This document shows, piece after piece, positions 1-64,000 of a stretch of DNA of 64,000 nt. The stretch lies in the NCBI GenBank assembly GCA_000002445.1, contig CP000068.1:1312001-1376000 (forward strand). The letters are read 5' to 3'. The notes beneath the pieces are model-generated. The model ran no database searches. It worked only from the letters and a program-made list of their open reading frames with translations, and was not told where the DNA came from. Within the stretch, counting starts at the first letter, position 1, and the number at the start of each line of letters is the position of its first letter. A program made the position numbers and the translations under genes. Origin of the DNA: Trypanosoma brucei. Taxonomy: Eukaryota.

Positions 1-498
1 TTTACGTCCGACTCTTTATGTCACTCCTCACCACTTCTTTCTGATTAACTTGACCGCTGTAACAAATACAGGGTAGTCGCGTGGCACCGGGAACCTCAGC
101 CTACAGACCTAACAAAAAAATTTTTAAAATCCACACGTAGAGTAAGTACACTTCAGGGAGCAATCAGTCAAAACAGTAAAATAAGCGACGAGTAAAAGAA
201 CGAAGGTATGTATGTGATTCAACTCCAAAAACGTTTCCAAGCAAAATAACAAAAACAAAAAACAGATGTTGCACTAGCAAGCAACGAACCTGCCCTTCCT
301 GCGCACCGACTGTGGCACGCTCACTTTTTGAAAACACTTGGACCCTCCGCCTGGTCCTACTCTCTCCGTAACTGCATGCTATTTTTGTTGTTTCATACGA
401 GCACAACCACGAACTGCTTGCAGTTAGGCACAAGTAGATGAGTCAGTTGGCAAAACCATATCACAAACCAAGTACACATATGCAACCATGCACGCATA

Positions 499-500
499 AG

Positions 501-534
<34 letters not shown>

Positions 535-535
535 G
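499..535. repeat. (TA)n(TG)n compound microsatellite
   Basis: tatatatatatatatatgtgtgtgtgtgtgtgtgg. The same compound motif recurs at 7931-7955, 20681-20720 and 56157-56196. A (TG)n-only tract recurs at 29034-29052, 35569-35588 and 49549-49571. Confidence 0.9.
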
Positions 536-844
536 TAGAGAAGAGCGTAGCTATACCACACACCCATGTAGCAAACGGGCAAAAGCAGCTAAAAAAAAAT
601 CAAAAGGCCGCCTCGTGCAGGCCCTAAGACTCCCTTCCTCCTCCTCCACTTCTCTCATAACCGCCTTCGTATTCCTTCCCTCTCACTCACCTTGTGCGAC
701 CACTGCGCCACGTCTTCATCTTCCACGAGTCTCCCGGCCTGCCGTCGTCACACAATGCGCTTTTTTGGCACGCAAAGATACTTCACTCCGCTTCTCATGA
801 AATTGCTCTGACCCACAAGTCCGGGGGAAAGCGAGGGAGCTGCG

Positions 845-1915
845 CTATCCCTCTTCACATTGGCTCGTCATTGGTAAGAAATCAGCCACTCCACCCGACT
901 CATTTTTTTTTAGGAACCACGCAGATTGCAGCACATCACTTGCTTTAGGCCGCTGACCTGGGTCAAAACTCAACAATAGCCGAATGATATCTACAGCCTC
1001 AGGTGGCACATTCCTCCATTCCGGTTCCTCAAATAACGGCCCGACCTCCATCACTTTCACCAATTGTACCTTATTTCCCCTGTTTTGAAAAGGCAGCTTC
1101 CTGCAGAACATCACGTACAATATGGTCCCCACGGCAAACATATCCATTCGTGGCATTAACTCAGCGGTGGTTGCCAGATGGCCGCTTTGCACGAGGCTGC
1201 GCACCGTCTCGGGGGCCGCATAGTTAATGGTCCCGCACGGTGTGGCGATAAGAGGACTGTCGGTGTACGACGACTCAAGCGAGTCCGCTGGCGCAGCCGA
1301 GGGAGCTGGGGACAACTGCCACACGTTCCCGCCCAAAAGACGATCACCAACACAACGCCGCCCCTTCGACAGCGTGCGTGCGAGACCAAAGTCAACAAGA
1401 GTCAAGTGGAATCCACCATCTTCTGTGGATGTTACAAGTACGTTCTCAGGTTTGATATCGCGGTGTACAACGCGAACCTGGCTATGCAAATAGTTAACGA
1501 CCTCCAACAACTGTCGTGCAACTGACCGCACCTGCGCCTCCGTCATGATGCCGTCACGCAGTGTCTTGTAGAGTTCCTTTCCATCAACGAAGTTTGTCAC
1601 GATCACAATATGATATTCGGTTTGAAAGCAATCAATAAATTGCAAGCAATTAGGGTGGTTCAGATGACGCAGAATCTCCACCTCTCTAACAATATCTTGG
1701 CACATTCTGTCCAACGAGAGACCTCGCTTTTCAAACACCTTGAGGGCAACAGGGCTCCCCTTGCTCACTTTATCACCATCTACGAGGCTCACACCCTTGA
1801 ACACCGACGCATACGTTCCTCGCCCCACAAAGTCTAAAATTTCGTCCGTCGCATACAGGCGGTCCATAAGACGTTCCATGCGAAAGGGAACGTGCGACAT
1901 ACCTGCACAAAACAC
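845..1915 (-). CDS. Ser/Thr protein kinase, CAMK/AMPK-like catalytic domain
   Basis: The 356-aa ORF has canonical kinase subdomains. It has a Gly-loop-like GRGTYASV, the catalytic loop HRDIKPENVLV, a DFGLAR activation segment and the APE motif (YAAPE). Confidence 0.85.
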   Translation of the reverse strand: MFCAGMSHVPFRMERLMDRLYATDEILDFVGRGTYASVFKGVSLVDGDKVSKGSPVALKVFEKRGLSLDRMCQDIVREVEILRHLNHPNCLQFIDCFQTEYHIVIVTNFVDGKELYKTLRDGIMTEAQVRSVARQLLEVVNYLHSQVRVVHRDIKPENVLVTSTEDGGFHLTLVDFGLARTLSKGRRCVGDRLLGGNVWQLSPAPSAAPADSLESSYTDSPLIATPCGTINYAAPETVRSLVQSGHLATTAELMPRMDMFAVGTILYVMFCRKLPFQNRGNKVQLVKVMEVGPLFEEPEWRNVPPEAVDIIRLLLSFDPGQRPKASDVLQSAWFLKKNESGGVADFLPMTSQCEEG

Positions 1916-2267
1916 TGATAAAGGTGGGGAAAGAAATATGTTTCAACCTCCACTTCTTTCCTTCCTCTCACCAAAAGGAAAAACGGGATAAAGAAGCGAA
2001 TAACGCCAGCAATTGAATACGCACATCAACACAATTAGCACGAAAAGGGATACACGCGGTACTTTCACAGGTGAGTGGTTAGCTTCTCCATCACCCGTGT
2101 TGACATATATATACGAATATGTATATTTACACAAAAGGTGCATAAAGAGTCATTGTGCACCCTTTCATCATCTCTATACATTCTAGTAACCACAACGAAA
2201 ATGAGAGGAAACGTACCTGAACAGGTGCCAGGGTTGCACCGCCACCAAAATAACCGCACGACGAAGG

Positions 2268-2540
2268 TTACGTCACTGTCTTCCACAAAAGGATGGACAA
2301 CGGGCCCCAGGTCATGTATATGTACCCCTTCATCTCATGAGTCACAAAGGACCCAAAGTTCTTGCCAACGACACAATGCCAAATACCCTTGTATTTCTTT
2401 TGGAATTCCCGCTTCACGAAAGAAGCCACGCCATTCTCCAGCGATTCCGTTTCAAAGGCCTGAATGACAAGGTTACGCGCCTCCTCCTGCATCTCTTTCG
2501 TCATATCAGCGTTAATGTTGAATTCATGGTGCTTAGACAT
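2268..2540 (-). CDS. Dynein light chain LC8 (DYNLL)
   Basis: The internal Met gives a 90-aa protein, MSKHHEFNINADMTKEMQEEARNLVIQAFE...KYKGIWHCVVGKNFGSFVTHEMKGYIYM. It aligns along its length to LC8 (ADMSEEMQ..., [22 protein letters not shown]). The ATG lies at plus-strand 2538-2540 (cat). The upstream 29 codons of the six-frame ORF are unlikely to be coding. Confidence 0.9.
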   Translation of the reverse strand: MSKHHEFNINADMTKEMQEEARNLVIQAFETESLENGVASFVKREFQKKYKGIWHCVVGKNFGSFVTHEMKGYIYMTWGPLSILLWKTVT

Positions 2541-3374
2541 GTTGTGTGGCTTTAATAATACTACACACCCCTTAACTTGGTTAAACCCGTGACGATTAAC
2601 TGTTGCTCGTGGCACGATCCCAAACAATTACGGACAGATGCCTTGCGAGGGAACAACGGTGGAGTGCTGCTCACGGCTACACGGCTGTAGGCGCAATGAA
2701 AAAGGGGGGAAAACGTATGGGCAAAGAACGTCGTCAGATGATGAAATAGAGAAAGAAGGAAAGTGATTGATCCGAGCATGGAATAATCGGATTAAGGTAA
2801 CGAAGAAAAGAGGCGGAAGTGCTTGAAAGGGTCTCGTGCAACCTCACAAACGGGAGTCAAAAAAGAAAAAAGAGGGAAACGCGAGAAGAGGGAAACTAAG
2901 TTGAAAAGAAAAAAAGGAAGGGGATGAACAAAGACAGGGGAAATAATATAAAATTAAACGGTTGTGGACAGACAAAACTTGAACAAACGAGAGAGAACAA
3001 AACTGAAAATGTTCTGTCAGTTTGGTTTCCTGTATATCAACATATACGAATGTGTGTATGTTTCTGTTCCCGCTTACTGCCGACGTAAATCTCCCCCACC
3101 AACCAGCGCAGTGGCATCCGGACATTTTCGATTTTACCCAAGGCGTTTTCTGCGGTAACAAAGCACCATTAGCTTTACAAAGCGGCCTAATGAATTACAC
3201 CCAACACCACGGTCCCCTCCCTTTCTTATCGTGAGCCGTAAAACGCACATACAAACACATACATATTTCTTTACGTTAACTTCACATATTACCTGGCATC
3301 CTCACACATAACAGAAAAAAAACACCGCCTCCTCCACTCCTCTTTATTACACGTCACGTTTGGGCACAACGTTA

Positions 3375-3917
3375 TCACTTTACAGCAGTTTTTTCATACA
3401 GCATTTTGACAGTCACACCAATCTCCTGTGTTTGCGAGGCCAAACTCGTCACGGCAAACTGTGTCTGGTCGTGCTTCATCACAAGAGTCGTAACAGATGC
3501 AGCCAAACTGCTGTTATGCTCTGCAAGCAGACGGTTACATTCCAACAAAGATGTGTTCTCCCTTTTTAGACCGATAACCTCACCTTCCAACCGCCGCTTA
3601 TCCCGTAGCAAACGCTTTGTTTTCTTCCTCTCTCGGCACAAGGCAGACACAACACCCTCCACATCCACCGATAATTTTCCCCGCATCGGGCTAACATCCG
3701 ACATTTCGCTGCCAGTACTGCTACGAAGACTGTTACCGCTGCTGTGGTCCCTCGCCCCCTCGGCATTGAAATCCCTCTTTGAAACTGTCTTATCCACAAT
3801 CCACTGTGGCCGCGAGCCATCACGGTAATCAGCCTTCGGGCCGTGGTCAATAAAACTGCCACTACTTCCGTTGCTCATTGACATGTGACTACAGCGCTCA
3901 CAGCAGCCACACCACAA
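3375..3917 (-). CDS. hypothetical protein with C-terminal coiled-coil
   Basis: The 180-aa ORF has intergenic spacing on both sides consistent with the minus-strand array. It has a Ser-rich N-terminus and a heptad-like C-terminal stretch (KRLLRDKRRLEGEVIGLKRENTSLLECNRLLAEHN). I recognise no family. Confidence 0.35.
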   Translation of the reverse strand: MWCGCCERCSHMSMSNGSSGSFIDHGPKADYRDGSRPQWIVDKTVSKRDFNAEGARDHSSGNSLRSSTGSEMSDVSPMRGKLSVDVEGVVSALCRERKKTKRLLRDKRRLEGEVIGLKRENTSLLECNRLLAEHNSSLAASVTTLVMKHDQTQFAVTSLASQTQEIGVTVKMLYEKTAVK

Positions 3918-4710
3918 ACACCAGTCACCTTATCCCCTTGCTCTCAGATGAAACAACAGGTCGGGATGCCTTCAAATTATACAGAATGTCGAACAAGGGG
4001 GAAAAAAAAACTAGCTTCAAAGTAACAGACGAGATCAGAATAAACGAGCGGCAATTGCTGTTACAAAGAGAGGTAAATATTTCTGGAAAAGCAGGAATAC
4101 TCGAGAATTGTAAAATAATAATAATAATAGAGTAGATGAAAAGCAAACAATTGAAACTATCGTCAAGGTGGGGCAAGTGATTTCGACTCAAAATACTTAT
4201 CCACAAATCGATACGCCCATGCGAGAGAAATGGCAGCAAGAATCTTGAGGCAATATAGCCTCCCTCAGTTGTACCATTTCCATCGCTACACGTATTCTCC
4301 GCTAGATCATAATACCTGCAGCTAGTGAATTTACTACGCAGGTATTGTCCAGGTAACAATAAAATCCATAAAGATTTATTATTCACCGTGCATACCAACA
4401 ATTTGAAACAAAAGCAAAAAAAAATGTGTGATTGATGGCGGCAGTAAGTATCCCTAAACAGATTGAAAATCCAATGAAACCCTGTTTCCTTACTCTTGAT
4501 CCCGTTTGTTTCAAAAAACAACGGAAACGGACATGCGCAAGCCCTTCTGATCCACTACTACGCATGCGGAAATAATCCATGGTGCCTTGTCCCTCACCTT
4601 TGGTAAATGCCATATGAAAATGAAAAGGTGGTGCTAACAGTGTCCAACCACGCCACGTTGCATGGGACTAACACATATAATTTGAAGGGGTGCACCCAAG
4701 AGCACAAAAA

Positions 4711-7227
4711 TTATGACTTTGTCTCGGTTGTTTGGCCCCCAAGCATCCCTTGCGCAGTGTTAAACAGGTTCACCGGCGTTTTTCCATCTGTGATCAAGTA
4801 GCCCTTCAACCCCAACCCACCGAGCAGTTTCGCTTGCATTTCGGGGCCGGCCTGTGCGATCGATACAAGCGTCTGTCTCCCAATGGCACTTACCATCCGT
4901 TGAATCCTCTCAACTTCCGTTTGGGCGAGCTCACGGGCCTTTACGATTTCCAGCTCGTTCTGACGCTTTGCAAACTCCAGCTCGAGATCTTGCTGTTGCT
5001 TTTGCTTTGCGAGGTCTGACGCCGCTGTGATACGGAGCGCTTTTGCCCTCATCTCCGCTTGCTTCAGCTCTGTGTCCGCCTCAATGAGAAGTGACTCCGC
5101 CTTCGCCTTCGCCTCCGCTACTGCCTGCCCACTCGCCTGAACAACCTCACTCTGCGCCTGCAGTTCAAGCCACTGTGTTTTGGTCCGCTCCACTTCAATT
5201 TTATCGACGAGTTTCTGTCGCTCAAGCCTTCCCCGAGCCTCCTGGTCCTTCCGCTCCTTCCCGTGCCGTGCCGCAGCCTCCTGGGATTTGGTCGTTATTT
5301 CTATGGCCAGCTGCACAGATTTCTGTAGACTGTCCCGCGTCTTCGCATCAGTGGGTTCCACTGATTGAATGTCAATGTTCGTTACGACGAGGTTGTTGGC
5401 AGAGAAGCGAAGTGAGTTCCTCACATGGCCATTGCCATCGCGACCAAACACAGCCTCACGAATTATCTTCGCAGAATTACGATGGAAAGAGTCAAAGTCC
5501 TCCGCAGCAACAGCCCCACGAACGCGAGACGCGATAGTTTTGCAGCAATCCCCAACAAAATCAGGCACGGAAAATATCTTGGCATCAGGATTCTCTCGAT
5601 TCACATCAAAATGCCAGTTATACGAAAGACTAAGTTGCAAACGTGCATGGTCAGAGGTTTCCACAACAATCGTGTCACTGGAGAAACGAGGACCCAAAAA
5701 GAGCTGTAGAGCGAGAAGCGAATTTAGTGCTTTTGGTTTTCCCCCACTGAGTGACAATACAGTAAACTCCTCATCGGGGGATAGCATAACAAGGTTCGGA
5801 CCGAGCACTACGCGAGGTTTCTTTTGCTTGTAATCATAAATCTGTACCGCCGCGTTGTGTTGAACGTTGAAGCGAATGATACGATGTTTCACACGCGAAC
5901 TGGTAAAGTTAGGATCCCGCTCACTGCAGCGGCAGCACCCCGTAGGGCATGCAAGAAGTTCTTCCACATCAGGAGAAAGATCCTTCTCCCATAGCACCTC
6001 GTGCTCCTTGAGCATGTAAGGCTCTCCGATAACAGTGCGGACTTCACCCGTAGTGGTGTTCATGACATAAATGCCTTCATTTTTGTCCAGTGCAATCACA
6101 CCTCGTCGCTCCAGCACGCAAACATCCACTCTAGGAATATACTCAGTGGCACCGCGGAGCAGCCATTTCTCACCCGGCATGCGAACAGTGCCGCCACAAT
6201 CCTCAAACTTTTCCAAAGCCTGCAAAAGTAGTGCCTCATTCTTCCCGATAGCGTTCATTGACTGAACCTCACCCACCAGACTCTCACCGGGCCTCAGGAA
6301 AAAGCTGCACTCCCCTTTGCGGACTTCTCTTTTACCGAACTGGTTGATGCCTTCATCTCCAACAGGGTCCTTAACGATACAGTACTGGTTCTTGCTTAAT
6401 ATAATGGCATTCACGGTGGCGGTGATTACCTCGTTTACATCAGGGATGTGCGTAGAGGACATTTTATGCGTAATCATCCACTGCTCTCCTGCTTTACGTG
6501 CTTTACCGTACACATCAGTAAAGTTGCGTAGAGCCCTTAGGTGGATTGCCTCCTTCTCAGTCAAAACAGCACCCCTAACGTAACTCACAAATTCCTCCTC
6601 GTATGCAGGAAGATAAGCACCACTGGTTCGATGCAGCCACTCTTCCCCAGCCACACGCGCAACGCCTTGTCGGTCAGTAAAGTTGAGCCGCGCCCGGAGC
6701 TTAATGGCAGTGTTTGATTCCACAGTAAGTGCCTCAACCTCCCCAAGCTCCTCCACTTCCACGCGGGGAATAAATGTCTGCGGGCCCTCCACAATCCATT
6801 GTTCACCCGCCCGCACTGACACCCGTGTACTATCGACAAAATCACGCGTACAACGAACATGGTAACCTTTGTTGGAGGGAATCACCTTTAACTTGAAGAG
6901 CCATTCCCCATCAACAGTTAAAAGCTCTTCCCCAGGCAATAGAGGGAACGGAGGTTGTTCAAATCGTATTTCTTTCTCGCCCATGCGTAACTGCACCTCC
7001 TCACTTTCCCCGACCTTTGGGATGTTGTCTTCGCCACGCACGCACGGGTTCTGCACAACACAATAGTGGCCTGGAGGCACCACGACACATTGCCGCGGTT
7101 CGAAAAGACATCGTTCGTGCTCCTTACGTGTGTACACCTGCGGCCCCAGCATACATTTAGTGACATTTGTGTTGTTGTTCAGCAAATGAACGTAAAAATG
7201 ACGTTTAATTCGTATGATATCACTCAT
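4711..7227 (-). CDS. MVP: Major vault protein (MVP)
   Basis: The 838-aa ORF starts [32 protein letters not shown], which matches the MVP N-terminus ([28 protein letters not shown]). It has multiple MVP repeat units ([59 protein letters not shown]). It also has the conserved shoulder/cap region ([40 protein letters not shown]) and a C-terminal coiled-coil. Confidence 0.9.
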
Positions 7228-8575
7228 CTTCGAAACAGTTGGACAAAAATGACAACACGAAAATTGACAACGCCTCTGAACTTGGATGTTACTGCTGAAA
7301 TATTAAGAGATATCTACTAAACGATGCTTTCTATTCAATTTGCGGTCAAAGAGAAAGCGCAGTGCAAGTGCACAAAAAGCAATTCCTGAGCGGACATTTA
7401 TGCACAAATCCGGTACTATGTTGCCCGCAGCAAAGCAACCATAAACACACAGCAACTTGAAACAGTAAGAACGACCATGCGGTCATATCACAACTGCAAC
7501 TTTCATAATCCTCGGCACACGATAAATATCCTTTATCTCACCTTTCACTTGAAAGTATCCGTCAAAACACGTCAGACAGAGAAACAGTCAAAAATCTTCT
7601 ACGACACGCATCGATCACGTATACGTCCATGCACGTGAATGGCGTTCTTGCAGCGTGTGAAGACTCGCTTACGAGTTGTGCACTGATCAGGCGATGCTTC
7701 ACAACATATGAAAAAAAAACACTTGCGAGTCAACTGCAGCAACCACGCACCGTAGCGCGTCGGGGCGCAATACTTAAATGTCAGAAGGAACACGTGAAGC
7801 ATTTTCCCTACACCTCATCAGATTCAAGTCGCTTTAATGGAGAAACGTAAGCACGAACTATCGCGTACGAGGAAGATTCTCGCCCTCTGTAGCTACTACC
7901 TCCAGTCGCATTATCTATACTCATTTGGTAATATATATATACATATATATATATTTGATAAACGAGCACAAAAACAAAAAAGGAGCAAAGGCAGAACGTG
8001 CATTCCCGTACATACGTTGGCTGCTCACCACACAAACCAATCAAACTTCGTGTAGTGCATTCACCGAGGTTGAAAGAGGAAATGAAGTTAAGAGAGGTCA
8101 CGCCCACTAAACACTAAGAGTACGCCTCCTCCCCGCCCCCCCCCCACACTAACAAAAAAAAAAAAGACCCTACACAACCAGGAAGTGTATGAACAGGTGG
8201 CATACTGCATCCACCTTTTCACACCCTATGCACGACATCTGTAACTTCCCGGAGATGTTGCCGTGACCGCAGTTTTCGAAGAAAACTTAATAAAACGTAT
8301 ACGTAATAACGACAAAACGTATAACCGCAATCGAGTTCAACGAAAAAAAAAATAGAGAAAAAGAGAAGAACGATCGCATTGTTCCTCTGGGTAGAACAAC
8401 GATGGTCAAGAAGAACATGGAGCACTATAATGGAGGGAAAGTTCTATCAAGCATATTCATCCACATGTACGTATGCGTGATGGTTGGTTTGTGTTTGTAA
8501 TAAAACATCCAAAATCTTTCAACGGTGCTTCTAACAATCTAATGTTGCCGTCATCCAACGGTAATATCTCTATCA

Positions 8576-11113
8576 TCAGTTGCCTCCACTCCCAACATGC
8601 CCAACGTTTCTACACAAGTCTCGAATTTTCTGGTCACGCTCTTGAAGTTCTCTATGCAGCTGCTCAACCTTCTCTCTATGTCCCGCTGTCATTCCGCGAA
8701 TCTGTTCCCTGTAGCTCGATTCAATCACATCTGCCTTGATCTGTATTTCCTTCAATCTTGCAGAAGACGAGATCATGTGGGAGCACTGGCTCCTCAGCCC
8801 CTTTGTTTGAGCCGAAAGATCTTCCTGGCGCCGTTCCAGGGTCACAATGGTGTCACGTAATTCGGAAGCGCGCAACGCAATCCTTTCCATTACGGTGTAC
8901 ATGTTGTTCAAGTGCATCACCATTTCAACCGGTGGGATTAACTGAAAGTGTGACTTAGCCTCCCGAACCTTGATGGTTAAAGAGCGAATAGAACCATCAA
9001 TTACCCCAAATTCCTCCTGTGCTGCCGAAATCGCTCTCTTCAGCGCCACACAACGACCCTCCATTCCTTTCAGCTCAGATTGAAATAAAAATTTGTTCAA
9101 ATCGCCTAAGGGGTCTGTCTCACAGACATCCGCATCCCCAGCATCGTTGAAAGACCTGTTCTTTAAGGTTTCCGCAAACACTTGGAAAAATTGGATGGGT
9201 TCCTTTTCATACGAGTTCTTTTCTGCATCAAAAAATGCAGTGGGGATCACACCCAGTTCTCGCACCACTAAAGCACCCAGTTCATGCTTCCGCGGACCAC
9301 ACCTCTCCCATACGGCTTGGGAAACCAGAATTTGCCCTCCGCGGGCCGTGGAGCACGCGTGTACAGTCTGAGATACCGCACGACCGTAATAGTGGCACCG
9401 GTAAGAATCGCCAACCGGTATAGACAGCGGCTCCACAAATGTATCACCTGTGTGAACCGCCATCGCCAGGCGCAGCCCACGAAATACCACTTCATTTGTC
9501 CCCTGACAACGCACCTCTGAGCCCCATGAGCTTTCGAGAAGGGACTGCGACCAAGGGAGCGTCATCAACCATTTTTGGGTCTCCGTGCAGAAACGACAGG
9601 CCGCTACCGGATCGTCGAAGGCGAGCAGCATTGATGTCCCATCACAGTAGCACTCATACGCACCGTACTGAGCCATTTTAGGGCGCAACACGCAGTTCAT
9701 CAAAGATACGGCAGCTTGTGCCTTTTCCGCATCCTCGACCCACATAAGGTCACCATTAAAGACGCGCAAGCATGCGAACACAACGTTCCTTTGGGGTGGG
9801 GGAACCGAACCGGAGTGCGATATGGCGTTCTCGAGATCATCACAGAAAAAATACAGTCGAGAAAGCGCACGATTTAAAGAAACTGATGCCTCAGAGCACT
9901 TCCCCTCAATCTCCACCAGCGCACGCGAAAGTCGCTCTTGCTTGGCATCGAGCTTCGCCAACAAACAGTCAAAATCTGATTCCTTCGAAACCGGCGCTTC
10001 ACAGTTGGTGTCTATGGTTTTCAGTTGTAGTAAGCGAGTAACAATTCGCTCAACCACCAGTTTTGCTTCTGGATCCTCGACAATACACCGTGGGGCGTAG
10101 AGGAGGGCGGCCTCCTGTACCTCCAAACTGTGAGGTTCAACAGCCTGCTCCGGGGCACAGCTAACAAACGCTGAGTAGATATCATCTAAGATGCGAAGAA
10201 TGTATATATCCCACTGCTTGAACCGCTGCTCTACTTCCTGAGAGGCCGCGTTTGCCAAAACGAGCCGCTCCGCGGCCGTCGCCGCCTCCTTCACAGCTTC
10301 TTCGCGCTCTTCAGATAGCTTCTTCTTTTCATCCTCCAGTCGCGCACGCATGTCACCGATGCGCCGCTCCGTTTCCGTAGACCTTTCCTTGTACTCAGAC
10401 TCAATGCGATGTACGAGGTTCTTCATAAGCGCCTGACCTTCGGTGTGACGCTCCTCCGCGACCCTGTTTGTAGCACGAACGGCCTCTAGCTCTTTTGTCA
10501 GCTCTTCTACACGAGCATTACAAAGGCTCTCCACATGGTCCAATTCTTGGGCGGCTGCTTTTTTAACATCATCCACCTGCTGTTGGTATATTTTTGTGAG
10601 GTTTTCAACGCGCTCATTGAGAACACGGCATTCGTTTTTCAACATCATCTGCTCCTTCTCGTGTTGCAACTTTTGCATGCGTAATTGATGCTCCATTGTT
10701 TCTTTGAGCTTGAGATGTTGCTCATTCTCACCCTTCAGCAGTCCCTCCAACCGCTTAACTTCGTCCCGTAGTTCGCCAATTTCCTCTTTAGATTTCTCAG
10801 TCATGGCGAACTCTATACACTTCGCCTCATGTTTCGCGTTCCCCAGTTTCGTCCGCAGTGACGAACACTTCCGCATCAGCGCCTCGATTTCCTTCTCTCT
10901 TAGTGCTATACTCATAACGTGACGCTGCTCAGCTGTTGTACGCCACGGTCGCTCCAATTCCGGTCGGTGAAAAAGTTCTTCACCCCGCTGTACCCCCGTG
11001 GCCGTTTTGAGGTATGTCCCGGGAGTACAACCGCCCCCATACACACCGACAGCTCGTGCAGCAGACGCTGACTCAGGGGTCTCCCACTTGTTGGGTGGTG
11101 CCTCGTCGGACAT
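8576..11113 (-). CDS. coiled-coil protein with a degenerate class III nucleotidyl-cyclase homology domain and no TM segment
   Basis: The six-frame ORF runs to 11245, but its first 44 codons look non-coding. The probable start is MSDEAPPNKWE, with cat at 11111-11113. The N-terminal half is long heptad coiled-coil. The central segment (about nt 9300-9800) aligns to the catalytic domain of the GRESAG4 genes in this window. Examples are CDGTSMLLAF against VGDSFMIACK, VFRGLRLAMAVHTGD against LRVRIGIHTGL, and YYGRAVSQTVHACSTARGGQILVSQAVWE against YYGKVTDMAARTESVANGGQVVLTQATYF. The metal-binding and transition-state residues appear substituted. Confidence 0.7.
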   Translation of the reverse strand: MSDEAPPNKWETPESASAARAVGVYGGGCTPGTYLKTATGVQRGEELFHRPELERPWRTTAEQRHVMSIALREKEIEALMRKCSSLRTKLGNAKHEAKCIEFAMTEKSKEEIGELRDEVKRLEGLLKGENEQHLKLKETMEHQLRMQKLQHEKEQMMLKNECRVLNERVENLTKIYQQQVDDVKKAAAQELDHVESLCNARVEELTKELEAVRATNRVAEERHTEGQALMKNLVHRIESEYKERSTETERRIGDMRARLEDEKKKLSEEREEAVKEAATAAERLVLANAASQEVEQRFKQWDIYILRILDDIYSAFVSCAPEQAVEPHSLEVQEAALLYAPRCIVEDPEAKLVVERIVTRLLQLKTIDTNCEAPVSKESDFDCLLAKLDAKQERLSRALVEIEGKCSEASVSLNRALSRLYFFCDDLENAISHSGSVPPPQRNVVFACLRVFNGDLMWVEDAEKAQAAVSLMNCVLRPKMAQYGAYECYCDGTSMLLAFDDPVAACRFCTETQKWLMTLPWSQSLLESSWGSEVRCQGTNEVVFRGLRLAMAVHTGDTFVEPLSIPVGDSYRCHYYGRAVSQTVHACSTARGGQILVSQAVWERCGPRKHELGALVVRELGVIPTAFFDAEKNSYEKEPIQFFQVFAETLKNRSFNDAGDADVCETDPLGDLNKFLFQSELKGMEGRCVALKRAISAAQEEFGVIDGSIRSLTIKVREAKSHFQLIPPVEMVMHLNNMYTVMERIALRASELRDTIVTLERRQEDLSAQTKGLRSQCSHMISSSARLKEIQIKADVIESSYREQIRGMTAGHREKVEQLHRELQERDQKIRDLCRNVGHVGSGGN

Positions 11114-11593
11114 AAATTTAAAGTAACTGTCTAAACGGCAGAACTTTGTCCCAGCGTTAAATTGACAAAGACATGAAAAAGGAAGGATGCTACATGCACA
11201 CTGAATAAGCAGAAAAATTTGGCTCACTAACAACTGGTAGCGCACAGCATCTCCAACTCGGTAATCAAGAGCACTTCAAAGTACATTTGAACAAGGATAC
11301 ACATTAAAAATACGTACAGGGTCGGTGAGTGGTACCACAAATCGGAAAAAAAACAAAAAGTAAAGCATGAAAAAAAAAGACATTTACAGCAGCCGGCAAC
11401 GTAACTTGTCATGTAAAAATATCCTTTCCTTTATCACCTTGCCTTCGTCGCCTTCCTTCCAGCTGCTTCCTTTCTCTTTGCTCCTCTAGTTTCCCCGCAC
11501 ATTCTCCTCTACTTTTGCTCTTCTGTACATTCCGTGTGGGGGAAGGCTGGAACACATCCAAAAACAGCTTCCTTGAAAACTTCCCCATTCTGT

Positions 11594-13333
11594 CTACATC
11601 TCATATGGTATAAAGTGAACCTCGAGCGTCTTCTTCAGGCGGGAAACTTCATCTTCCGAAGAACGAAGCTCCTCTCGGCGCCGCGACTCACAAACACGCA
11701 AATCCTCCCGGAGTGCGTCAATTACCTCCTCTTGGTTGAAAATGCGGGCCTTCAGTTGTGTTTCAGTTTCAAGAGCCAGCTGCTCCCGCACCTCCATTTC
11801 GCGCGTCAGTTCAGAGATCTTCTCGGATAATATTGCTATCGTTCCCTCATGCGTCTCCACCTCCCCCTCGATCGTATTCCTGTGGGGGATGAAGTGCGCG
11901 TCAAGGAGGCGGCGCAGTCTCGCGATTTCCCCATCTTTCGCCGCCACTGCTGTATCGAGTGTGTTTTGGCTCCCTTGCAGTGTTGCTTGCAGCTGTAAGT
12001 GTTGTGATTTTAGCACTGCGATGTCTGAAAGAAGTTTCGCCTCCCGTTCTTTTGCCCCGTCCTTACTTTGTGCGACTAGCTGGCGCGCAGTGTCAAGTTC
12101 CCTTTCTTTCTCCTTTGCCTCTTCGGTCGTCCGCGATATTTCGATCTCATAAGCCCTTCGCTCGCTCAGAAGTTTTTGTTGAAGCTGGGAAGTGGCAGTC
12201 CGGTTATTGGCTATTTGGGCGTTAAGAAATGTTATTTTGTCGAAGTTTTCTCGTTCCTTCCGCCGCAACAAATGCTCAAGTTCCTCCATTCGTCTTTGAT
12301 TGCTCTCAAGCTCAACGAACGTGGCCTCCAACTCCTTTTCGAGTTTCTCCCTCTCGTTCTGCATCTCCTCGTTTTCCACAGCACGTTTTTCGTGGATGGT
12401 TTGTAGCTCTCCAGAGAGGTACTGCGAATCATGCTTGACTTGTTCCAATTGCTGCTTATAATCACGTAACACCACATCTGAGTTCATTTTTATGTCAGTG
12501 TTCTCTTTCTTCAATGCTTCTACCTCATCCTCGAACCGAGAGCACTTTGCCTCTAGCTGAAGGTACTTTTCCCTTTCGATGCTTGCCTGCCGCTGTTCCT
12601 CCTCAAGTTGCTCTTCGTAACGGCGTTTGTTTTCTTCAATTTGCGCATTGAGCATCTGCATCAAGGCGACATTTTTCCTGTCATCTGCCTCCCGTGTTTC
12701 TACAACCTCCTGCATCGAACGGTTCATCGATATTGCCTTTTCGAGTTCCCGTTGCAAACCAGCAATCGTCAACGCATGACTGCGTATCTCCCCCTCCTTC
12801 TCGTCCATACGCGCCTCCATTTTTATTCGGTACTCCGAATGATCCTCCTTCGCAACGCGCAGTTCTACACGGAGATTCTCATTATCGCACTCGATTGAAC
12901 TGATTGTTTTTTCAGTTTCTGCACGAAGATTGTTCAATTGCAACTCCGCTGTGTGCTTTTCCTGTACGAGAAGTTTCTGTTTCTCCTCCACCTCCAATCG
13001 CAACAGACCCACCTCATTCAGCAATGTGTCACGCATGAGCACTAATTGCTCAACCTGGACCTCGGATGCCATACGCTCCTCCCTTAACGTAGCAGTCAGT
13101 TGCTCCACCTTGGCCATGAGCTCCTTCACTTTTCCTTCCTTCTCACGGAGAATTCGAACCTGTTCCTCCTTCCACAGAGTTATGCGTTCCTCCTGCTCCT
13201 CTCGGTCACGGCGCTCATTCTCACGCTTCTGGATTTCCTCCCCCTCGGCTTCTTGTGCGCGGAGCTGTTGCATGCGGAGAATCTCCGCACTCACCTCCTT
13301 GTTACCCTTCTTCCTTCCCCTCTTCGGAGCCAT
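11594..13333 (-). CDS. hypothetical long coiled-coil protein
   Basis: The 579-aa ORF starts MAPKRGRKKGNK. It is almost entirely charged heptad repeats rich in E, K, R, L and Q, with no globular domain that I recognise. Confidence 0.6.
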   Translation of the reverse strand: MAPKRGRKKGNKEVSAEILRMQQLRAQEAEGEEIQKRENERRDREEQEERITLWKEEQVRILREKEGKVKELMAKVEQLTATLREERMASEVQVEQLVLMRDTLLNEVGLLRLEVEEKQKLLVQEKHTAELQLNNLRAETEKTISSIECDNENLRVELRVAKEDHSEYRIKMEARMDEKEGEIRSHALTIAGLQRELEKAISMNRSMQEVVETREADDRKNVALMQMLNAQIEENKRRYEEQLEEEQRQASIEREKYLQLEAKCSRFEDEVEALKKENTDIKMNSDVVLRDYKQQLEQVKHDSQYLSGELQTIHEKRAVENEEMQNEREKLEKELEATFVELESNQRRMEELEHLLRRKERENFDKITFLNAQIANNRTATSQLQQKLLSERRAYEIEISRTTEEAKEKERELDTARQLVAQSKDGAKEREAKLLSDIAVLKSQHLQLQATLQGSQNTLDTAVAAKDGEIARLRRLLDAHFIPHRNTIEGEVETHEGTIAILSEKISELTREMEVREQLALETETQLKARIFNQEEVIDALREDLRVCESRRREELRSSEDEVSRLKKTLEVHFIPYEM

Positions 13334-13641
13334 GTTTTCTCACCTTTGATCACTCTACTGAACCTAATAAATCCCGTAAGTAGCGGTAAAACTAACATGT
13401 TAGTGGGGTTAACGCAACAGCAGAACAGAGACGTGGCTATATGCCAGGATCAGGCAACGGCAACGTGTGGCGCCGCACCATACCGAATAGGTTTGTAATA
13501 AACGAAAACAAAAACGCAACCCATTTATCTCTGGAAACGGGCCGTCAACCAGAGAGTGCAAGGGTTAGAAAGGGCATCCCCAAAATATATCTATGGAAAA
13601 AGTTTGCATCGGTTTCGGAGTCACATAGCAACGGGTACACA

Positions 13642-14067
13642 CTAACCAAATACCCTTTGCGCAGACAATTCGGTTGGAAGTGAAGGGGTTTGAATTCCAT
13701 GAGGCCGACGGGCGCCAAACACGCACTGAAACATATCACCAACGTCTTGTTTTCGAACCTGTGTCACGACAAGCCGAAGTCGAGCGAGTGTCTCAAGTAA
13801 ACTAATGTACGTAAAGGAAGAGCAGTGTACACCAGTCACCTCTATGTAATCAACTAATCTATTTATATCCGTGCACAACCTACGCACATCAGCCTCGAAG
13901 GCACCAACACTACAGTATCCCTCTATCCCATCAACTATAGCCTCTATTTTGCTGTTAACTGTCGAAACGCGCTCTGTTGTGGAAATACCAGCGATCGACG
14001 AAGGCCACGAGAAACAGCTTTTGCCGAAACTCCAAGTGGCATCTCGTTTTGACATCAGTACCATCAC
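13642..14067 (-). CDS. hypothetical protein
   Basis: The 141-aa ORF has spacing of about 300 bp on each side that fits the minus-strand array. No motif is recognised. Confidence 0.3.
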   Translation of the reverse strand: MMVLMSKRDATWSFGKSCFSWPSSIAGISTTERVSTVNSKIEAIVDGIEGYCSVGAFEADVRRLCTDINRLVDYIEVTGVHCSSFTYISLLETLARLRLVVTQVRKQDVGDMFQCVFGARRPHGIQTPSLPTELSAQRVFG

Positions 14068-14343
14068 CTCGCAAAAACGAAAAAGAGAGAAACTGGTGGG
14101 CAGTACAAGCGAAAACGTAGTTAGTTATAGGGAGCTTGTGTAAAGGGTAATGGGGAAAGTCCAATAGGGGAAGCACAACAAACCACAGCGCGCCCCCACC
14201 TGACCAGCAACACTTGACACACTGTATAGGAAAAGTGAAATAGCTCCACGCACCCCATAGTTGTGACGACATTTAAAAACGCCAACAAAAATATCATTGA
14301 TAATAATGAAAAAGTTAGCCAGTGAACAGCGACCTGAATATAA

Positions 14344-14928
14344 CTAAGAATTTTGAAGGTACTGTGATATCCATCTGAAGGCATCACCATAACCAACTTT
14401 CTTGACAACACTGCACATAAACACTTCAAGGGGTCTCACAGCAGGGTCAGTCACCTTGTTTTGCTTACCGGTGGAAAGTCCTGTTAACCCCATGGCTGTA
14501 ATAAGGTGATCCTCTGATACAGCACGTGGTAAATCGATTTTGTTTCCAAGAATAATAAACGGCGTCTTGGCAAGCTCTTCTGTTTGCAAAAGCATGTCAA
14601 GTTCTTGCTTCGCCTCTTGGAAGCGCTCAGGGTTGGCAGCATCCACAATGAAAACGACACCGTCCACTTTAGTGAAGTAATCCTTCCATAGGCGACGCGC
14701 TTCCAGATGGCCACCCATATCAATAGTCTTGAGCTTAATTCCACCGAGGGTAAGTTCCTCGACGTTTGGGTGGAAGGTGGGCCTGTGAACATGCACCTGG
14801 TCAGTAGCAAGCTTTCCAAGTAGTGTCGTCTTCCCGGCATTATCAAGCCCAAGAAACAAAATTTTGCCTGTCTTATTTGTGAAGCCAAGGAAGGACAGCA
14901 TGTCCCAAAACCACGAAAACAGCCCCAT
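14344..14928 (-). CDS. SAR1: Small COPII GTPase SAR1
   Basis: The internal Met gives MGLFSWFWDMLSFLGF, with cat at 14926-14928. It has the P-loop GLDNAGKTTLL, switch II DMGGH and NKID. The amphipathic N-terminal helix is typical of SAR1. The protein is about 194 aa. The upstream 48 codons of the six-frame ORF are unlikely to be coding. Confidence 0.9.
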   Translation of the reverse strand: MGLFSWFWDMLSFLGFTNKTGKILFLGLDNAGKTTLLGKLATDQVHVHRPTFHPNVEELTLGGIKLKTIDMGGHLEARRLWKDYFTKVDGVVFIVDAANPERFQEAKQELDMLLQTEELAKTPFIILGNKIDLPRAVSEDHLITAMGLTGLSTGKQNKVTDPAVRPLEVFMCSVVKKVGYGDAFRWISQYLQNS

Positions 14929-15156
14929 AGCCCCTACAACTCTGATAATAAGATGTGCAGTCGAAAGAAACACTAAAGGATACAACGAGATAGGGGAGAG
15001 AAAGTCTGTGTGGAAAGAATGCAGGAAGAGGCAACAGTGAGTAACAAGAGAGCCGGTAGGATCTGCAACCACTAAAGGGGTACACGCTGCCTATAAGGCG
15101 AGGCAAGCACTGTAGCAGAAAAAAGATTAAAATGCAGACGAATTTATATATAAAGA

Positions 15157-15576
15157 TCACTTTTTAAACTTCGATCGACCCTTAGGTCGCGGTCTATGTG
15201 GGCTGCACCAAGGCCGTTCGTTTTCGCTATCCCACTGCCGAGACAGTGTCAGTAGTTTGTGCTCCGAATTCATTACCGATTCCATATTCGCAAATTCTTT
15301 CATACGCACACCCTCGCAACATGTATGAAAGTGGTCCCTTTGGGAACGGGGAACAAACAGCGTTCGATTGCATAAGTGACATCGCTTTAGCAAAACATGT
15401 TTCGCCTTCAAAAGACGAGTTGGATCGTCTGGGTTCTCCTTTCTATATTTCCCCCTAAAATATCTCGGGTTGACCATCTGCGGTCGGCCGTTCAGAGCTA
15501 ATCCTGAGGGTCTGTTTTTCCACGGATTAAAGGCGGTGACATTAGCATGAGAAAAAAATTTATTTAACCTGAGCAT
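15157..15576 (-). CDS. hypothetical basic protein with a Cys/His cluster, possibly a zinc ribbon
   Basis: The 139-aa ORF is Lys/Arg-rich. It has CHLCN...HFHTCCEG, which is suggestive of a zinc-binding knuckle. Its position fits the array. No secure family assignment. Confidence 0.4.
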   Translation of the reverse strand: MLRLNKFFSHANVTAFNPWKNRPSGLALNGRPQMVNPRYFRGKYRKENPDDPTRLLKAKHVLLKRCHLCNRTLFVPRSQRDHFHTCCEGVRMKEFANMESVMNSEHKLLTLSRQWDSENERPWCSPHRPRPKGRSKFKK

Positions 15577-15860
15577 CTACCCTGGATCAAGCATTCGCAC
15601 TACATTATGCACAATACACATATGAGATGGAAAGAATTGTTATTAAAACTAATAATAACAGTAAAGTGGGTACAAGGAGGGAAGTGCGCACATAGAAAAA
15701 TACAACAATAAAGCTTCAAGAGAATAAAAAGATTAAACCAAAAACAAATAATCGGTGATGATATAAACTGGAAAAAACGTACACATCTATTTGACCTTTG
15801 CACCACTGCCGCTGTCATCTAATCTAAAAAATAAACGCGGTAACATTCAATAAAGTTTCA

Positions 15861-18641
15861 CTAATTCGATCTTTGCCTCTTTGCACCACAATTTCCCTCG
15901 TCACAGAGGTTTGAAATCAGGTTTGGTTCCCTCACACTTACTCTGCACAACGCAACTTCCATCTGTTGTATTTTCGCCTTGTCAACGGCTGTGATTTGTG
16001 CACCGGACTTTCTTGACATATCCTCTAGCATCCCCTTAAGTTGTTCAAAGCTCTTGATCCAGTAATTCACTTCTTCGTTGGCTCGATGTATCGCCTTCAT
16101 TGCCCAATCCTTTTCTTTAGCTCTGAAACATTCCGTTTCTTCGCGTTTAGCCTTTACTGCTTCCAGAGCCTTCTTATACTCTCCTTTGCGGGAAATTTCG
16201 TAGTCAAGCTTACTTCGGAGCTTCTGGGTTCTCTGCTCCAACTCGTCAACGTTACGCTTTTCAGTATCTAGTAAGCGGGAAAGCTCTCTCACCTGATCGT
16301 CTTTCTTCTGAATATCGGCAGCGTGCTGCCGCGATAGATCACTAATCTTCTCCATGAGGTTTTCACTGTTCTTTTCAGCTTTCTCCTTTTCATTCTCAGC
16401 GACGTTAATTTTCCTCGTAAGACCTTCCCTCTGCTCTACAAGAAGTTTCTCACTTCCCTCAACACGTGATTCGATTTCCCTCAACTTGAGCTCAAGGTGA
16501 GAACACATGTCCTCGGCGTTTCTTCGCACCTTTTCCAGGTGACTTAGTCTGCGCAGCAGTTCGTCGTTCTTGTTCGTGTATAACACACGATATTCCTCTG
16601 CCACAGCAAGCGTTTTCTCAACTGTCAGTGCGCTATATTGGTCAACAATATCTACAAAAAAACGTGAGAAGTGTTCTAACCAATTCGCCATCCACTGTGA
16701 CAATCTCATTCGGTCTTCAGAGTACAAAGTAGCCTCACGCAAAAGGTTTTCTGTTTCGATGAGTTTGTCAGAAAGAACCTTTTGGTTAGCGGTGCGGTCT
16801 TCATTATTGATATTCTCCCTTTCAATTTCTTTCCCCAGGAGAAAAAGTTGTTCTTTATCTCGTCGTGCACCCTCTTGGAGGTCTAGAATTTCTGCCTCCT
16901 TCGTCCTTAGTTCCTCAACCAATTCCTCTTTTCCCCGTATCAACGTACTTCTTTCAGCTTCCAAACGCAGCCGCGCCTCTGATAGACGTAATATCTCCGT
17001 ATCTTTTTGATGAGTCAACTCCTCAACTTTCTTTTTTAGTAAGTTTGTCTCCTCGTAGAAATGTGTCACTGCAGTATCGATATTGACGACAAGAATGCCG
17101 TGAATATCAAGGTTTTCATCAGCAGACTCTTTAGACAGACTCCACCTGGCAGCCTGTTCTTCGAGCTCAAGCACCTTTACCTGAAGCATGAAGTTATTCA
17201 GCTGCATTTCTTCAGTGGCAGAACGTAGCTGGGTAGAAAATTCAGAACTCTGCATAACCTTGCGATAGAGGTCCTCATTTCTTGCATTAGCTTCACCTAA
17301 CTGACCTGTCAACTTGTCAATTACCCCTCGTCTGGCGTCAATTTCAGACGTAAGATCTTTCGCCTCACGGCGCAGAGAATCAATTTTTTCTTCGTAATCC
17401 ACCCGCATGAGTACCAAATTTTCGTCCTTCGTATCCTGCATACTCTTCACTCGCTGGAATTCGGTCTCCAAGAAACTTTTTGCACTAACGACGCTCTCCA
17501 AATCCATCCTTGTTCGTTCGAGCGCACTTCGAAGCTCTTGAAGATTACTTTCCAATATTGCGGCTCTTCGGCTGCTATCGGTACGTTCTTGTTCAAGACG
17601 GTTCACATCAGCCTTCAGTTGACTGACAGACAGTTCATACTTCCGAGACTCAGCGCACTTCTCTATCACCTGATCGTTTAGCGCCGAAATCTTCGACCTC
17701 AATTCTACAATAACTTCTTGGTGTTTGGAAGAATTTTCAGAAGCATGCTCAAAATCACGACGCATTGTTTCCAGCTCCATCATAAGCAGCTTGTTTCCTT
17801 TTTCGGATTCTCGTAGGTCACAGTTTGCCTTTTCTACACGACCTTTTTCTTCAATGTTGATCAGTTTTGCCGCCTCGATTTGCTGGTTCAGTGTGGAGAC
17901 GGTGTTTTGCAGCTTCTCAATCGTGCTCTTCTGCATTCCTAACTGTACTTCGAGAGACTTTATCTCGTTGTCTTTCACATGACAAACCTCTTCCCACTTG
18001 GATTTTGCTTCCTCCAACTTGAAAACAGTTTCGTCGCGCGTATGCACATCGTTCTGCAATGCCTCGATACGGGAATGTAACAAAGTTATCTTCTTTTCCC
18101 CCTCGTGCGATAATGACTCCAATTTTGTTGTGTGGTCCTTCTCCCTCTGTAACTGCTTCTGAACTTCCTTCAGTGTGACGTTCAACTCCTTGAATTCATC
18201 CGCTAACTTCGAATAAGCAGTCCTTGATTCTTCAAGTTGTCTCTGAATGGTTTCGTTCTCGGTGATCCATTGTTTCTCTGCGTCGCACCACTTGGCTATA
18301 GAAGCATGAGCGTCACGACGAATTTGCTCCTTCTCACATTCAGCCCTAGCCGCGCGCTTCTGCTCAGCAACCAATGCAGATTGTTTTTCGGATAAGTCCT
18401 TTTGCAGGGTGTGACACCTCTCCTCTAATTTTCCCCGCTTCTTGTCGTCGTCCGTATGCATTAACTTTTCTCTACGTAGCTCAGCTTTGTCTTGTTCGAG
18501 AGTAGCTATCTGTGCTTGTTGTAACTTAACTTTTTCCTCAAGCTCACGAGTGTAAGCTTTCTCACGCTGCAGCTGAAACTCCAAATGTTTTTGGGTCCCT
18601 TTTAGCCCCTGTCTGGAATCACCTTTCGCAGGAGACTCCAT
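15861..18641 (-). CDS. hypothetical long coiled-coil protein
   Basis: The 926-aa ORF starts MESPAKGDSRQ. It is continuous heptad coiled-coil rich in E, K, L, Q and R, typical of kinetoplastid cytoskeletal or flagellar proteins. No enzymatic motif. Confidence 0.65.
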   Translation of the reverse strand: MESPAKGDSRQGLKGTQKHLEFQLQREKAYTRELEEKVKLQQAQIATLEQDKAELRREKLMHTDDDKKRGKLEERCHTLQKDLSEKQSALVAEQKRAARAECEKEQIRRDAHASIAKWCDAEKQWITENETIQRQLEESRTAYSKLADEFKELNVTLKEVQKQLQREKDHTTKLESLSHEGEKKITLLHSRIEALQNDVHTRDETVFKLEEAKSKWEEVCHVKDNEIKSLEVQLGMQKSTIEKLQNTVSTLNQQIEAAKLINIEEKGRVEKANCDLRESEKGNKLLMMELETMRRDFEHASENSSKHQEVIVELRSKISALNDQVIEKCAESRKYELSVSQLKADVNRLEQERTDSSRRAAILESNLQELRSALERTRMDLESVVSAKSFLETEFQRVKSMQDTKDENLVLMRVDYEEKIDSLRREAKDLTSEIDARRGVIDKLTGQLGEANARNEDLYRKVMQSSEFSTQLRSATEEMQLNNFMLQVKVLELEEQAARWSLSKESADENLDIHGILVVNIDTAVTHFYEETNLLKKKVEELTHQKDTEILRLSEARLRLEAERSTLIRGKEELVEELRTKEAEILDLQEGARRDKEQLFLLGKEIERENINNEDRTANQKVLSDKLIETENLLREATLYSEDRMRLSQWMANWLEHFSRFFVDIVDQYSALTVEKTLAVAEEYRVLYTNKNDELLRRLSHLEKVRRNAEDMCSHLELKLREIESRVEGSEKLLVEQREGLTRKINVAENEKEKAEKNSENLMEKISDLSRQHAADIQKKDDQVRELSRLLDTEKRNVDELEQRTQKLRSKLDYEISRKGEYKKALEAVKAKREETECFRAKEKDWAMKAIHRANEEVNYWIKSFEQLKGMLEDMSRKSGAQITAVDKAKIQQMEVALCRVSVREPNLISNLCDEGNCGAKRQRSN

Positions 18642-18879
18642 CGACTGAAACAGAAACTACAGCCAGAAAGTAGAAATAATAATAATAATAATTTCGAAAA
18701 CAGCGAGAACGTCCAACGCAATGGGTAAATAATAGAAGGACGGCAAAAACAGTTGTGCATCCCTTCAACATAAAAAAGAGAAGAGAAACACATCACACAT
18801 ACTGAGTGTGATTTAATTAGGTGTTAATATTACGACGCACAAAAGAGGCCACTTCCACTTGGATTTTAGTCACAAAGTC

Positions 18880-19644
18880 TCATTGTGGTTTTTTTTCTAT
18901 AGCACAACCTTTTCCCCTCGAATTCATGTAAAAATTTAAAAACAAAACCAGAAGTGAGGCATTGTACAATAATTGCAGCAGGTTCCACCCTAAAGTAAAC
19001 TGAGTGTCAAGTAACGTGACCAAAATAGCATGAAGAATACAAAGAGAAAACTGCAACATTTGAATCTTGGTTAGCAGAAATTTAAACGGATTCCTATACC
19101 CCAAAGATGTCCAGAGGTAGTGTGAATACATCAAAAAATGAACGGAAGAATTTATCCAAGTCCCAAAAAACGCCGTCCCGTTTGCAAGTCCGTTTCTCAA
19201 CAAAATTCCCCAAATAAGACCAATCGTACAGTGATGATATACGTGCAAGAACGACAGTTGATCCTCTTTTTTCTTGCAAAGTATGAAAACGGTATCCAGC
19301 ATATCAATGTACTTGCTGCAGTAGTGAACGAACATCCAAAACTCTATATCCGGGCAAAATTTACCACTCAGGTTAAAGACGCCATTTTTCAAAGGCGGTG
19401 ACAGGTTAATCGCCATTGCGGCCGATAGGCATATCTGGAGCACGTTGTAAACGACCAACACCCTACTCATGTTTAAGGCGCGCCTGCCCCGCATAATACT
19501 TCTCATGACAAACACGACAAACAAATAAAGTAAATGTCCCAATACTAACGCGTGCCATGAAACCAAAGGATTAAGATATGGGAAAAAACAGAGAGAACCC
19601 ACTCCCTGACATGCCGAAGCATCTCTGCAGTCCATCATGATCAC
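18880..19644 (-). CDS. ELO: Fatty acid elongase (ELO family)
   Basis: The 254-aa ORF carries all four ELO signature boxes: KYIDMLDT (KxxExxDT), LHVYHH (HxxHH), HFLMYSHY (HxxMYxYY) and TKIQMLQF (TxxQxxQ). It also has multiple TM helices. It is the last gene of the minus-strand array. Confidence 0.85.
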   Translation of the reverse strand: MIMMDCRDASACQGVGSLCFFPYLNPLVSWHALVLGHLLYLFVVFVMRSIMRGRRALNMSRVLVVYNVLQICLSAAMAINLSPPLKNGVFNLSGKFCPDIEFWMFVHYCSKYIDMLDTVFILCKKKEDQLSFLHVYHHCTIGLIWGILLRNGLANGTAFFGTWINSSVHFLMYSHYLWTSLGYRNPFKFLLTKIQMLQFSLCILHAILVTLLDTQFTLGWNLLQLLYNASLLVLFLNFYMNSRGKGCAIEKKPQ

Positions 19645-20680
19645 TCTTGCTTTTAATTACTATATGGAAAGATGAAGAAACACAATCAAGAAGTTTTATT
19701 CGAACGTTGCCACACGAAAAAAAAACAGGGTAATACATAAAGTAACTTGAACGATACAGCTACAGGCAATCATTAAGAAACTGAGGGAAGTCATTGTCAC
19801 AGCAATACTGTGGGACTTCCGTTCACTCGGAGCTCCAACCTAATGACGGAGACTCCAAGCTGAATCCGACTTCGATAAAATCATTACGACGGCTGCCCCT
19901 GCTACACAAAACAACTGCAAAATAAACTTTCACCATGCGTTGGATAGACACACCTGCATCCATCGATGTCCCCGACGGAAAGAGTCTAAATATCAGCATC
20001 ATGTATATTACCGCGAAAAAAGAAAAATGAGATCACCCCGGCCACATGAACAGAAGTAACCACAGATAACATATGCATCCCTCCGCCTCCTTGAAAACAG
20101 ACAAATCGTGAAACATACAGAAATTACACCAGGAAGCAGATGAACAGAACCACCAATAACGGTCCAGCTATTGTCAGAGTTGCACCACTTTGGTATGTAG
20201 GCATCATGGACCCTAACCCACTGAACGAATGCTACAATGAGTTTGTTATCACCTGCCGTCGACGACCCACTGAGGTTGCAGAATGTTTTAAGTGTCCACC
20301 TAAAGAAATGTTGAAGATTCAAACAAACACAGTGCTCTGATTCATATATTTGAACACGAAAAAAGATAGCGATATAATTAGAACGCCAACAATAGTCCAC
20401 TGTTACCACAATGAATTAGAAGACAACATAGTTTACACACGAGACAAATGCTTACAAACAAGCATATTTAATTAAAGGGCGTTGAGAAATGGGGAGCAGC
20501 AACAAACAATCACATACGAGCAAGCAACGACACTGTTTTGCTGTTTTTGTTTGGAAAAAATACCAACGTGAAGGTATTTCAAAAATGACAACGAAATGGG
20601 CACCAAACCACACGTATCCGCTACCGAAAGTCAAAAATAAGGTAAGGCGCACAATTTACAAGAAAATAAAATAAATAATT

Positions 20681-20720
20681 CACACACACATATATATATA
20701 TATATGTGTGTGTGTATATT
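20681..20720. repeat. (CA)n(TA)n(TG)n compound microsatellite in the strand-switch region
   Basis: cacacacacatatatatatatatatgtgtgtgtgtatat. Confidence 0.9.
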
Positions 20721-23700
20721 GAACTGTGACTCAATTAAAGGGAAATATATACTTTGAAAGACGAAAACACCGACTACTTGTAGCCATTAGCAATAACATA
20801 AATAACAGCGCCCATGACGCTACGCCCTACATCCAAAAGAGCAAGCAAAAAAAACAGTCACAAAAGACTAGTCACATCCAAGAAAGCCGAGTGGTTGTAA
20901 GAAACAACCGAAAATACACAAGCAGGCCTTTGAAGCTCCTCTTTTCAAAAAAAAAAAGGATTAAAGACGACAAGAATCACCAGGGCACACACAAATTGTT
21001 GTGGGGACGCAACCCGCAACCATCCCCCACCGCCACCTTGTGGTAGGAGTTCGCGCCAAAGCCCATCTCACAATATTTGGGAAGTCCAGCAGCTCTCAGG
21101 CGGTCGCTCCTCGACGCAAGACCCACTAACTCCGGTGGAGGCACCGCAGGAAGCCAGAGCGACCACACACACAAACACACAACCCACCACCTTTGGGACG
21201 CATGCCTCACAAGCCGAGGCGGGAGCTACACTAGCATCTCTAGCCTTTGACGCGCCAAACTTCTCCGTCGCACACCCGAGAGCATGTCACCTACACACGA
21301 TAAATAGCGAGGGACCCGCCAAGCAAACCCGCAAGGCCACCACCCAATGAAGAGTTTCAGCGGGCACACGCAGAAGGTCAAAATACCAAGCATGTTGGGA
21401 GGACCCCCGGCCGCGACGGCGTATGCCAACCCCCGCCACTGCGTCCAGACCAATACGCCTCGCGGAATAACGGAACCCAAGCAACTGGGACAAGAGCATA
21501 TATGATGGGGTGCGACTCGCTAGTGCGGGGTCGATTGCGTGGAATGAAAGGACTTCAAGGCGGGACCGAACCTAGACACCACTTCCCCAGATGCCGAACC
21601 TCGAGGATGCACAAGCAATCGTAAACAGGACGGCGACCACTGCTGAAGAACACTTGACTCCAACACTTGGTTATGGACGGATGGAATAACAACAAGTGTA
21701 TGCCCAATACTCCCAATCTTTCGGACAGTGCAGAACGGTGATGAATCACCCAATGGAAATAGAAAAAAAATGGAGAGAAGACTCCGCAAGTCAGCGAAGG
21801 CTATAAGCAGCATGGACGATAGTATAATCCCGACCCCCGGCCACTCCACGAGAACCATTCCTGGGGGAAAAAGCGACGCCGGTCGACGCGAGGCATCAAG
21901 TTCTCAGAATTTAGGATGAGGATAAAGAGGCATTGGGGAAGAAGGAGAAGCAATATCATCGTCATATCGGGGAAAAAACACAATATACGGAACCACCTCA
22001 ACAATCCAAAAGAGACTCATCCGAACATCTAGTGACGGAAGAAGGTTGCTGGGAATAATCGGCCTTAATGCTTGTCATGGGTTTATTGTCAATTCTGTGC
22101 TGCTCGCAAACGGCAAGATGCTGATAGAAGGAGCAGGGGTAGCGACCAACGGCAAATATGCGCCACCAACGACAGACAAAACTCTCAGATGCCCCGGTAA
22201 AGAACGTGCCAGAGGTTGAGAGGACGCGAAACTCAAACCGTTTCACACGCCGGAGCCGATTGTTGCCACAGGAAGATCGAAATTTCCTCCTTCTGCTGAA
22301 GAAAATGGCGTTTGTGGTGTACCAACTAAAGAACATGGAGGTAAACGGGCTAAACCACATGTAAAAACTACTCAACGGGAATCGAAAATACTGGGGAGCG
22401 TTGGGAAAGTGGAAGTGTGAAGCTGTTGAACTGGCGTTAAGGGAAAGCAAGGGGACTGCTGTCATGGCATCGTCAAAAACTAACAGCGCCCACCTGCGCC
22501 AATTACAAAGCAATGCAGTAGTTGGTCCAAAGGAGATTTGTGGATTCTGTTGACCGTTGGTTGCGTATACAAAAGGAAAAGGTTTCTGCGCCAACGTTCG
22601 GCAGCAGAATCCATAACTCAGTTGATTGGAGACGCAACTTCGTACGAACCGAATGTACTCAGCACGGTCAAGCTAACTCTACACTCGTGAGTTTGGACCC
22701 ATGGAGAGTGGTGACGCAATTCGAGTGCCTGAGAAGTTATCTCCTAACCTCCAAATTATGTGGTGGGTAAGAAACTTTCCACCAAACAAGATAGCGAGAG
22801 TCAGTACAAACCAACGAGTTTTGGGGAAATCTCACATGACCGTGCCGTGTGGCAAAAAGAACGGTGTCGGGCTCCATTTTATTCAAAATTATGACGAAGG
22901 GGCTGAGGGATCAACCGGACGGAATACTGGACATACAACGTTGTTTCTTTGTGGACTATATGATACTCGTACGCAGGAACCTGAACGGGTGAAACCTGGA
23001 GGTGCGCTACAACAACCGGTAGGCTACACCACCTCGTGGTTTCAAAGCCGTTTAAAGAGAGATCTGTGCAGAAAACTAAATACATTCCGCCTCTACTGGT
23101 GTTACGAAACCTACTAGGTACTATAGTGGTCAGTGAAAAAGATAGACAAGGCGGAGGCGCCGCATCTGCTGTGTCTCACCCTGCAATCTATCGGAAGAAC
23201 ACCAAAACGAACACAAAGGGTATCTGAGGAGTTAGGTGGGGGTGATGAAACCGTGCGCGGTATCCTCACCCTAGTGGAGCCAAGCGAAAAATTATTAGGG
23301 ACACTCAATTTGGGATTGATGCCAGCACTGCGAAAGCGCTTGAGAAAGACATGGTCAGTCTCCACGACCTCCAAATGATGAAAACACTGAAGGGAGGTCG
23401 CAGGGACGAGTGATGTCAAATGCGTCATGAAGGATGGTGAGGTTCTCCAACTTACGTAGGTTCTTTACCAAACATTACTGTAACGAGGATGAGAGAACCC
23501 TCAAATGTTCGTACAAATGTTTGGGGTGAAGAAACGAGGAAAAAGAGAATACACAAAGACGAATCCATACCGGAAACGGGAGAAAATGAGTATAGAACAT
23601 ATGTTGATAGATCCGCGCACCTCATTCATTGTTTCTTTTTTTGATAAACATGCTTGGGGAAACGGTTCTCGGGCCTAGAATGTGGAAAATTGCACCCCGC

Positions 23701-24449
23701 TGATGAGCACTGCCATGCTCACCGAACCCACATTATTTCTAACATTTGATGCCTTATTTTTTTTTTTTTGGCTTGACAGATCTCGAAACATCTCTATAAT
23801 TTATCTTCTTATTGAAAGCATCCAACATTAGCCCCCTAAACAGACTGAGGGGTCCTTGCCCCATAGAAACAAGTCCTGAATTTTAAAGGGTGAGTTCCTT
23901 GGATACTGTCCCCCATCAGTTTTGGGAATGCCTCACTTGCCTTTACCCGAATGCACCGCGTAAAAATTAGTGGACGTTGTGCATGATGATGACCGTTCTC
24001 TTTTTACACGCGATTGGGTTTTCAATGTACCCAATCACTATGTATGAAGCGTGCCACAACCATGTTTTGGTATCCGCGAATTTTTAACGCACAGCACTCT
24101 TCCGCTGCCAAGTAAGTCTCCTAAAATAGGCAGAAGACTACCATATCCTGGTGAAGCTTCTTCTCTAAGGCGATCCGCTTCGGCTCGGAGAGACCCCCAG
24201 TGTTCCATTGAGCTCCATGAATGACAGGACGAGGATTCCGTTCTACACCTCCCCTAAGTAGTAGTAGAAGCCTATGTATCCCAATCGAAGCGCGCTCGCA
24301 CGTGCGGAGGAGCAGTCTAATATATTTCTTCCCCCCTAAGTGCCGATACTGCTGCTTGCTCCTTCTCTGATCGCCGTCAGCTTCTTGCCCACCAAAATTA
24401 TCTCTGACAGGGTAGAATGCGGGCTATTGGCTTCCTTCTGGACGGAGCA

Positions 24450-24950
24450 CTAGACGCTGGCACCATGATGAGATGGGCGGTGTAGGCAGGGACGTTACTG
24501 TATCAGTTTCCGCGGCTACCCTTCACCCGTGTGCTTTGCGCGGGCGGTCGCTACACCGGCCCTTTTTATGTTATGCATTGACGGCCGGCCTCGGTAGCGC
24601 TCGTTCACTTGCTGCAGTGGAGCCCCGATGTGTTCCGCCGGCGCTGCCTCCAGCTGTGCTGTTACGGTGAAGTGGAGGGGCGCGTGGTTGGGTCGGCTTG
24701 GAGTTTTCGGGGGGTGCGCGCAGCACTTTCTTGTTCTCCGGCTGTGAGTGACTGGTTGGAGTCGGGGTTTTGCGGTGTAGGTATTTGCATAGTTCATCGG
24801 AGGCCCCGCGTGGCTATGGTGACGCGAACCTCTGGGCCCCCTGTCGGTTAGAGCGGTACCGTCTGGGAGGAGCCGCCCGCATTGTCTCGGTGGGGGCAAG
24901 GGCCCCTTCTTAACCACGTCTAAGGAGACGCAGTGGTTACTCGGCCGTCG
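24450..24950. other. GC-rich, G-skewed island inside the strand-switch region
   Basis: The local GC content is clearly above that of the surrounding AT/GT-rich sequence (GGGCGGTGTAGGCAGGGACG...GCGCGGGCGGTCGCTACACCGGCCC). ORFs overlap it on both strands (24473-24670 +, 24516-24917 -), which looks like a by-product of the GC richness. It could be a promoter element or an unannotated structured RNA. Confidence 0.4.
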
Positions 24951-27900
24951 CAGGTCGTGTGCCGCTATTGCATTGCTTGTTACTTTGTCCTTTCATGCGG
25001 TGAGAGGTGGATAATGCTACGCCTTACGGTGGGGTGTCGCTGCTTCGGAAGTCTATTCTGTTGATTGTTGTCGACGACTCAGCGAGTGGGCGTTTATTGT
25101 CGAAACATAAAGTGACTCTGCTGTCAGTGCTTCTGCTCGTGTATTTGCCGTTTCAGGTATGGTAACAGATGGAACTGACTGTCATATTCCCGCGTCAGGG
25201 GAACAAGCTGTAACTTCGCGTTCGGGCGCTGTATTCCATGTTTTAGTTGTCGTAACATGTTTGTATATGCTTGTATGTGTTACGTGTTCATCATTCAGGT
25301 TTCGCCTCGAACCATCGGTTGCTGTCTAGGGGTCGCATCTCCGCTTTACTCGACAACTCTCTATTGTTCGGTAGCAAAGAGTGGACTGGGATGGTCTTCG
25401 TGATCGGGCTGTTAATTGCTTAGGCACGCCTCGAAGTTACAGCAGACGAGATAGTGAGATGAGGTGTGTGTGCTGTGTCTTACTGATGTGTGCAAGGGAT
25501 TTGTGCTAAACAAAAAAATATATGTACTAATTCAGGTAATATTACCTACTCGAGCATTGCGATTTGGGTGAGATTGCTGCGGATGAATTTGTTGTCGCAC
25601 TTTACTTGGAGGAGTTTCCGGAAACTGTCTGTTCCAAAGTTGTTTTCTCTGCAGTAAAAGGTGGAGGATCCTTGTACCTACAGGTCCGATGCGGCTGTTC
25701 AGAACGTTTGTAGCCCAATGGGCTTCGTCCAGCAACACAGTGTAGAAACGAATAGCATGTTGTCCCTCCATCTGGTCAACACGAAAGCCATACCCCGCGT
25801 TTCTGCCTCGGTGCTGAGATAGTGCGGTCATGCGTTACGCAATATGAGATATGCCCGTTTTTAAAATTATGAATGTCCTCGATAAGATAATCACTCGATT
25901 GTATCGCTCGTGTGGCCGCTGGCGATGGATGCCAAGATTCCCTACTGGACCTTCAAATAGTAATATAAGAAGCTCACTGGACCGTATTGGGGGCAACGAA
26001 GATATCTTGTATCAGGGAGGATATGGGTTTGTTAACACGCGCGATTTCACAATCCTTCTACCAAACCGAAGCGTCGTGAAGCTGATTTCCCCAAACAACA
26101 GTGGATGATGTTCAACTTAAAGCTCTCTCTGTCTCATTACCGCTATCTGTGTTCAATGAGCGGTGTCATCTGTGCTGTGGCTATGTTACCTGTGTAATCA
26201 TACCACCTGATGGTACGGAGTTCGTACGCACATCCTCATGCTGGATGTACCTGTTGGTATTGGAACGTTTTTGTGACAAATGCAGGGGGGGGCTTGCTAA
26301 ACCTCTATATGATCTCCCTCTCCATGTTACGGGATATTTTTAGATTAATGGTACATGAAAAGTGAGGTAAGAGCCTTTGGAGTTCACAACAAATCGTTTC
26401 TTTCAAAGTTCCAATACTACTTAATTGCATTCCGTAAAAATAAAAATTCGTTTTTCGTATAAACTATTAGGTTTTAGTGTGTGGGTGTGTATGGGGAGAG
26501 CGAAGCATTTTGTGTAGCGACTTTAAGAAAAACTTCAGGTAAATGGGCATACAGTATGTTGGAAAGAGAATATCGGCCTTCGAAAAGGCTCTTCAATAGT
26601 GTTAGTTCTTTCACTCACCTTTTCCTTTGTTGGTAGAACTGGTGATTCCAAGTTGAATAGTTGTAGACGGATGTTTGAAGTGTATTTACATATTCCCTTT
26701 GGAGTTTCTGTGGGTGTGTGAGGTTTCTGGCATTCTGAAACCACACATTAGGTGGTTAATTACGTTAAAGCAGCATCCGGCCGATGCGATTGTCCACCAC
26801 AGAAATTCTAAGGCGTAATGTGGTGGTGGAGTGTTGGCTGCTAGACGGCGTTTCGGCCTTTGTTTGATGTTTGCAACCTCGTTGGTGTGGGAAAGGGCGT
26901 GTGAGTGACACATATCCCTTGAATTATATATTTTTTGCCGTCCGCATTATCTCCGCTACGCGTTGCATGCACACCCGTGTGGTGTTTATTTTTTTTTATG
27001 TTGTGTTATATAATAATGGTGGTTTCTGACGAGTTTGTTGTTTGTAGTGTGACCCTTAATTTTTCTTAGATCACGATTTTTTGACAACATTCCGAAGAAC
27101 AATTACTCCCTTACCGCACATACTTCATTACTGATTGAATCCACTCCAAGCTATCAAAACGATACGCAAATATGTGTGTGGAATTTGTTTTGTGTGTTGT
27201 GGCTTTCTGCGGTGTCAGGTTCACAGGTTTCTAAAACTTCGTTCGTGGGAGCGTTGCGTCGTCAGAAAGTTCGCATTGATCCAAGTGAAGTGTGGGGTTT
27301 TGTTGATGATATGTAGGTTGTATTTTTGGCTCTAACAAATACTACCTTTCATTTTTGTTAGGTATTTGTTCGGCCAATTAAACGACGATGCTATTGCAGT
27401 CTGTACCTCACACCCACTTCTTTACCCCTAGTTGCATTTAAGAGCCCAGTGCTTGTAGACCAGACAACAGGTCCCATTTTGACGAGAAACAAGTCGTTAG
27501 TGATTTTTTTTTGTGTGGGACTACCCGTGAATTTTGGAAGAGAGGATAGTTAATGCCTCACTGTTAGAGTTGGTTCTGTTGCATTCTGGAGCAGCCCTGT
27601 TTTGTCAATTCTTCCATTTCCTTCCTGCAGTTATCGTTTTTGTCTGTTCAATTATCCGACGCAGCTGTTCGTTCACGGTCCTTCAATATATAAATATATA
27701 TATATGAAGTAACATACTTTTGAGGATGTACTTTGCTGCTTCGAATCATCTGCATGTTAGGCATGCTTTTTCACATGTTCTCTATTTCGTTCGTGGAGGA
27801 ACGAAGCTACCTTTTCCTCTTTAGCAGCACAGTTCAAAGCCAAGTGAGAAAATACGCATTAAAATACAAAACCCATTAGAAAGCAGCTGAAAACGAAAAG

Positions 27901-29100
27901 TACACCTTTGTGCCTCTGCTGATGGTCACATTATTCTTCACATTTACTGATAGTTCAATTTTATTATTGTGGTGTGATTGCAGGTGAAGCACCCCTTCAA
28001 GCCATTTTATGAGTGATTACACGGAAAAAAACATTATTAACACCAAATTGAGGGAAAAACCTGTGTGTGCCGTACCCTTCAGTGGCTGTACCATCCACTC
28101 TTGATTTGGTAGTGTAGTGGGTATAAAAAGAGTATTTATGACTAATTTCCACTCAACGTATTTCTTGGGTGGTTAAATTTATTTATTTTTCTTTGGACTG
28201 TATTTGTGGCTTCACGTCAATCTTTATTTTTAGCAGAGGACGCAACGAGAACTTGGTCTGGTTCGGAAGAAGATGTTTTTCTCCTACTTGTGGCTGTGCT
28301 TTTTGAGATATTGAAGTTTTTTCTTTTCAAAGATTGAGATGAGGAAATTTATTGCAAACAATGTTTAACATTCTGAAAGGTTATTTTGTTCATCTTTCCG
28401 GAAAGGGGAAGAGTGATTTTGGCCCTTAATCGACCGTGCTTGTGCTCCCAATGGGCGGATGATAGCAAAAATAAGAGACTTATGTTAAGAAATCATGAGA
28501 GGTGGTTCGAAGAAGAAGTTGAAAGTGACTAACTCATTTAAACGATGGAGCTGCTACACATCCTCTCATATCATGTTTTGTAGATGTCAGAGGGTGCATG
28601 TTACTTGATAGAACGTGAATACACTGAAACCTTTAAGCTTCTGTTTGAGGCATCGGAGAACGGCGTGGTTATAGGATCCTCTGTAATTCGCGGGGTACCA
28701 GTAACAAAAACGTTCGGTTCCATTGCCTCAAGCTTGTTACATACAATACTCGAATACCATTTCAAGGAAGTAAATGCCTCACTTGTCAAAATATACTTCG
28801 TGTTGAACCTTTTCCCTTTCCCCTTGGTGGATGCTTGTTCTTCAAAAGGGATATCGCGGGACGTATGCTTGGTTTTATGTTAGTTTGTGCGGTGTACGGA
28901 AATATCTAATATGGAATATGTCGCCCTCTTTGGCATTGTTCCCATTGTTATTTTGTTTACGCGGTTGCGCATTTTGTCTGATTCCTTGTCAACCTTAGTA
29001 CTGTATTTTCCTTTAGTTCCTGCAGCAACATTTGTGTGTGTGTGTGTGTGTGGCATTGATTCATTATGGTACACTGTGTGTTGGTTGAGCATTCTTCGTT

Positions 29101-29150
29101 TTAGTTGGTGTCTGCGTTTTGTTTGGGATTGTTTACTTTGTTCTTTGTAG
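29101..29150 (+). promoter_or_regulatory. polypyrimidine tract with AG; candidate trans-splice acceptor region for the first GRESAG4 copy
   Basis: ttgtttgggattgtttactttgttctttgtAG lies about 50 bp upstream of the ORF. The same element is present upstream of copy 2 at about 35636-35685. This is the usual kinetoplastid SL-addition signal architecture. Confidence 0.45.
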
Positions 29151-29201
29151 GACGTTTAGTTTACCTGTTTCACTAGCAGTACCGGCCAAAGTTTCCAAAT
29201 T

Positions 29202-32200
29202 ATGATTTCCATTCATCAGTCGATTCTCTTCGGTCGCGATGTTTCACGGGTCCGCATGGAGAATAGTCCCGTGCCGTGTATCAACCAGTTTCGCTGCCGC
29301 CTTACCATGTCATCGTTGTCGCTACTTTTGGTGTTTCTTGTGGTGGTTATGCCGCCGGTGGAAGCTTTGGATAATATAACGGTAAAGGTTTACTCACTTC
29401 TGTATCACCCTTTTGTTGGGAGGAGACTAATCGATTCTATGAATGCCGGTTTCAACGCGTCAATGGCAGCCCGTCAATGGACCGTTGCCCCAGGCATCAA
29501 TGTTGAAGTTATCCACCCTGCATCGTATAGAATTCCGGGTCCGAGGTTCTTGCAGAGGGCAATAAATGATAACAAGGATGAATTCTTTGTTGTGGTGGGA
29601 CCGATGGGTGACGGTCAGTTGGCTGCCTCTCGTTCATTCTTGCAGAAGGAAAATTTGGTTGCATTTGCTCCATCCACTGGGGCAAGCTCTGTGCGCGGTT
29701 GGAGTCCCAACATCTACTTCCTGCGTGTGTCACCCACTGTCGAGCTTATTGCATTGATGCGTTTTGCTGTAACTCACCTGCGTTTACTACGGATCGGCTT
29801 CATGTACCTGCAGGGTCTCACCTTTGGGGATAGTGAATATGAGGTGGCCATAAAACTAATGTCTCATTTGGGACGCGAGTTATGTGGTGTTTTCACAGTG
29901 GCAAGCTCGCATGGCAAAGGTGCAGCTGACTCCGATTTTGATGCCGTGTGGGACAAGTTCGTGGTGACCCGTCCACAGGGTGTGATCATGTTTGCTCCAC
30001 CAGCAAAAGATGTGGTAAGATTTGTAGTAAAGATGCTGAATGACAGTCGTACCCAAGACGCCTACTTTCTTGCTTCTTCGGTACTCGAATTGACAATTGC
30101 CTCTTGGAGCGGCAATATTGAGGCAGCCAATACAGCACTTGATCTCGGGCAGATTGTGCTCTCGCGCACGAATCCGCTGGCGACGGACACACAATACCAA
30201 GCAATCAGGCGTTTTCAGGACGATGCGAGATCATACCTGAGTGCTAATCCGGGCGTAACTCTCTTCAGCGGCGCAGACGACTTCGAGCATCATTATGTGG
30301 ATGGGAAGCTTATGGTGTATGGGTGGATCGTTGGTGAGGTGCTGTCACAGGCCCTGAGGAGTCGTGCCTGGATTAAGGACAGGGAGACCTTCAAGAAGTC
30401 TCTGTATAGTCAACGTCGGTACGTCGTCGATGAGCTTGTGTTTGGTGACTTTGGTGGTGAGTGTGAGGGTACAGCAGGTAAGCGCGGTGCTGTGTGTAAC
30501 TGTAATCAGGGAGGAAACGTAGTGTACATCAACGTTGCTAGGAGGGATAATGTCTTGGAGGTGATACATGATGGACAGGTAGTTGTCGATTCATCACTCT
30601 GTTACCACGACGAGGTTCGGTTGCATTCCCCTGTGAATGGTTTATTGGTATTCATGCAGGATGATCCGGTTGCGCAAAATGCGGCTGAGGAAATATATGA
30701 TGGCGCCATTCCTCTCACTGGTGATGGCCGTCTGGGGCGAACTGATCGTTTTTTCTTACATATGCTGACATCAGAAACGGCTGAAGCATCCTCAGAGTTA
30801 GAGTCAGAATTGGGCACCAGGGCAGTGACGGCTGTGTTTGGAGTTGCCGATGATGCTATGCTATCCCTACAAACTACTGCTTTCATTGACCCCATCTCTC
30901 TCCTCCCGGGGTTACCTCATAGAGGGAGGAAAGTTATTTACCTATCTCCGACACTGGAGCAGCAGCTATTCGCGCTGGTAAAATATTTTGTCGGGTCAGG
31001 TTCTACGGTAGTGCACGCTGTCGTCTGCCGTGGTGATGTGGTTTCGATTGAAAGATTGCTTTATCTGATGTTGATGACTTTTGGCGGGCACATGGGAACA
31101 GTGGTAGGGCCTGATAGCAGTACAGATCTGGAAGGTTCGATGCCAGAAACCGGTGATGTGCTTGTCATAGGCCTGTCCAAGGACGACGTTGCCGTGGTAG
31201 CGTCTCACCTGGATCGTAACCCGGATGTTCGTGTCGCTGTCCTGTTCTTTGACGTAGCCCTACTATACATTGAGTTTGTCAAAGCTTTCAAGAGCAGTTC
31301 AAGCGGTGGTCGGCTTCTTTTTGCAACGAGTCTGCCTCACTGGGCAGAGGCTAACTCGACTTCGGCTACTGTACAGAAGTTTCACGCGGCAGTGCCTGAT
31401 TCGCCACGGTGGACACCTTTGTCACTGCTTGGTTTCGCGACCGGAAGATTCATTCAAACGCTGCTCTTTCATATGGACAAAGTGACACCGGATTCTATAA
31501 TCAATGCAATATATACTCTCTCGGTCGTAAACAGCGACGACATGCGGTATGGTCCGTTCGTGGAGGAGCGATGCCCTTCAACCAAAGATGCGCCGGAGGG
31601 CGGCGACCACTTCTGTGGTAAGAATTATGGTGCGAGGCGACTTTCTGTGTGGTCGATGGACCGTGCGCTGAACGCTTCGGTGGCACCGCTGACATCGGGC
31701 GCAACGCCGTCTTTGGTGTACATAGACCCGTATTCGAAGGTGTTGTCAGGCGGCCGACTTGCCGGTGTCATCGTTGGAGTTCTTTTCATTTTACTGTTGC
31801 TTGTTGCTCTTTTGCTAGTGCTTCTTTGTCTGCGCCGCAGCGCACGCGACAATGACAGCGCGCCCAAGGAGCCAGCGGACCCTGTGACGCTAATTTTTAC
31901 AGATGTAGAAAGCAGTACTGCACAATGGGCAGCACATCCCGAGCTGATGCCCGATGCTGTGGCCGCGCATCACCGTTTGATTCGCTCGCTAATCACCCAC
32001 TACAGGTGTTATGAAGTGAAGACGGTTGGGGACTCATTCATGATCGCGTGCAAGAGTGCATTTGCCGCATCGAGTCTTGCCCAAGGCCTGCAGCAACGGT
32101 TTTTGTCTGCAGACTGGGGAACCAGTGCCTTCGACGAGTCCTATCGTGAGTTTGAGCAGCAGCGTGCAGATGACGACAATGAATACAAACCGCCGTCCGC

Positions 32201-32933
32201 GCGCCTCGACCCCGAAGTGTACCGGTCTCTCTGGAAAGGTCTACGCGTACGTATCGGGATACACACCGGACTGTGCGAAATCCGACAAGATGAAGTGACG
32301 AAGGGCTACGACTACTACGGGAAGGTGACAGACATGGCCGCGCGGACGGAGAGCGTTGCGAACGGTGGCCAGGTAGTACTGACGCAAGCAACGTACTTTG
32401 CACTGAGCACAGCAGAGCGTGAACAGTTCGATGTGGTCTCCCTTGGCCGCATACCACTTGCTGGTGCGCCCCAACCTATGGAAGTATACCAGTTGAACGC
32501 GGTGCCCGGCCGTACCTTCGCTGCTCTTCGCCTTGACCGCGAGTTTGGCGACGACTTTGAAGATAGAATGAGTACCTCCACTGGAGACTCGAGTTCTCTC
32601 CGTAGCGGGATGAATGGAACAACGCAGATGATTGCAAGTTGCCTGCAGGCTGTGCTAGGCACTTTCACTGCAGCACAGCGACAGAAACTGCTGGTGCCTT
32701 TGTGCGAACGGTGGCGTGTCACGCTTCCCAGGACCGCACAGCTAACATGGGACGAGGGCTTTTGTGAAGATGTGATTCGTCGGATTTCAGTCAAGGTCGG
32801 TCGTGTCGTTGACCTCTGTGCAAACAGCGGTGGTGAGCGTACCGTCAGTACGCTGAGAAGTGCGTCTGTGATTATAATGTCGAACCGGCTTCGGGAATTT
32901 GAGGCAGAGGCAACCCAGAGCCCTGAAGCTTAG
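29202..32933 (+). CDS. GRESAG4: Receptor-type adenylate cyclase (GRESAG4 family), copy 1
   Basis: The 1243-aa ORF has a probable signal peptide (MSSLSLLLVFLVVVMPPVEA; the true start is likely at about 29307). It has a large extracellular domain and a single TM (LAGVIVGVLFILLLLVALLLVLLCL). The C-terminal class III cyclase catalytic domain carries LIFTDVESST, KTVGDSFMIA, GLRVRIGIHTG and YYGKVTDMAARTESVANGGQVV. Confidence 0.9.
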   Translation: MISIHQSILFGRDVSRVRMENSPVPCINQFRCRLTMSSLSLLLVFLVVVMPPVEALDNITVKVYSLLYHPFVGRRLIDSMNAGFNASMAARQWTVAPGINVEVIHPASYRIPGPRFLQRAINDNKDEFFVVVGPMGDGQLAASRSFLQKENLVAFAPSTGASSVRGWSPNIYFLRVSPTVELIALMRFAVTHLRLLRIGFMYLQGLTFGDSEYEVAIKLMSHLGRELCGVFTVASSHGKGAADSDFDAVWDKFVVTRPQGVIMFAPPAKDVVRFVVKMLNDSRTQDAYFLASSVLELTIASWSGNIEAANTALDLGQIVLSRTNPLATDTQYQAIRRFQDDARSYLSANPGVTLFSGADDFEHHYVDGKLMVYGWIVGEVLSQALRSRAWIKDRETFKKSLYSQRRYVVDELVFGDFGGECEGTAGKRGAVCNCNQGGNVVYINVARRDNVLEVIHDGQVVVDSSLCYHDEVRLHSPVNGLLVFMQDDPVAQNAAEEIYDGAIPLTGDGRLGRTDRFFLHMLTSETAEASSELESELGTRAVTAVFGVADDAMLSLQTTAFIDPISLLPGLPHRGRKVIYLSPTLEQQLFALVKYFVGSGSTVVHAVVCRGDVVSIERLLYLMLMTFGGHMGTVVGPDSSTDLEGSMPETGDVLVIGLSKDDVAVVASHLDRNPDVRVAVLFFDVALLYIEFVKAFKSSSSGGRLLFATSLPHWAEANSTSATVQKFHAAVPDSPRWTPLSLLGFATGRFIQTLLFHMDKVTPDSIINAIYTLSVVNSDDMRYGPFVEERCPSTKDAPEGGDHFCGKNYGARRLSVWSMDRALNASVAPLTSGATPSLVYIDPYSKVLSGGRLAGVIVGVLFILLLLVALLLVLLCLRRSARDNDSAPKEPADPVTLIFTDVESSTAQWAAHPELMPDAVAAHHRLIRSLITHYRCYEVKTVGDSFMIACKSAFAASSLAQGLQQRFLSADWGTSAFDESYREFEQQRADDDNEYKPPSARLDPEVYRSLWKGLRVRIGIHTGLCEIRQDEVTKGYDYYGKVTDMAARTESVANGGQVVLTQATYFALSTAEREQFDVVSLGRIPLAGAPQPMEVYQLNAVPGRTFAALRLDREFGDDFEDRMSTSTGDSSSLRSGMNGTTQMIASCLQAVLGTFTAAQRQKLLVPLCERWRVTLPRTAQLTWDEGFCEDVIRRISVKVGRVVDLCANSGGERTVSTLRSASVIIMSNRLREFEAEATQSPEA

Positions 32934-35736
32934 CGAAATAATGCACACTGCAGTTTTCTTTGTCTCACTTGGTTTTCCACTTTTCGTGTATATACACATA
33001 GCTTATTACATTCGCAATGCGCAATAGTTGACTAGTTGTTTCATCTACAATTTGTATACTCATACCTTAAATGGGGGCAGGGACATGTACCCGCCTCTTC
33101 TTGATTTCTTATTAACTGATTCACTTCTTTTCTGTCTATTTTATTTTCGACGTGGCAATGAGCAAATGTGTCTAGTCCCGTTCCTTCTTCCTTTCTTTTT
33201 TTCGTGAAGAATGCTGAAGCGGCAAGCAACCTCGTCAGGGTATTTGCTGGTTTTCGGTTCTGTTCTTCCGTAATCGTTTTCCCTCTCTATCCGTTGTGGC
33301 ATGTTTACTGGGAAGATGTTCAACTCCTTTCTCTAACGTTCCCCCGTCGCCACCGCTTCTCATCTACCTTTGATTTTTTTATTTTTTGGAGCAGGTGTTG
33401 CTAATAGTATGCGTGTTCGAGATCTGTCATTATTATTGTTATTATCATCACTGCTTTGTTGATTCCTGTTTGTAATCCCACTGCATTGTGACGCAATATC
33501 TCCAACTGAACCTTTGCAAGTGTCCATGCAACACCGTCGTGTTTGCTTCTGCATCCGACTGTTTTACCTCACCTGTTACTCCTTTCTTTCTTTTGGGGTT
33601 GTCAGTTATTAGTGGGGCGATGCCGCTCGTGGCCGTTGTAGCGTTGTTTTTTTTTCCTATGCCGCATGTACCTCCATAACGTCCCTAGTGGTTCAAAGGT
33701 ACGGTAAACTGATCCTGTCCATCAGAGGAGAGGGGAGAGCGAGGTGTGGTTGCTGCTTGAACCGCTGCACATAAATTACCAGTGAGGCGCATAAATATCG
33801 GGGTGATGACACTCCGTGTTGCGTGTGCATATGTCACTTTTGTTGGCTTCTGCTTGCGTGAACTCACAAGGAACCGCTGCTGTTTTCATCCCGGTTGTGG
33901 CGTCTGGTGTGTTACCTCCTCCTTTTTTTTATTTTTGCAGGGGGGTGGGTGCCACTACACGGCAGCTCTCGTCCATTGGTCTGTAGTTGTGCGATTTTAT
34001 TTGATATTCGCTGCGGTTGTGGTGCTGTCAGCACTGCTATTGGCAGGTAACAAAACGTTAGGTGCGCATTCTTCCTCTATGAGATCAAAAAGTTGTTTAC
34101 TACAGTATTTTGAATTTTGGGGGAGTGGGGAGAGGTACGTAAGGCAAATAAAAGAAAAGTGAGTTATTGGTAATTTAAGTCTCGCTGGTCCAATGTGTTG
34201 GGGTTCTCAGTTTATCTCTTTCTGTGGTATCTAGGTGTTAATAACAACAGAAGAGGGTTATCAAGAAAACAGGCTGACGTCACCACTATGAACACTCCCT
34301 TCACTTTAATGCAGGCACTGCATGGAAAGGTTAAAAGTATGGAGGGAATTTGTTTATTAATCCCACTGTACTGTGTTGGTGGATGAATTGTGAAAAACAT
34401 TATGCGTGTTCTTACCTTTTTTTGCTGACTCTCACAATTCCGTGCGGTGCAGTGGAGTTCATTACGATTGATGAGACAGCTTAATGCTAAATGATCTTAT
34501 CATAAAATGTTATAATTTCATTTTTTTTTCGTTTCTCAAATTATAATTTTCATTTTCCATGGAAATATCGTCTTTTTTTGTTTAAAAAAAATGAAGCAAA
34601 TGTTATAACATCCTGCTTTATTATTATTGTTGTTGTTGTTTTTGAACCACTGAATCAACGTGTGCCGGATGCTTTGTCATGTGTTTCACATTTTTTTTGG
34701 GGGGGTGGTTAAATTTATTTTTTTTCTTTGGACTGTATTTGTGGCTTCACGTTAATCTTTATTTTTAGCAGAGGACGCAACGAGAACTTGGTCTGGTTCG
34801 GAAGAAGATGTTTTTCTCCTACTTGTGGCTGTGCTTTTTGAGATATTGAAGTTTTTTCTTTTCAAAGATTGAGATGAGGAAATTTATTGCAAACAATGTT
34901 TAACATTCTGAAAGGTTATTTTGTTCATCTTTCCGGAAAGGGGAAGAGTGATTTTGGCCCTTAATCGACCGTGCTTGTGCTCCCAATGGGCGGATGATAG
35001 CAAAAATAAGAGACTTATGTTAAGAAATCATGAGAGGTGGTTCGAAGAAGAAGTTGAAAGTGACTAACTCATTTAAACGATGGAGCTGCTACACATCCTC
35101 TCATATCATGTTTTGTAGATGTCAGAGGGTGCATGTTACTTGATAGAACGTGAATACACTGAAACCTTTAAGCTTCTGTTTGAGGCATCGGAGAACGGCG
35201 TGGTTATAGGATCCTCTGTAATTCGCGGGGTACCAGTAACAAAAACGTTCGGTTCCATTGCCTCAAGCTTGTTACATACAATACTCGAATACCATTTCAA
35301 GGAAGTAAATGCCTCACTTGTCAAAATATACTTCGTGTTGAGCCTTTTCCCTTTCCCCTTGGTGGATGCTTGTTCTTCAAAAGGGATATCGCGGGACGTA
35401 TGCTTGGTTTTATGTTAGTTTGTGCGGTGTACGGAAATATCTAATATGGAATATGTCGCCCTCTTTGGCATTGTTCCCATTGTTATTTTGTTTACACGGT
35501 TGCGCATTTTGTCTGATTCCTTGTCAACCTTAGTACTGTATTTTCCTTTAGTTCCTGCAGCAACATTTGTGTGTGTGTGTGTGTGTGGCATTGATTCATT
35601 ATGGTACACTGTGTGTTGGTTGAGCATTCTTCGTTTTAGTTGGTGTCTGCGTTTTGTTTGGGATTGTTTACTTTGTTCTTTGTAGGACGTTTAGTTTACC
35701 TGTTTCACTAGCAGTACCGGCCAAAGTTTCCAAATT

Positions 35737-38700
35737 ATGATTTCCATTCATCAGTCGATTCTCTTCGGTCGCGATGTTTCACGGGTCCGCATGGAGAATA
35801 GTCCCGTGCCGTGTATCAACCAGTTTCGCTGCCGCCTTACCATGTCATCGTTGTCGCTACTTTTGGTGTTTCTTGTGGTGGTTATGCCGCCGGTGGAAGC
35901 TTTGGATAATATAACGGTAAAGGTTTACTCACTTCTGTATCACCCTTTTGTTGGGAGGAGACTAATCGATTCTATGAATGCCGGTTTCAACGCGTCAATG
36001 GCAGCCCGTCAATGGACCGTTGCCCCAGGCATCAATGTTGAAGTTATCCACCCTGCATCGTATAGAATTCCGGGTCCGAGGTTCTTGCAGAGGGCAATAA
36101 ATGATAACAAGGATGAATTCTTTGTTGTGGTGGGACCGATGGGTGACGGTCAGTTGGCTGCCTCTCGTTCATTCTTGCAGAAGGAAAATTTGGTTGCATT
36201 TGCTCCATCCACTGGGGCAAGCTCTGTGCGCGGTTGGAGTCCCAACATCTACTTCCTGCGTGTGTCACCCACTGTCGAGCTTATTGCATTGATGCGTTTT
36301 GCTGTAACTCACCTGCGTTTACTACGGATCGGCTTCATGTACCTGCAGGGTCTCACCTTTGGGGATAGTGAATATGAGGTGGCCATAAAACTAATGTCTC
36401 ATTTGGGACGCGAGTTATGTGGTGTTTTCACAGTGGCAAGCTCGCATGGCAAAGGTGCAGCTGACTCCGATTTTGATGCCGTGTGGGACAAGTTCGTGGT
36501 GACCCGTCCACAGGGTGTGATCATGTTTGCTCCACCAGCAAAAGATGTGGTAAGATTTGTAGTAAAGATGCTGAATGACAGTCGTACCCAAGACGCCTAC
36601 TTTCTTGCTTCTTCGGTACTCGAATTGACGATTGCCTCTTGGAGCAGCGATATTGAGGCAGTCAATACAGCACTTGATCTCGGGCAGATTGTGCTCTCGC
36701 GCACGAATCCGCTGGCGACGGACACACAATACCAAGCAATCAGGCGTTTTCAGGACGATGCGAGATCATACCTGAGTGCTAATCCGGGCGTAACTATCTT
36801 CAGCGGCGCAGACGACTTCGAGCATCATTATGTGGATGGGAAGCTTATGGTGTATGGGTGGATCGTTGGTGAGGTGCTGTCACAGGCCCTGAGGAGTCGT
36901 GCCTGGATTAAGGACAGGGAGACCTTCAAGAAGTCTCTGTATAGTCAACGTCGGTACGCCGTCGATGAGCTTGTGTTTGGTGACTTTGGTGGTGAGTGTG
37001 AGGGTACAGCAGGTGAGCGCGGTGCTGTGTGTAACTGTAATCAGGGAGGAAACGTAGTGTACATCAACGTTGCTGGGAGGGATAATGTCTTGGAGGTGAT
37101 ACATGATGGACAGGTAGTTGTCGATTCATCACTCTGTTACCACGACGAGGTTCGGTTGCATTCCCCTGTGAATGGTTTATTGGTATTCATGCAGGATGAT
37201 CCGGTTGCGCAAAATGCGGCTGAGGAAATATATGATGGCGCCATTCCTCTCACTGGTGATGGCCGTCTGGGGCAAACTGATCGTTTTTTCTTACATATGC
37301 TGACATCAGAAACGGCTGAAGCATCCTCAGAGTTAGAGTCAGAATTGGGCACCAGGGCAGTGACGGCTGTGTTTGGAGTTGCCGATGATGCTATGCTATC
37401 CCTACAAACTACTGCTTTCATTGACCCCATCTCTCTCCTCCCGGGGTTACCTCATAGAGGGAGGAAAGTTATTTACCTATCTCCGACACTGGAGCAGCAG
37501 CTATTCGCGCTGGTAAAATATTTTGTCGGGTCAGGTTCTACGGTAGTGCACGCTGTCGTCTGCCGTGGTGATGTGGTTTCGATTGAAAGATTGCTTTATC
37601 TGATGTTGATGACTTTTGGCGGGCACATGGGAACAGTGGTAGGGCCTGATAGCAGTACAGATCTGGAAGGTTCGATGCCAGAAACCGGTGATGTGCTTGT
37701 CATAGGCCTGTCCAAGGACGACGTTGCCGTGGTAGCGTCTCACCTGGATCGTAACCCGGATGTTCGTGTCGCTGTCCTGTTCTTTGACGTAGCCCTACTA
37801 TACATTGAGTTTGTCAAAGCTTTCAAGAGCAGTTCAAGCGGTGGTCGGCTTCTTTTTGCAACGAGTCTGCCTCACTGGGCAGAGGCTAACTCGACTTCGG
37901 CTACTGTACAGAAGTTTCACGCGGCAGTGCCTGATTCGCCACGGTGGACACCTTTGTCACTGCTTGGTTTCGCGACCGGAAGATTCATTCAAACGCTGCT
38001 CTTTCATATGGACAAAGTGACACCGGATTCTATAATCAATGCAATATATACTCTCTCGGTCGTAAACAGCGACGACATGCGGTATGGTCCGTTCGTGGAG
38101 GAGCGATGCCCTTCAACCAAAGATGCGCCGGAGGGCGGCGACCACTTCTGTGGTAAGAATTATGGTGCGAGGCGACTTTCTGTGTGGTCGATGGACCGTG
38201 CGCTGAACGCTTCGGTGGCACCGCTGACATCGGGCGCAACGCCGTCTTTGGTGTACATAGACCCGTATTCGAAGGTGTTGTCAGGCGGCCGACTTGCCGG
38301 TGTCATCGTTGGAGTTCTTTTCATTTTACTGTTGCTTGTTGCTCTTTTGCTAGTGCTTCTTTGTCTGCGCCGCAGCGCACGCGACAATGACAGCGCGCCC
38401 AAGGAGCCAGCGGACCCTGTGACGCTAATTTTTACAGATGTAGAAAGCAGTACTGCACAATGGGCAGCACATCCCGAGCTGATGCCCGATGCTGTGGCCG
38501 CGCATCACCGTTTGATTCGCTCGCTGATCACCCACTACAGGTGTTATGAAGTGAAGACGGTTGGGGACTCATTCATGATCGCGTGCAAGAGTGCATTTGC
38601 CGCATCGAGTCTTGCCCAAGGCCTGCAGCAACGGTTTTTGTCTGCAGACTGGGGAACCAGTGCCTTCGACGAGTCCTATCGTGAGTTTGAGCAGCAGCGT

Positions 38701-39468
38701 GCAGATGACGACAATGAATACAAACCGCCGTCCGCGCGCCTCGACCCCGAAGTGTACCGGTCTCTCTGGAAAGGTCTACGCGTACGTATCGGGATACACA
38801 CCGGACTGTGCGAAATCCGACAAGATGAAGTGACGAAGGGCTACGACTACTACGGGAAGGTGACAGACATGGCCGCGCGGACGGAGAGCGTTGCGAACGG
38901 TGGCCAGGTAGTACTGACGCAAGCAACGTACTTTGCACTGAGCACAGCAGAGCGTGAACAGTTCGATGTGGTCTCCCTTGGCCGCATACCACTTGCTGGT
39001 GCGCCCCAACCTATGGAAGTATACCAGTTGAACGCGGTGCCCGGCCGTACCTTCGCTGCTCTTCGCCTTGACCGCGAGTTTGGCGACGACTTTGAAGATA
39101 GAATGAGTACCTCCACTGGAGACTCGAGTTCTCTCCGTAGCGGGATGAATGGAACAACGCAGATGATTGCAAGTTGCCTGCAGGCTGTGCTAGGCACTTT
39201 CACTGCAGCACAGCGACAGAAACTGCTGGTGCCTTTGTGCGAACGGTGGCGTGTCACGCTTCCCAGGACCGCACAGCTAACATGGGACGAGGGCTTTTGT
39301 GAAGATGTGATTCGTCGGATTTCAGTCAAGGTCGGTCGTGTCGTTGACCTCTGTGCAAACAGCGGTGGTGAGCGTACCGTCAGTACGCTGAGAAGTGCGT
39401 CTGTGATTATAATGTCGAACCGGCTTCGGGAATTTGAGGCAGAGGCAACCCAGAGCCCTGAAGCTTAG
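35737..39468 (+). CDS. GRESAG4: Receptor-type adenylate cyclase (GRESAG4 family), copy 2
   Basis: This copy is over 99% identical to copy 1 at the protein level. The substitutions cluster in the ectodomain (SGNIEAAN to SSDIEAVN, TLFSG to TIFSG, YVVDE to YAVDE, GKRGA to GERGA, ARRDN to AGRDN, GRTDR to GQTDR). The catalytic domain is identical. Confidence 0.9.
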   Translation: MISIHQSILFGRDVSRVRMENSPVPCINQFRCRLTMSSLSLLLVFLVVVMPPVEALDNITVKVYSLLYHPFVGRRLIDSMNAGFNASMAARQWTVAPGINVEVIHPASYRIPGPRFLQRAINDNKDEFFVVVGPMGDGQLAASRSFLQKENLVAFAPSTGASSVRGWSPNIYFLRVSPTVELIALMRFAVTHLRLLRIGFMYLQGLTFGDSEYEVAIKLMSHLGRELCGVFTVASSHGKGAADSDFDAVWDKFVVTRPQGVIMFAPPAKDVVRFVVKMLNDSRTQDAYFLASSVLELTIASWSSDIEAVNTALDLGQIVLSRTNPLATDTQYQAIRRFQDDARSYLSANPGVTIFSGADDFEHHYVDGKLMVYGWIVGEVLSQALRSRAWIKDRETFKKSLYSQRRYAVDELVFGDFGGECEGTAGERGAVCNCNQGGNVVYINVAGRDNVLEVIHDGQVVVDSSLCYHDEVRLHSPVNGLLVFMQDDPVAQNAAEEIYDGAIPLTGDGRLGQTDRFFLHMLTSETAEASSELESELGTRAVTAVFGVADDAMLSLQTTAFIDPISLLPGLPHRGRKVIYLSPTLEQQLFALVKYFVGSGSTVVHAVVCRGDVVSIERLLYLMLMTFGGHMGTVVGPDSSTDLEGSMPETGDVLVIGLSKDDVAVVASHLDRNPDVRVAVLFFDVALLYIEFVKAFKSSSSGGRLLFATSLPHWAEANSTSATVQKFHAAVPDSPRWTPLSLLGFATGRFIQTLLFHMDKVTPDSIINAIYTLSVVNSDDMRYGPFVEERCPSTKDAPEGGDHFCGKNYGARRLSVWSMDRALNASVAPLTSGATPSLVYIDPYSKVLSGGRLAGVIVGVLFILLLLVALLLVLLCLRRSARDNDSAPKEPADPVTLIFTDVESSTAQWAAHPELMPDAVAAHHRLIRSLITHYRCYEVKTVGDSFMIACKSAFAASSLAQGLQQRFLSADWGTSAFDESYREFEQQRADDDNEYKPPSARLDPEVYRSLWKGLRVRIGIHTGLCEIRQDEVTKGYDYYGKVTDMAARTESVANGGQVVLTQATYFALSTAEREQFDVVSLGRIPLAGAPQPMEVYQLNAVPGRTFAALRLDREFGDDFEDRMSTSTGDSSSLRSGMNGTTQMIASCLQAVLGTFTAAQRQKLLVPLCERWRVTLPRTAQLTWDEGFCEDVIRRISVKVGRVVDLCANSGGERTVSTLRSASVIIMSNRLREFEAEATQSPEA

Positions 39469-41733
39469 CGAAATAATGCACACTGCAGTTTTCTTTGTCT
39501 CACTTGGTTTTCCACTTTTCGTGTATATACACATAGCTTATTACATTCGCAATGCGCAATAGTTGACTAGTTGTTTCATCTACAATTTGTATACTCATAC
39601 CTTAAATGGGGGCAGGGACATGTACCCGCCTCTTCTTGATTTCTTATTAACTGATTCACTTCTTTTCTGTCTATTTTATTTTCGACGTGGCAATGAGCAA
39701 ATGTGTCTAGTCCCGTTCCTTCTTCCTTTCTTTTTTTCGTGAAGAATGCTGAAGCGGCAAGCAACCTCGTCAGGGTATTTGCTGGTTTTCGGTTCTGTTC
39801 TTCCGTAATCGTTTTCCCTCTCTATCCGTTGTGGCATGTTTACTGGGAAGATGTTCAACTCCTTTCTCTAACGTTCCCCCGTCGCCACCGCTTCTCATCT
39901 ACCTTTGATTTTTTTATTTTTTGGAGCAGGTGTTGCTAATAGTATGCGTGTTCGAGATCTGTCATTATTATTGTTATTATCATCACTGCTTTGTTGATTC
40001 CTGTTTGTAATCCCACTGCATTGTGACGCAATATCTCCAACTGAACCTTTGCAAGTGTCCATGCAACACCGTCGTGTTTGCTTTTGCATCCGACTGTTTT
40101 ACCTCACCTGTTACTCCTTTCTTTCTTTTGGGGTTGTCAGTTATTAGTGGGGCGATGCCGCTCGTGGCCGTTGTAGCGTTGTTTTTTTTTCCTATGCCGC
40201 ATGTACCTCCATAACGTCCCTAGTGGTTCAAAGGTACGGTAAACTGATCCTGTCCATCAGAGGAGAGGGGAGAGCGAGGTGTGGTTGCTGCTTGAACCGC
40301 TGCACATAAATTACCAGTGAGGCGCATAAATATCGGGGTGATGACACTCCGTGTTGCGTGTGCATATGTCACTTTTGTTGGCTTCTGCTTGCGTGAACTC
40401 ACAAGGAACCGCTGCTGTTTTCATCCCGGTTGTGGCGTCTGGTGTGTTACCTCCTCCTTTTTTTTATTTTTGCAGGGGGGTGGGTGCCACTACACGGCAG
40501 CTCTCGTCCATTGGTCTGTAGTTGTGCGATTTTATTTGATATTCGCTGCGGTTGTGGTGCTGTCAGCACTGCTATTGGCAGGTAACAAAACGTTAGGTGC
40601 GCATTCTTCCTCTATGAGATCAAAAAGTTGTTTACTACAGTATTTTGAATTTTGGGGGAGTGGGGAGAGGTACGTAAGGCAAATAAAAGAAAAGTGAGTT
40701 ATTGGTAATTTAAGTCTCGCTGGTCCAATGTGTTGGGGTTCTCAGTTTATCTCTTTCTGTGGTATCTAGGTGTTAATAACAACAGAAGAGGGTTATCAAG
40801 AAAACAGGCTGACGTCACCACTATGAACACTCCCTTCACTTTAATGCAGGCACTGCATGGAAAGGTTAAAAGTATGGAGGGAATTTGTTTATTAATCCCA
40901 CTGTACTGTGTTGGTGGATGAATTGTGAAAAACATTATGCGTCTTCTTTCTTTTTTTTTTTGCCGACTCTCACAAATCCGTGGTCAGCAGTGCATAAGCA
41001 GTTGCCCGTGCGACTTGTTTGCTGCCGCTTGCCCATGTCACAAGCGAAAGCTTAGGAGCTTTAGTCAATTCTTCTTCTGTCCAATTTACCATATGAAGGT
41101 GGAAGGCAAGTGCCAGTGATCTCATATGGTTTGTCGGAGTGTTCGATGGTGTGTTGTGTTGATTAAGTATGTTTTCCTCTTTCTATGCTGGAGAACCGTA
41201 TGGCGGATGCCACTTCTTTCAATATTTGCACATCGGTATAGCTCTTACTAAACTAACATGGAAAGCATTTTTAAATATCGTAGAATAGTGCTTGTATACT
41301 TCTTTCTGGCGCTCGCTTTTCTCCCTACCATTTCACTTGGGCCGATAATATTTAGGGTGGAGCTTGCAGTTTTTTCTACCTTTTCTTCTCTCCTGTGTAC
41401 CGCTGTACAGTTTACACATGTATTCATCGGAAACGGTGCACTCTTGCGCCCGCGAAGGCAACCAACTGGCTGCTGTGCTTTTAATTCGAAGAAAAAAATA
41501 ACTCTGTTCATTTTTCGCAACGGTAAAAGTGCCTTCTTCCTTACTTTTCATGACTTTAAAAAGCACATAGCAACCCCAAATACAATTCCTTCCGGAATTA
41601 TTGTACTCATTACCATTATCATTATCATTGGTGTTTTCTCAACTACACTGTGCTAAGAACAGTGGTAACGACGCATTTAACGGCTTAGGGGTCGTTTTAC
41701 GCCGCTTTATTTTTATTTTTTAATCGCGTTCAT

Positions 41734-43293
41734 TTGCAAACAATGGAAACCGCCGTGCCTGTGCGTTATTTCCTTGGGACTCTCATTGAGGCCCCTGCGC
41801 GTGACACCTTAATTTTCGCTCCCCGCTCTCTTGTCTGCGTTGGTGCTGACGGCTGTATTACCGCTGTCCTCCAACCCAATGACATAAAAAATGAAAGCGG
41901 TGTGAGCGGCGGCGGTGGAAGTGGTTGTGGAGGGAAAAGCGACAATGAAACATACGAGCAAACGCTTAAGGAAGCCCGGAGGTCCGGAGCACTCACAGTG
42001 CTGAAAGACCACCAATATCTTCTTCCAGGTCTTATTGATCTCCATGTGCATGCACCGCAGTGGCCCCAGCTTGGAAAGGCGCTTGATCGGCCGCTCGAAA
42101 TATGGCTGCATGAGTATACTTTTCCACTCGAGGCGAAGTACGCCGACCTCGACTTTGCAGCCACATCATACAACTCCCTTGTTTCAACATTATTGGCACA
42201 CGGAACTACGACGGCTGTGTACTTCGCTACAATCCACGTGGATGCAAGTCTTTTGCTGGCACGCGTATGCCTCGAGAAAGGTCAGCGCGCCGTCGTTGGC
42301 CGCGTTGCAATGGATTTGGCATCGCAGTGCCCAGCTTATTACCGGGATGCAAGCCCCCAGGAATCTATTGAACGCTCCGAAATTTTTATTCAGGCTGTCC
42401 GCAAGCTTCCCGGCAATGACAATAGCAGTCCTCTTGTGCTCCCTGCTGTAGTCCCGAGATTTATTCCAACAAGCAGCGATGAGGCGCTTCAGGGTCTTGG
42501 TCGTCTGGTCGCCAAGTACGGCTGCCACGTGCAGTCACACGTGTCGGAGAGCGACTGGGAGCATCACCACGTGTTGGAGCGCTGTGGTAAACCAGACGCC
42601 TTCGCTCTGGATGATGCCGGCCTGCTGACGCGGCGCACGGTCCTCGCTCACGGAAATTTCCTCTCAGATGCGGATATGAAACTTTTGTGTTCTCGTGGTT
42701 CCGCGGTGGCGCACTGTCCGCTTTCGAACTTTTATTTTTCAGGTGCCGTTTTCCCGCTGCGTCGTGCTTTGGACTTCGGGCTGCGCGTCGGTCTCGGGAC
42801 GGATATCTCCGGGGGACCTTCACCTGCAATTTGGGATGCCGCCCGTGATGCCTTAATGGCCGCTCGTGCACTTGAGAGTGGCGTCGACCCAACAACTTCA
42901 AAGGAGGAACGTGGTGGCCGGCGTCATGCCAATCCGGAGCAAAGCAAAGCGGAAGACTCAAACGGAAAAAAGGGGGAAAACCCGCGTGTTGGCGGTTCAG
43001 CTGCAGAGTCACGAGATTCAACTTCATGCCGCATCAATTCTGTGGAGGCCTTTTGGTTGGCGACAACACGTGGAGGTGAGGCTTTGGATCTTAAAGTTGG
43101 TCGGCTCGCCGCTGGATTTCACTTTGATGCAGTTGTTGTGGATGTTTCCGTTCCCACTGGCGGTGTGCACATCTTTCAAGGTCTTGACGGACCCCGTGAC
43201 ATCTTTGACAAAATTGTCTACGGTGCGTCCGCAGCAAACGTTGTTCAGACATATGTGGCCGGCCGCTTGGTCCACGGGAGGGTAGAACTTTAG
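41734..43293 (+). CDS. Guanine deaminase-like metal-dependent amidohydrolase
   Basis: The 519-aa ORF has the amidohydrolase HxH metal motif in PGLIDLHVHAPQWPQ, resembling guanine deaminase PGxIDTHIHxPQ. It has the downstream HVSES (HxxE) motif and a C-terminal D (GLGTDISGG) motif. Two low-complexity insertions are present: GVSGGGGSGCGGKSDNE, and a charged SKEERGGRRHANPEQSKAEDSNGKKGENPRVGGS loop. Confidence 0.8.
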   Translation: MQTMETAVPVRYFLGTLIEAPARDTLIFAPRSLVCVGADGCITAVLQPNDIKNESGVSGGGGSGCGGKSDNETYEQTLKEARRSGALTVLKDHQYLLPGLIDLHVHAPQWPQLGKALDRPLEIWLHEYTFPLEAKYADLDFAATSYNSLVSTLLAHGTTTAVYFATIHVDASLLLARVCLEKGQRAVVGRVAMDLASQCPAYYRDASPQESIERSEIFIQAVRKLPGNDNSSPLVLPAVVPRFIPTSSDEALQGLGRLVAKYGCHVQSHVSESDWEHHHVLERCGKPDAFALDDAGLLTRRTVLAHGNFLSDADMKLLCSRGSAVAHCPLSNFYFSGAVFPLRRALDFGLRVGLGTDISGGPSPAIWDAARDALMAARALESGVDPTTSKEERGGRRHANPEQSKAEDSNGKKGENPRVGGSAAESRDSTSCRINSVEAFWLATTRGGEALDLKVGRLAAGFHFDAVVVDVSVPTGGVHIFQGLDGPRDIFDKIVYGASAANVVQTYVAGRLVHGRVEL

Positions 43294-44565
43294 GAACTCT
43301 GTTGCATTTAGCTCCTTTTTTTTTTAATGCGAGACCAGTTACTTATTTGAATAATCAAATCCGGTGTCGCGTATGTACTGGCTGATTTCTTTTTTTTCTT
43401 TTTTGATGTGTTCGTTCGTTTGAGGAATATTGGCGGAGGAACATCGTCAGCAAGTGGTTTGATTACTGTTCCTGCCACTCAATGGTGACAATGCACAGGA
43501 AAAAAAAGAATATGGGAGTGTATGTGCCGGAGTGACTTGGGGAAAATAATGTTAGTTTTTTTTTTAATATTACAGCTACTTTTTTCCACTAAACTTTTGT
43601 CGTGTGGGCTTTAAGGGACCAACGACTGAGGGATTGGATGTCAGCATTTGAAGTGGATTTACATGTTAGGCCTGGCCACGTGTGGGTTTTCAGCATTTTT
43701 CTTTTTTTTCTTTCGTAACATTAAATTGGAGAGAAGGAGAGCGAAGCAAACTCACTCGCTTTATTTGACGTTCCACCGCCATCATGTTTCTTTACTTTCT
43801 GCCGCTCACAGGCTCCTTTAATAGTTGGTGCTAGAGAGTCATCGTGGTCCATGTTCCAGTTCCTAAAATAACTGCACATAAACAATGCAAATCACTTGAA
43901 CCTTTTTTAAAGTATTCGGCGTTAGCTCAAATAAATATGCTCTCACCGCTACCTTAACACATCTGAAGCACTTAATCACATTCCCCGCCGTTTTTTTTCC
44001 TCCAGTTATTGCTATAAATGTTGCAATGCCTGTTGGTAGGCGTCAGCGGTATTCCGTTGTTTGAAGATTCTAATGGACTGTTGTGTTCATTTCCCTGCGT
44101 GGAATCGTGTGTTGAGTGCTTCTAACGTTAATACCTCTTTGTATTGTTGCCGCTGCATGCTTTTGAGACTCGCGAGTGATTTGTAACCCGGCATTGTAAT
44201 ACGGTATTTATTGGATGAAATTCTTCTGCAGATGCACTGTTCCATCTTTTTAACCCTTTTCTTCGTGTGTAGCATAAGACTGAAAGCCGTGTTGTTGAGA
44301 CTGTAGGTAGTCGTGTAACTTACTCACCACTGGATCACTTGTCACAGGTAGGCAAATAGTAAGGACAGTGTGGTTGAAGGAAGTTTTCCGTTTTTTTTTT
44401 TTTAAGGTGCGAATAATCGAGTGAAAGCTACTGTGTTCTCGTACATACTTGCACTTGATTGGTGTGCAGGTGCGGTTGTATCTGTTTGGCAGTTGCAGTA
44501 TTTGATCATTTGTTACTGTTAAGTGTTCATAACACTGAGGAAAAGACGGGCGTATCCATATTTGA

Positions 44566-47028
44566 GTGGCAATGTGTTTTATATTTGGTGTTGAGATGAG
44601 TAACCTAGCAAAGAGGCCAATGAGCCTGAGGAAGCTACCACAGCTTCTTTTGCTCATCATGATTGGTATTGCATTTGTTGCGGTTGAGTGCATTGGAGCT
44701 CCTGTTAAACTTCCCCGACGCGTGGATACTGTTGCCGGTCAATTTGGCGTGGAAGGCGAAACTAATGGATATCCAAATACTACGAGACTTACAGAACCCT
44801 ACGCATTGTGTCGAGGGAGGACAAACGATGAAATTTTAGTGGGGAGTTCCAACAGCTTCCGCAACTACTCTCGCAAAACAAAAGAAACTGGTACATATTT
44901 GAGATACAATGTAGGTGATAGCGTGATTTCAGGGTCCTCTACTATAAACAAACCTCGTAGTTGTGTCCGTCGCGGCTCTGGTAATCACACAATCATTTAC
45001 TTTGTTGACGACCAGAAAGATATTAAATATATTGTAGGGGATGATGTTTCGTCTTTCAGTGTGCCCACAAGCGGTTCCTTGAATGCTGTAGCTGTACATG
45101 AAGGCACTTTATACGTAACAGACCAGAATAACAAATCGGTGTGGAAGTGTGGTTTAGGCGGCGCCGGCAAGCCTCAAAGTTGTGAAGAGAAAAAATTTAC
45201 GAGCGTGACACTCGACGCAAAACCGGAAGGAATTGCCGTGACTTCTAAAGGAATTTTTGTTACCGCACGCGATTCATCTAACAAGGGAGCTTTGTTGTGG
45301 CTGGATATGAGCGGTGGTAACAGAAAGGGAAATGTAAGTGGTGGTTTTGTTGATGTATTCAGCACTGAGTCAGGTGTGTTATATGCAGCCACGGAGAAGG
45401 AATTGTACACCGTCACTGCCACCGACACTTCACTCAGTGTAACATCATTTGCAGGGAAGAATACGAGCCAGTGTTACTTCCCTACCAATGGAGAAGATAT
45501 TGTATTATGTGACAACTCACGACTGCTCGTCATTGAAGAATATGAGATGTATGTGACTTCGAAGGCCAAGCACACTATGCGTGCCTTAACTCTCCCTCCA
45601 GTCAACTTAACCGCCATCTTCCGTGGGCGACCAGCACCTGTAGGTTACCCCAACACAACAATTATGGAGCAGTTTGTGGCAAGTCTTACGGAGGATGTAA
45701 ATAAAGCACTCGGTACCAATGATAGCTATGTGGACCCCGATTCTGTGAGGGTGGATCCCGATACATGGGAAACGAATTTCACTGTTTTTGTTCAGCAAAC
45801 GCGTTTTGACAATACGACGGAGGAGAAATTACGGAGTCTGACATACACACAAACGGATAAGACTGTTGACGAGTATTACGGTCTTACTGATGAGTATGTG
45901 TACATTGATACCGTCCTTGTGCCATTCTGTGACGATGCAAGCCTTGTCACTATCCAGCGTGCGTTGGCGCGTGAAGCTGGACGTGCACTGAATTTCTCTT
46001 TGGTATACGCTGACAAGCCCATAACCTTTGGTAGTGACGTTGCGGAGAATGTCACTGCAGTAAAGCTTTTGATGCCTCATTCATTCAAGAACGCAACGAC
46101 ACCTAAGCAGCTATCGGCTGCGAACCTCACTGACTTTGCGCACAACTTGGTCAAGGACTTGCGTGCTTCAGACACTCGTGTCGATATCACATTCCCCGAT
46201 CCCCCGTTTAATTTTTCAGCTGTTGTCCCTGAACGTGAGCAGGAAGTACGTTGGTTTGTCCATGGGAAAGTAATGAAGCAGCTTGAGATTTGTGAGAGAC
46301 TTGGTAGCCAGGGCGATGCGGCCGTTATTGCAGCTGCAGCTGATGCGACTGCTCGAGGTAAGGCCAATGTCACATTGAATACCAGCGGAGTCAAGGCAAA
46401 TGATACAGGGGTTGGTCCCAACACCACAAATACCGCTGGTGGGGCCAATACTACTGCTAATGTTGCCGCTAATGGCACTGCCAATGTTATTGTGAATCCC
46501 TCCACCAATGCTACTCCAACTGGAACCACCAATGCTAGTGTCACTAATACTACCGAGAGAGCTGTTCCTGTTGTTGCCCCTACTCAACCTTCTAATGGAT
46601 ATGCGGAGTGTCGATCCGCTATAACCAACCGCACGGAAACACAGAACATGGAACCACCTTACGACAGGAAACACCGATATGAGGTATTCCTACCTAAAAA
46701 GTATGACTTCAATGTGTCATGGTGCGTGGACATCATTGACTGGCGTGACTTGGACGAGATGTTGAATAACCGCACAGATGAGGTGGTGGAAAAGTCCCTT
46801 TCATGGTGCGGCCACGGTTGCATTATTGCGTTTGCGGTGGTAGGTTCCCTGATTGCTGCGTGTCTAGTGGTGCTGGCTGTGGTGTTGACATCGAAGAGGA
46901 GGCGTCTTGCTGCTGTGGTTGCTCCACCGCGCCCAAAGTTTGTATCAACAGTGGAAGATGATGATGAAGATCGTGTATCAAACATCGGTGTGCCACTGAC
47001 CGATGGGAAGGGAACCACCGCACCGTAA
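44566..47028 (+). CDS. Type I membrane glycoprotein, copy 1; possible beta-propeller/NHL-like ectodomain with an Asn/Thr-rich stalk
   Basis: The 820-aa ORF has a probable signal peptide (MSLRKLPQLLLLIMIGIAFVAVECIGA) and many N-x-S/T sites. NHL-like strands include PEGIAVTSKGIFVTARD and GTLYVTDQNNKSVWKC. The membrane-proximal stalk is N/T-rich (NTTNTAGGANTTANVAANGTANVIVNPSTNATPTGTTNASVTNTT). There is a single TM (IIAFAVVGSLIAACLVVLAVVL) and a short acidic cytoplasmic tail. The family is not recognised. Confidence 0.7.
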   Translation: MAMCFIFGVEMSNLAKRPMSLRKLPQLLLLIMIGIAFVAVECIGAPVKLPRRVDTVAGQFGVEGETNGYPNTTRLTEPYALCRGRTNDEILVGSSNSFRNYSRKTKETGTYLRYNVGDSVISGSSTINKPRSCVRRGSGNHTIIYFVDDQKDIKYIVGDDVSSFSVPTSGSLNAVAVHEGTLYVTDQNNKSVWKCGLGGAGKPQSCEEKKFTSVTLDAKPEGIAVTSKGIFVTARDSSNKGALLWLDMSGGNRKGNVSGGFVDVFSTESGVLYAATEKELYTVTATDTSLSVTSFAGKNTSQCYFPTNGEDIVLCDNSRLLVIEEYEMYVTSKAKHTMRALTLPPVNLTAIFRGRPAPVGYPNTTIMEQFVASLTEDVNKALGTNDSYVDPDSVRVDPDTWETNFTVFVQQTRFDNTTEEKLRSLTYTQTDKTVDEYYGLTDEYVYIDTVLVPFCDDASLVTIQRALAREAGRALNFSLVYADKPITFGSDVAENVTAVKLLMPHSFKNATTPKQLSAANLTDFAHNLVKDLRASDTRVDITFPDPPFNFSAVVPEREQEVRWFVHGKVMKQLEICERLGSQGDAAVIAAAADATARGKANVTLNTSGVKANDTGVGPNTTNTAGGANTTANVAANGTANVIVNPSTNATPTGTTNASVTNTTERAVPVVAPTQPSNGYAECRSAITNRTETQNMEPPYDRKHRYEVFLPKKYDFNVSWCVDIIDWRDLDEMLNNRTDEVVEKSLSWCGHGCIIAFAVVGSLIAACLVVLAVVLTSKRRRLAAVVAPPRPKFVSTVEDDDEDRVSNIGVPLTDGKGTTAP

Positions 47029-48153
47029 GTCACGTACGTTGTAGCTGTATGTGTAACATCACATTCCTTGTGTTTGTGTGGTGTGTTTGCATGCATAGAA
47101 TATAATCGGACTAGAAAACACTTTATTTGAGCGTACCCCTGTCCTTGAGTGACACTCTCAGGGGGATGACGCTGCTTAACATTGTGGAGAGGGAGAGACA
47201 CAACAGAGAGTAGAGTAATATGTTTGTGTGCAAGAGATAATAGAAAGGAGGAGGGGTGGTGTGACTCTGTGTCTTGCTTATGTTATTACCTTCCCTCACT
47301 GTTCCCCCCCACACACACATACACACGTACCGGAATCCGTAATATACACGGTATTTGTAGGGGCTGTCCTTTTATTTTCTCTTCCATTGTTTGCTTTGCA
47401 TGTCCCTCACAGTTGTGGTAGAATGAGTGCTCGCACCTGGTGTGTGAGTGTGGGAAGGTTTCATGCACGAGTGTGTATCACTAAAAATGCGGTCAGTAGA
47501 TAACAAAGTGTGTGTTAATCACCTTGTGTGAGTATTTAAATCATATTTGACTCCACCGGGTCTGTGCTTGCTTCTTTCTCTTTGTTTTGATTAACTGGGA
47601 CGCGTTTGACCTTTTTGCAGTGTGCGTTTATATCTGCTGTGCCCGGCATATGGCACACCTTTCTTTCACTACGCTATGTGTTCTGAAGCCCCATTACTCT
47701 CTTTCCGCGAGTACCCCAATTGCATATACTCCTCTTCACTGCTTCCCTCTTTTTTTGTTTAATTTATCTTTTCTTAATTACGTAACTTCTGGTAGTGTCA
47801 GTAATATTCAGACAGTTGAGAGAGAGAGGGGGGGGGGTGGTGAGTTTACCAACCAAGTAAGCCAGCGGTCAGCCCCTTCTGAGGCCCGTGTGGAGTTGCC
47901 TGATGTTTCCATGCACGCATAAGAGGCAGGTAATTTTCCTCGTGACCTTTTTTTTTATGCTGTCTATCTGTCAACTTGTTTCTAATGCTGCTGGAAATAA
48001 TATTTCCTATTTAAAATAGGTGAAGGTTTACGTGCCCGCATAGGTGCACCTGTATGTGTTTTATGAGGTTATATTGTAGTTATGTCAAATATTGTGATCG
48101 TAACTTATATTATTTTCGTCCATTCTAAATGGTTGTGATGGATTTTTCTTTTC

Positions 48154-48495
48154 GTGCTTCTTCATTTGTTAATTAAAAGTGAAAAGATGACGGACACGTT
48201 TGAAGGTATTTTAAAAGAAATCCACAGTCTTGAGGAGATGAACGACATGTACTCCTACCAAATTGCCTCTCTGATGGTGGAGGTTAAGGAGAATGGAGGG
48301 GACACTAAAAAGGAAGAGGAAGTGCTTGAATTAAAGCGTCGGCTGAGCGAGAACCTGAAATGTGTCAGTGAACTTGATGTCCTCTTTTATAAATACCCCT
48401 GGAAGAAATATGCGCACCTTCGGAGGAAGTCCCATTCGGCATCGTCTGGGGGGGGGGCAGTCATAAATTTTCCTGACCAGGGGAAAACCCCCTAA
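48154..48495 (+). CDS. possible small coiled-coil protein; weak
   Basis: The ORF lies in the unit-1-specific segment. The likely start is MTDTFEGILKEIHSLEE. It has a short charged helical stretch and no recognised family. It could be a spurious ORF. Confidence 0.2.
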   Translation: MLLHLLIKSEKMTDTFEGILKEIHSLEEMNDMYSYQIASLMVEVKENGGDTKKEEEVLELKRRLSENLKCVSELDVLFYKYPWKKYAHLRRKSHSASSGGGAVINFPDQGKTP

Positions 48496-51400
48496 TGAAT
48501 TGGTAACGGAAACTCGTAGAATGTGCTATTGGGGTGACTGAACTAACTCCATCATGTACTGGGTATTTTCCCAATTTTCTGAGCATGCGTATGTGAGTGT
48601 ATAATGCGGCGGGTGATACACGCCGTCGGAATAGCGCAAGTGGCTGCTTAATAATTAAGGCAGCCCAAGGCCTGCGTGGTTTTCCGCATTTTATATTTAT
48701 TTTTGTGATGTGCATCTTATGGCTATGCAAAATAATGATGAAACCTTATTGATTGGCTATTTAACTCCTCTCTTTTACTTCCTTTCCCGCCCGATAGAAT
48801 GCGTTACTTCCATCGCTTTAACCACGTAATAACTTTTGTTTTCCCTGATTTCCTTTATAGTTACTTTGGTTGTTTCCCGGTCTCGGTGCTGATCAACTTA
48901 TTTAAATTATCCTTGTTATTTTCATTTTGAATATTGGTGTTTCTATTATATCTTGGTTGACTACGAACAGATCCACCCTTTTTTCTTTTTTGCTTTAATG
49001 TAACTGAACAGTTATCTCATGAGAAATTTGTATCAGCTACGTTAGCGCCAGTAATTTTGAGCAAGCGTCCCATAATAACAGTAGTGAGGCCTTTTAAACC
49101 GGCATCACCAAGAAATGGGTTATGGAGGGTAATTTAAAGTTGTTGGCCCTCCGCGCTGATCTGGAAGCGGGACGATACGCATCGGGTGAGGCACGAAGCT
49201 GTTAATTAATGAAAGAGGAACTGGAAATATCTCAGAAGTTATGCCAAGCGTTACGGCTCGGGGGTGTCTTCGGTTGCCTGGGGGCAGGGAAAAGCACTAC
49301 TTAGTCATGGAGTTGCCGCTACAAACTGCGGTGCATACGTATGTTGTTTTGAGTGTGGCATGCTTCTTACAAAGCACTGGAGTGCGGAGTATTATTAGTT
49401 CGGGAGTTGTGTGGACAGGTCGTGCGGTGAATAGGGGCATGAAGGGATAGTGCAATAGTGTGGGTTTGTGTGTCATCGTGCAGCCGAAGTTAATATGCCA
49501 CTGCTCTCGCATCTTCGCACATTTACGTGTTTCGTGACATGATTGATATGTGTGTGTGTGTGTGTGTGTGCCGAGGGAGGTGGTCATTTGGCATACCACA
49601 TTTTCGGGAGTAATGTACCCTCGGCGATGTAGTGTAAATCTTTGACAACTTAGTTAACACTGGCAGTGAAGTGGAATCAGCATCACTTGCAGTTGCCCAG
49701 AGGTGTGTTGAGCCATCACGGGAACGTGTATATACCGATTTACAGAGATTGATCATTTTACATGGAAGAGCACTGTAATGTACAGTTTCCAAAATACTGC
49801 TATGTGAATGCAAGCCGCGGCCGCGGGTGGCGTTCGTATCTCCTGAAGAGTGACTGAGTGTTTAAAGATCATAGTTCCTGATGCATGATCACCTCAATAT
49901 GAAACTATTAGGCACGCTCCGTAGTTTTCCCTACGGACCTCCCCGTGCGTTGATGCTCATTAGCCGGAGCGGCACCCTCTGTGAGCTGCATTTAGTGTGC
50001 CATGGTGATAACTCACACTGTCAATGCACAATACGTGCGGATATGTGGGGACGGCCGCCTACTTTGAGTGGCAGCGCAGTTCTCTCTTTTCGTACCCACA
50101 GTGTGACTGAGACAGCGGCAATGAACCATTTTGGCACGTTGCATAAGACACCCGTTAGTTTGCCGTGCTGATACAGAAATGGGGTAAGGGTTTATGGCTT
50201 CCACATTTCAGGTATTACCGATGGTCCCAAGGAACACTTATGCAGTTTGCACCTGGGAACGGTAGTCACATACTGGCAACCTTTTTAACAGTCATATCGC
50301 GGAACCGTGCTTTAATGTCGTGCATCTTTAATTCATTAAATATTTAGCAGGAAGATGGCATAAATAGGTAGAAGGAAGACTATCGGCATTGTCACTTGGG
50401 TACGCTGGAATGTCGATTTTGTCTCTTACGGAACGATGGCTAGGGTCAAATCTGTATGACGGCCCTTTCCCCTTTGTGCCTTAGGACTCGGTTGGTGGTT
50501 ATGTGTGTTTGCATGCCGGTTCCCACTGCTGGTGCCGGAGAGCGTTATCGCAGTAAGTCGAATTATGCGTACCAAAGACTATCGCGTTTTGGTTTGCTTC
50601 ACCATATCCGGAAGCAGGAAGTTTGTGTTGACTGCATCCATGGGGAGGGGGACGGTAATTATGTAGTTGCGGTTGACATACGGCTGAGGGGCAGTATTTG
50701 GAAATATGGATGTATCGACGCGGTCATTGCCTACGCTTTGGTGGTTTATTTACAGTCATGTGCCACTGACCGCGGTAAGTTTGTTGGGCTTTCATTATAG
50801 CCGCATTGTGTCCTTCCCGTCACAGCATAACATCAGATTTTCCAAAAGGGGTTCCCTGCTGTGTGTTAAGGCCGCGCATGTGAGAAACATGATACGAGCT
50901 GGCATCAATCTATTTATTATGAACATTTCGCATTTGAACGCGGTGGACACAATCGCCGCCCCCGTTACTGTGTTACGCAGCATTAGCATCACTTCTTAAT
51001 TTCGGGCCTCCCATGGCGACTTTTTTACATTTACGAGCAGCACCGGAAGCTATGGAAACATTTTCCTCCAGTTATTGCTATAAATGTTGCAATGCCTGTT
51101 GGTAGGCGTCAGCGGTATTCCGTTGTTTGAAGATTCTAATGGACTGTTGTGTTCATTTCCCTAGCGTGGAATCGTGTGTTGAGTGCTTCTAACGTTAATA
51201 CCTCTTTGTATTGTTGCCGCTGCATGCTTTTGAGACTCGCGAGTGATTTGTAACCCGGTATTGTAATACGGTATTTACTGGATGAAATTCTTCTGCAGAT
51301 GCACTGTTCCATCTTTTTAACCCTTTTCTTCGTGTGTAGCATAAGACTCAAAGCCGTGTTGTTGAGACTGTAGGTAGTCGTGTAACTTACTCACCACTGG

Positions 51401-51638
51401 ATCACTTGTCACAGGTAGGCAAATAGTAAGGACAGTGTGGTTGAAGGAAGTTTTCCGTTTTTTTTTTTTTAAGGTGCGAATAATCGAGTGAAAGCTACTG
51501 TGTTCTCGTACATACTTGCACTTGATTGGTGTGCAGGTGCGGTTGTATCTGTTTGGCAGTTGCAGTATTTGATCATTTGTTACTGTTAAGTGTTCATAAC
51601 ACTGAGGAAAAGACGGGCGTATCCATATTTGACTGGCA

Positions 51639-54095
51639 ATGTGTTTTATATTTGGTGTTGAGATGAGTAACCTAGCAAAGAGGCCAATGAGCCTGAGGAA
51701 GCTACCACAGCTTCTTTTGCTCATCATGATTGGTATTGCATTTGTTGCGGTTGAGTGCATCGGAGCTCCTGTTAAACTTCCCCGACGCGTGGATACTGTT
51801 GCCGGTCAATTTGGCTTTGATGGAACCACTGATGGGAGTTCGAATGTTTCAATGCTTTCGTCACCCTACGCATTGTGTCGAGGGAGGACAAACGATGAAA
51901 TTTTAGTGGGGAGTTCCAACAGCTTCCGCAACTACTCTCGCAAAACAAAAGAAACTGGTACGTTCCTCAGGGGTGGCCCAACTGGAGGACTCGTCTCCGC
52001 AGACGCTAAAATTAGCAAGCCACGTAGTTGTGTCCGTCGCGGCTCTGGTAATCACACAATCATTTACTTTGTTGACGATCAAAATGGTCTGAAATATATA
52101 AATGACAACGAAATTCAGCACGTTACTGTAGGGAATGGTCTTTCGTTAACTTCCGTCGCTATTTATGAGAAAGATTTATACGTAACAGACCAGAATAACA
52201 AATCGGTGTGGAGGTGTAATGTCGGCGGTGCCGGCAAGCCTCAAAATTGTGAAGAGAAAAAATTCACGGGCCTGACGTTTACTGCAAAACCGGAAGGAAT
52301 TGCCGTGACTTCTAAAGGAATTTTTGTTGCCGCACGCGATTCATCTAACAAGGGAGCTTTGTTGTGGCTGGATATGAATGGTGGTGGCTCAAAGGGAAAT
52401 GTAAGTGGTGGTTTTGTTGATGTATTCAGCACTGAGTCAGGTATGTTATATGCAGCCACGGAGAAGGAATTGTACACCGTCACTGCCACCGGCTCTGCAT
52501 TCAGCGTAACATCATTTGCAGGGAAGAATACGAGCTCATGTTACTCTCATGCCAATGGAGAAGATATTGTATTATGTGACAACTCGCGACTGCTCGTTAT
52601 TGAAGAATATGAGATGTACGTGACTTCGAAGGAGAAGCATACTATGCGTGCCTTAACTCTCCCTCCAGTCAACTTAACCGCCATCTTCCGTGGGCGACCA
52701 GCACCTGTAGGTTACCCCAACACAACAATTATGGAGCAGTTTGTGGCAAGTCTTACGGAGGATGTAAATAAAGCACTCGGTACCAATGATAGCTATGTGG
52801 ACCCCGATTCTGTGAGGGTGGATCCCGATACATGGGAAACGAATTTCACTGTTTTTGTTCAGCAAACGCGTTTTGACAATACGACGGAGGAGAAATTACG
52901 GAGTCTGACATACACACAAACGGATAAGACTGTTGACGAGTATTACGGTCTTACTGATGAGTATGTGTACATTGATACCGTCCTTGTGCCATTCTGTGAC
53001 GATGCAAGCCTTGTCACCATCCAGCGTGCGTTGGCGCGTGAAGCTGGACGTGCACTGAATTTCTCTTTGATATACGCTGACAAGCCCATAACCTTTGGTA
53101 GTGACGTTGCGGAGAATGTCACTGCAGTAAAGCTTTTGATGCCTCATTCATTCAAGAACGCAACGACACCTAAGCAGCTATCGGCTGCGAACCTCACTGA
53201 CTTTGCGCACAACTTGGTCAAGGACTTGCGTGCTTCAGACACTCGTGTCGATATCACATTCCCCGATCCCCCGTTTAATTTTTCAGCTGTTGTCCCTGAA
53301 CGTGAGCAGGAAGTACGTTGGTTTGTCCATGGGAAAGTAATGAAGCAGCTTGAGATTTGTGAGAGACTTGGTAGCCAGGGCGATGCGGCCGTTATTGCAG
53401 CTGCAGCTGCTGCGACTGCTCGAGGTAAGGCCAATGTCACATTGAATACCAGCGGAGTCAAGGCAAATGATACAGGGGTTGGTCCCAACACCACAAATAC
53501 CGCTGGTGGGGCCAATACTACTGCTAATGTTGTCGCTAATGGCACTGCCAATGTTATTGTGAATCCCTCCACCAATGCTACTCCAACTGGAACCACCAAT
53601 GCTAGTGTCACTAATACTACCGAGAGAGCTGTTCCTGTTGTTGCCCCTACTCAGCCTTCTAATGGATATGCGGAGTGTCGATCCGCTATAACCAACCGCA
53701 CGGAAACACAGAACATGGAACCACCTTACGACAGGAAACACCGATATGAGGTATTCCTACCTAAAAAGTATGACTTCAATGTGTCATGGTGCGTGGACAT
53801 CATTGACTGGCGTGACTTGGACGAGATGTTGAATAACCGCACAGATGAGGTGGTGGAAAAGTCCCTTTCATGGTGCGGCCACGGTTGCATTATTGCGTTT
53901 GCGGTGGTAGGTTCCCTGATTGCTGCGTGTCTAGTGGTGCTGGCTGTGGTGTTGACATCGAAGAGGAGGCGTCTTGCTGCTGTGGTTGCTCCACCGCGCC
54001 CAAAGTTTGTATCAACAGTGGAAGATGATGAAGAAGATCGTGTATCAAACATCGGTGTGCCACTGACCGATGGGAAGGGAACCACCGCACCGTAA
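51639..54095 (+). CDS. Type I membrane glycoprotein, copy 2; paralogue of 44566-47028
   Basis: The 818-aa ORF is nearly identical to copy 1 from about residue 330 to the C-terminus, with differences only at AADATARG to AAAATARG, DDDEDR to DDEEDR and a few others. Residues about 60-300 are mosaically divergent. Confidence 0.7.
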   Translation: MCFIFGVEMSNLAKRPMSLRKLPQLLLLIMIGIAFVAVECIGAPVKLPRRVDTVAGQFGFDGTTDGSSNVSMLSSPYALCRGRTNDEILVGSSNSFRNYSRKTKETGTFLRGGPTGGLVSADAKISKPRSCVRRGSGNHTIIYFVDDQNGLKYINDNEIQHVTVGNGLSLTSVAIYEKDLYVTDQNNKSVWRCNVGGAGKPQNCEEKKFTGLTFTAKPEGIAVTSKGIFVAARDSSNKGALLWLDMNGGGSKGNVSGGFVDVFSTESGMLYAATEKELYTVTATGSAFSVTSFAGKNTSSCYSHANGEDIVLCDNSRLLVIEEYEMYVTSKEKHTMRALTLPPVNLTAIFRGRPAPVGYPNTTIMEQFVASLTEDVNKALGTNDSYVDPDSVRVDPDTWETNFTVFVQQTRFDNTTEEKLRSLTYTQTDKTVDEYYGLTDEYVYIDTVLVPFCDDASLVTIQRALAREAGRALNFSLIYADKPITFGSDVAENVTAVKLLMPHSFKNATTPKQLSAANLTDFAHNLVKDLRASDTRVDITFPDPPFNFSAVVPEREQEVRWFVHGKVMKQLEICERLGSQGDAAVIAAAAAATARGKANVTLNTSGVKANDTGVGPNTTNTAGGANTTANVVANGTANVIVNPSTNATPTGTTNASVTNTTERAVPVVAPTQPSNGYAECRSAITNRTETQNMEPPYDRKHRYEVFLPKKYDFNVSWCVDIIDWRDLDEMLNNRTDEVVEKSLSWCGHGCIIAFAVVGSLIAACLVVLAVVLTSKRRRLAAVVAPPRPKFVSTVEDDEEDRVSNIGVPLTDGKGTTAP

Positions 54096-56156
54096 GTCAC
54101 GTGCGTTGTAGCTGTATGTGTAACATCACATTCCTTGTGTTTGTGTGGTGTGTTTGCATGCATAGAATATAATCGGACTAGAAAACACTTTATTTGAGCG
54201 TACCCCTGTCCTTGAGTGACACTCTCAGGGGATGACGCTGCTTAACATTGTGGAGAGGAAGAGACACAACAGAGAGTAGAGTAATATGTTTGTGTGCAAG
54301 AGATAATAGAAAGGAGGGGGGGGGGTGGTGTGACTCTGTGTCTTGCTTATGTTATTACCTTCCCTCACTGTTTCCCCCCCCCCCACATACACACGTACCG
54401 GAATCCGTAATATACACGGTATTTGTAGGGGCTGTCCTTTTATTTTCTCTTCCATTGTTTGCTTTGCATGTCCCTCACAGTTGTGGTAGAATGAGTGCTC
54501 GCACCTGGTGTGTGAGTGTGGGAAGGTTTCATGCACGAGTGTGTATCACTAAAAATGCGGTCAGTAGATAACAAAGTGTGTGTTAATCACCTTGTGTGAG
54601 TATTTAAATCATATTTGACTCCACCGGGTCTGTGCTTGCTTCTTTCTCTTTGTTTTGATTAACTGGGACGCGTTTGACCCTTTTGCGGTGTGCGTTTATA
54701 TCTGCTGTGCCCGGCATATGGCACACCTTTCTTTCACTACGCTATGTGTTCTGAAGCCCCATTACTCTCTTTCCGCGAGTACCCCAATTGCATATACTCC
54801 TCTTCACTGCTTCCCTCTTTTTTTTGTTTAATTTATCTTTTCTTAATTACGTAACTTCTGGTAGTGTCAGTAATATTCAGACAGTTGAGAGAGGGGGGGG
54901 GGGAGGAGTTTACCAACCAAGTAAGCCAGCGGTCAGCCCCTTCTGAGACCCGTGTGGAGTTTCCTGATGTTTCCATGCACGCATAAGAGGCAGGCATTTT
55001 TTATTCGTAGTTTGTTTTATAATTTCAGTTGTGCCTTGGAGTTTCGTATGAGAATTTGTGCCCAGAGGGGCTGCTGATGAATGTTTTTTTTTTTAATTTG
55101 TTTTTGTCCTTTGCTCTGCTTAAAGGAACGGGGGTATTGATGACATTTTTGCTTTTTTTTCCAAAAAAAAGGCGTAGCGGGTGTAGCGAGGACGATTCGT
55201 TGTGAAATATATTGAGAGGTTGAACTGTTGTTGTTGGTATATTTTTTTTTGTGTGGTGCGTATGCAAATGCATGACTAACATTCTCATTGACGGCGGAGT
55301 CATAACGTTATCATTGACGGAAAAAGACAGTTTAGATTTTATTATATGATATTTGTGGCCGGGAATGCTTCCAAGCCACAACAGTACAGTTCTATCTTGA
55401 CCCCCACGGTGCAATAGTGGTGTACGGCGTTATTTAAATTTGGAATTTCAACCTTATCAAATTGTGTTTTTCTTGCAACTTAATAGTTTTGGTTGCGGAA
55501 ATACGAGCAAAATACTTGTCGGGAATAAATTTGATATCCACGAAAGAATTGTCATTAAAATTGAGCGGTTCCCTTTATGGAAGCGAGTGCAATGACCGGT
55601 GTCGGAGTGGCCATAGCAGTTGAGACTTTAATGTGAATGATTATGAGTCAACAATCTGTTCCACTAGACAGTTAATGGGCAGGCAGTAAAAGCGGACACA
55701 AAAATACAGTCAATTTGTAAAAACTCCACAGGGAGGACGGCAACGGCAGAGGGTTTGAGAGGAGCCAGAGAAATGATAACTTTTGCTGCCAATGAGATAA
55801 ACTCACCATAACCTCGTGTCAATGGTGCGTTAACAAAGGGATTCGCCCCAATATCTAATCAGTGAGTTAACTTAGGTATAATATGTATGTGCAAACGCAG
55901 CCTTTGATTTTTTTTTTATCGATGTCGTCGTGTTTCTCTTCCCCTCGAAAAAAAAAGAAGGAAAGCCGACGATACCCTTCGGGAGTTAAGAGGATGGTTT
56001 GGTGTCCCTTCTGTGCGTCCAACGAGGTGCGTGCACTTTCCACCGCTAAGTTCTGCGCCTCGCTCACAACCATAAAACAAGAGTCTTTTTTTTCTTTTTG
56101 AATAATGCGCATGCAAACGATCCCGCTTTTCCCCCCTTCCCGTTGGCATTTTCCCC

Positions 56157-56159
56157 CAT

Positions 56160-56195
<36 letters not shown>

Positions 56196-56196
56196 G
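56157..56196. repeat. (CA)n(TA)n microsatellite upstream of the 395-aa gene
   Basis: catacacacatacatatatatatatatatatatatatatgcat. Confidence 0.9.
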
Positions 56197-56246
56197 CATA
56201 GAGCAGCCGAAAAACAGCATTTAAGCCAAGGTGCCAACTTGAGCGA

Positions 56247-57434
56247 ATGCGGCATCTTGGCTTTGCTGGCGATAAGAAACGGTCGATGAGCATAGTGGGC
56301 TTGTTTCTTTTTTTATTGGCTTGCGTGTCAGTAGTTGCAACACATGCAAATGGAAGTGTCCTCAGGAGCACGGGATCTGAGGGAAAGGTGTGGTTAGATG
56401 CACCAACTAGTCGGCGAGTCCCATTTAGGAATCCGAGAGTCATTTTTGTTGTTGTTCAGACCCGACCCTCTCCAGGTTGGTGCAGAATGTTAATGACTGC
56501 TGTTGTTACAAATGTGTCGGTAATTTCTATTGGTATGGGTGGGAATTACAGCCACACCATCCGGGCAAACTGGTTATTGAATTTCTTGGATGATGAGGTC
56601 CTCCATGATGATGATGTGTTAGTTATGTTTGATGGTGCGGATACACTTTTCACTGATGGAATCCATCGGAAACGGAAGCTTGACCACTTTATAAAAATGT
56701 CTCCCCCACTGCCTACATTCTTTAACCAAACGGCTATATACAGAGGTGATGCTTGGCCGCCCATGCTTCACACAGCAGAACCGGATTGTTATGCTCCCCA
56801 GCTGAACATCACATACAACCCGAAAAATGAGTCGCATTGGGATCGCTGTGCGAGATTTTATGCCATGGGTCTGTCGGAAGCCAAATCAATTGGTGTTGAG
56901 CGGCTGCTGGGGTTGCCACCTCCCGTGCGTGGACACCTCAACAGTGGAGGAATTGTGGGCCGGGTATGGGCATATAAAGAGGCATTTAGCGTTTTTTTGC
57001 AACTCAGGGAAGCTTCCACTGAATGGTGGTGTGATCAGTCTATTTGGGCTGCCTTATTTATTTGGAGCGTTGGTAGTGCAACGGGTGTGGATTCCAAATA
57101 CATAATACGGCGTGGAATCATTAGTCTTGACTATGACAAGAGATACTTTTACTACCCAACAGATGAATACGATACAAGTTCGGTACTTTTACATTTTACA
57201 GGGGCCCCCGACCGATGGACGTATTACTTTCCAGAATACTTTGTCCGCCTTCCGTGGTATAGGAACCTTATGGGAAACAGTACCTACAGACATAATGTCG
57301 TGGCGGCGTTACGAAATACTTCCATCATAACCTACAACTACACTCGGGAGAGGATTGTAAGGAAATATGAAGATATTTGTGATGTGGAACAGATGACTGA
57401 CCCCGAATTTTTGGTGTACCCACTGAATAAGTAA
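56247..57434 (+). CDS. Secreted or ER-lumenal protein, possibly glycosyltransferase-like
   Basis: The 395-aa ORF has a signal peptide (MSIVGLFLFLLACVSVVATHANG; the likely true start is near 56286). It has a DxD-like motif in LVMFDGADTLFTDG. It is Trp/Tyr-rich. The assignment is tentative. Confidence 0.5.
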   Translation: MRHLGFAGDKKRSMSIVGLFLFLLACVSVVATHANGSVLRSTGSEGKVWLDAPTSRRVPFRNPRVIFVVVQTRPSPGWCRMLMTAVVTNVSVISIGMGGNYSHTIRANWLLNFLDDEVLHDDDVLVMFDGADTLFTDGIHRKRKLDHFIKMSPPLPTFFNQTAIYRGDAWPPMLHTAEPDCYAPQLNITYNPKNESHWDRCARFYAMGLSEAKSIGVERLLGLPPPVRGHLNSGGIVGRVWAYKEAFSVFLQLREASTEWWCDQSIWAALFIWSVGSATGVDSKYIIRRGIISLDYDKRYFYYPTDEYDTSSVLLHFTGAPDRWTYYFPEYFVRLPWYRNLMGNSTYRHNVVAALRNTSIITYNYTRERIVRKYEDICDVEQMTDPEFLVYPLNK

Positions 57435-60400
57435 CATACGGTGGGGTTTTCTACACGCAGCGAGTAGTGTGAGTGTGTGGGGAGGGGTTAGTTGTTGTGA
57501 AGACTATGTGTGCAGCTGCCTCACCGACACATGCCCTTATTCCAACCGTTACTATGCGAATAATCACGAATTATCCCCTTTAATGGAGTAATTTTTTTTT
57601 CCCTCCGTTTCTTATCATTTGAATAACATAATGAACCAACAGGTCCATGAGGGAAATAATATGAGGAAATTATTAGGGTGGAGAATGGAGGCCCTATCTG
57701 TAGTGAATAAAAGTGTGTCGACAACCCCTTGTGGTGTTGTGCATTTTCGCCACTAATGGAATCACTTTGTAGATGCTCGAGGTACTGATTGTACATGTAT
57801 ATTTGCTGTTGTGCGGAGCTTTTGCCTCGGAAATTAAGAAAACAGAAATGCACTATCATCCCCGTCTCATGTGATAGATGCGGAGAATGCAGTTAAAAAA
57901 GCGTGTGTTTTATTCGCATTTAATAGGTGACACAAGAGAGAGCGGCACGAGGTAAGGAATGAGGTATCGTGAAATTGGTGTGGGGATTTTCCTGTTTGGG
58001 GCCACAATTAATGAAGGGATAAATGAAGGAAAAGGTACTGATAAATATTGACGAAAACGGTGTTTGCATCATCTTCGCTATTACCGAAAGGAAATGACTC
58101 CATGGGTGCATGGGCCAATTTTGAATATTATAATGATCTGTTGCCGCAACTTTCCCTCCATTGAACCAAACTCCACCTTTTCTTTTGCGTTCTCCCATTT
58201 TTTTGGGGGGGCCCACGAAAGGAACGGTCAAACCTTACTGAATGATTTGTTATGTTTCTTTCGCTCATATATGAAGTCAGTATAGCGGAGGGAGCTTTTT
58301 CTTTTTTTCGAAAAAAAAAGGTAAGCTTCACAGATATGCCAACGGCAACTCCACAGACCATTCTGGATGTAGAATGGACAAAGGCCTTGACATAAACAAA
58401 AGCTTTTGTATAAAGGAGGGAACAAACCCCATTTTCAATTGGAAATGGTTCGTCGCTCAGAAACTTCACGTCGCATGCAGACGGTATGTTGAAATTGGAA
58501 AATGGGGAGTTTCAAGTATTCTTTGAAAATAAGGAAGTGAACTTCATTTACCTACGGAATTCATTGGTGTCTTTCAATATGCCCCAAAGCGCTGTATTTT
58601 TTACGGTCTTTTGAAGAAGCCCGAGTGATGTTTTGAAATAAATGAACGGTGCTTGAGGAAAATAAATCAGTTCTATTCCAGAAGTATGAAATGATACGGC
58701 ACAAATGGGTGACAGGCGCTGGCGCATTCAAACTCAGTTGATAGGAATTAATGTTGAGAATTGTAGAATAAGGCAGGGGAATTTTTCAATTGAGAGAAGA
58801 GTTGGATCAGATGCATTCGCATATAGGTAGATTAGAAGAGATAAACGAATCATCAATACCTGAGGTGAATCACTGGAAAACGATTGCCCATTTACAAACG
58901 TTTTCCAATGATTCAGTTGGCTTCACAGAAGGAAGTATGTAAATGGGAGGAAGGATGTACAACCCGATGCTTTTTACCAACCGTATTTGAGAGAGAAAAA
59001 ATCCATTCTCCTGGTTAGTAGAGTTTGACGCTATAGCTGTGGAAAGTTAAATTATTATGGTTCTACATTTTATGCCAAGGAAAAGAAAATACTTCAGCAG
59101 CCGAAAGGTGGGATTTGGCCACGGAAACAATGAAACTTGAGTGCCGAGAGAGTATTGGAATCCATACCCATGAATATAAAAATCCGAAACCCTTAAGTGC
59201 GTGGGTTACGGAATAGAAAGAGGGCAATTGGATGTGGTTTTAGATCCCATGAAAACAATAAATAAAGAATCGTACTCTAAATCTCTCCAGCCAACAAAGA
59301 CACTGGTAAACGACACGATCATAATAAGAAAACTTCTGAGCCACGATCCGGTTACTGTGGCGTGGGCTTCAGGGACAAATCACATTGTAAAATGCATTTG
59401 GACGCAGCCAACATGAGAACATGTGGCTCCGATACCGAGAAGGTCCTGCGATTTCTCGAGAAAGCACAAGTTAGAGTTAGAATAGGTTAGGCCCTGTCTT
59501 CTCTTTATTGTGAGTATGCAATTGGCAAAAAACAACACAACGCAGCATACAGGAACTTTATTGTTAATGGTGGCACTCGGAAGAGAGTGGTTTGTAGCAA
59601 CCGGAATAAGAAAAGATAGTATGAAGTTGTAAGGTGGCTGTGGCGACTCAAATATCGACGAACCAGCGGGCACGAATAACTGATCGCTTCTGCAGGTGCC
59701 ACTCTACAACATCGCACTGTTCTACGGAGGAGCGAAAACGGGAACAACAACAACGAGACGCTTCTGGAAAATTTATCCATAAACAGGTCTCACTACAAAA
59801 GCGAATACAACTTATTATGGAGACAATAAAGGACGCATTCTGAATGGGATACTTCTACAAGGATATTCACGATTTTAGGGTTTGGTGGCAACCACATGGA
59901 GGAGAGGGTAAGAACCTGAGGTATTTTCTGTTATCGTGTTACTGCGGAAGGGATTCCGACGGCATATAATGGGTATGGGAAATGTTGCAAGCGCATGACT
60001 ACCACATCCCTCAGTGAGCTACCAGCATTAGTGAGCGAAAAGCAAAAATCCGCTTCAGGCATGCCACTTTGCGCTTGTACCTCACACTGTCATATGAAAA
60101 AATTGAGATGTAATACTATGAGGCGAAAAGAAAAGAGCAAGAGTCACAGCAAGGGTGCAAGGTAGAGCATGTCGTATTGTGTCTGGAACGCTCAGCTAAC
60201 TCATGGTATTTACAATAACAAATCACTTGGTCACATGAAGTCCGGAACACAACTGGTGGTGGCACCTAAACTACTGCCTGAGCGCTCTCCAAAGTCCTAC
60301 ACATATAATAATATCAGTTGACCGTGCACAAATTAGAAGAGAGATGCATATGATACTGCTAAATGCCACTATGGACCACATGAGGAGGTGAACACAGAGA

Positions 60401-62080
60401 GACAGAGAAGAGAAATCAGTGATATCTTTGCAGAATCATCAATTTGTACGATGTGCGGCATTGAGCCTAAAAGTGCTTGTGGAATTACTTCAGATTATAC
60501 CGTGGTGACACACGCTAGTCAAATTGAGGTACGATTCCCCTCAGATCGATGCTACTGAAAATCATGGAGGAGACGTAAATAAGTGTAGAATTTGTACATT
60601 TACTTTGTGCGAAAAAGGGTAGGCCCCGTAATACATAGTGGACCAAAACACTGCTCTGAATCGTTGCTTGTGCTCACAGCGCAACAAAATCAAATGGGTA
60701 TGTTGGTTCAATGCGAAGCACAGTAACGTGGAACTAACGGAAAAATATAGGTTGCAATAACGGCACCACTACATGCAGTTGCGAAGTGAAATAGAGGATC
60801 GGTGGTTCCAGGTCGAGTCCAGAAGAATTCCCAGCGATGCAACAGGAGCGGAGACAGGGCGGTACGGTGCCCCCGAGACCCATTAACAACTTTAAAGGAA
60901 TGTGTGATACCGGTGAAAAGACAAGTGATGGAATACGAAGCTGCGGAACAGCGACATGCTCAACTCTCCCAGGAAATGAGAGGAATACAGTGGCGTGTTC
61001 AATACAGCGTATACGCTGTAGCTTCTTAACAGAATTGTTGGGAGAGTTAACTTCATGCGTAGGGGCCCGATGTTGCGGGAAAAAACCTACCAAGAGCAGC
61101 ATCGGCACCGGGCATCGCCAAACAGTTGCAAGATACGAAGGGATATCGCTTGGGCAAACGCTGTTGGAAAAGAGTGGAGGATTTGGTAACCGCAGTGGTG
61201 ACAGAAATGTGCATTGACAGACGAGATATCGGTTCGCTTCGAGAAGATGGAGGTCATGGACCCTTTCATAAAATGTCAAAACTCGACATTATCGTTTTGG
61301 AGCTTCACACTTATGTGTTGAGCCTATGTTTAGTGTAGTCAGGATGTGACAGAAAGTGTTATGCGGCAGCAAACTTTTCCATGGGTAAAGGTGCCCCTAA
61401 TGGAATCCACGGGATCGAGGAAACTACTCACCCTGGTGAGTGGGAAGAGAATCCGTATAATAAGCTTATGTGCCAGGTGTTGAAGAATCTCGCTGTTGCT
61501 GTTGGCTTGGAATGAGTGACGTTAAAAGATTGTTTTCAGAAGATATTCTATTTCTTGTGTACGATCAAGAAAGCCATCTCTGGCACTGGTGGTTCCCTCT
61601 CGAGAGAAGAACATAAGCGCTTGAAGAGATGCAAGTGTATTACGTAGTGTCGAATTTCCGAATTTGGTTCTGATGAAGAAGCGTAGGGGCTCTCTTAACC
61701 AAAATCCACTGGAGCTGCAATCGCCCTGAGGTATGGGACTTCTCAGAAAACCTAGCAATGCTGTCAAAAAAATGTACGAATGGATCAGGGACTATCTGGG
61801 GCATCCCTTACTGTCAAGGATTATGCTCGGTGTGTGTGCATCAACGTGTTGATGGCGAACCTCCCTCAGTTTATGATACTGAAATTAAAAGGAAATGGGA
61901 TACATGTTCGGCAAGAGTTACAGTTCCTTTTAATTTGACGCACCGAGAAGAAAAGAGATTTACAAGCTAGAAGTGTTTCTTCGTGGGTTGCGCATGCTGT
62001 TTAATTGAAAATAAAGTTGTAGGTGTATGACTTTTTTTGTTGCGTGTGATTTTTCTTGAAAGGTAATTGAAGGAAGTGCA

Positions 62081-63214
62081 ATGATAATGTGTAAAAAGTT
62101 ACTGGGATTAATTGTGGGGGTTGTTTCGATAATGATGATAACACCCGTGTCCAGCGTAGAGGAAGAAATAGTTAATGAGGGTGAATTTAAGACATTATGT
62201 GATTTTGTCAGCTTAACAGAACGAATAAACGAGTCGCTAGAGTTGATAGAAAAGTCAGGAGTAAGCGTGTCTTTTCTACAAAAAAAAGTTACAGATGTAT
62301 TGTTTGGAACGGGAATTGGGGATGTTAGTAAAATGAAATGGCAACCTCACAGGGATATGGATTGTGGCACTAACAGTGGAAACCGAGCTTTCTGGGCAGG
62401 AGAGGCCCTCGTGAAAGATATTCTTTGTTTGTGCGAAAGGACAGATGGCTTGCACTCGCCACCCGAGCATCTTTGTTATCGTGGAAACAGCAAACGACAT
62501 AACGCTGACAACTGGAAAACCCCTACGAACCGCAAAAATACATGGAATGAACTACAAAATAAGTGCAAAAAGGGAGGTATCGAAGGCGCACCAACAAGGA
62601 CTGAGCTTCAAGATATGAGAAAACAACTCGAGGCAGGTATAAAGAAACGTAACGATTCGCATCACGGTGAGTACTGCATTTACGGAGGGGACAAAACTAA
62701 GACGCTAAGAATCTGCGATGGCCACCGAACAGAAACCAACGGCATTTGCGTAATGTATCCAAGGGGAACTGATGGGGCCAATGCAAGTGGTATTGAATGG
62801 CTTAATAAGCTCGAAAGACTGGTGAAAGAAGTCGAGAAAATAACAAAGGATGAAGGTACAAGCAGGCACACAAAACCAAGTAGTGACGGAGAGCCGAGCA
62901 TGGACGCAAAACCAAACTCAAACTTAAAGCCAAGCACGGAGGGAGAACTCACCATCCGAGCGATCAGACGAACCACGAGAAAAGGGAAACCCAGATGCGC
63001 AAACAACTACCACCACAGAGACAGAGACAGGTTTAACCACGGCAAGACCACCAGAAGAACAAAAGAGTTCAACCAAAATTATTTTACAGTCTATATGGGT
63101 ATTTTTATTTTGGCTGTTTGTATAAATTGGTCCATCATTCAATTGTTTTTATTTTTAAACCTTAATAAGGAAAGTAAGACAAACGCGGGCGCAGAAGACC
63201 AGCGAACAGGATGA
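62081..63214 (+). CDS. VSG-fold-like (VSG/ISG/ESAG-like) surface protein with signal peptide and C-terminal TM
   Basis: The 377-aa ORF has an N-terminal signal peptide (MIMCKKLLGLIVGVVSIMMITPVSSV). It has the EF..LC motif (EGEFKTLCDFVSLTE) that is characteristic of the N-terminus of trypanosome VSG A-type and related folds. It has conserved Cys spacing. The C-terminal hydrophobic segment (YFTVYMGIFILAVCINWSIIQLFLFL) is followed by a 16-aa hydrophilic tail (NKESKTNAGAEDQRTG). That favours a TM anchor over a GPI signal. Confidence 0.55.
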   Translation: MIMCKKLLGLIVGVVSIMMITPVSSVEEEIVNEGEFKTLCDFVSLTERINESLELIEKSGVSVSFLQKKVTDVLFGTGIGDVSKMKWQPHRDMDCGTNSGNRAFWAGEALVKDILCLCERTDGLHSPPEHLCYRGNSKRHNADNWKTPTNRKNTWNELQNKCKKGGIEGAPTRTELQDMRKQLEAGIKKRNDSHHGEYCIYGGDKTKTLRICDGHRTETNGICVMYPRGTDGANASGIEWLNKLERLVKEVEKITKDEGTSRHTKPSSDGEPSMDAKPNSNLKPSTEGELTIRAIRRTTRKGKPRCANNYHHRDRDRFNHGKTTRRTKEFNQNYFTVYMGIFILAVCINWSIIQLFLFLNLNKESKTNAGAEDQRTG

Positions 63215-64000
63215 ATGGAACAAAAAGCTTATGTTTTTCACCCATTTGTGAGGTTTTCTAGTGAATAGTTTTGACACTGTGAAAAAGTATATAACCTGCC
63301 GGAACCTACGTGTAGCAATGCAAGTTGAGCAAAGCAAAAGTGAAGAGAAACGGGAGTAAAAAAAAAAAGGACTTATTCCTTTTACAGATAAAAAAATAAG
63401 TAAAGATATTGGCATTGTTATTATGGAATCTGGAAAGACAAATATAAAGGAACCGCCTTATGTACACAAACCTTAAGCCTTACGGGCGATTACAGTTAAC
63501 TCAGTTGAATTATGAGACCGAATGGGCGAGACCTAATTATGGAAACCTGGTTGGAGCGTTTAGGAAAGGGGGGGGGCAAAAAGAGAGTTATGTATGCAGA
63601 AAGCAATCAAAAATACGGTCAAATCCAATCAAGTTTGTGTGGCGACGAAGTCACCTACAAGTGGTGAAGGAAGCGCGAACAAAAGGGTTCACGAACTTCG
63701 ATCAAGTCTCTAAATAAAACACCAAAAGAACTAAATGTGTGGTTTTTCATTTAATGAGAGGAAAGTGAAGCCACCAAAAGACATATTGTCTGAGTTGACT
63801 TTATTTGTGTAACCCTAAAGTTTGAGGTACATGAATGTTGGGAATCGTACGATACAGCTGAGGGTCGATCAAAAGGGCTGTGGGTGAAGGAAACACCTGC
63901 ACGGTGGATTAAACATTAAGTTAAAAGGCGCTGAAGGCGGCAGAAGGGACCCTCATAGTCTTTGAAAGGCTTCTTCATGGGAGGAAACAATCAGAATGAA

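Follow-up and report, generated by a model that had tools for sequence, protein, structure and literature searches.

Trypanosome cAMP signalling is unusual in comprising dozens of receptor cyclases and few known effectors, and social motility, transmission and immune evasion depend on tightly confined flagellar cAMP microdomains. In class III cyclases, both subunits contribute to the active site, which is composite. Cyclase-fold subunits that fall short of the catalytic set, yet are kept for dimerisation and regulation, occur in mammalian membrane adenylate cyclase (C1/C2) and in soluble guanylate cyclase (sGC, alpha/beta); each subunit keeps one half-set, giving one active site. Degenerate cyclase-like and GGDEF domains of bacteria serve as non-catalytic nucleotide sensors. 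The fullest survey of kinetoplastid cyclases describes only a receptor class and an oxygen-sensing class (PMC7719234). Receptor cyclases (ESAG4/GRESAG4; PDB 1fx2 and 1fx4) occur in all kinetoplastids sampled, Bodo included, at 1 to dozens of copies, and the oxygen-sensing soluble adenylate cyclases of Leishmaniinae (OAC/HemAC), which combine a globin domain with an active cyclase, are absent from Trypanosoma and Bodo (PMC7719234). The BLAST cutoff of this survey excludes Tb927.5.4470, the subject of the present analysis; thus, a third family with this fold would extend the list of candidate components.

The complete coding sequence of Tb927.5.4470 lies in the window, the whole 64-kb stretch of Trypanosoma brucei DNA that was analysed (Table 1). 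It is identical to XP_845117.1/Q57Z02 in the comparison with the protein collection, and Tb05.45E22.820 is a further name under which the gene was searched. The mechanical open reading frame extends upstream to a GTG at 11245. The orthologue alignment and the N-terminal TrypTag primer support the ATG at 11113 as the start codon, and the N- and C-terminal tagging primers together encode both termini of the 845-aa protein. The flanking genes are MVP1 (Tb927.5.4460) and PAR4 (Tb927.5.4480). Scans of the window for tRNAs, Rfam families and tandem repeats returned nothing relevant.

Table 1 Features of Tb927.5.4470 and their positions in the window.
Feature	Position (nt)	Strand	Basis or remark
Complete CDS of Tb927.5.4470	8576..11113	minus	845 aa, 95.8 kDa, no TM segment
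N-terminal motif, aa 30-60, PGTYLKTxTGVQRGEELFxRPxLERPWR	10934..11026	minus	family signature
Long charged helices, aa 60-213 and 223-318	10160..10936	minus	AF2; coiled-coil-like or single alpha-helix
Conserved helical middle region, aa 319-421	9851..10159	minus	AF2, heptad score, invariant residues
Degenerate class III cyclase homology domain (pseudo-CHD), aa ~440-650	9164..9796	minus	BLASTP, profile, hhalign, fold
R450 (CGC), position of metal-binding Asp 1 (FTD), end of beta1	9764..9766	minus	hhalign
Y489, replaces adenine-specifying Lys	9647-9649	minus	hhalign
T493 (ACA), position of metal-binding Asp 2 (GDS), beta2-beta3 turn	9635..9637	minus	hhalign
A550 (GCG), position of phosphate-binding Arg of RxGIH strand (beta4)	9464..9466	minus	hhalign
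H574 for adenine-specifying Asp (beta5); S581 and H585 for transition-state Asn and Arg (helix alpha4)	9359..9394	minus	hhalign
C-terminal helices, aa 669-720 and 729-841, heptad periodicity (coiled coil)	8591..9109	minus	AF2

The central 210 residues of Tb927.5.4470 are a true homologue of the catalytic domains of class III adenylate/guanylate cyclases and share their fold. BLASTP aligned aa 458-657 with aa 909-1117 of a GRESAG4 encoded in the window (29202-32933) at 24% identity. An earlier note on this DNA had placed such a domain at about nt 9300-9800; the similarity to this GRESAG4 was reproduced (E 3e-9), but the extent was revised to 9164-9796. A profile built from 14 orthologues matched the GRESAG4 structures 1fx4_A (E 5.6e-13) and 1fx2_A (E 1.2e-12) in the PDB. 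With hhalign, the domain matched canonical cyclase homology domains over 215 columns (probability 100%, E 2.8e-43), the target being 61 catalytic domains, namely 60 with all seven canonical residues and the window GRESAG4. A HMMER search across the whole sequence library returned thousands of cyclase domains. The beta-alpha-beta-beta-alpha-beta arrangement of the palm-like cyclase fold was found in the domain. Among solved structures, a T. brucei receptor cyclase domain comes closest to it, and sGC chains were among the top structural matches. The class III adenylyl cyclase-like ATP-binding domain of a Pseudomonas aeruginosa transcriptional regulator (PDB 6yii) was a distant structural match (12% identity) from a bacterium and another domain context.

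The earlier note had proposed Pfam PF00211 for confirming the domain. This model scored only 11.9 bits (E 0.16) with Tb927.5.4470 against a cutoff of 21.9 bits and fell below the cutoff in all 14 orthologues. Taken by itself this result speaks against the assignment, but it is overruled by the more sensitive tests. Since PF00211 misses every orthologue, homology was judged by profile, profile-profile and fold comparison instead.

All seven canonical residues are replaced in the hhalign alignment (D→R450, K→Y489, D→T493, R→A550, D→H574, N→S581 and R→H585). FTD aligns with C448-L449-R450 and GDS with G492-T493-S494, so the loss of both boxes and of the transition-state Asn and Arg, as suggested in the earlier note, was confirmed by this alignment, and the purine-specifying Lys and Asp and the phosphate-binding Arg are lost as well. 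In the model, the substituted residues lie where the secondary structure of a cyclase would place them. R450 (model residue 26) is at the end of strand 17-27, T493 (residue 69) is between strands 61-66 and 70-75, and H574, S581 and H585 (residues 150, 157 and 161) fall on strand 150-152 and helix 154-165. None of the seven has been kept by any named orthologue, the range being Trypanosoma to Bodo saltans. Because every metal, purine and transition-state residue is replaced, Tb927.5.4470 should be unable to make cAMP by the known mechanism and is, as judged from its sequence, a pseudoenzyme. C1/C2 and sGC alpha/beta are alike in that a cyclase-fold subunit lacks part of the catalytic set, but Tb927.5.4470 has neither half-set. 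Under the composite-site model, no pairing of this protein would thus yield an active site.

It is highly improbable that the protein is still an active cyclase that uses non-canonical residues. UniProt automatically names it 'adenylate cyclase', and the orthologue alignment contains several invariant acidic residues near the beta2-beta3 turn (E487, D491 and D501). However, canonical domains likewise have E487, and their residue in the D491 column is acidic too, being Glu in most (e.g. KTEGDAF); thus, neither residue is compensatory, and D491 was rejected as a shifted metal ligand. The seven canonical residues are all absent, and we know of no class III cyclase that works without both Asp residues. 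Automatic naming by UniProt, as 'adenylate cyclase' or 'Guanylate cyclase domain-containing protein', overstates what the sequence is capable of. Pfam-based annotation makes the opposite error and misses the cyclase-like domain entirely.

The substituted positions differ in their conservation. The Asp 1 column reads G/F/S/C/R/T/A across orthologues, and the Asp is retained in none of the 27 family members with a scoreable domain. The Asp 2 column is T/A/V/L in named orthologues (trypanosomatids and Bodo saltans), and environmental family members differ. This hypervariability of both columns indicates that metal binding is not under constraint. In contrast, four other positions form a new conserved pattern. 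The Lys column is Y/F in the same named orthologues, with environmental members again differing; H574 is invariant in trypanosomatids and Bodo; and S581 and H585 predominate, although there are a few exceptions. The new conserved His and Tyr in the former pocket could equally bind a ligand as play a purely structural part. The degenerate pocket might accordingly bind a purine nucleotide (ATP, cAMP or similar) without catalysis and report it to the flagellar base. The non-random pocket favours such a sensor, but the loss of the metal-Asp pair and the phosphate-binding Arg, together with the hypervariability of the Asp columns, makes Mg-triphosphate binding in the canonical mode unlikely; we consider the sensor itself unlikely.

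Outside the domain, the protein is largely helical. Its best 19-residue Kyte-Doolittle mean is 1.31, compared with 3.6 for GRESAG4, in agreement with the earlier claim that there is no TM segment. The earlier note also described about 450 aa of N-terminal coiled-coil. The helical character was borne out, but it is not limited to the N-terminal side, as AF2 places helices at aa 60-421 and at aa 669-841. The helices within aa 60-318 consist of approximately 45% E/K/R/D/Q and show a partial or weak heptad signal; thus, they could be single alpha-helices. In the PDB profile search, the helices of Tb927.5.4470 weakly matched coiled coils. Helix 381-421, directly upstream of the cyclase-like domain, scored above the 95th percentile of shuffles for heptads in 100% of windows. 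At the C-terminal end, 89% of windows in aa 669-720 and 62% in aa 729-841 exceeded the shuffle threshold. W301, Y313, P321, LY338-339, DP347-348 and ERI355-357, listed with the middle region, are invariant across orthologues. The best-conserved segment is the motif at aa 30-60 (mean majority fraction 0.91, 61% invariant columns), which has low AF2 confidence, is mostly non-helical and has no Pfam match. Thus, every test run upheld the overall description: the protein is soluble and helical/coiled-coil, and the cyclase homology domain that it contains is catalytically degenerate.

The motif GEELFxRPxLxRPWR was found in 28 sequences, 27 of which contain a scoreable cyclase-like domain. We define the family by this N-terminal motif, long helices, a degenerate cyclase domain at approximately aa 420-700 and C-terminal helices. 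The named members come from Trypanosoma spp., Angomonas, Strigomonas, Leishmania (Mundinia) and Bodo saltans, and environmental sequences also belong to it. A Phytomonas member is a 380-aa fragment without the N-terminus, matched by the domain only. This fragment was the only return of a word-indexed search with the domain alignment, and the distribution was taken from the exhaustive HMMER search. One gene was found in each named kinetoplastid genome that gave a match, from Trypanosoma to Bodo saltans.

A decaying relic, that is, a functionless gene fragment, might be suspected from the missing catalytic residues and the failure of Pfam to recognise the domain. This is extremely improbable, as the reading frame is intact, named trypanosomatid orthologues are 40-61% identical to the T. 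brucei protein over the full length, and Leishmania (Mundinia) and Bodo saltans retain both the N-terminal motif and the architecture. Moreover, the domain is more conserved across orthologues than the flanking helices (mean majority fraction 0.74, 29% invariant columns) and appears to be under purifying selection, and the protein is expressed and specifically localised in TrypTag.

We compared the protein with other cyclases. Unlike ESAG4/GRESAG4, it has no periplasmic-binding-protein-like ectodomain (PF25493, PF25495 and PF13458 were detected in both window GRESAG4 copies and none in Tb927.5.4470), no TM segment and no catalytic residue, and it carries helices on both sides of the domain. 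A distance tree did not show it as a derived receptor-cyclase paralogue. A recent receptor-cyclase duplicate was rejected by this tree, in which the pseudo-domain grouped exclusively with receptor cyclase domains in 0 of 100 bootstrap replicates, and its identity to receptor cyclase domains (26%) and to other cyclases (28%) is about equally low. The top-scoring relatives outside the family were multi-domain diplonemid cyclases and related environmental proteins; the best single domain among them scored 105 bits, compared with 44 bits for the window GRESAG4. These proteins, such as the five-domain P0017 of Hemistasia phaeocysticola, share the L..R.F domain tail and a PW/LL motif with Tb927.5.4470. 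However, they have 3-6 tandem domains, most of which keep D-K-D-R-D-N-R (81 domains), and lack the N-terminal GEELFxRPxLxRPWR. OAC/HemAC are likewise soluble kinetoplastid proteins with a cyclase-type domain, but Tb927.5.4470 has no globin match, is catalytically dead and is found in Trypanosoma and Bodo.

The position of the gene was rejected as a functional clue. The GRESAG4 pair is 18 kb away in a separate transcription unit, with four open reading frames and a strand switch between. Given this distance, the strand switch and polycistronic transcription in this organism, the proximity carries no weight. The MVP neighbour is kept at the T. cruzi and Angomonas loci, a 580-aa gene occupies the place of PAR4 in T. 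cruzi, and no cyclase lies within 10 kb of the orthologue in either species.

Localisation data are available from one high-throughput tagging study, TrypTag, in which the N-terminal tag was annotated 'flagellum[proximal,end]' and the C-terminal tag 'transition zone[75%]', the latter signal being annotated in only 75% of cells (PMC9981465 supplementary data). The protein is classed there as 'Inversin-like', a label that denotes position and not inversin homology (PMC9981465). TZP103.8, which is likewise 'Inversin-like', sits just distal to the basal plate. The suggestion in the earlier note of a scaffold in the flagellum fits this proximal flagellum/transition zone localisation.

We favour, with a probability of roughly 60%, a non-catalytic pseudo-cyclase that is dimerised by coiled coils and acts as a scaffold or binding module at the flagellar base. 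Judged from architecture alone, the flanking helices, with the heptad pattern closest to the domain, would keep two chains parallel, and the dead domains would pair head to tail as in other cyclase dimers, with guanylate cyclases, whose catalytic dimer follows a coiled coil, as the model. The resulting complex may serve the flagellar base as a structural unit or docking site, with Y/F489, H574, S581, H585, the FVEP..IP..SYR.HYYG arm and the N-terminal motif as candidate binding surfaces.

Alternatively, the dead domain may pair with a GRESAG4-type receptor cyclase and silence it, for example during passage through the flagellar base. As Tb927.5.4470 has neither half-set, heterodimer sites would be incomplete, so any effect on a receptor cyclase would be inhibitory only. 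The shared fold and the closest solved structure agree with such pairing; the PDB entries of receptor cyclases are titled as monomeric-state, which leaves room for another partner; both proteins are flagellar; and the two families co-occur, receptor cyclases being present in all sampled kinetoplastids including Bodo (PMC7719234). However, the presence of helices before and after the domain favours self-association, the tree and identities show no special relation to receptor cyclases, and gene proximity in T. brucei is uninformative. The single copy per matched named genome also differs from the 1 to dozens of receptor cyclases, and the protein was not found in the examined supplementary tables of the CARP3 multi-cyclase-complex study. 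We therefore regard an inhibitory partner as improbable. [quoted passage not shown] If it had this role, cyclases would stay inactive until they reach their membrane subdomains, and cAMP microdomains in kinetoplastids would be confined by a pseudoenzyme.

The names Tb927.5.4470, Tb05.45E22.820, Q57Z02 and TZP94-96 have no main-text mention in the searchable literature, which also contained no phenotype, interaction or binding data on the protein, and a search for 'pseudo-cyclase' with Trypanosoma found nothing. The protein is not described in two cAMP/cyclase papers, is absent from the examined supplementary tables of an axoneme asymmetry study and a structure-based annotation study, and is not mentioned in the main text of a 2026 basal-plate preprint. 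This third family, with one copy in each named genome checked, a range from Bodo to Trypanosoma, a catalytically dead domain and a place at the flagellar base, is a candidate for the cAMP system or for a poorly understood compartment beside the transition zone.

The receptor cyclases of the window depart from the canonical set themselves. TDMAARTES had been read in the earlier note as their N...R motif, but the transition-state position holds Asp, not Asn. Asp is found there in both window GRESAG4 copies, and Asn in 25 of 26 other receptor-cyclase domains.

Tb927.5.4470 encodes a kinetoplastid-wide helical protein, located at the flagellar base, with a class III cyclase domain that is fully degenerate. 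Its coding sequence is intact and encodes 845 aa. A mechanical ORF call extends the frame upstream to a GTG at 11245; in the alignment, every orthologue starts at the ATG found here at 11113. T. brucei TREU927 XP_845117.1/Q57Z02 and T. equiperdum TEOVI_000208000 have the identical protein, and the N- and C-termini are exactly encoded by the TrypTag tagging primers for this gene. NCBI names it 'hypothetical protein, conserved', UniProt automatically labels it 'adenylate cyclase' or 'Guanylate cyclase domain-containing protein', and our search of the available literature found no paper naming it in the text. A large phylogenetic survey of kinetoplastid cyclases, performed with a receptor cyclase query and a BLAST cutoff of 1e-20, described receptor and oxygen-sensing classes only (PMC7719234); Tb927.5.4470 would fail this cutoff. 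TrypTag reported 'flagellum[proximal,end]' for the N-terminal fusion and 'transition zone[75%]' for the C-terminal fusion, and listed the protein among six 'Inversin-like' proteins within the proximal/distal flagellar subdomains (PMC9981465). [quoted passage not shown]

Features of the window (nt) and of the Tb927.5.4470 protein (aa)
Feature	Position	Strand	Remark
MVP1 (Tb927.5.4460)	4711-7227		flanking gene; confirmed by TrypTag primers
Tb927.5.4470 CDS	8576-11113	-	
N-terminal motif PGTYLKTxTGVQRGEELFxRPxLERPWR	10934-11026 (aa 30-60)	-	conserved in orthologues
PAR4 (Tb927.5.4480), paraflagellar rod protein	11594-13333		flanking gene; confirmed by TrypTag primers
926-aa protein	15861-18641	-	upstream of PAR4
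Divergent strand-switch region	~19645-29201		9.5 kb
GRESAG4 copies	29202-32933; 35737-39468	+	tandem duplicate, 6,535 nt apart
GRESAG4 Asp1044 codons	32331-32333; 38866-38868	+	GAC
Second tandem pair	44566-47028; 51639-54095	+	820 and 818 aa
N-terminus	aa 1-59		low confidence in full-length model
Very long helices	aa 60-213; 223-318		full-length model
Shorter helices	aa 329-366		full-length model
Helix running into domain	aa 381-421		full-length model
Cyclase-like domain	aa 445-647		full-length model
C-terminal helices	aa 669-720; 729-841		full-length model
Metal Asp 1 (FTD)	R450		end of beta1
Purine-specifying Lys	Y489		
Metal Asp 2 (GDS)	T493		beta2-beta3 turn
Phosphate-binding Arg (RxGIH)	A550		beta4
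Purine-specifying Asp	H574		beta5
Transition-state Asn	S581		helix alpha4
Transition-state Arg	H585		helix alpha4

The cyclase similarity is real by every test but Pfam. PF00211, whose failure to score the earlier note had named as refuting its proposal, gave no significant match (11.9 bits, E 0.16, under the 21.9 cutoff) and reached the cutoff in none of 14 orthologues; this result was overruled by more sensitive tests. The proposed similarity to the catalytic domain of GRESAG4, the receptor-type adenylate cyclase encoded twice in the window, was recovered by BLASTP (E 3e-9, ~200 residues, 24% identity). A profile of the 14 orthologues matched PDB entries 1fx4 (E 5.6e-13) and 1fx2 (E 1.2e-12), and hhalign against 60 canonical domains plus GRESAG4 gave a probability of 100% (E 2.8e-43, 215 columns). 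The AlphaFold2 model of aa 425-665 (pLDDT 80.9, pTM 0.81) has the strand and helix order of a cyclase, and Foldseek against PDB returned 1fx2 first (E 1e-11, TM 0.70), followed by many class III cyclases.

The catalytic residues were read from the profile-profile alignment (hhalign), whose register is unambiguous. The loss of metal-binding and transition-state residues claimed from the sequence holds in this register (R450, T493, S581 and H585), and every substituted residue sits on the secondary-structure element of its canonical counterpart in the AlphaFold2 model. All seven positions are non-canonical in each named orthologue; the full D-K-D-R-D-N-R set is present in 81 domains of related multi-domain proteins. 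We are highly confident that this domain is incapable of cyclisation by the known two-metal mechanism, and Tb927.5.4470 is almost certainly a pseudoenzyme; activity of a non-canonical type is highly improbable. The metal-Asp columns are hypervariable among orthologues (Asp 1, G/F/S/C/R/T/A; Asp 2, T/A/V/L), and at four other positions new residues have become conserved (Y/F, H, mostly S and mostly H). We consider a decaying relic scarcely credible.

The first search gave one match each in T. congolense, T. vivax, T. grayi, T. theileri, T. melophagium, T. conorhini, T. cruzi, T. rangeli and Angomonas, and two fragments in Strigomonas. When the domain profile was searched exhaustively with HMMER, 3,478 proteins were returned (E ≤ 0.001). 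Among the best 150 of these, proteins sharing length and domain position also have an N-terminal GEELFxRPxLxRPWR; they include Leishmania (Mundinia) species, several environmental sequences and a Bodo saltans protein annotated 'guanylate cyclase, putative'. The family is therefore older than the bodonid/trypanosomatid split. In Phytomonas, a 380-aa fragment without the N-terminus matched through the domain only. Of the motif-bearing members, 27 have a scoreable domain, and metal Asp 1 is absent from all of them; one environmental lineage retains Asp 2 and the Asn.

The best matches outside the family, and its closest relatives there, are large proteins that carry 3-6 cyclase domains in tandem, most of them canonical: P0017, a transcript of the diplonemid Hemistasia phaeocysticola, and the environmental P0019-P0035. 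They appear to represent a euglenozoan multi-cyclase architecture. Their best single domain scored 105 bits with the pseudo-domain profile, versus 44 bits for the window's GRESAG4. Most of these tandem domains have the full catalytic set and some are degenerate. In a distance tree of 70 cyclase domains (100 bootstrap replicates), a weak phylogenetic method, pseudo-domains clustered in 62 replicates and receptor cyclase domains in 97; the two were exclusive sisters in 0/100, leaving recent descent from a receptor cyclase unsupported.

As the earlier note stated, there is no TM segment: hydropathy over 19 residues peaks at 1.31, versus 3.6 for the GRESAG4 TM helix. In the full-length model (pLDDT 69) long helices precede the domain, where that note placed its coiled-coil; helices also follow it, and the helical region therefore lies on both sides. 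A crude heptad test was strongly positive for the helix running into the domain and both C-terminal helices, and only partly so for the long charged helices. The N-terminal motif is the most conserved segment (majority fraction 0.91, 61% invariant columns), followed by the cyclase-like domain (0.74) and the helices (0.62-0.72), and matched no known family. AlphaFold predicted this motif with low confidence despite its conservation.

The original observation is confirmed and its core interpretation supported. The helices adjoining the domain, with the clearest heptad pattern, would join two chains in parallel, and the paired dead domains would adopt the usual cyclase dimer. Such a complex may serve as a structural or docking unit, binding through the N-terminal motif and through those residues of the pocket and arm that have become newly conserved. 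We assign this whole reading a probability of about 0.6. The analysis shows a cyclase fold devoid of every catalytic residue, strongly conserved and flanked by helices in a soluble protein; the flagellar-base position comes from the literature. The protein itself is no great surprise, since the concept of degenerate cyclase-fold domains is well established and the localisation was already on record.

Inhibition of receptor cyclases by partnering is unlikely. Both half-sets of residues are absent, so a heterodimer would have no complete site and its effect would be limited to silencing. A distance of 18 kb, with four ORFs and a strand switch, separates the gene from the GRESAG4 pair, which is in another transcription unit; the sign of the GC skew flips near 22 kb. 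The T. cruzi locus keeps the order 580-aa ORF (PAR4's size and position)–Tb927.5.4470 orthologue–MVP and Angomonas keeps the latter two, with no cyclase gene within 10 kb on either side; we gave the proximity no weight.

That the GRESAG4 copies are active is an assumption. Both have Asp (GAC, aa 1044, motif YYGKVTDMAARTES) at the transition-state Asn position. Among 26 other receptor-cyclase domains retrieved from trypanosomatids, this position is Asn in 25 and Ser in 1; judged by sequence, the catalytic competence of the two copies may be reduced. Their sequences of 1,243 residues have only 8 differences, which are confined to the extracellular ligand-binding region (aa 304-513), and their TM and catalytic parts are identical.

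The strand-switch region contains no ORF ≥200 aa, tRNA, Rfam match or tandem repeat. The 926-aa protein has a T. cruzi counterpart of conserved length and position (1822-4602 of the compared locus, L001); neither matched Pfam. The 885-aa Angomonas counterpart weakly matches CCDC39, a hint that this gene cluster includes an axonemal ruler-type protein. The proteins of the second tandem pair (91% identical, no Pfam match) have a signal-like segment at the N-terminus, a stretch rich in Asn/Thr and a TM helix at the C-terminus, with nearly all differences in aa 60-300; from these features the pair looks like surface glycoproteins diversifying in the distal domain.

Follow-up and report, generated by a model that had tools for sequence, protein, structure and literature searches.

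In this work we identify the interval at positions 19,645-29,201 of a 64-kb window of Trypanosoma brucei DNA (the window being the whole stretch analysed, to which coordinates refer unless stated otherwise) as a divergent strand-switch region, already catalogued as a transcription start region in 2010 and an ordinary member of its class. RNA polymerase II (Pol II) very probably starts both a leftward and a rightward polycistronic unit here, and we propose that initiation is centred at or near two GC-rich islands (Table 1). The window matches chromosome 5 of T. brucei TREU927 exactly, window coordinates being chromosome coordinates minus 1,312,000, and the gap lies at approximately 1,331,645-1,341,201 of that chromosome, between ELO4 (Tb927.5.4530) and the adenylate cyclase GRESAG4 (Tb927.5.4540; name and identifier from Kolev 2010, Table S6). 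We base this identity on two independent 3'-end anchors, which agree on the offset of 1,312,000, and on the three published acceptor sites, all of which directly follow an AG. At the ELO4 anchor, for example, the published poly(A) site at 1,330,766 plus a 114-nt 3'UTR gives 1,330,880, which equals the stop at 18,880 plus 1,312,000. Table S14 of Kolev et al. 2010 gives precisely the two flanking clusters as putative Pol II transcription units of the type 'Divergent', namely Tb927.5.4530->4010 on the minus strand and Tb927.5.4540->4610 on the plus strand.

Table 1. Features in and around the strand-switch region (window coordinates)
Feature	Position	Strand	Characteristics
ELO4 fatty-acid elongase CDS (Tb927.5.4530), first annotated gene of the leftward cluster	18880..19638	-	Pfam ELO, E=9e-47
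Tb5.NT.87, trans-spliced and polyadenylated, 587 nt, first processed RNA leftward	19749..20336	-	Kolev 2010 Table S7
Left GC island	20950..21550	-	57.2% GC; G+T-rich on minus strand; candidate start zone of leftward cluster
Left core	21551..23600		47.8% GC; plus strand purine-rich, minus strand pyrimidine-rich; no listed processed transcript
Switch point of A/T skew and polypyrimidine orientation	23586..23642		Cumulative A-T maximum 23,599; tract strands
Right core	23601..24449		46.5% GC; pyrimidine-rich on plus strand
Right GC island	24450..24950	+	61.9% GC; G+T-rich on plus strand; candidate start zone of rightward cluster
Tb5.NT.88, processed, 1,999 nt, first processed RNA rightward	25640..27639	+	Kolev 2010 Table S7
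Tb5.NT.89, processed, 1,230 nt	27799..29029	+	Kolev 2010 Table S7; 3' part within cyclase tandem-repeat unit
Cyclase 5' flank, part of 6.5 kb tandem repeat unit	28167..29201	+	28,167-29,600 99.7% identical to 34,703-36,135
Receptor-type adenylate cyclase GRESAG4 (Tb927.5.4540), first annotated gene of the rightward cluster	29202..32933	+	Pfam

The orientation of the open reading frames, like the published transcription units, shows two clusters pointing apart, as the first-pass annotation had proposed. All ORFs of at least 150 aa that end at or before 19,644 lie on the minus strand. From 29,202 onwards the plus strand carries all of the long ORFs (377-1,243 aa), while the minus-strand ORFs to the right of 29,202 measure 152-188 aa and are mostly nested in long plus-strand ones. 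Tb927.5.4530 has been confirmed as an elongase (PMC11867338); its best named matches, from T. melophagium, T. vivax and T. congolense, are 62-64% identical. GRESAG4 carries the Pfam adenylate-cyclase periplasmic-binding-like domain (E=4e-132) and Guanylate_cyc (E=8e-35). The gap, ORF-free as it is, still carries transcripts, with three published processed RNAs inside it (Kolev 2010, Table S7). Tb5.NT.87 (1,332,336->1,331,749 on the minus strand; 1.15 RNA per cell) has an AG acceptor directly upstream of 20,336 on that strand, Tb5.NT.88 (1,337,640->1,339,639 on the plus strand; 0.27 RNA per cell) follows an AG at 25,638-25,639, and Tb5.NT.89 (1,339,799->1,341,029 on the plus strand; 0.43 RNA per cell; main poly(A) site 1,341,014) follows one at 27,797-27,798. 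No credible ORF was found within the first two: the internal ORFs of Tb5.NT.87 have no Pfam match and a non-coding codon score, and the small ORFs of Tb5.NT.88 have no Pfam match. Between 20,336 and 25,640 (5.3 kb) no processed RNA is on record in the same listing. The region had earlier been called unusually long; T. brucei divergent strand-switch regions span 5-10 kb (PMC11796357), and with 5.3 kb free of processed RNA this one is unexceptional.

The A/T composition of the gap reverses at a single point. On the plus strand A exceeds T up to ~23,600 and T exceeds A beyond it, the cumulative A-T curve having one maximum at 23,599, and the composition flip claimed earlier is thus confirmed as a single reversal of A/T skew. 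The imbalance of A and T is significant in all segments outside 23,601-24,950 (binomial p = 1e-8 to 1e-15), with p = 6e-6 for the right island and 0.027 for the right core. Polypyrimidine tracts of 14 nt or longer number 12 versus 2 to the left of the switch and 10 versus 2 to its right, and change strand within 43 bp, the last minus-strand tract ending at 23,586 and the first plus-strand tract starting at 23,629. The GC skew follows a different course: the cumulative G-C curve has its global minimum at 21,485, a local maximum at 23,692 and a local minimum at 24,404, and both minima coincide with the inner edges of the islands. G thus comes to exceed C on the outgoing strand at each inner edge, with the reverse arrangement in the core, so that GC skew alone would describe two divergent switches with one convergent switch between them. 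In the left core G outnumbers C by 534 to 445 (p=0.005) and A outnumbers T by 660 to 411 (p=3e-14), with eight polypyrimidine tracts on the minus strand, while the right core has 175 G to 220 C and 203 A to 251 T (p=0.027 for each). Between the islands, GC skew and A/T skew are opposed in direction, and a simple model of skew driven by transcription fails to account for this. Two earlier descriptions of this architecture need to be narrowed. The core is AT-richer in comparison with the islands only, being itself 47-48% GC, and the region is not symmetric, as ELO4 is 4.0 kb and the cyclase 5.6 kb away from the A/T switch at 23.6 kb, and the inner segments measure 2.05 and 0.85 kb. The sole symmetric element is the spacing from island to first splice acceptor, at 614 and 690 bp.

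The clearest features of the gap are the twin GC islands, whose existence our background comparison upholds: their 300-bp windows (0.59-0.62 GC) are GC-richer than any of the 203 non-coding windows taken from the two gene clusters (mean 0.432, maximum 0.52), and the right island is the GC-richest 300-bp stretch of the whole window (top value 0.633). Plus-strand counts in the left island are 151 G to 193 C and 175 A to 82 T, and in the right island 178 G to 132 C and 127 T to 64 A. The left island also holds a (TG)n-like tract (21,163-21,182), and the sequence strings quoted in the first-pass annotation are present at 21,020-21,040 and 21,163-21,192. CpG observed/expected is flat across the window (0.87-1.0) and unremarkable in the islands (0.9-1.0); because CpG is nowhere depleted in the window, we refer to these as GC islands and not as CpG islands. 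A search for inverted repeats and a comparison of the islands with each other returned chance 10-mers only; the islands have no common motif, and the idea that they are copies of one another was rejected. By G4Hunter and by the canonical motif alike, the islands do not surpass ordinary spacers in G-quadruplex potential. Furthermore, T. melophagium, T. conorhini and T. cruzi marinkellei (the contig ends within the segment) have a segment of 59-68% GC at 150-500 bp upstream of the ELO start, in the same relative place as the left island, and in T. melophagium and T. conorhini a purine- or C-rich composition upstream of ELO gives way to a G/T-rich one on approaching the gene.

The G/T content of the flanks is less distinctive. 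A coding-strand G/T excess is present and reverses at the switch, with a magnitude within the intergenic background: sense-strand GT in the flanks is 0.58-0.65, which corresponds to the 67th-98th percentile of within-cluster non-coding DNA (mean 0.55-0.57, maximum 0.70). The mirrored GT skew noted earlier accordingly holds for its sign and not for its strength, which does not rise above the intergenic DNA of the clusters. The strand-biased 10-mers of Wedel et al. 2017 occur 26:4 in the sense versus antisense orientation on the left, 10 of these hits coming from one (TG)n-like tract, and no other part of the window reaches their minus-strand density at the left island (11-14 per kb). On the right the ratio is 16:5, at a density of 3-4 per kb versus 10-12 per kb in ordinary spacers of the same cluster. 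The G10 run, the commonest 10-mer of transcription start regions, is absent, the longest G run being a G8 at 26,285-26,292. In general, the earlier reading of this locus as a GT-rich bidirectional Pol II promoter stands in so far as it describes a divergent region with sense-strand GT bias, and falls in its claims of unusual length, symmetry and GT strength.

What is established for the class fits initiation within the gap. Reads with a 5'-triphosphate are enriched 'at every divergent transcription unit' in both directions (Kolev 2010), and GT-rich elements on the sense strand set the direction and bring about H2A.Z deposition (Wedel 2017). In ChIP-seq tracks (Siegel 2009; GSE98061), a start region would be expected to show enrichment of H2A.Z/H2B.V, H4K10ac and BDF3 over ~10 kb. 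We propose that initiation of each cluster would be centred on or near its own GC island, with the first splice acceptor 0.6-1.2 kb downstream. The left primary transcript would then be trans-spliced and polyadenylated into NT.87 followed by ELO4, and the right one into NT.88, NT.89 and then GRESAG4, while the 2.9 kb core between the islands would give rise only to unstable upstream or antisense RNA. A stronger version, in which the twin islands are discrete promoter modules firing in both directions, can be put forward only tentatively.

Whether trypanosome promoters are dispersed or focused is still debated, and initiation at this locus could also be fully dispersed over the gap and the first kilobases of the clusters, with the islands as compositional by-products devoid of a promoter role (arising, for example, from nucleosome or R-loop-associated mutation bias). 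We regard this as possible and do not favour it. Start-region fragments all drive similar reporter levels and share no canonical motif (Wedel 2017), which argues for dispersed and not island-focused initiation; discrete start sites appear to be absent in such regions, and no CpG islands have been described there (Briggs 2018). The islands of the present gap are in keeping with this, as they share no motif and show no unusual CpG frequency. By-products of a dispersed process would nevertheless have to account for islands that are the sole non-coding stretches above 52% GC in the 64 kb, whose inner edges match both GC-skew minima, which stand at nearly equal distances from the first acceptors on the two sides, and of which the one upstream of ELO recurs in three other species. 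Two oppositely oriented, discrete core promoters per divergent region have also been reported (Cordon-Obras 2022, as cited in PMC11796357).

Other identities for the gap fare less well than island-centred Pol II initiation. A decayed gene or retroelement (ingi, DIRE), occupying the gap or its purine-rich core and leaving the islands as leftover coding sequence, is very unlikely. The longest stop-to-stop frame in 19,645-29,201 does reach 224 codons versus 160 +/- 33 in block shuffles, a length attained by ~5% of them, and the ORF at 22,701-23,117 has a weak frame preference (0.0 versus -0.24 bits per codon); the core is purine-rich on the plus strand, as are some coding strands, and synteny often breaks at regions of this kind, the ELO homologue of L. 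tarentolae having different neighbours. Long frames are, however, expected on both strands where one strand is poor in T, and no frame shows the protein-level similarity that marks a pseudogene or degenerate retroelement. Pfam searches of six X-masked frames of 20,701-25,200 gave nothing credible, core ORFs and six-frame translations of both islands had no match at E<=0.01 among 5.8 billion proteins, tblastn with all window proteins gave a best E of 0.16, and the gap contains no internal repeats, tandem arrays or repeat families. The protein collection apparently lacks T. brucei itself (neither the cyclase nor ELO had an exact counterpart in it), so lineage-specific elements could be missed. 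None of the ORFs of the gap has a coding-like codon score, and its earlier description as ORF-free is therefore sound on codon scores, Pfam and homology searches alike. A 99-aa ORF at 28,584-28,883, with a sub-threshold Pfam Acatn match (E=0.031; 13 bits, where the cut-off is 23.7) and one relative, 94% identical, on 1 kb contigs, was taken as non-coding. Nor is the gap a Pol III or small-RNA gene cluster: it contains no tRNA, snRNA or other known RNA genes, Rfam giving no match at gathering score and, in E-value mode, a low-complexity palindrome alone. T. brucei centromeres are AT-rich repeat arrays, and a centromeric strand-switch domain is exceedingly improbable here, since neither a tandem array nor any retroelement domain (by Pfam) is present. 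The precedent is a GC-rich strand-switch domain of T. cruzi reported to be centromeric (Obado 2005); a centromere of the T. cruzi kind would be a GC-rich domain of degenerate retroelements longer than 10 kb, and the gap has ~1.1 kb of GC-rich DNA in total as against 16 kb. An additional role as an ORC1/CDC6 binding site or early replication origin, alongside promoter function, is unlikely. Tiengwe 2012 place ORC1/CDC6 at the boundaries of clusters and find divergent strand-switch regions at the centre of 19 of the 42 early origins; on the other hand, ~80% of the ORC1/CDC6 sites do not act as origins in that study, and the gap holds no diagnostic sequence feature.

Placed among known systems, the gap is one of the T. 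brucei Pol II start regions (Siegel 2009; Kolev 2010; Wedel 2017), with which it shares clusters that diverge, a G/T bias of the sense strand, a length between 5 and 10 kb and processed leader transcripts of low abundance, and perhaps also the strand-biased GT 10-mers. It differs from them in having no G10 run, in a right-side GT 10-mer density below that of ordinary spacers, and in that its clearest landmark is GC content, a feature not described in the papers on the class that we consulted. The two candidate zones, one per direction and ~3 kb apart, resemble the paired unidirectional core promoters of T. brucei divergent regions (Cordon-Obras et al. 2022, Cell Rep 38:110221). GC-rich islands with the onset of GC skew at their edges also recall mammalian CpG-island promoters (an analogy drawn by Kolev 2010; Ginno 2013), and broad bidirectional initiation and unstable upstream RNA may, by the same analogy, be further points in common. 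Unlike in mammals, CpG is not depleted anywhere in the window and the output is polycistronic with trans-splicing; furthermore, no positive link between GC skew and R-loops was found in T. brucei (Briggs 2018).

As a catalogued member of a well-studied class, with unexceptional length and GT skew, the gap carries little weight as a discovery. Its modest value lies in sharply bounded islands that sit at the GC-skew minima, ~0.6-0.7 kb from the first acceptors, and are echoed in other Trypanosoma, a pattern that offers a cheap and testable sequence predictor of the position of Pol II starts. If this holds true genome-wide, GC content and cumulative GC skew would predict trypanosome Pol II start sites from sequence alone.

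The region between ELO4 (Tb927.5.4530, minus strand) and the GRESAG4 adenylate cyclase Tb927.5.4540 (plus strand), at 19,645-29,201, belongs to a known class, the divergent strand-switch regions, and had been catalogued before. Every ORF of 150 aa or longer that terminates by 19,644 lies on the minus strand, and all long ORFs (377-1,243 aa) from 29,202 onward lie on the plus strand, where minus-strand ORFs span 152-188 aa and are mostly nested within the long plus-strand ORFs, bearing out the opposite gene strands reported in the first-pass annotation. Genes flanking it on the left encode the ELO elongase, an ARF and a CCDC39-like protein; on the right, a tandem pair of receptor-type adenylate cyclases is joined by an amidohydrolase and another tandem pair. 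The elongase Tb927.5.4530 has been characterised (PMC11867338), and Tb927.5.4540 and Tb927.5.4550 are GRESAG4 adenylate cyclases (Kolev et al. 2010, PMC2936537). Among named relatives of the ELO protein the closest, from T. melophagium, T. vivax and T. congolense, share 62-64% identity with it, which points to the T. brucei group.

The ELO stop at 18,880 agrees with the Tb927.5.4530 poly(A) site (1,330,766) plus a 114-nt 3'UTR, and the amidohydrolase stop at 43,293 with the Tb927.5.4560 poly(A) site (1,356,165) minus an 872-nt 3'UTR (Kolev, PMC2936537); these two anchors give the same offset from chromosome coordinates, exactly 1,312,000. The offset is confirmed by the AG that directly precedes all three published acceptor sites within the region (Tb5.NT.87, Tb5.NT.88 and Tb5.NT.89). 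Both flanking units, Tb927.5.4530 to Tb927.5.4010 (minus) and Tb927.5.4540 to Tb927.5.4610 (plus), are listed as putative Pol II transcription units of type 'Divergent' in Table S14 of Kolev (PMC2936537), so the assignment to the divergent strand-switch kind was right, and 5'-triphosphate reads are enriched on both strands at every divergent unit in that study. The description as unusually long does not hold, since T. brucei divergent regions are described as spanning 5-10 kb with two core promoters in opposite orientation (PMC11796357), making this length ordinary.

Features of the strand-switch region and its flanking clusters (window coordinates)
Feature	Position	Strand	Remark
ARF-family ORF	14,344-15,072	-	242 aa from GTG; orthologues 184-194 aa in three species; true start probably an internal ATG
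Tb5.NT.87	20,336 to 19,749	-	Kolev Table S7 (PMC2936537)
Palindromic microsatellite	20,678-20,717		20-nt arms, 95% complementary; similar tracts near 488-529 and 56,158-56,187
Left GC island	20,950-21,550		57.2% GC
Core	21,551-24,449		47-48% GC
Right GC island	24,450-24,950		61.9% GC
Tb5.NT.88	25,640 to 27,639	+	Kolev Table S7 (PMC2936537)
Tb5.NT.89	27,799 to 29,029	+	Kolev Table S7 (PMC2936537)
Tandem adenylate cyclase unit	28,167-41,238	+	period 6,535 bp; 99.7% identity over 1.4 kb compared
99-aa and 87-aa ORFs (NT.89/cyclase repeat unit)	28,584-29,150	+	one frame, single stop codon between
99-aa ORF	28,584-28,883	+
Tandem pair of 820/818-aa ORFs	44,566-54,095	+	period 7,073 bp; no Pfam domain
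G-rich runs	47,285-47,318; 54,355-54,400	-	antisense, about 260 bp downstream of each 820-aa gene copy
G11	54,362-54,384	-	antisense; C11 on plus strand
Tb5.NT.95	58,222-61,900	+	published 3.7 kb transcript

The region had been called ORF-free, which stands insofar as no ORF within 19,645-29,201 has a coding-like codon score, and needs amending in that three published processed transcripts lie inside it. At 224 codons, the longest stop-to-stop frame has a length reached by about 5% of block shuffles (160 +/- 33). Searches of the region found no tRNA, Rfam family, tandem or dispersed repeat, or relic of any window-encoded protein; the palindromic (CA)n(TA)n(TG)n microsatellite alone yields miRNA-like Rfam scores, which are sub-threshold and spurious. 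Likewise, no credible Pfam domain was found in any frame of 20,701-25,200, the core ORFs and six-frame island translations retrieved no protein homologue, and the small ORFs of the leader transcripts matched no family. The segment 28,167-29,201 forms part of the cyclase repeat, whose unit is 6.5 kb long, and is 99.7% identical to the sequence from 34,703 onward. Here the 99-aa ORF is probably non-coding, though it may encode a short lineage-specific peptide: its Pfam match to the acetyl-CoA transporter N-terminus falls below threshold (E=0.031), and its sole relative, 94% identical, comes from a pair of 1 kb Logan contigs that match the window at about 97% identity. Kolev Table S7 lists no transcript between 20,336 and 25,640 (PMC2936537), leaving a gap of 5.3 kb without catalogued processed RNA that contains the core and both islands.

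The claimed flip in composition is clearly recovered. Cumulative A-T has a single clean maximum at 23,599, and polypyrimidine tracts 14 nt or longer swap strand over 43 bp, from the end of the last one on the minus strand (23,586) to the start of the first one on the plus strand (23,629); they number 12:2 to the left and 10:2 to the right. The twin GC islands also proved real: they are true outliers of the region, their 300-bp windows exceeding every one of the 203 non-coding windows in the flanking clusters (mean 43.2%, maximum 52% GC), and the right island contains the 300-bp stretch with the highest GC content in all 64 kb. The core had been described as AT-richer, but its GC content is average for the window. 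Cumulative G-C is W-shaped, with minima at the inner island edges (21,485 and 24,404) and a local maximum at 23,692. GC skew in the core is reversed, at nominal significance (p=0.005 and 0.027), and disagrees with A/T skew on strand, the plus strand being purine-rich on the left and pyrimidine-rich on the right; such a conflict is not explained by a simple model of transcription-coupled skew. At 58,000-64,000 the plus strand turns purine-rich (A>T, also G>C), unlike the rest of the rightward cluster, and polypyrimidine tracts move to the minus strand (22 vs 4), while the ORFs are still on the plus strand, as is Tb5.NT.95.

The GT skew highlighted in the first-pass annotation is unexceptional in strength, with sense-strand GT of 0.58-0.65 in the region flanks against a mean of 0.55-0.57 and a maximum of 0.70 for non-coding DNA along both clusters. 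The published GT-rich signature, scored as the 157 strand-biased 10-mers of Wedel 2017, appears present but weak. Sense to antisense matches number 26:4 on the left, compared with 16:5 on the right. A single (TG)n-like tract accounts for ten of the left matches, the density on the right side (3-4 per kb) falls short of that in ordinary spacers of the rightward cluster (10-12 per kb), and the top 10-mer, G10, is absent from the region. The G-rich runs 3' of the 820-aa gene copies are in the reverse orientation to the G runs described at start regions, which lie on the sense strand.

Moving away from the 23.6 kb switch point in either direction, one meets an identical succession of parts: an inner segment rich in pyrimidines (C>G, T>A); a GC island of 0.5-0.6 kb, G/T-rich on the sense strand; a spacing of 614 bp (left) or 690 bp (right) from island to first mapped splice acceptor; one or two low-abundance non-coding transcripts; and the first protein-coding gene. 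The arrangement is not symmetric as had been proposed, the left inner segment measuring 2.05 kb against 0.85 kb for the right one. From this sequence organization we infer that Pol II initiation of each cluster may be centred on or near its own GC island. Pol II would start at or near a putative island start zone, one per cluster, with direction and favoured H2A.Z deposition supplied by GT-rich sense-strand sequence, a role shown at other start regions (Wedel 2017). The core would carry unstable upstream RNA only, which fits the bidirectional initiation reported by Kolev (PMC2936537).

The order ELO, CCDC39-like, small ORF, ARF is kept in T. melophagium, T. conorhini and T. vivax; a short T. 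cruzi marinkellei contig carries ELO followed by a 926-aa gene, and in L. tarentolae the closest ELO homologue sits within a cluster with different neighbours. In all four other Trypanosoma assemblies the contigs end 120-600 bp upstream of ELO (L001 1-595; L002 1-425; L003 1-121; L005 1-275). The final 100-300 bp are 59-68% GC in three of the four species (locus mean 40-46%), composition changes from purine- or C-rich to G/T-rich approaching ELO in T. melophagium and T. conorhini, and the T. cruzi marinkellei contig begins with a C9 run. Judged by these contig ends, a GC-rich segment at the head of the ELO cluster therefore looks conserved in kind, not in sequence, lying farther from ELO in T. 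brucei because Tb5.NT.87 intervenes. The same ends suggest that GC-rich or homopolymer sequence at the cluster head breaks short-read assemblies.

Together these observations raise the question of whether Pol II start zones across the genome are marked by paired GC islands located at GC-skew minima.

Follow-up and report, generated by a model that had tools for sequence, protein, structure and literature searches.

Transcription start regions of RNA polymerase II (pol II) in Trypanosoma brucei are reportedly the subject of Siegel et al. 2009. The definition of a pol II promoter in trypanosomes is unsettled, and may rest on GT-rich words, on a sequence-specific core of 75 bp, or on chromatin alone. 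Wedel 2017 found that G- and T-rich words of the coding strand peak in the first fifth of start regions, and that synthetic G/T-rich sequences suffice for directional transcription in T. brucei (PMC5579346). Passages in PMC11796357 and PMC13532274 attribute to Cordon-Obras 2022 sequence-specific, unidirectional core promoters with three critical motifs in a 75-bp core, with poly-T and GTGT elements reported outside this essential core; according to the same passages, divergent regions of 5-10 kb hold two such unidirectional core promoters in opposite orientation. In the SPARC study, the Cordon-Obras motifs were missing under most pol II peaks, and promoters may thus be heterogeneous. An analogy with mammalian CpG-island promoters was drawn by Kolev 2010. 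A passage of PMC6294496, citing Ginno 2013, associates the mammalian promoters with GC skew and R-loops; R-loop signal in T. brucei was not found to follow positive GC skew (PMC6294496). In the ingi/RIME/L1Tc group of non-LTR retroposons, Pr77 serves as an internal pol II promoter (PMC5814959, PMC3708506).

This study deals with a GC-rich island in a divergent strand-switch region of T. brucei chromosome 5 and with a second island that mirrors it. The locus is a very clean test case for the promoter question: the mirror island has published GT words, and the right island has none. Should directional transcription prove to be driven by the island that lacks these words, specific words would be unneeded, with composition and strand asymmetry sufficing, and it could then become feasible to predict promoters from sequence across trypanosomes. 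An island that drives no such transcription would simply be a feature of composition bordering a transcription unit.

Results

The window, that is, the whole 64-kb stretch analysed, corresponds to bases 1,312,001-1,376,000 of chromosome 5 of T. brucei TREU927, and positions below are counted within it. A neighbouring protein of 926 aa was identical to TREU927 XP_845122, and with an offset of 1,312,000 the poly(A)-site and 3'UTR anchors of Kolev 2010 fell exactly at ORF ends in four of four cases. Every long ORF up to 19644 is on the minus strand and every one from 29202 onward is on the plus strand; the stretch between them (19645-29201) contains no long ORF. On one side of it is the gene for a fatty-acid elongase of the ELO family (Tb927.5.4530, 18880-19638, minus strand; Pfam; Kolev 2010 Tables S13 and S14), the first annotated gene of the leftward cluster. 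On the other side is the gene for the receptor-type adenylate cyclase GRESAG4 (Tb927.5.4540, 29202-32933, plus strand; Pfam; Kolev 2010 Tables S6 and S14), the first annotated gene of the rightward cluster. Table S14 of Kolev 2010 classifies the units Tb927.5.4530->4010 (minus strand) and Tb927.5.4540->4610 (plus strand) as "Divergent", and the region was already known from that study as a divergent pol II start region. The 5'-triphosphate enrichment reported there was found at every divergent unit, not at the resolution of an island.

Published transcript maps place the first trans-spliced RNAs of both clusters close to the islands. Tb5.NT.88, the first published trans-spliced transcript of the rightward cluster (25640-27639, plus strand; Kolev 2010 Table S7, offset 1,312,000), starts directly after an AG, 675 bp downstream of the right island. 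It is followed by a second novel transcript, Tb5.NT.89 (27799-29029, plus strand; Table S7), which ends just upstream of GRESAG4. Tb5.NT.87, the first published trans-spliced transcript of the leftward cluster (19749-20336, minus strand; Table S7), also starts after an AG, 662 bp downstream of the mirror island. No novel transcript in Table S7 covers the right island, the nearest being those at 19749-20336 and 25640-27639, and the island locus has no entry in the supplements of the SPARC study.

The right island (24416-24965, plus strand; chromosome 5, 1,336,416-1,336,965) is about 550 bp long and has a GC content of 0.62 (G 0.35, C 0.26, T 0.25, A 0.13), with G and T enriched on the strand of rightward transcription. 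Its left boundary was placed from two marks: the cumulative G+T skew reaches its minimum at 24397, and the hypervariable 5' end of an adjacent retroposon stops at 24415. The initial annotation had described 24450-24950 as a GC island in the middle of the strand-switch region with strong G-over-C skew. The first description holds: the GC content of this segment is 0.619 against a window mean of 0.461 (500-bp windows, sd 0.050), which is the 99.9th percentile, and the richest 500-bp window in 64 kb is 24466-24965 (0.622). The location is approximately right, as the island lies within the ORF-poor stretch at the minimum of the cumulative G+T skew. This curve is flat from about 22000 to 24500 and rises steeply thereafter, and 24397, the left edge of the right island, is its global minimum in the window. 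The skew itself is real, but its strength is moderate. GC skew is +0.15 over the island, reaching +0.24 to +0.27 in the 200-bp windows 24600-24799 and 24700-24899 and just +0.06 to +0.09 in windows spanning 24400-24699. The T-over-A asymmetry is the greater of the two, with an AT skew of -0.33 overall and down to -0.50.

The right island also holds the highest G content of the 64 kb (0.364, 500-bp window from 24404) and the lowest A content (0.114, 500-bp window from 24503), and it is the only place in the window where a GC content of at least 0.56 coincides with a G+T content of at least 0.58. Its sequence is complex: the longest homopolymer runs are G6 and C5, and no tandem repeats were found in it. 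The most G-dense stretch (24690-24714, plus strand, 25 nt, G4Hunter at least 1.5) is not a canonical G3 quadruplex motif; no such motif was found with loops of 1-7 nt, and none in the island with loops of 1-12 nt.

The mirror island (20998-21497, minus strand; chromosome 5, 1,332,998-1,333,497; GC 0.60) ranks second in GC content among the 500-bp windows of the 64 kb. Its plus strand is rich in C and A, and the strand of leftward transcription is hence rich in G and T. The highest C and the lowest T contents of the 64 kb both occur here, so that the extremes of all four bases fall in the two islands, and no other part of the window combines a GC content of at least 0.56 with a G+T content of at most 0.42. 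The islands lie about 3.5 kb apart in opposite orientation, and comparison of the two revealed no homology or common motif beyond composition. On its minus strand the mirror island carries a GT-repeat element (21163-21182; GTGTGTTTGTGTGTGTGG) and a G-dense stretch (21007-21039; G4Hunter at least 1.5).

The promoter words of Wedel 2017 were searched for as the 157 coding-strand-enriched 10-mers of Dataset EV1 of that study, which comprise long G runs, T runs and GT repeats. None of the 157 occurs exactly in 24001-25000 on either strand; with one mismatch, five were found in 24416-24965 on the plus strand and one on the minus strand. The mirror island has 10 exact matches, at 21163-21173, all on the minus strand. 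Words of the Wedel 2017 type appear further downstream of the right island, at 25271, at 25463, as a G8 run at 26285, and at 26985-27189. Since such words are absent from the island and present beyond it, the active start region could lie downstream.

Discussion

The right island shares several properties with the start regions of Wedel 2017. It lies at a divergent strand-switch site, between divergent units and upstream of the first trans-splice acceptor; its coding strand has more G than C and more T than A from the 5' end on, and it has a mirrored partner. Unlike those start regions, it is a block of complex sequence with 62% GC, without a long homopolymer or any of the published 10-mers, and in this it differs from the mirror island, which has a GT repeat. 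Two mirror-image islands 3.5 kb apart would fit the architecture of Cordon-Obras 2022, and a promoter block free of poly-T and GTGT fits the placement of these elements outside the core.

The formal criteria for a CpG island are a length over 200-500 bp, a GC content above 0.55 and a CpG observed/expected ratio above 0.6. The right island has values of 550 bp, 0.62 and 0.97, the third being undiscriminating here because the ratio is about 0.9 throughout the window. In its length of about 0.5 kb, its GC content above 0.6, its CpG ratio of 0.97 and its G-rich non-template strand, the island resembles mammalian CpG-island promoters; dispersed, divergent initiation and the lack of a focused TATA-like motif are further points of likeness. 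The two differ in that transcription in T. brucei is polycistronic and in that CpG is not depleted anywhere in the window, which means that escape from methylation is not what defines the island.

By itself, GC-rich DNA free of homopolymers would not be expected to keep nucleosomes away. Where the initial annotation had proposed a core promoter or nucleosome-excluding element, the promoter-region half of the proposal appears to be the best supported of the candidates, judging from position, orientation, the mirror partner and the transcript maps. The nucleosome-excluding half finds no support in the sequence, whose longest runs are G6 and C5 and from which the published 10-mers are absent. The best reading of the right island is that of a compositional, orientation-biased candidate promoter block. 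It is probably the upstream GC-rich part of the pol II start region of the rightward unit Tb927.5.4540->4610, and one of two mirror-image promoter blocks. On this reading, transcription would be initiated in or at the island, with the island as its cause. GC islands with an inversion of skew in the corresponding region of three other trypanosomes (below) also speak for it, as do the searches for an RNA gene, a protein gene or a repeat, which lent those alternatives no support. Most likely, the locus is a clear and fairly ordinary case of a known kind of promoter region, and not a new RNA gene or repeat.

The mechanism that follows draws on published work on T. brucei start regions. A complex GC-rich block with G and T on the non-template strand would give rise to an open patch of chromatin marked by H2A.Z/H2B.V, and pol II and promoter-defining factors would load at this patch. 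The G-rich non-template strand, prone to R-loops and perhaps to G-quadruplexes, would bias productive transcription rightward, and some 0.7 kb further downstream the primary transcript would meet its first splice acceptor (25640). For the leftward unit, the same role would fall to the mirror island (20998-21497).

The same composition could instead be a passive footprint of processes acting mainly at the margin of a transcription unit, whether mutation bias associated with transcription or R-loops, GC-biased gene conversion, or replication origins active at strand-switch regions, and have no causal role. Divergence speaks for such an origin. The island differs from T. b. gambiense at 2.5% of positions, a rate equal to that of non-coding background sequence and over twice that of coding sequence, and thus shows no sign of constraint at the sequence level. 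The lack of a common motif between the two islands beyond composition points the same way, and so does the similar slope of the G+T skew for kilobases past the right island. The comparison with other trypanosomes also fits a mutational process, under which composition would recur without conservation of sequence. GC islands with an inversion of skew were found in the cyclase/elongase regions of T. cruzi (region L004, 8100-8500, 58-69% GC), T. rangeli (region L007, 1-900, 62-74% GC) and T. theileri (region L003, 8150-8750), the one in T. cruzi not being the GC maximum of its locus; BLASTN and TBLASTX of the T. brucei region against those of T. cruzi and T. theileri gave nothing significant. Two points weigh against a footprint. 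First, the GC enrichment is sharply confined to about 550 bp outside the transcribed unit, and the next 3 kb have 43% GC, though the skew persists. Second, a composition of this kind can be causal, because synthetic G/T-rich sequences drive directional transcription (Wedel 2017, PMC5579346). We regard a purely passive origin as unlikely, and the reading as a promoter block as the better account of the island.

The island might also be the relic of a mobile element or of a decayed gene, that is, an old GC-rich fragment (degenerate and ingi/L1Tc-related, or a pseudogene) left by retroposon insertion. A degenerate fragment of an ingi/RIME-type non-LTR retroposon (23757-24415, minus strand) does abut the island at 24415. 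It was recognized by a 2A-like motif and the N-terminus of an endonuclease, which run from 24330 down to about 24050 on the minus strand, and by a poly(A) tail seen as T13 at 23757-23769; its 5' end presumably lies at about 24330-24415, the element pointing leftward. The 2A-like motif reads RGGVERNPRP in the window and SGDVEQNPRP in T. b. gambiense, compared with the published ingi/L1Tc motif GD(V/I)ExNPGP (PMC3708506). In BLASTP, the fragment downstream of the 2A motif matched the N-terminus of the human L1 endonuclease with E = 1e-4. Differences from T. b. gambiense are concentrated at 24321-24415 and 24033-24066. The translated retroposon had no database homologue, and neither a PDB sequence search nor a six-frame Pfam scan of it returned anything; its 5' end matched no Rfam family, HDV-like ribozymes included.

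The initial annotation had offered the degenerate 5' end of a RIME/ingi element as one identity of the island. Such an element is indeed present, but beside the island and not as the island itself. The place expected for Pr77, at the 5' end of the degenerate copy (about 24330-24415), adjoins the island; the island lies outside the element and has its G-rich strand opposite to it, and in no frame did 24416-24965 show a 2A motif, an endonuclease or a poly(A) feature. Membership in a dispersed repeat, which had also been considered, was not borne out either: self-comparison revealed no second copy within 64 kb, and there were no paralogous ORFs. Origin as a relic gains something from the spacer between the islands (21561-23756), which is of unassigned origin and skew-neutral, with a flat cumulative G+T skew and no repeats, and in which a six-frame Pfam scan found no protein domain. 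It gains something as well from the T. b. gambiense annotation, which has a hypothetical plus-strand ORF of 149 aa across the junction of retroposon and island. Against it, six-frame Pfam scans of the island found no domain, and tblastn with the neighbouring genes and the ORFs of the orthologous regions found no similarity. The 149-aa ORF had a single match, 99% identical and taken to be the same locus, and the 133-aa minus-strand ORF of the island had two marginal, low-complexity matches in a HMMER search of 1.84 billion protein representatives. A relic would, moreover, leave the mirror island and the exact coincidence with the switch in skew unexplained. For these reasons such an origin appears improbable.

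A small non-coding RNA gene in the island, or a structured part of a long non-coding RNA, is less credible still and may be considered very improbable. Kolev 2010 mapped polyadenylated non-coding RNAs without a spliced leader to divergent start regions of T. brucei, and the GC-rich island has a low folding energy in absolute terms. This energy is, however, on par with that of shuffled sequences: for the 501-nt segment, z was -0.27 on the plus strand and -1.20 on the minus strand against dinucleotide shuffles. The initial annotation had suggested Rfam and tRNA searches as checks, and neither returned anything in the island. ARAGORN found no tRNA or tmRNA, Rfam 15 placed no family in the island at the gathering score in a search of the whole window, and no match to it was found at E <= 10 with permissive filters in 19.5-29.3 kb and 24.0-25.3 kb. 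The permissive matches were chance microRNA-like ones only, at a CA/TA/TG microsatellite (20678-20720). Both of the complementary segments pointed out earlier exist (at 24583 and 24638), but their best duplex has bulges and reaches -11.7 kcal/mol, a value equalled or beaten by 11% of the 11-mers of the island; inverted and direct repeats were not above chance. With no Table S7 transcript over the island and divergence at the neutral level, the proposal of a small structured RNA found no support.

A short protein-coding gene, either the minus-strand ORF of 133 aa or the 149-aa plus-strand ORF of T. b. gambiense, is scarcely credible. Both strands do have open frames, one of 133 aa on the minus strand and two (65 and 80 aa) on the plus strand, and the T. 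b. gambiense annotation includes one; at 62% GC, however, such frames are to be expected on either strand. The translations are biased towards Arg, Pro and Gly and have no Pfam match or homologues. Each of the two overlapping ORFs, one per strand, has 7 amino-acid differences from T. b. gambiense, and the 149-aa frame is not open throughout in the window, where an ATG ORF of 65 aa remains (24473-24670). The earlier statement that the island has no protein-like ORF is thereby upheld.

If the right island is a promoter block, its kind may extend beyond this locus. We suggest, as a tentative possibility, that sharply bounded, complex GC blocks of about 0.5 kb, whose non-template strand carries the G and T and which lie about 0.7 kb upstream of the first splice acceptor, form a compositional signature of pol II core promoters that is distinct from the low-complexity GT-rich 10-mers and is conserved in composition, not in sequence, in T. 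brucei, T. cruzi, T. rangeli and T. theileri. The two half-islands of T. brucei would then descend from an ancestral compact bidirectional island, still compact by the elongase gene in the other three species, which was split by an insert of about 2.9 kb that includes the ingi/RIME retroposon. The support from other species is one of composition, in one region of three species; in T. vivax the contig stops 121 bp upstream of the elongase gene. T. brucei, T. cruzi and T. rangeli closely resemble one another in the proportions of G, C, T and A of their cyclase-side halves. The only k-mer common to the cyclase-side halves of all four species is GGGGCGC (P about 0.01 before correction for six tests), which we take as a weak lead.

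Composition of the GC-rich island and its mirror

The GC-rich block described in the initial annotation at 24450-24950 was readily recovered: its GC content is 0.619, against a window mean of 0.461 (sd 0.050), and the 500-bp window with the highest GC in the 64 kb is 24466-24965. The G-over-C skew, described there as strong, is present in the island (24416-24965, plus strand) but is only moderate, at +0.15 overall and at most +0.27; the T-over-A asymmetry is stronger, with an AT skew of -0.33 overall and an extreme of -0.50. The runner-up in GC, 20998-21497, likewise lies inside the strand-switch region. Across the whole window, maximum G and minimum A content are found in the right island and maximum C and minimum T in this left island; high GC coincides with strong G+T bias only in the former and with strong A+C bias only in the latter. 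The two islands are mirror images in composition and are not homologous. The cumulative G+T skew declines to about 22000, stays flat to 24500 with a global minimum at 24397, and then climbs steeply; the plus-strand asymmetry starts exactly at the right island. Its CpG observed/expected ratio is 0.97, and values of about 0.9 occur everywhere else too. No canonical G-quadruplex motif was found in the island, where G4Hunter reaches at least 1.5 in a single 25-nt stretch (24690-24714); a counterpart lies at 21007-21039 on the opposite strand. A palindromic microsatellite, (CA)n(TA)n(TG)n, occupies 20678-20720; several Rfam hits of microRNA type arise there by chance on the two strands (E 0.016-5, well under gathering scores).

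Position in a divergent transcription start region

Up to 19644 every long ORF is on the minus strand, and from 29202 onward every one is on the plus strand. By Pfam, the gene flanking the region on the left is a fatty-acid elongase of the ELO family (18880-19638, minus), and on the right stand two GRESAG4-type receptor adenylate cyclases in tandem (29202-32933 and 35737-39468, plus). The 926-aa neighbor of the elongase (15861-18641) is identical to XP_845122 of T. b. brucei TREU927; the T. equiperdum protein departs from it at 1 residue and the T. b. gambiense protein at 13. The poly(A) sites and 3'UTR lengths of four genes in Table S13 of Kolev et al. (2010) fit the ORF ends exactly at an offset of 1,312,000, which places the window at Tb927_05 (v4) 1,312,001-1,376,000. 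Table S14 of the same study classes Tb927.5.4530 to Tb927.5.4010 (minus) and Tb927.5.4540 to Tb927.5.4610 (plus) as 'Divergent' pol II units, and thus the island falls within a published divergent transcription start region, of which it is an unusually clean example. The whole GRESAG4 unit, together with about 1 kb 5' of its start codon, is duplicated in tandem (28167-34444 and 34703-40982; 6.3 kb, 99.6% identical), so the strand-switch region is unique only to 28166.

Three novel trans-spliced transcripts are reported in this region (Kolev et al. 2010, Table S7): Tb5.NT.87 (window 20336 to 19749, minus), Tb5.NT.88 (25640-27639, plus), and Tb5.NT.89 (27799-29029, plus), all three with AG immediately before the start. 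From the downstream edge of the right island to the start of Tb5.NT.88 is 675 bp, and from that of the left island to the start of Tb5.NT.87 is 662 bp. Since primary transcripts necessarily begin upstream of their splice acceptors, the location of both islands fits. The best-supported reading, given somewhat better than even confidence, is that the island forms the GC-rich upstream part of the pol II start region belonging to the rightward unit, with its mirror serving the leftward one. Two reports (PMC11796357, PMC13532274) describe divergent regions of 5-10 kb with two unidirectional promoters in opposite orientations, an arrangement that the island and its mirror match; coding-strand G- and T-rich words are reported to concentrate within the initial fifth of a start region (Wedel et al. 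2017), and the position and asymmetry of the island resemble this as well. Extrapolating entirely from published work on start regions, the block would provide open H2A.Z-marked chromatin, pol II and SPARC would be loaded there, and the G-rich non-template strand would confer directionality.

Occurrences of the 157 10-mers listed in Dataset EV1 of Wedel et al. (2017) were counted across the window. None matched exactly on either strand in 24001-25000; the island thus has the strand asymmetry of start regions, yet it is no GT-rich element in the narrow sense. Matches with one mismatch number five on its plus strand and one on its minus strand. The mirror island contains ten exact minus-strand matches (21163-21173), all ten coding-strand words falling in a GT repeat at 21163-21182. 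Downstream of the right island, plus-strand matches occur at 25271, 25463, 26285 (a G8 run), and 26985-27189. Inside Tb5.NT.88, the G8 run (26285-26292) and T9 runs (26989-26997, 27504-27512) on the plus strand are of the published GT-rich word type, and these runs, rather than the island, could mark the active start region.

Comparison with other trypanosomes

The island diverges from its T. b. gambiense counterpart by 2.5%, the mirror island by 2.6%, and the region as a whole by 3.2%, versus 1.1% in neighboring coding sequence, so the alignment gives no sign of sequence-level constraint on the island. T. cruzi shares the T. brucei arrangement of cyclase / elongase - 926-aa gene, and T. theileri has a different large gene in place of the cyclase; neither region shows sequence similarity to that of T. 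brucei. Compact GC islands with an internal inversion of G+T skew nevertheless lie directly upstream of the elongase in T. cruzi (L004 8100-8500, 58-69% GC, inversion mid-island), T. rangeli (L007 1-900, 62-74% GC, comprising the two most GC-rich windows there), and T. theileri (L003 8150-8750, 52-59% GC versus a 40% background). T. brucei, T. cruzi, and T. rangeli have near-identical base proportions in their cyclase-side halves (G 0.34-0.35, C 0.23-0.30, T 0.21-0.31, A 0.12-0.15). This cross-species support comes from a single locus, and in T. cruzi coding sequence is higher in GC than the island. The main rival explanation, on which the composition passively records processes at the boundary of a transcription unit, seems unlikely to us.

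For the start-region reading, three features go beyond standard knowledge: a complex GC-rich block without GT words, its mirror symmetry, and the return of this composition at the equivalent strand-switch region in other trypanosomes. Together they suggest, for one locus, a compositional promoter signature, possibly split in T. brucei by an insertion.

The 7-mer GGGGCGC is common to all four cyclase-side halves, a weak observation (P ~0.01 uncorrected). Annotation places low-complexity 'proteins' on the T. theileri (288 aa) and T. rangeli (204 aa) islands, and both look spurious. Contigs break inside this region or at its margin, 121 bp (T. vivax) and 1131 bp (T. rangeli) upstream of the elongase; the strand-switch region may be hard to assemble.

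The adjoining retroposon

The initial annotation had considered a degenerate RIME/ingi 5' end. Such an element exists, yet it adjoins the island instead, immediately to its left on the opposite strand: a degenerate non-LTR retroposon fragment of ingi/RIME type at 23757-24415 (minus), with a 2A-like motif, an endonuclease start, and a T13 tail. Translation of the minus strand from 24330 downward gives KKYIRLLLRTCERASIGIHRLLLLLRGGVERNPRPVIHGAQWNTGGLSEPKRIALEKKLHQDMVVFCLF*ETYLAAEECCALKIRGYQ; the equivalent stretch in T. b. gambiense reads LLLLSGDVEQNPRP. The motif reads RGGVERNPRP in the window and SGDVEQNPRP in T. b. gambiense; that of ingi and L1Tc, which immediately precedes the endonuclease domain, is GD(V/I)ExNPGP (PMC3708506). 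The part after the motif aligns to N-terminal sequence of human L1 endonuclease (E = 1e-4), and the T13 run (23757-23769) is consistent with a poly(A) tail. Database searches with the fragment returned no match, so the ingi/RIME-type assignment is based on motif, alignment, and tail.

Between 24321 and 24415, 27 mismatches to T. b. gambiense are packed into 95 bp; the cluster breaks off sharply at 24415, marking the presumed 5' end of the retroposon. This end, the expected site of the Pr77 internal pol II promoter, adjoins the island and points leftward into the spacer (21561-23756). A second hypervariable cluster lies at 24033-24066 (12 changes in 34 bp); the bin 24000-24499 holds 42 mismatches, compared with 7-15 in the other 500-bp bins of 19500-27500. 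T. equiperdum is identical to the window in both clusters. The hypervariability may stem from gene conversion involving other ingi/RIME copies. That the island itself is a mobile-element or pseudogene relic is quite improbable. An element does abut it; no tandem or dispersed repeat of the island was found within the window, nor any similarity to neighboring genes or ORFs of the orthologous regions.

RNA and protein readings

An RNA gene in the island is highly improbable. The two complementary strings quoted in the initial annotation do exist, but their pairing is matched or beaten by 11% of island 11-mers, and the fold is no more stable than shuffles (z = -0.27 and -1.20). No tRNA was found in the island, and no Rfam family even with permissive filters; the proposed small structured ncRNA has little support. 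A small protein gene is scarcely credible. The island has ORFs of 133 aa (minus) and of 65 and 80 aa (plus), without a Pfam match in any frame or homologs in database searches, in keeping with the earlier view that none is protein-like; overlapping ORFs on opposite strands carry seven amino-acid changes each relative to T. b. gambiense.

A 149-aa 'hypothetical protein' is annotated in T. b. gambiense (L002 3987-4436, equivalent to window 24206-24655). It extends across the antisense strand of the retroposon and 240 bp into the island; in the window, just a 65-aa ATG ORF is left (24473-24670). The sole database match of the annotated protein is an ORF of 99% identity on a 4.3-kb Logan read-archive contig, taken as the same locus, and the gene call is probably spurious.

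Elsewhere in the window, a second duplication (43995-47937 and 51061-55001; 3.9 kb, 95.3% identical) encodes ORFs of 820 and 818 aa without Pfam matches, and a chromosome-internal 377-aa ORF (62081-63214, plus) matches VSG_B, a trypanosomal VSG domain (E = 1.7e-30).

Follow-up and report, generated by a model that had tools for sequence, protein, structure and literature searches.

A pair of near-identical genes lies on chromosome 5 of Trypanosoma brucei, and the two copies differ heavily only within short patches of their N-terminal region. The question raised by this locus is how such patches could arise and persist in genes that are otherwise almost uniform. The DNA was analyzed as a window of 64 kb, and the positions below are those of this window.

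Both genes were identified by exact match to known proteins of T. b. brucei TREU927 chromosome 5, i.e., copy A (Tb927.5.4570) to XP_845127.1 and copy B (Tb927.5.4580) to XP_845128.1. Copy A is named FLA3, FLA2BP-1, or ESP8 (PMC3546053, PMC4587319, PMC12831198), and copy B was called FLA2BP-2 by de Liz et al. 2026 (PMC12831198). By these matches, the pair is the already characterized FLA3/FLA2BP/ESP8 paralogues of T. brucei. The coding sequences are placed in two duplicated segments as follows.

43995 to 47937, plus strand: duplicated DNA segment, unit 1, with the FLA3/FLA2BP-1 coding sequence, its 5' flank, and about 0.9 kb on the 3' side (self-BLAST)
44572 to 47028, plus strand: copy A coding sequence, FLA3/FLA2BP-1/ESP8, 818 aa (ORF list; exact match to XP_845127.1)
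47938 to 51060, no strand: unique spacer between the duplicated units, about 3.1 kb, without a long ORF (self-BLAST; 100-nt windows)
51061 to 55001, plus strand: duplicated DNA segment, unit 2 (self-BLAST; 100-nt windows)
51639 to 54095, plus strand: copy B coding sequence, FLA3/FLA2BP-2, 818 aa (ORF list; exact match to XP_845128.1)

The 3.95-kb units showed 95.4% identity across 3958 columns of the self-BLAST alignment, and identity collapsed outside them in 100-nt windows. An ORF in the spacer (48154 to 48495, 113 aa) had no Pfam match. Neither tandem repeats nor tRNAs were found in the 64-kb window. A preliminary description, made from the sequence, had reported a tandem array of duplicated genes for 820-aa surface glycoproteins. 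The duplication and the intact ORFs stand, but the length does not; it is 818 aa from the eukaryotic start, ATG at 44572, which agrees with the database entries, and the GTG at 44566 lies two codons upstream. The word array is also unsuitable, as there are two copies only and they are split by the unique spacer. Neither ORF carries indels, and the protein alignment of A and B is ungapped.

The product is a heavily N-glycosylated type-I membrane protein, and its NHL propeller, according to the literature, pairs with FLA2 across the cleft between the flagellum and the cell body. FLA3/FLA2BP is FAZ-localized, is needed for flagellum attachment in the bloodstream form, and interacts with a FLA protein (PMC3546053, PMC4587319, PMC12831198). 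PNGase F sensitivity of FLA3 was also reported (PMC3546053). In AlphaFold2 models, an N-terminal hydrophobic helix was found at residues 22-36, and the modeled order of parts was that of FLABP proteins, i.e., signal, extracellular NHL propeller, single C-terminal helix, and short tail. The two main parts were located as follows.

44719 to 45621, plus strand: six-bladed NHL-type beta-propeller, copy A, codons 50-350 (AlphaFold2; copy B equivalent 51786 to 52688)
46813 to 46899, plus strand: transmembrane helix, copy A, codons 748-776; the cytoplasmic tail after it has 42 aa (AlphaFold2; copy B equivalent 53880 to 53966)

The helix sequence is identical in both copies and was modeled at 748-776 in A and 748-777 in B. 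In each copy, all 28 N-x-S/T sequons lie in the extracellular part. The surface-membrane glycoprotein expected from the first reading was borne out. A host-exposed ligand-binding surface had been expected as well. This role is not the one that the literature shows, although the protein was labeled in surface proteomics (Gadelha et al. 2015, PMC4587319). The supplement of that study tags the family as 'Fam73' (PMC4587319), a label for which the literature search returned nothing. Copy A showed 47% identity to FLA1BP (E = 6.5e-158). Among 1.8 billion proteins, 21 representative FLABP homologues were found, and all with a nameable source were of kinetoplastids.

The A/B alignment contains 73 amino-acid and 157 nucleotide differences. 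Residues 60-332, which are 33% of the protein, hold 69 of the 73 amino-acid differences (binomial p = 3e-28), and beyond residue 332 only residues 478, 591, 632, and 798 differ. In residues 59-335 the positions form 59 runs, whereas 104.7 +/- 6.2 were expected and none of 20,000 shuffles reached 79 or fewer. At the nucleotide level, nine stretches of 30 nt or more, up to 99 nt in length, are perfectly identical among 150 differences in 828 nt. Shuffling of the same differences gave 0.33 such stretches on average and four at most. The mosaic of identical and substituted blocks is thus clustered far beyond chance, and all blocks quoted in its first account are present as written. That variation is confined to small stretches of the N-terminal 250 residues was previously noted (Woods et al. 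2013, PMC3546053). The searchable literature yielded no analysis of how the FLA3/FLA2BP copies diverge. Three main islands of difference and one zone of sparse, younger differences were delimited.

44749 to 44796, plus strand: island 1, copy A, codons 60-75, 23 of 48 nt differing from B; loop from the N-terminal strand to blade 1
44893 to 44955, plus strand: island 2, copy A, codons 108-128, 36 of 63 nt differing; end of strand 1D and the 1D-to-2A inter-blade loop
45010 to 45108, plus strand: island 3, copy A, codons 147-179, 49 of 99 nt differing; strands 2C and 2D, the loop from 2D to 3A, and a portion of strand 3A
45145 to 45576, plus strand: zone of sparse, younger differences, copy A, codons 192-335 (copy B equivalent 52212 to 52643)
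51816 to 51863, plus strand: island 1, copy B
51960 to 52022, plus strand: island 2, copy B
52077 to 52175, plus strand: island 3, copy B

The blocks between the islands, 36-96 nt each, showed no difference in 186 nt, and none of their 61 same-residue codons differ. In the younger zone, dS was 0.16, dN was 0.09, and transitions to transversions were 30:12, with small patches at codons 192-195, 211-215, 247-251, 285-289, and 300-305. In codons 336-818, dS between the copies was only 0.006. The flanks at 44056 to 44571 and 47029 to 47940 are 95-100% identical between the units in 100-nt windows. Homogenization of the pair by gene conversion, which had been proposed from the first reading, is well supported by these flanks, by the 99-100% identity of the 3' two-thirds, and by chimaeric copies in other genomes.

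In the three main islands, pS was 0.77, i.e., saturated, and exceeded pN, which was 0.44. Transitions to transversions were 52:56. Among codons that encode the same residue in both copies, 17 of 23 (74%) differ, which equals the level seen against FLA1BP (13 of 19) and against the T. congolense gene (13 of 21). The islands were also compared with relatives by identity matrices. The amino-acid identity of A and B is 0.34 in the islands, which falls within the values between Trypanosoma species (0.22-0.45), whereas it is 0.91 in the remaining propeller. Because the synonymous sites are saturated, the islands must long predate the remainder of the gene and were not recently mutated. They are ancient, in-frame, homologous 'a' and 'b' versions, much older than the homogenized background. 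A compensated frameshift as the cause of the islands was rejected; nucleotide identity was 0.43-0.52 at offset 0 and approximately 0.15-0.35 at other offsets, and the other frames contained stops. No consistent difference of composition was found between the a and b islands.

Diversifying selection, by which point mutations would accumulate in exposed loops of a host-facing surface, was suggested in the preliminary description. The differences do lie in surface loops of a surface-labeled protein of the bloodstream stage. This explanation is nevertheless very improbable, since pS exceeds pN at saturated sites and most same-residue codons differ. Each island has two states only, each near-invariant across subspecies, and all 28 sequons are common to both copies, including N69 within island 1. 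The dN/dS of the islands is below 1, but the saturation of dS makes omega uninformative.

The position of the islands in the fold was considered next to their age. In the AlphaFold2 model of copy A, the propeller consists of 25 strands, four in each of six blades and one at the N-terminus, with pLDDT mostly 85-94. The model of copy B has the same fold. In a Foldseek search, the propeller model matched the Brat NHL domain with a TM-score of 0.67-0.71. The best matches to the Pfam NHL profile (PF01436) stayed below the cut-off of 20 bits, at 17.4 in copy A and 13.7 in copy B, and the motif LNAVAVHEGTLYVTDQNNKSVW agrees with the succession of strands A, B, and C in the NHL repeat. Variable residues occupy 36 of 75 inter-blade loop positions and 33 of 226 positions elsewhere (odds ratio 5.4, p = 2e-8). 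On the inner strands A and B of the blades, 6 of 72 positions are variable. In these models, the islands are located mainly in the inter-blade (D-to-A) loops and the outer strands, and the suggestion that the variable patches prefer the loops of a beta-propeller held. By strand order, not by coordinates, they would form one face of the propeller and its rim.

The island columns are the least conserved of the family (entropy 2.52 versus 2.05, p = 7e-6). A and B are of equal length even in those loops whose length is different in each of the other species. The equal loop lengths sit uneasily with a divergence as old as species splits.

The islands were surveyed in four genomes, i.e., TREU927, T. 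b. gambiense, T. equiperdum OVI, and T. b. equiperdum IVM-t1. In this sample each island was found in two forms only. Each form was 100% identical in nucleotide sequence across the genomes, except for B island 3 in copy 2 of T. b. gambiense, which was 96%. The patches are accordingly not hypervariable, as they had been called. Copy 2 of IVM-t1 carries an a-type island 1 inside an otherwise b-type gene; IVM-t1 is a long-read assembly with indel errors, and this chimaera may partly be an assembly artefact. The b-type island 1 is apparently missing from IVM-t1, so that the two types are not absolutely retained. Both copies of T. b. gambiense are a/b chimaeras, with possible assembly chimaerism, as copy 1 of DAL972 has a gap. 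Subject to the same caution, whole-island replacement and breakpoints inside island 3 occurred within the recent radiation of T. brucei subspecies. In TREU927, the two major types are retained on each of the homologous chromosomes, one of them seen in BAC sequence. The synonymous saturation of the islands, their two-state nature, their reshuffling between strains, and their mapping to inter-blade loops appear to be undescribed.

This recurrence bears on the least probable explanation, namely that one copy is a decaying pseudogene or that the pattern is an assembly artefact. It has in its favor the general difficulty of assembling near-identical repeats and little else, and it is hardly credible here. 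Both types recur in independent assemblies and in the BAC of the homologous chromosome. A pseudogene had been named as a possible refutation of the first reading, but both ORFs are intact without indels and the predicted folds are identical. The copies are also separate entries in the surface proteome of the bloodstream form.

A foreign origin of the patches was considered as well. One copy would have acquired short pieces of a diverged donor through ectopic segmental conversion, as in mosaic VSGs, and the donor could be a third FLABP-like gene or pseudogene. The sharp edges, conserved frame, and equal length of the islands agree with such import. Short-homology recombination exists in T. brucei (PMC1904282), and partial conversion is common in its arrays (PMC1855330). 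On the other side, no further copy of any island sequence was found in the 64-kb window, the FLA1BP/FLA2 locus, or the T. congolense loci, and the spacer between the copies contains no local donor. Neither of the two types shows a closer relation to FLA1BP or to an outgroup. Had one tract come from a saturated donor, the synonymous sites between the islands would have been altered as well, but 0 of 61 changed, and therefore at least three micro-imports, or an import followed by re-homogenization, would be needed. Import is improbable. FLA1BP itself was rejected as the conversion donor; there was no nucleotide match, and its island identity (0.24-0.44) is not above the A/B level.

The probable explanation, held with reasonable though not high confidence, is concerted evolution of the pair with ancient islands that escape conversion, including selective retention as its preferred form. 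The 3.95-kb units evolve in concert by repeated gene conversion between the copies. Conversion has erased nearly all divergence in the 5' flank, the signal peptide, the C-terminal two-thirds, and the 3' flank, and likewise that in the 36-96-nt blocks between patches. Three major and several minor islands persist as the ancient 'a' and 'b' versions within the homogenized background. Islands are occasionally swapped between copies, whole or partly, as seen in the chimaeras with their assembly caveats. In T. brucei, recombination has a minimal homology of about 31 bp, is inhibited by mismatches, and shows short-patch repair (Barnes and McCulloch 2007, PMC1904282). Such swaps are feasible because of this short homology and the short-patch mismatch repair (PMC1904282).

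Selective retention would mean that conversions erasing an island are selected against, and the parasite would keep two propeller isoforms. That the islands persist for this reason is plausible, with a chance slightly below even. The observations that speak against it are the dN/dS below 1, the low conservation of the island columns in the family, which a neutral model predicts likewise, a partner FLA2 that is not dimorphic, and the apparent loss of the b-type island 1 in IVM-t1.

The partner was compared in IVM-t1. The NHL domains of its two FLA2 copies are identical except for a single 1-nt gap at L003:8233, which is probably an error of the long-read assembly. Otherwise, these copies differ in the proline-rich linker and by one substitution near the 3' end. 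Co-diverged partner pairs, i.e., FLA2-1 with FLA2BP-1 and FLA2-2 with FLA2BP-2, are unsupported, as the FLA2 NHL domain is not dimorphic in IVM-t1. There is consequently no matched ligand pair to explain the two isoforms.

The main alternative to selective retention is a purely mechanistic barrier of divergence. Weakly constrained loops would have crossed the mismatch threshold of heteroduplex rejection, become refractory to conversion, and drifted to saturation, and selection for two isoforms would not be required. In its favor, the islands fall on loops and outer strands and on those columns that vary most across the family, and mismatches impede recombination in T. brucei (PMC1904282). The dN/dS below 1, the retained physicochemical character and sequons, and the absence of dimorphism in FLA2 also agree with it. 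On the other hand, the replacement of an island and the breakpoints of island 3 in the recent subspecies radiation indicate a leaky barrier, and behind a leaky barrier both types should not survive to synonymous saturation. Islands are absent from three further duplicated FLABP pairs whose loops are just as unconstrained, and the 36-56-nt blocks between islands of 50% divergence must still stay identical. Neutral drift is a serious candidate, but it is on balance unlikely.

Selective retention may be taken one step further. The islands would be alternative ancient surface patches on one face of the propeller, maintained by selection against ongoing conversion, i.e., a stable dimorphism of paralogues in a bloodstream-stage adhesion protein that is otherwise 'invariant' and can be reached by surface labeling. 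This stronger statement is tentative and rather doubtful. Such a dimorphism could reflect antibody pressure on the only extracellular components of the FAZ. It could also reflect specialization of the isoforms for different FAZ positions, life-cycle stages, or a second partner.

[quoted passage not shown] Experiments would have to tell the FLA2BP copies apart if the isoforms differ in function or antigenicity. In present practice, one FLA2BP copy is cloned, tagging is generic for 'FLA2BP', or both are knocked down jointly. Distinct isoforms would also mean that the dimorphic face marks either the site of FLA2 binding or a surface exposed to the immune system. Should the islands be neutral relics, they are still a clean natural example of short effective conversion tracts and homology anchors on the core chromosomes of T. 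brucei. Either way, this is an incremental point on a known gene and not a new system.

Several known systems resemble the pair. Its closest relatives are FLA1BP (Tb927.8.4050, Tb927.8.4100), which is the procyclic-stage paralogue of FLA3, and the FLABP genes, single or duplicated, of T. congolense, T. vivax, T. grayi, and T. theileri, with 37-47% identity. FLA3 and the FLABPs have in common the signal peptide, NHL propeller, alpha/beta domain, stalk, transmembrane helix, and juxtamembrane motif KRRRLAAVVAP, but an additional N/T-rich insert in the stalk distinguishes FLA3 from FLA1BP and other FLABPs. Duplicated FLABP copies other than FLA3 are identical or approximately 99% identical and have no divergence islands. 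The two copies of T. brucei FLA1BP are identical, and those of T. vivax FLABP have six scattered differences, in both cases unlike the islands of FLA3.

Tandem arrays of T. brucei show concerted evolution with partial gene conversion (Jackson 2007, PMC1855330). The FLA3 pair is similar to these arrays, as its flanks and coding sequence are homogenized and its chimaeric copies suggest partial conversion (PMC1855330). The difference is that the FLA3 islands are saturated and far older than their background, which goes beyond the scattered variant motifs of the arrays (PMC1855330). The gene identifiers of the pair gave no match in that study (Jackson 2007, PMC1855330).

Mosaic VSG formation is similar in that short-tract conversion anchored by homology acts within a surface glycoprotein gene. 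FLA3 differs from VSG by the absence of hypervariability and of an expression-site context, by its two states only, and by being an 'invariant' structural adhesion protein. A donor archive like that of VSG was not seen for FLA3 in the window or the other loci examined, i.e., FLA1BP/FLA2 and T. congolense. The two states per island and a pN of 0.44 that is lower than the pS of 0.77 do not agree with antigenic variation.

The theory of divergence islands that escape conversion in duplicated genes was reportedly developed by Teshima and Innan. A comparable block-wise dimorphism between alleles exists in Plasmodium MSP1. Like conversion-escaping islands and MSP1, the FLA3 pair has sharp-edged old segments, raised dS, a homogenized or conserved framework, and two forms per block. 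The forms of MSP1 are alleles, whereas those of FLA3 are paralogous copies on one chromosome. With its near-identical flanks and coding sequences, its sharp-edged islands in which both dS and dN are raised, and its chimaeric copies, the FLA3 pair shows features expected of islands that escape conversion.

The DNA holds a pair of intact paralogous genes whose coding sequences alternate between identical and substituted blocks, and every block quoted in the preliminary description was found. Each gene has 818 codons from the ATG and lies within a duplicated unit, as follows:

43995-47937, duplicated unit 1, 3.95 kb
44572-47028 (44566 if counted from GTG), plus strand, copy A, intact ORF
51061-55001, duplicated unit 2, repeat of unit 1
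51639-54095, plus strand, copy B, intact ORF

A length of 820 aa had been given because the start was placed at a GTG that precedes the true ATG by two codons. The pair, described as part of a tandem array, is not strictly tandem, i.e., approximately 3.1 kb of unique DNA separates the units. This spacer holds a 113-aa ORF with many charged residues (48154-48495), a candidate gene with no Pfam match. Both proteins exactly matched XP_845127.1 and XP_845128.1 of T. brucei brucei TREU927 chromosome 5, and the genes were assigned as Tb927.5.4570 and Tb927.5.4580, formerly Tb05.5K5.210 and.220 in the BAC naming. The upstream neighbours, i.e., a guanine-deaminase-like amidohydrolase and two receptor adenylate cyclases, were consistent with this locus.

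The product, FLA3, is N-glycosylated, has a mass of 160 kDa, is specific to bloodstream forms and belongs to the flagellum attachment zone (FAZ); its knock-down causes flagellum detachment (Woods 2013, PMC3546053). It was found again as ESP8 in a surface-labelled proteome (Gadelha 2015, PMC4587319). The present names are FLA2BP-1 and FLA2BP-2, partners of FLA2 (de Liz 2026, PMC12831198; Sunter and Gull 2016, PMC4827413). The latter two papers assign FLA2BP to the FAZ and the flagellar membrane, as they do FLA1BP, and 'FLA3' has also been applied to Tb927.8.4110 (PMC3546053 versus PMC4827413 and PMC12831198). Nomenclature and topology are thus inconsistent between the papers.

From the common ATG, the copies aligned without gaps and differed at 157 nt and 73 aa. 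Residues 60-332, one third of the protein, held 69 of the 73 amino acid differences (binomial p = 3e-28). Within residues 59-335, 59 runs were counted against 104.7 +/- 6.2 expected, and none of 20,000 shuffles reached 79 or fewer. Nine perfectly matching stretches, each 30 nt or longer, lay amid 150 differences in 828 nt (shuffle mean 0.33). The patchy clustering is not chance. An artefact or a pseudogene is effectively excluded; both reading frames are intact.

Three major islands and a sparser stratum were distinguished between the copies:

codons 60-75, island 1, 23 of 48 nt differ
codons 108-128, island 2, 36 of 63 nt differ
codons 147-179, island 3, 49 of 99 nt differ
codons 192-335, intermediate stratum, dS 0.16, dN 0.09

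Blocks of 96, 54 and 36 nt between islands carried no differences, and both unit flanks, codons 1-59 and codons 336-818 were 99-100% identical (dS 0.006-0.024). Transitions to transversions were 52:56 in the islands versus 30:12 at codons 192-335. Diversifying selection by point mutation had been proposed, but synonymous divergence in the islands (pS 0.77, saturated) exceeds nonsynonymous divergence (pN 0.44) and all 28 N-glycosylation sequons are common to both copies, including N69 within island 1; this explanation is effectively excluded. Compensated frameshifts were also rejected as the origin, because nucleotide identity peaks in register (0.43-0.52) and is at background at other offsets. 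Codons for the same residue were compared as a measure independent of substitution pathways. They differed at 17/23 positions in the islands, 0/61 between islands and 2/459 in the C-terminal part, and at 13/19 between FLA3 and FLA1BP and 13/21 between FLA3 and the T. congolense gene, so the synonymous divergence of the islands is the same as that between these genes. Amino acid identity in the islands was 0.34, within the span seen between Trypanosoma species (0.22-0.45), and was 0.91 in the propeller outside them. Given the saturated pS, in-frame alignment and kept sequons, the islands are old, homologous and constrained, not recently mutated. Loops whose length differs in every other species show no length difference between the copies, which suggests that A and B diverged later than the species did, despite synonymous saturation.

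The locus was recovered from T. b. gambiense DAL972, T. equiperdum OVI (copy 1 only) and T. b. equiperdum IVM-t1, and the homologous TREU927 chromosome was compared through protein sequences. In all genomes sampled, each island was of the copy A form (a-type) or the copy B form (b-type), with no third state. Each type was 100% nt-identical across these genomes, the sole exception being island 3 of T. b. gambiense copy 2 (96%). The islands had been described as hypervariable patches, a term that does not fit two nearly invariant states. Import from an unsampled donor, which would give the islands an outside origin, is quite improbable. In IVM-t1, a long-read assembly with indel errors, island 1 of copy 2 was a-type and the remainder of the gene b-type. 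T. b. gambiense copy 2 was b-type to codon 250, interrupted at codons 171-172 and 176 by small patches of a-type, and a-type at codons 251-305; copy 1 had b-type states at codons 300-305. DAL972 copy 1 has an assembly gap, and its reciprocal pattern could be an assembly chimaera. With these caveats on both assemblies, exchange between the copies is shown. Because only two types occur and are combined differently in each genome, the islands act as two-state cassettes that can be exchanged.

An exhaustive HMMER search recovered only 21 family representatives, the nameable ones all kinetoplastid, with FLA1BP as the nearest relative of copy A (47% identity). A word-indexed protein search overlooked FLA1BP and, with the N-terminal-domain alignment, even the cluster of the query itself; such negatives should not be trusted for proteins with low-complexity stalks. 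With the HMMER family alignment, AlphaFold2 predicted these parts of copy A, in order:

N-terminal hydrophobic helix
residues 50-350, confident beta-propeller of 25 strands
residues 360-545, alpha/beta domain
long helices
residues 600-676, disordered N/T-rich stalk
small domain containing Cys
residues 748-776, transmembrane helix

The copy B model agreed with that of copy A in strand map and confidence profile, which is weak evidence as the same alignment underlies both. The best specific Foldseek matches were to the Brat NHL domain (TM-score 0.67-0.71), and the Pfam NHL repeat matched only below threshold. Strand order gave the blade assignment, which was verified with the NHL motif at residues 170-195. 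Variable positions made up 36/75 of the inter-blade D-to-A loops, including the N-terminal connector, versus 33/226 elsewhere (odds ratio 5.4, p = 2e-8), and 6/72 of inner strands A and B. They were 33% of non-strand versus 15% of strand residues (p = 3e-4). The expected placement on propeller loops was therefore borne out, with island 3 as an exception that also replaces both outer strands of blade 2. If the usual propeller convention applies, one face would carry the D-to-A loops. The variable columns are also the least conserved family-wide.

No divergence islands were found in other duplicated genes of the family (FLA1BP, T. vivax). The TREU927 FLA1BP copies are identical, and six scattered residues distinguish the two from T. 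vivax. On IVM-t1 chromosome 8, the 6.5-kb tandem units of FLA2 and FLA1BP (L003:6179-12693 and L003:15757-22253) are 99.3% identical, and the FLA2 copies differ chiefly by proline-rich-linker indels (12-nt and 30-nt length differences). No dimorphism was found there in the NHL domain of FLA2, which speaks against two co-evolved ligand pairs. Two 99%-identical T. congolense IL3000 contigs (L005:1876-13081 and L006:1928-13157) carry the family gene, an approximately 200-aa ORF and a 778-aa trans-sialidase-like gene; with the same gene order on both, they probably represent haplotypes, or else a large segmental duplicate, and not tandem paralogues.

The window has a second tandem duplication of 99.6% identity, with one 1243-aa receptor-type adenylate cyclase ORF per unit:

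28167-34444, first unit, ORF at 29202-32933
34703-40982, second unit, ORF at 35737-39468

This pair has no saturated islands. Eight of its ten coding substitutions are nonsynonymous, and all eight lie within residues 304-513, the extracellular periplasmic-binding-protein-like domain. The 9.5 kb at approximately 19650-29200 looks like a divergent strand-switch region and has no long ORF, tRNA or tandem repeat. ORFs of at least 250 aa are all on the minus strand to its left (protein kinase, major vault protein and ELO elongase, plus three that match nothing in Pfam) and all on the plus strand to its right, and the sign of GC skew reverses near 22 kb. At 62081-63214, in the interior of the chromosome, a 377-aa ORF contains a VSG_B (trypanosomal VSG) domain; the T. 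b. gambiense locus likewise has a VSG_B gene downstream (L002:20470-21504).

The gene pair evolves in concert, and old islands survive within a homogenised background. Of the two mechanisms proposed in the preliminary description, gene conversion is retained: anchored in the identical blocks, it would both homogenise the copies and swap islands. In T. brucei, the minimal efficient homology for recombination is approximately 31 bp, mismatches impede it, and heteroduplex undergoes short-patch repair whose direction can switch within a few bp (Barnes and McCulloch 2007, PMC1904282). These properties make block-anchored conversion plausible, and the blocks between islands (36-96 nt) all exceed this minimum. 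A neutral mismatch barrier to conversion accounts for the loop location of the islands as well as selection does, but is rather unlikely as the cause of their persistence. Selection against conversions that would erase the islands is favoured, if tentatively, because whole-island replacement is very recent and both types yet survive to synonymous saturation, and because the sister gene pairs are without islands.

The searchable literature gave no account of the saturated two-state islands, their inter-blade-loop location or their reshuffling among strains. Earlier papers already cover the genes, what they do and the patchiness of the N-terminal variation, and the FLA3 islands exemplify, in a gene already known, an evolutionary phenomenon that is itself known.

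Follow-up and report, generated by a model that had tools for sequence, protein, structure and literature searches.

A VSG-related gene in the core of Trypanosoma brucei chromosome 5 with a one-base shift of frame ahead of its GPI-signal-type C-terminus

Gene content of the window

The window, by which we mean the whole stretch of 64,000 nucleotides analysed, carries near its right-hand end an open reading frame (ORF) of 377 amino acids, whose features and neighbours are collected in Table 1. Six neighbouring proteins match proteins of T. b. brucei TREU927 chromosome 5 exactly, which places the window on that chromosome; a 926-amino-acid hypothetical protein is among the window proteins identical to their TREU927 counterparts. 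The genes for the major vault protein (MVP) and the paraflagellar rod protein Par4 lie furthest to the left. The two GRESAG4 receptor adenylate cyclases that follow are encoded in tandem, have 1243 amino acids each and fall into a single 90%-identity cluster. Beyond them come an amidohydrolase gene, a tandem FLA3/ESP8 pair and an ESAG3-like gene. The second FLA3/ESP8 copy, of 818 amino acids, is identical to the TREU927 protein and bears the name ESP8 in T. equiperdum, ESP8 and FLA3 being the same protein (PMC4587319). The GTG listed as the start of the first copy, at 44566, is probably wrong, a homologous ATG being present at 44572. The original prediction, made from the sequence alone, had placed the gene in an array rich in surface proteins; this description is accurate, the GRESAG4 pair, the FLA3/ESP8 pair and the ESAG3-like gene all lying upstream of it.

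Table 1. Positions of the genes and sequence features in the window, from left to right
Feature	Position	Strand	Remarks
Major vault protein (MVP)	4711-7227	-	Identical to TREU927 protein
Paraflagellar rod Par4	11594-13333	-	Identical to TREU927 protein
Two GRESAG4 receptor adenylate cyclases	29202-32933, 35737-39468	+	Identical to TREU927 proteins
Amidohydrolase	41734-43293		Corresponds to the guanine deaminase preceding the FLA3 pair on BAC Tb05.5K5
FLA3/ESP8 tandem pair	44566-47028, 51639-54095	+	91% identical at the protein level
395-aa ESAG protein, ESAG3-like	56247-57434		Identical to TREU927 protein
Candidate trans-splice acceptor region	62031-62075	+	5' of the ATG; proposed from reading of the sequence
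377-aa ORF including stop	62081-63214	+	ATG start; VSG-related (VR) gene read through the frameshift
Signal-peptide-like hydrophobic leader MIMCKKLLGLIVGVVSIMMITPVSS	62081-62155	+	aa 1-25; Kyte-Doolittle maximum at aa 2-26
EFKTLC motif	62183-62200	+	aa 35-40; start of first long helix
Pfam VSG_B match	62276-62860	+	aa 66-260, aligned with positions 157-342 of the 352 in the profile; E 1.7e-30
Hydrophilic linker, still in family frame	62861-62944	+	~90% identical to P0004 and P0010
Extra single nucleotide (frameshift) in purine run GGAGGGAGAAC	62945	+	Placed by tblastn; exact base arbitrary within ~3 nt
ORF-frame linker ELTIRAIRRTTRKGKPRCANNYHHRDRDRFNHGKTTRRTKEFNQNY	62945-63082	+	Frameshift product; 14 K+R in 46 aa
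Family-frame (+1) tail NSPSERSDEPREKGNPDAQTTTTTETETGLTTARPPEEQKSSTKIILQSIWVFLFWLFV and TAA stop	62946-63125	+	C-terminus expected without the extra base
GPI-signal-like end, SS + TKIILQSIWVFLFWLFV	63066-63122	+	Family frame; presumed GPI attachment
ORF-frame hydrophobic segment FTVYMGIFILAVCINWSIIQLFLFLNL	63083-63163	+	aa 335-361, 27 aa; the 'TM helix' of the original prediction
ORF-frame hydrophilic tail NKESKTNAGAEDQRTG and stop	63164-63214	+	aa 362-377; sequence 3' of the family-frame stop

Some 9.5 kb at 19645-29201, which separate the genes of the minus strand from those of the plus strand, contain no ORF longer than 200 amino acids; here the GC skew reverses its sign close to 22 kb, and at 20-22 kb the AT skew reaches an unusually high value of 0.33. 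This interval is presumably a divergent strand-switch region, from which transcription starts. Scans of the window for tRNA genes and Rfam families found nothing. Tandem repeats with a period of about 70 bp are absent from 54000-64000, and the core motif of the 70-bp repeat is matched only once in the whole window, with two mismatches, a frequency at the level of chance. The absence of 70-bp repeats ahead of the gene, noted at the outset, is thus confirmed, and together with the lack of a match to the VSG C-terminal domain it upholds the view that the gene is not a canonical VSG cassette.

Relatives and fold of the ectodomain

As read, the ORF is uninterrupted, and the literal sequence observations from which the analysis set out are all borne out. 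Its start and splice-acceptor context is plausible: a pyrimidine-rich tract at 62031-62057 lies upstream of the ATG, and between the two there are AG dinucleotides at 62061-62062, 62071-62072 and 62074-62075. The 377-amino-acid ORF may well be transcribed and translated. The signal peptide that had been proposed is represented by a hydrophobic leader which aligns with the leaders of all homologues, with a presumed cleavage site, and the E-F-x-x-L-C motif by EFKTLC, which lies in a block conserved throughout the family (N32, E35, L39, C40 and F42 are invariant among 26 aligned sequences). Twelve cysteines are present in the product. The family alignment has 35 invariant columns, among them those of C40, C95, C116, C118, C132, C162, C212 and C223, of which all except C40 lie within the VSG_B region. 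The same region holds the N-glycosylation sequons N191 and N234.

VSG_B (PF13206) is the sole Pfam match of the product. A phmmer database search returned 25 proteins, every one of them from T. brucei or its subspecies, of 254-367 amino acids (mostly 340-345) and bearing names such as 'VSG-related' or 'VSG, atypical' or VSGnome numbers. A profile search found 28 relatives, again all VSG-related or atypical VSG proteins of T. brucei, and since only three of these were additional, the family is closed. The homologues (25 phmmer and 28 profile matches) are 42-89% identical to the ORF product. The TREU927 'b-VSG' P0055 shows 93% identity over 257 amino acids, whilst P0002 (B3GVN5), named 'VSG, atypical', is 89% identical in the N-terminal domain and would be the VR gene of the Lister 427 expression site BES11. 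The proposal of a VSG-type surface protein is thus sustained, by the VSG_B match, by class-B VSG profile matches and by database relatives which belong without exception to a surface family.

Judged by its sequence, the gene is a copy of the T. brucei VSG-related (VR) surface-protein family and so of a kind already known; the family was reportedly described by Marcello and Barry in 2007. VR genes are described as chromosome-internal and devoid of 70-bp repeats (PMC2771046) and as specific to T. brucei, with a structural resemblance to T. congolense VSGs (PMC3605285), and their count in TREU927 is given as 36 (PMC2854126). In bloodstream forms the VR proteins are translated and associate with the surface (PMC4587319). 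The present gene has the b-type VSG-derived N-terminal domain of the family, closest relatives in the VR/atypical group of about 340 amino acids, a similar length once its frame is restored, and a chromosome-internal position without 70-bp repeats upstream. In place of a canonical VSG C-terminal domain it has a short Thr/Pro/Glu-rich stalk, in the +1 frame. It departs from the family in being a mosaic of two VR subtypes and in a one-nucleotide insertion which puts the GPI-signal-type C-terminus out of frame. Since the hydrophobic end typical of the family can be read in the +1 frame alone, behind the extra base near 62945, the gene is best regarded as a frameshifted, pseudogene-like member. 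The 377-amino-acid product has no record in a collection of 15 billion proteins that includes nr and UniRef, so that the reference annotation probably has no coding sequence here and most probably treats the ORF as a pseudogene. A literature search on Tb927.5.4610 and Tb05.5K5.240-270 found no mention of them.

Comparison with known structures leads to the class-B VSGs. A search of the PDB with the family profile matched the N-terminal domains of mVSG1954 (8b3w, E 6.4e-7) and VSG615 (8ok8). In the alignment with 8b3w, VR positions 92-253 correspond to chain residues 176-336 and the N-terminal motif to residues 8-29; from the N-terminal helix motif to the CG(Q)D block there are about 43 residues in the VR profile as against about 147 in mVSG1954. 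The VR domain is thus some 100 residues shorter than a normal VSG-B domain, and the description of the protein as small and compact is correct, the VSG_B profile being aligned over little more than its distal half. The full-length AlphaFold model is poor (pLDDT 41). That of the ectodomain is moderate (pLDDT 59.9, pTM 0.66, one of five models), mainly helical with a small sheet. In a Foldseek search of the PDB with the ectodomain model, class-B VSGs (VSG3, VSG11, VSG615 and mVSG1954) take all of the top 21 places, albeit with weak scores (E 0.02-1, TM 0.4-0.48); as the model is only moderate, these fold matches are supportive. No ISG, HpHbR or ESAG6/7 fold is among the PDB matches of this model. 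Of the VSG, ISG or ESAG-like three-helix-bundle ectodomain first envisaged, the VSG part therefore stands, in the form of a likely class-B VSG fold and a mainly helical ectodomain model; no link to ISG65/75 or HpHbR came to light.

The class-B VSGs (VSG3/MITat1.3, 6elc; VSG11, 8ok6; VSG615, 8ok8; mVSG1954, 8b3w) are homologous to the VR proteins by profile search, give the best, though weak, fold matches and share the aligned Cys-rich region CLC...C...C...C. They differ in their greater length, in their C-terminal domain and in their role in antigenic variation, which the VR proteins do not have. A further family for comparison is Fam1 (Tb927.6.1310), a family peculiar to T. brucei whose proteins resemble VSGs and belong to the flagellar pocket (PMC3605285). 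Its members are of about 347 amino acids, b-type VSG-derived, encoded in the chromosome core, and have a signal peptide, a predicted GPI anchor and no VSG C-terminal domain (PMC3605285). Fam1 is, however, treated as a separate family in the phylome paper (PMC3605285), and none of the matches found here is named Fam1.

A change of frame near nucleotide 62945

Up to nucleotide 62944 the ORF is in the frame of the family, whilst its last 89 codons are in another. In tblastn, P0004 aligns through its residues 1-284 with 62087-62944 and through residues 285-343 with 62946-63122 in the next frame. P0010, P0016, P0002 and P0008 are likewise divided between frames at 62944/62946, and from these splits the presence of one extra base at about 62945 follows. 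Three-frame translation agrees: the +1 frame encodes ...ENSPSERSDEPREKGNPDAQTTTTTETETGLTTARPPEEQKSSTKIILQSIWVFLFWLFV and then a TAA at 63123-63125, which is the family C-terminus. The +1 tail (62946-63122), reading ...SDEPREKGNPDAQTTTTTETETGLTTARPPEEQKSSTKIILQSIWVFLFWLFV*, is identical to P0004 at 52 of 58 positions (E 7e-26). The +1 frame is matched by 21 of the 25 homologue tails, whose local scores are 82-274 there as against 21-32 in the ORF frame; only two, those of P0001 and the truncated P0007, are in the ORF frame, P0023 is in the third frame and P0024 ends earlier. Deletion of one base restores a protein of 347 amino acids, where the family has 340-345.

The two frames differ in character. 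In the family frame the linker has 9 D+E and 17 S/T/P in 40 amino acids, and beside it the strongly basic ORF-frame reading is compositionally abnormal. Intact members pass from a hydrophilic linker through a Thr/Pro/Glu-rich stalk to ...EEQKSS followed by TKIILQSIWVFLFWLFV; the 17-18 residues after Ser-Ser are hydrophobic up to the stop and are conserved across the family. Judged by eye, the pattern KSS-TKIILQS-IWVFLFWLFV resembles an omega site, a spacer and a hydrophobic stretch, and it is similar to those VSG GPI signals of T. brucei that have 17 residues. Because of this resemblance of the short hydrophobic C-terminus to a VSG-type GPI signal, intact VR proteins are most likely GPI-anchored surface glycoproteins of bloodstream forms, in line with the literature.

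The strongest hydrophobic windows of the ORF product are the N-terminal leader and residues 335-361. The latter had been described as a 26-residue transmembrane helix preceding a Lys-containing tail. Both elements can be read from the ORF, the helix at 27 residues, yet they are by-products of the one-base frameshift: the helix arises when the T-rich codons of the GPI signal, together with the first bases past the family stop codon, are translated in the wrong frame, and the hydrophilic tail is read from sequence beyond that stop, its source in a frameshift being an outcome that the original prediction had itself named as contrary to its proposal. Segments of this C-terminus that are specific to the ORF frame include ...GKPRCANNYHHR... 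and NKESKTNAGAEDQR. A transmembrane anchor in place of a GPI signal is accordingly not sustained, the family's GPI-signal-like end being intact in the +1 frame from nucleotide 62946, and the suggested ISG-like turnover through cytoplasmic lysines loses its basis. The ORF frame was compared in four other VR loci, L001 (DAL972 chromosome 5), L002 (T. equiperdum), L003 (DAL972) and L006; it is interrupted by stops in the first three and open only in L006. Dual coding or programmed frameshifting, considered as a candidate, was rejected on account of these stops.

The EATRO1125 entry P0001 also goes over into this alternative frame, at a different place, after SDEP, and ends inside the hydrophobic stretch (...CINWSTIRD), so that neither the transmembrane segment nor the Lys tail is shared with it. 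The shift at another position indicates that indels in the low-complexity C-terminal region have recurred within the VR family. C-termini in another frame, or hydrophobic ends that vary through indels (...IFFCGFISHSIINIHFLKC versus ...IFLFLLLYKPFHH), occur in P0001, P0007, P0023 and P0009/P0018/P0020, entries which come from Lister 427, EATRO1125 and T. equiperdum. From these alignments the region seems to be frameshift-prone across the family.

Status of the gene and diversification of VR loci

With high confidence we regard the feature as a chromosome-internal VR gene of TREU927 chromosome 5 which has been frameshifted by one base. Lying downstream of the GRESAG4 pair, the guanine deaminase, the FLA3 pair and the ESAG3-like gene, it encodes a signal peptide, a shortened b-type VSG N-terminal domain with eight conserved cysteines and three N-glycosylation sequons, and a hydrophilic linker. 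At about 62945 the extra nucleotide shifts the frame, so that translation would run through a nonsense linker of basic character and a hydrophobic stretch that is out of frame, and on for 29 codons past the normal TAA. The resulting C-terminus would mimic that of a type-I transmembrane protein with a Lys-containing tail. A single base is thus enough to feign a novel architecture, a VSG fold on a transmembrane anchor: the T-rich GPI-signal codons specify a hydrophobic stretch in the shifted frame too, and what lies past the stop is read as a false cytoplasmic tail. The gene most likely represents a pseudogene allele or a disabled-anchor copy, with no new design of anchoring.

This reading takes the extra base to be real. 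Were it instead an error of sequencing or assembly, the parasite's DNA would lack it and the true gene would be an intact VR gene of 347 amino acids with a GPI-signal-type C-terminus. It is consistent with an error that removal of one base yields a full-length member of the family, free of any further defect, that the rest of the gene is intact, including all the invariant cysteines, and that the site is a purine run. Against this, single-base errors should be rare in the finished TREU927 chromosome 5 assembly, and the window matches that reference. The lack of a protein record suggests that the annotators accepted the frameshift. Furthermore, frameshifted tails recur in P0001, P0007 and P0023, VR entries of other strains, which argues that genuine frameshifts are common in this family. 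An error is therefore unlikely, and in our estimate the extra base at about 62945 is in all probability real. Were the ORF a genuine type-I transmembrane protein of VSG fold, with cytoplasmic lysines mediating ISG-like, ubiquitin-dependent turnover, one might point to its 377 open codons, to the 27-residue hydrophobic segment and 16-residue hydrophilic tail with two lysines at its end, and to the use of the same alternative frame by P0001. That account is very improbable. The tail is the conserved GPI-signal region out of frame followed by post-stop sequence, the linker before it (14 K+R in 46 amino acids) is unnatural, and neither the transmembrane segment nor the Lys tail is kept in P0001, whilst three of the four other VR loci have stops in this frame. 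Nor is there any similarity to ISGs in sequence or fold, by Pfam scan or Foldseek.

The Pfam VSG_B match, and names in the databases like 'variant surface glycoprotein 1125.1766', could also be taken to denote a canonical silent VSG, or a VSG pseudogene of the antigenic-variation archive, situated in the chromosome core. We consider this extremely unlikely, since 70-bp repeats are absent upstream, there is no Pfam match to the VSG C-terminal domain, the VSG_B profile is aligned in its distal half only, where a canonical VSG would have a full-length N-terminal domain of about 350 amino acids, and the close relatives all belong to the VR/atypical group of about 340 amino acids. The gene lies, moreover, among core housekeeping, ESAG-related and FLA3 genes and not in a subtelomere, minichromosome or expression site. 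If the frameshift is real and the 377-amino-acid product is made, a naturally transmembrane-anchored VR isoform might exist beside GPI-type copies such as P0004, an idea to which we give very little credence. If true, it would represent an accidental exchange of a GPI for a transmembrane anchor, altering the sorting or turnover of a VSG-fold protein.

Two known systems help to place the preferred reading, that of a frameshifted VR gene. The ORF as read resembles ISG65 and ISG75 only superficially, in its signal peptide, ectodomain, single hydrophobic segment and short Lys-containing tail. No ISG family was found in the Pfam scan and no ISG among the PDB profile or Foldseek matches; the transmembrane segment and tail, which here are a frameshift artefact, are not retained in P0001 or the other VR loci as those of an ISG would be. 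The ESAG6 and ESAG7 subunits of the transferrin receptor offer a precedent for a change at the C-terminus of a VSG-derived gene that toggles GPI anchoring, ESAG7 being without the GPI signal of ESAG6 (PMC3605285). Those proteins are, however, a-type VSG-derived and the form without the GPI signal is conserved and functional, whereas the altered C-terminus described here is not conserved.

The gene is also a mosaic. Over residues 1-240, windows of 30 amino acids show 87-100% identity with P0001 and P0002, and this part resembles P0055 as well; residues 241-288, like the tail, share about 90% identity with P0004 and P0010. This difference in kinship indicates segmental gene conversion among VR paralogues. 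P0004 (AAX70776), whose protein is intact, comes from BAC Tb05.5K5, on which accession order gives MVP, two GRESAG4 genes, guanine deaminase (.200), FLA3 (.210/.220), two further genes and the 'VSG' P0004. As this reproduces the order of genes in the window, P0004 is probably this gene's allele from the second haplotype of TREU927. Linker and tail are near-identical between P0004 and the ORF product, and across residues 91-240 the two share only 33-63% identity. If P0004 is allelic, two alleles of one strain differ greatly in their ectodomain.

The locus is syntenic in T. b. gambiense DAL972. The flanking DNA of L001 is 97-100% identical to that of the window; between 9600-11500 of L001 and 61700-63600 of the window, which take in the VR gene and its immediate flanks, identity is 62-83%, and the VR protein of L001 (P0008) is 51% identical to the ORF product. 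Taken for the gene as such, DNA identity is 65-75%, compared with 97-99% for the flanks. Such a sharply bounded island of divergence, at about 61.7-63.6 kb, suggests replacement by gene conversion. Both the mosaicism and the divergence of TREU927 from T. b. gambiense are in keeping with gene conversion and diversification that are still going on at VR loci of the core chromosomes. The significance of the gene is small outside its correct annotation, these two features being of modest value for the study of VR gene evolution.

By their gene identifiers, VR genes of TREU927, and likewise of BES11 in Lister 427, repeatedly adjoin ESAG9 genes (PMC2771046, PMC2567434), the neighbouring identifiers being Tb927.5.4620, Tb927.5.110/120/130, Tb09.160.5350-5440 and Tb09.v1.0290-0330; in the expression site BES11, one VR gene sits with an ESAG9 (PMC2567434). 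The ESAG9 gene Tb927.5.4620 should lie just past the end of the window, beyond 64000, and the systematic identifier of the present gene should fall between those of FLA3 (Tb927.5.4570/4580) and this ESAG9. The pairing suggests a mobile VR-ESAG9 module.
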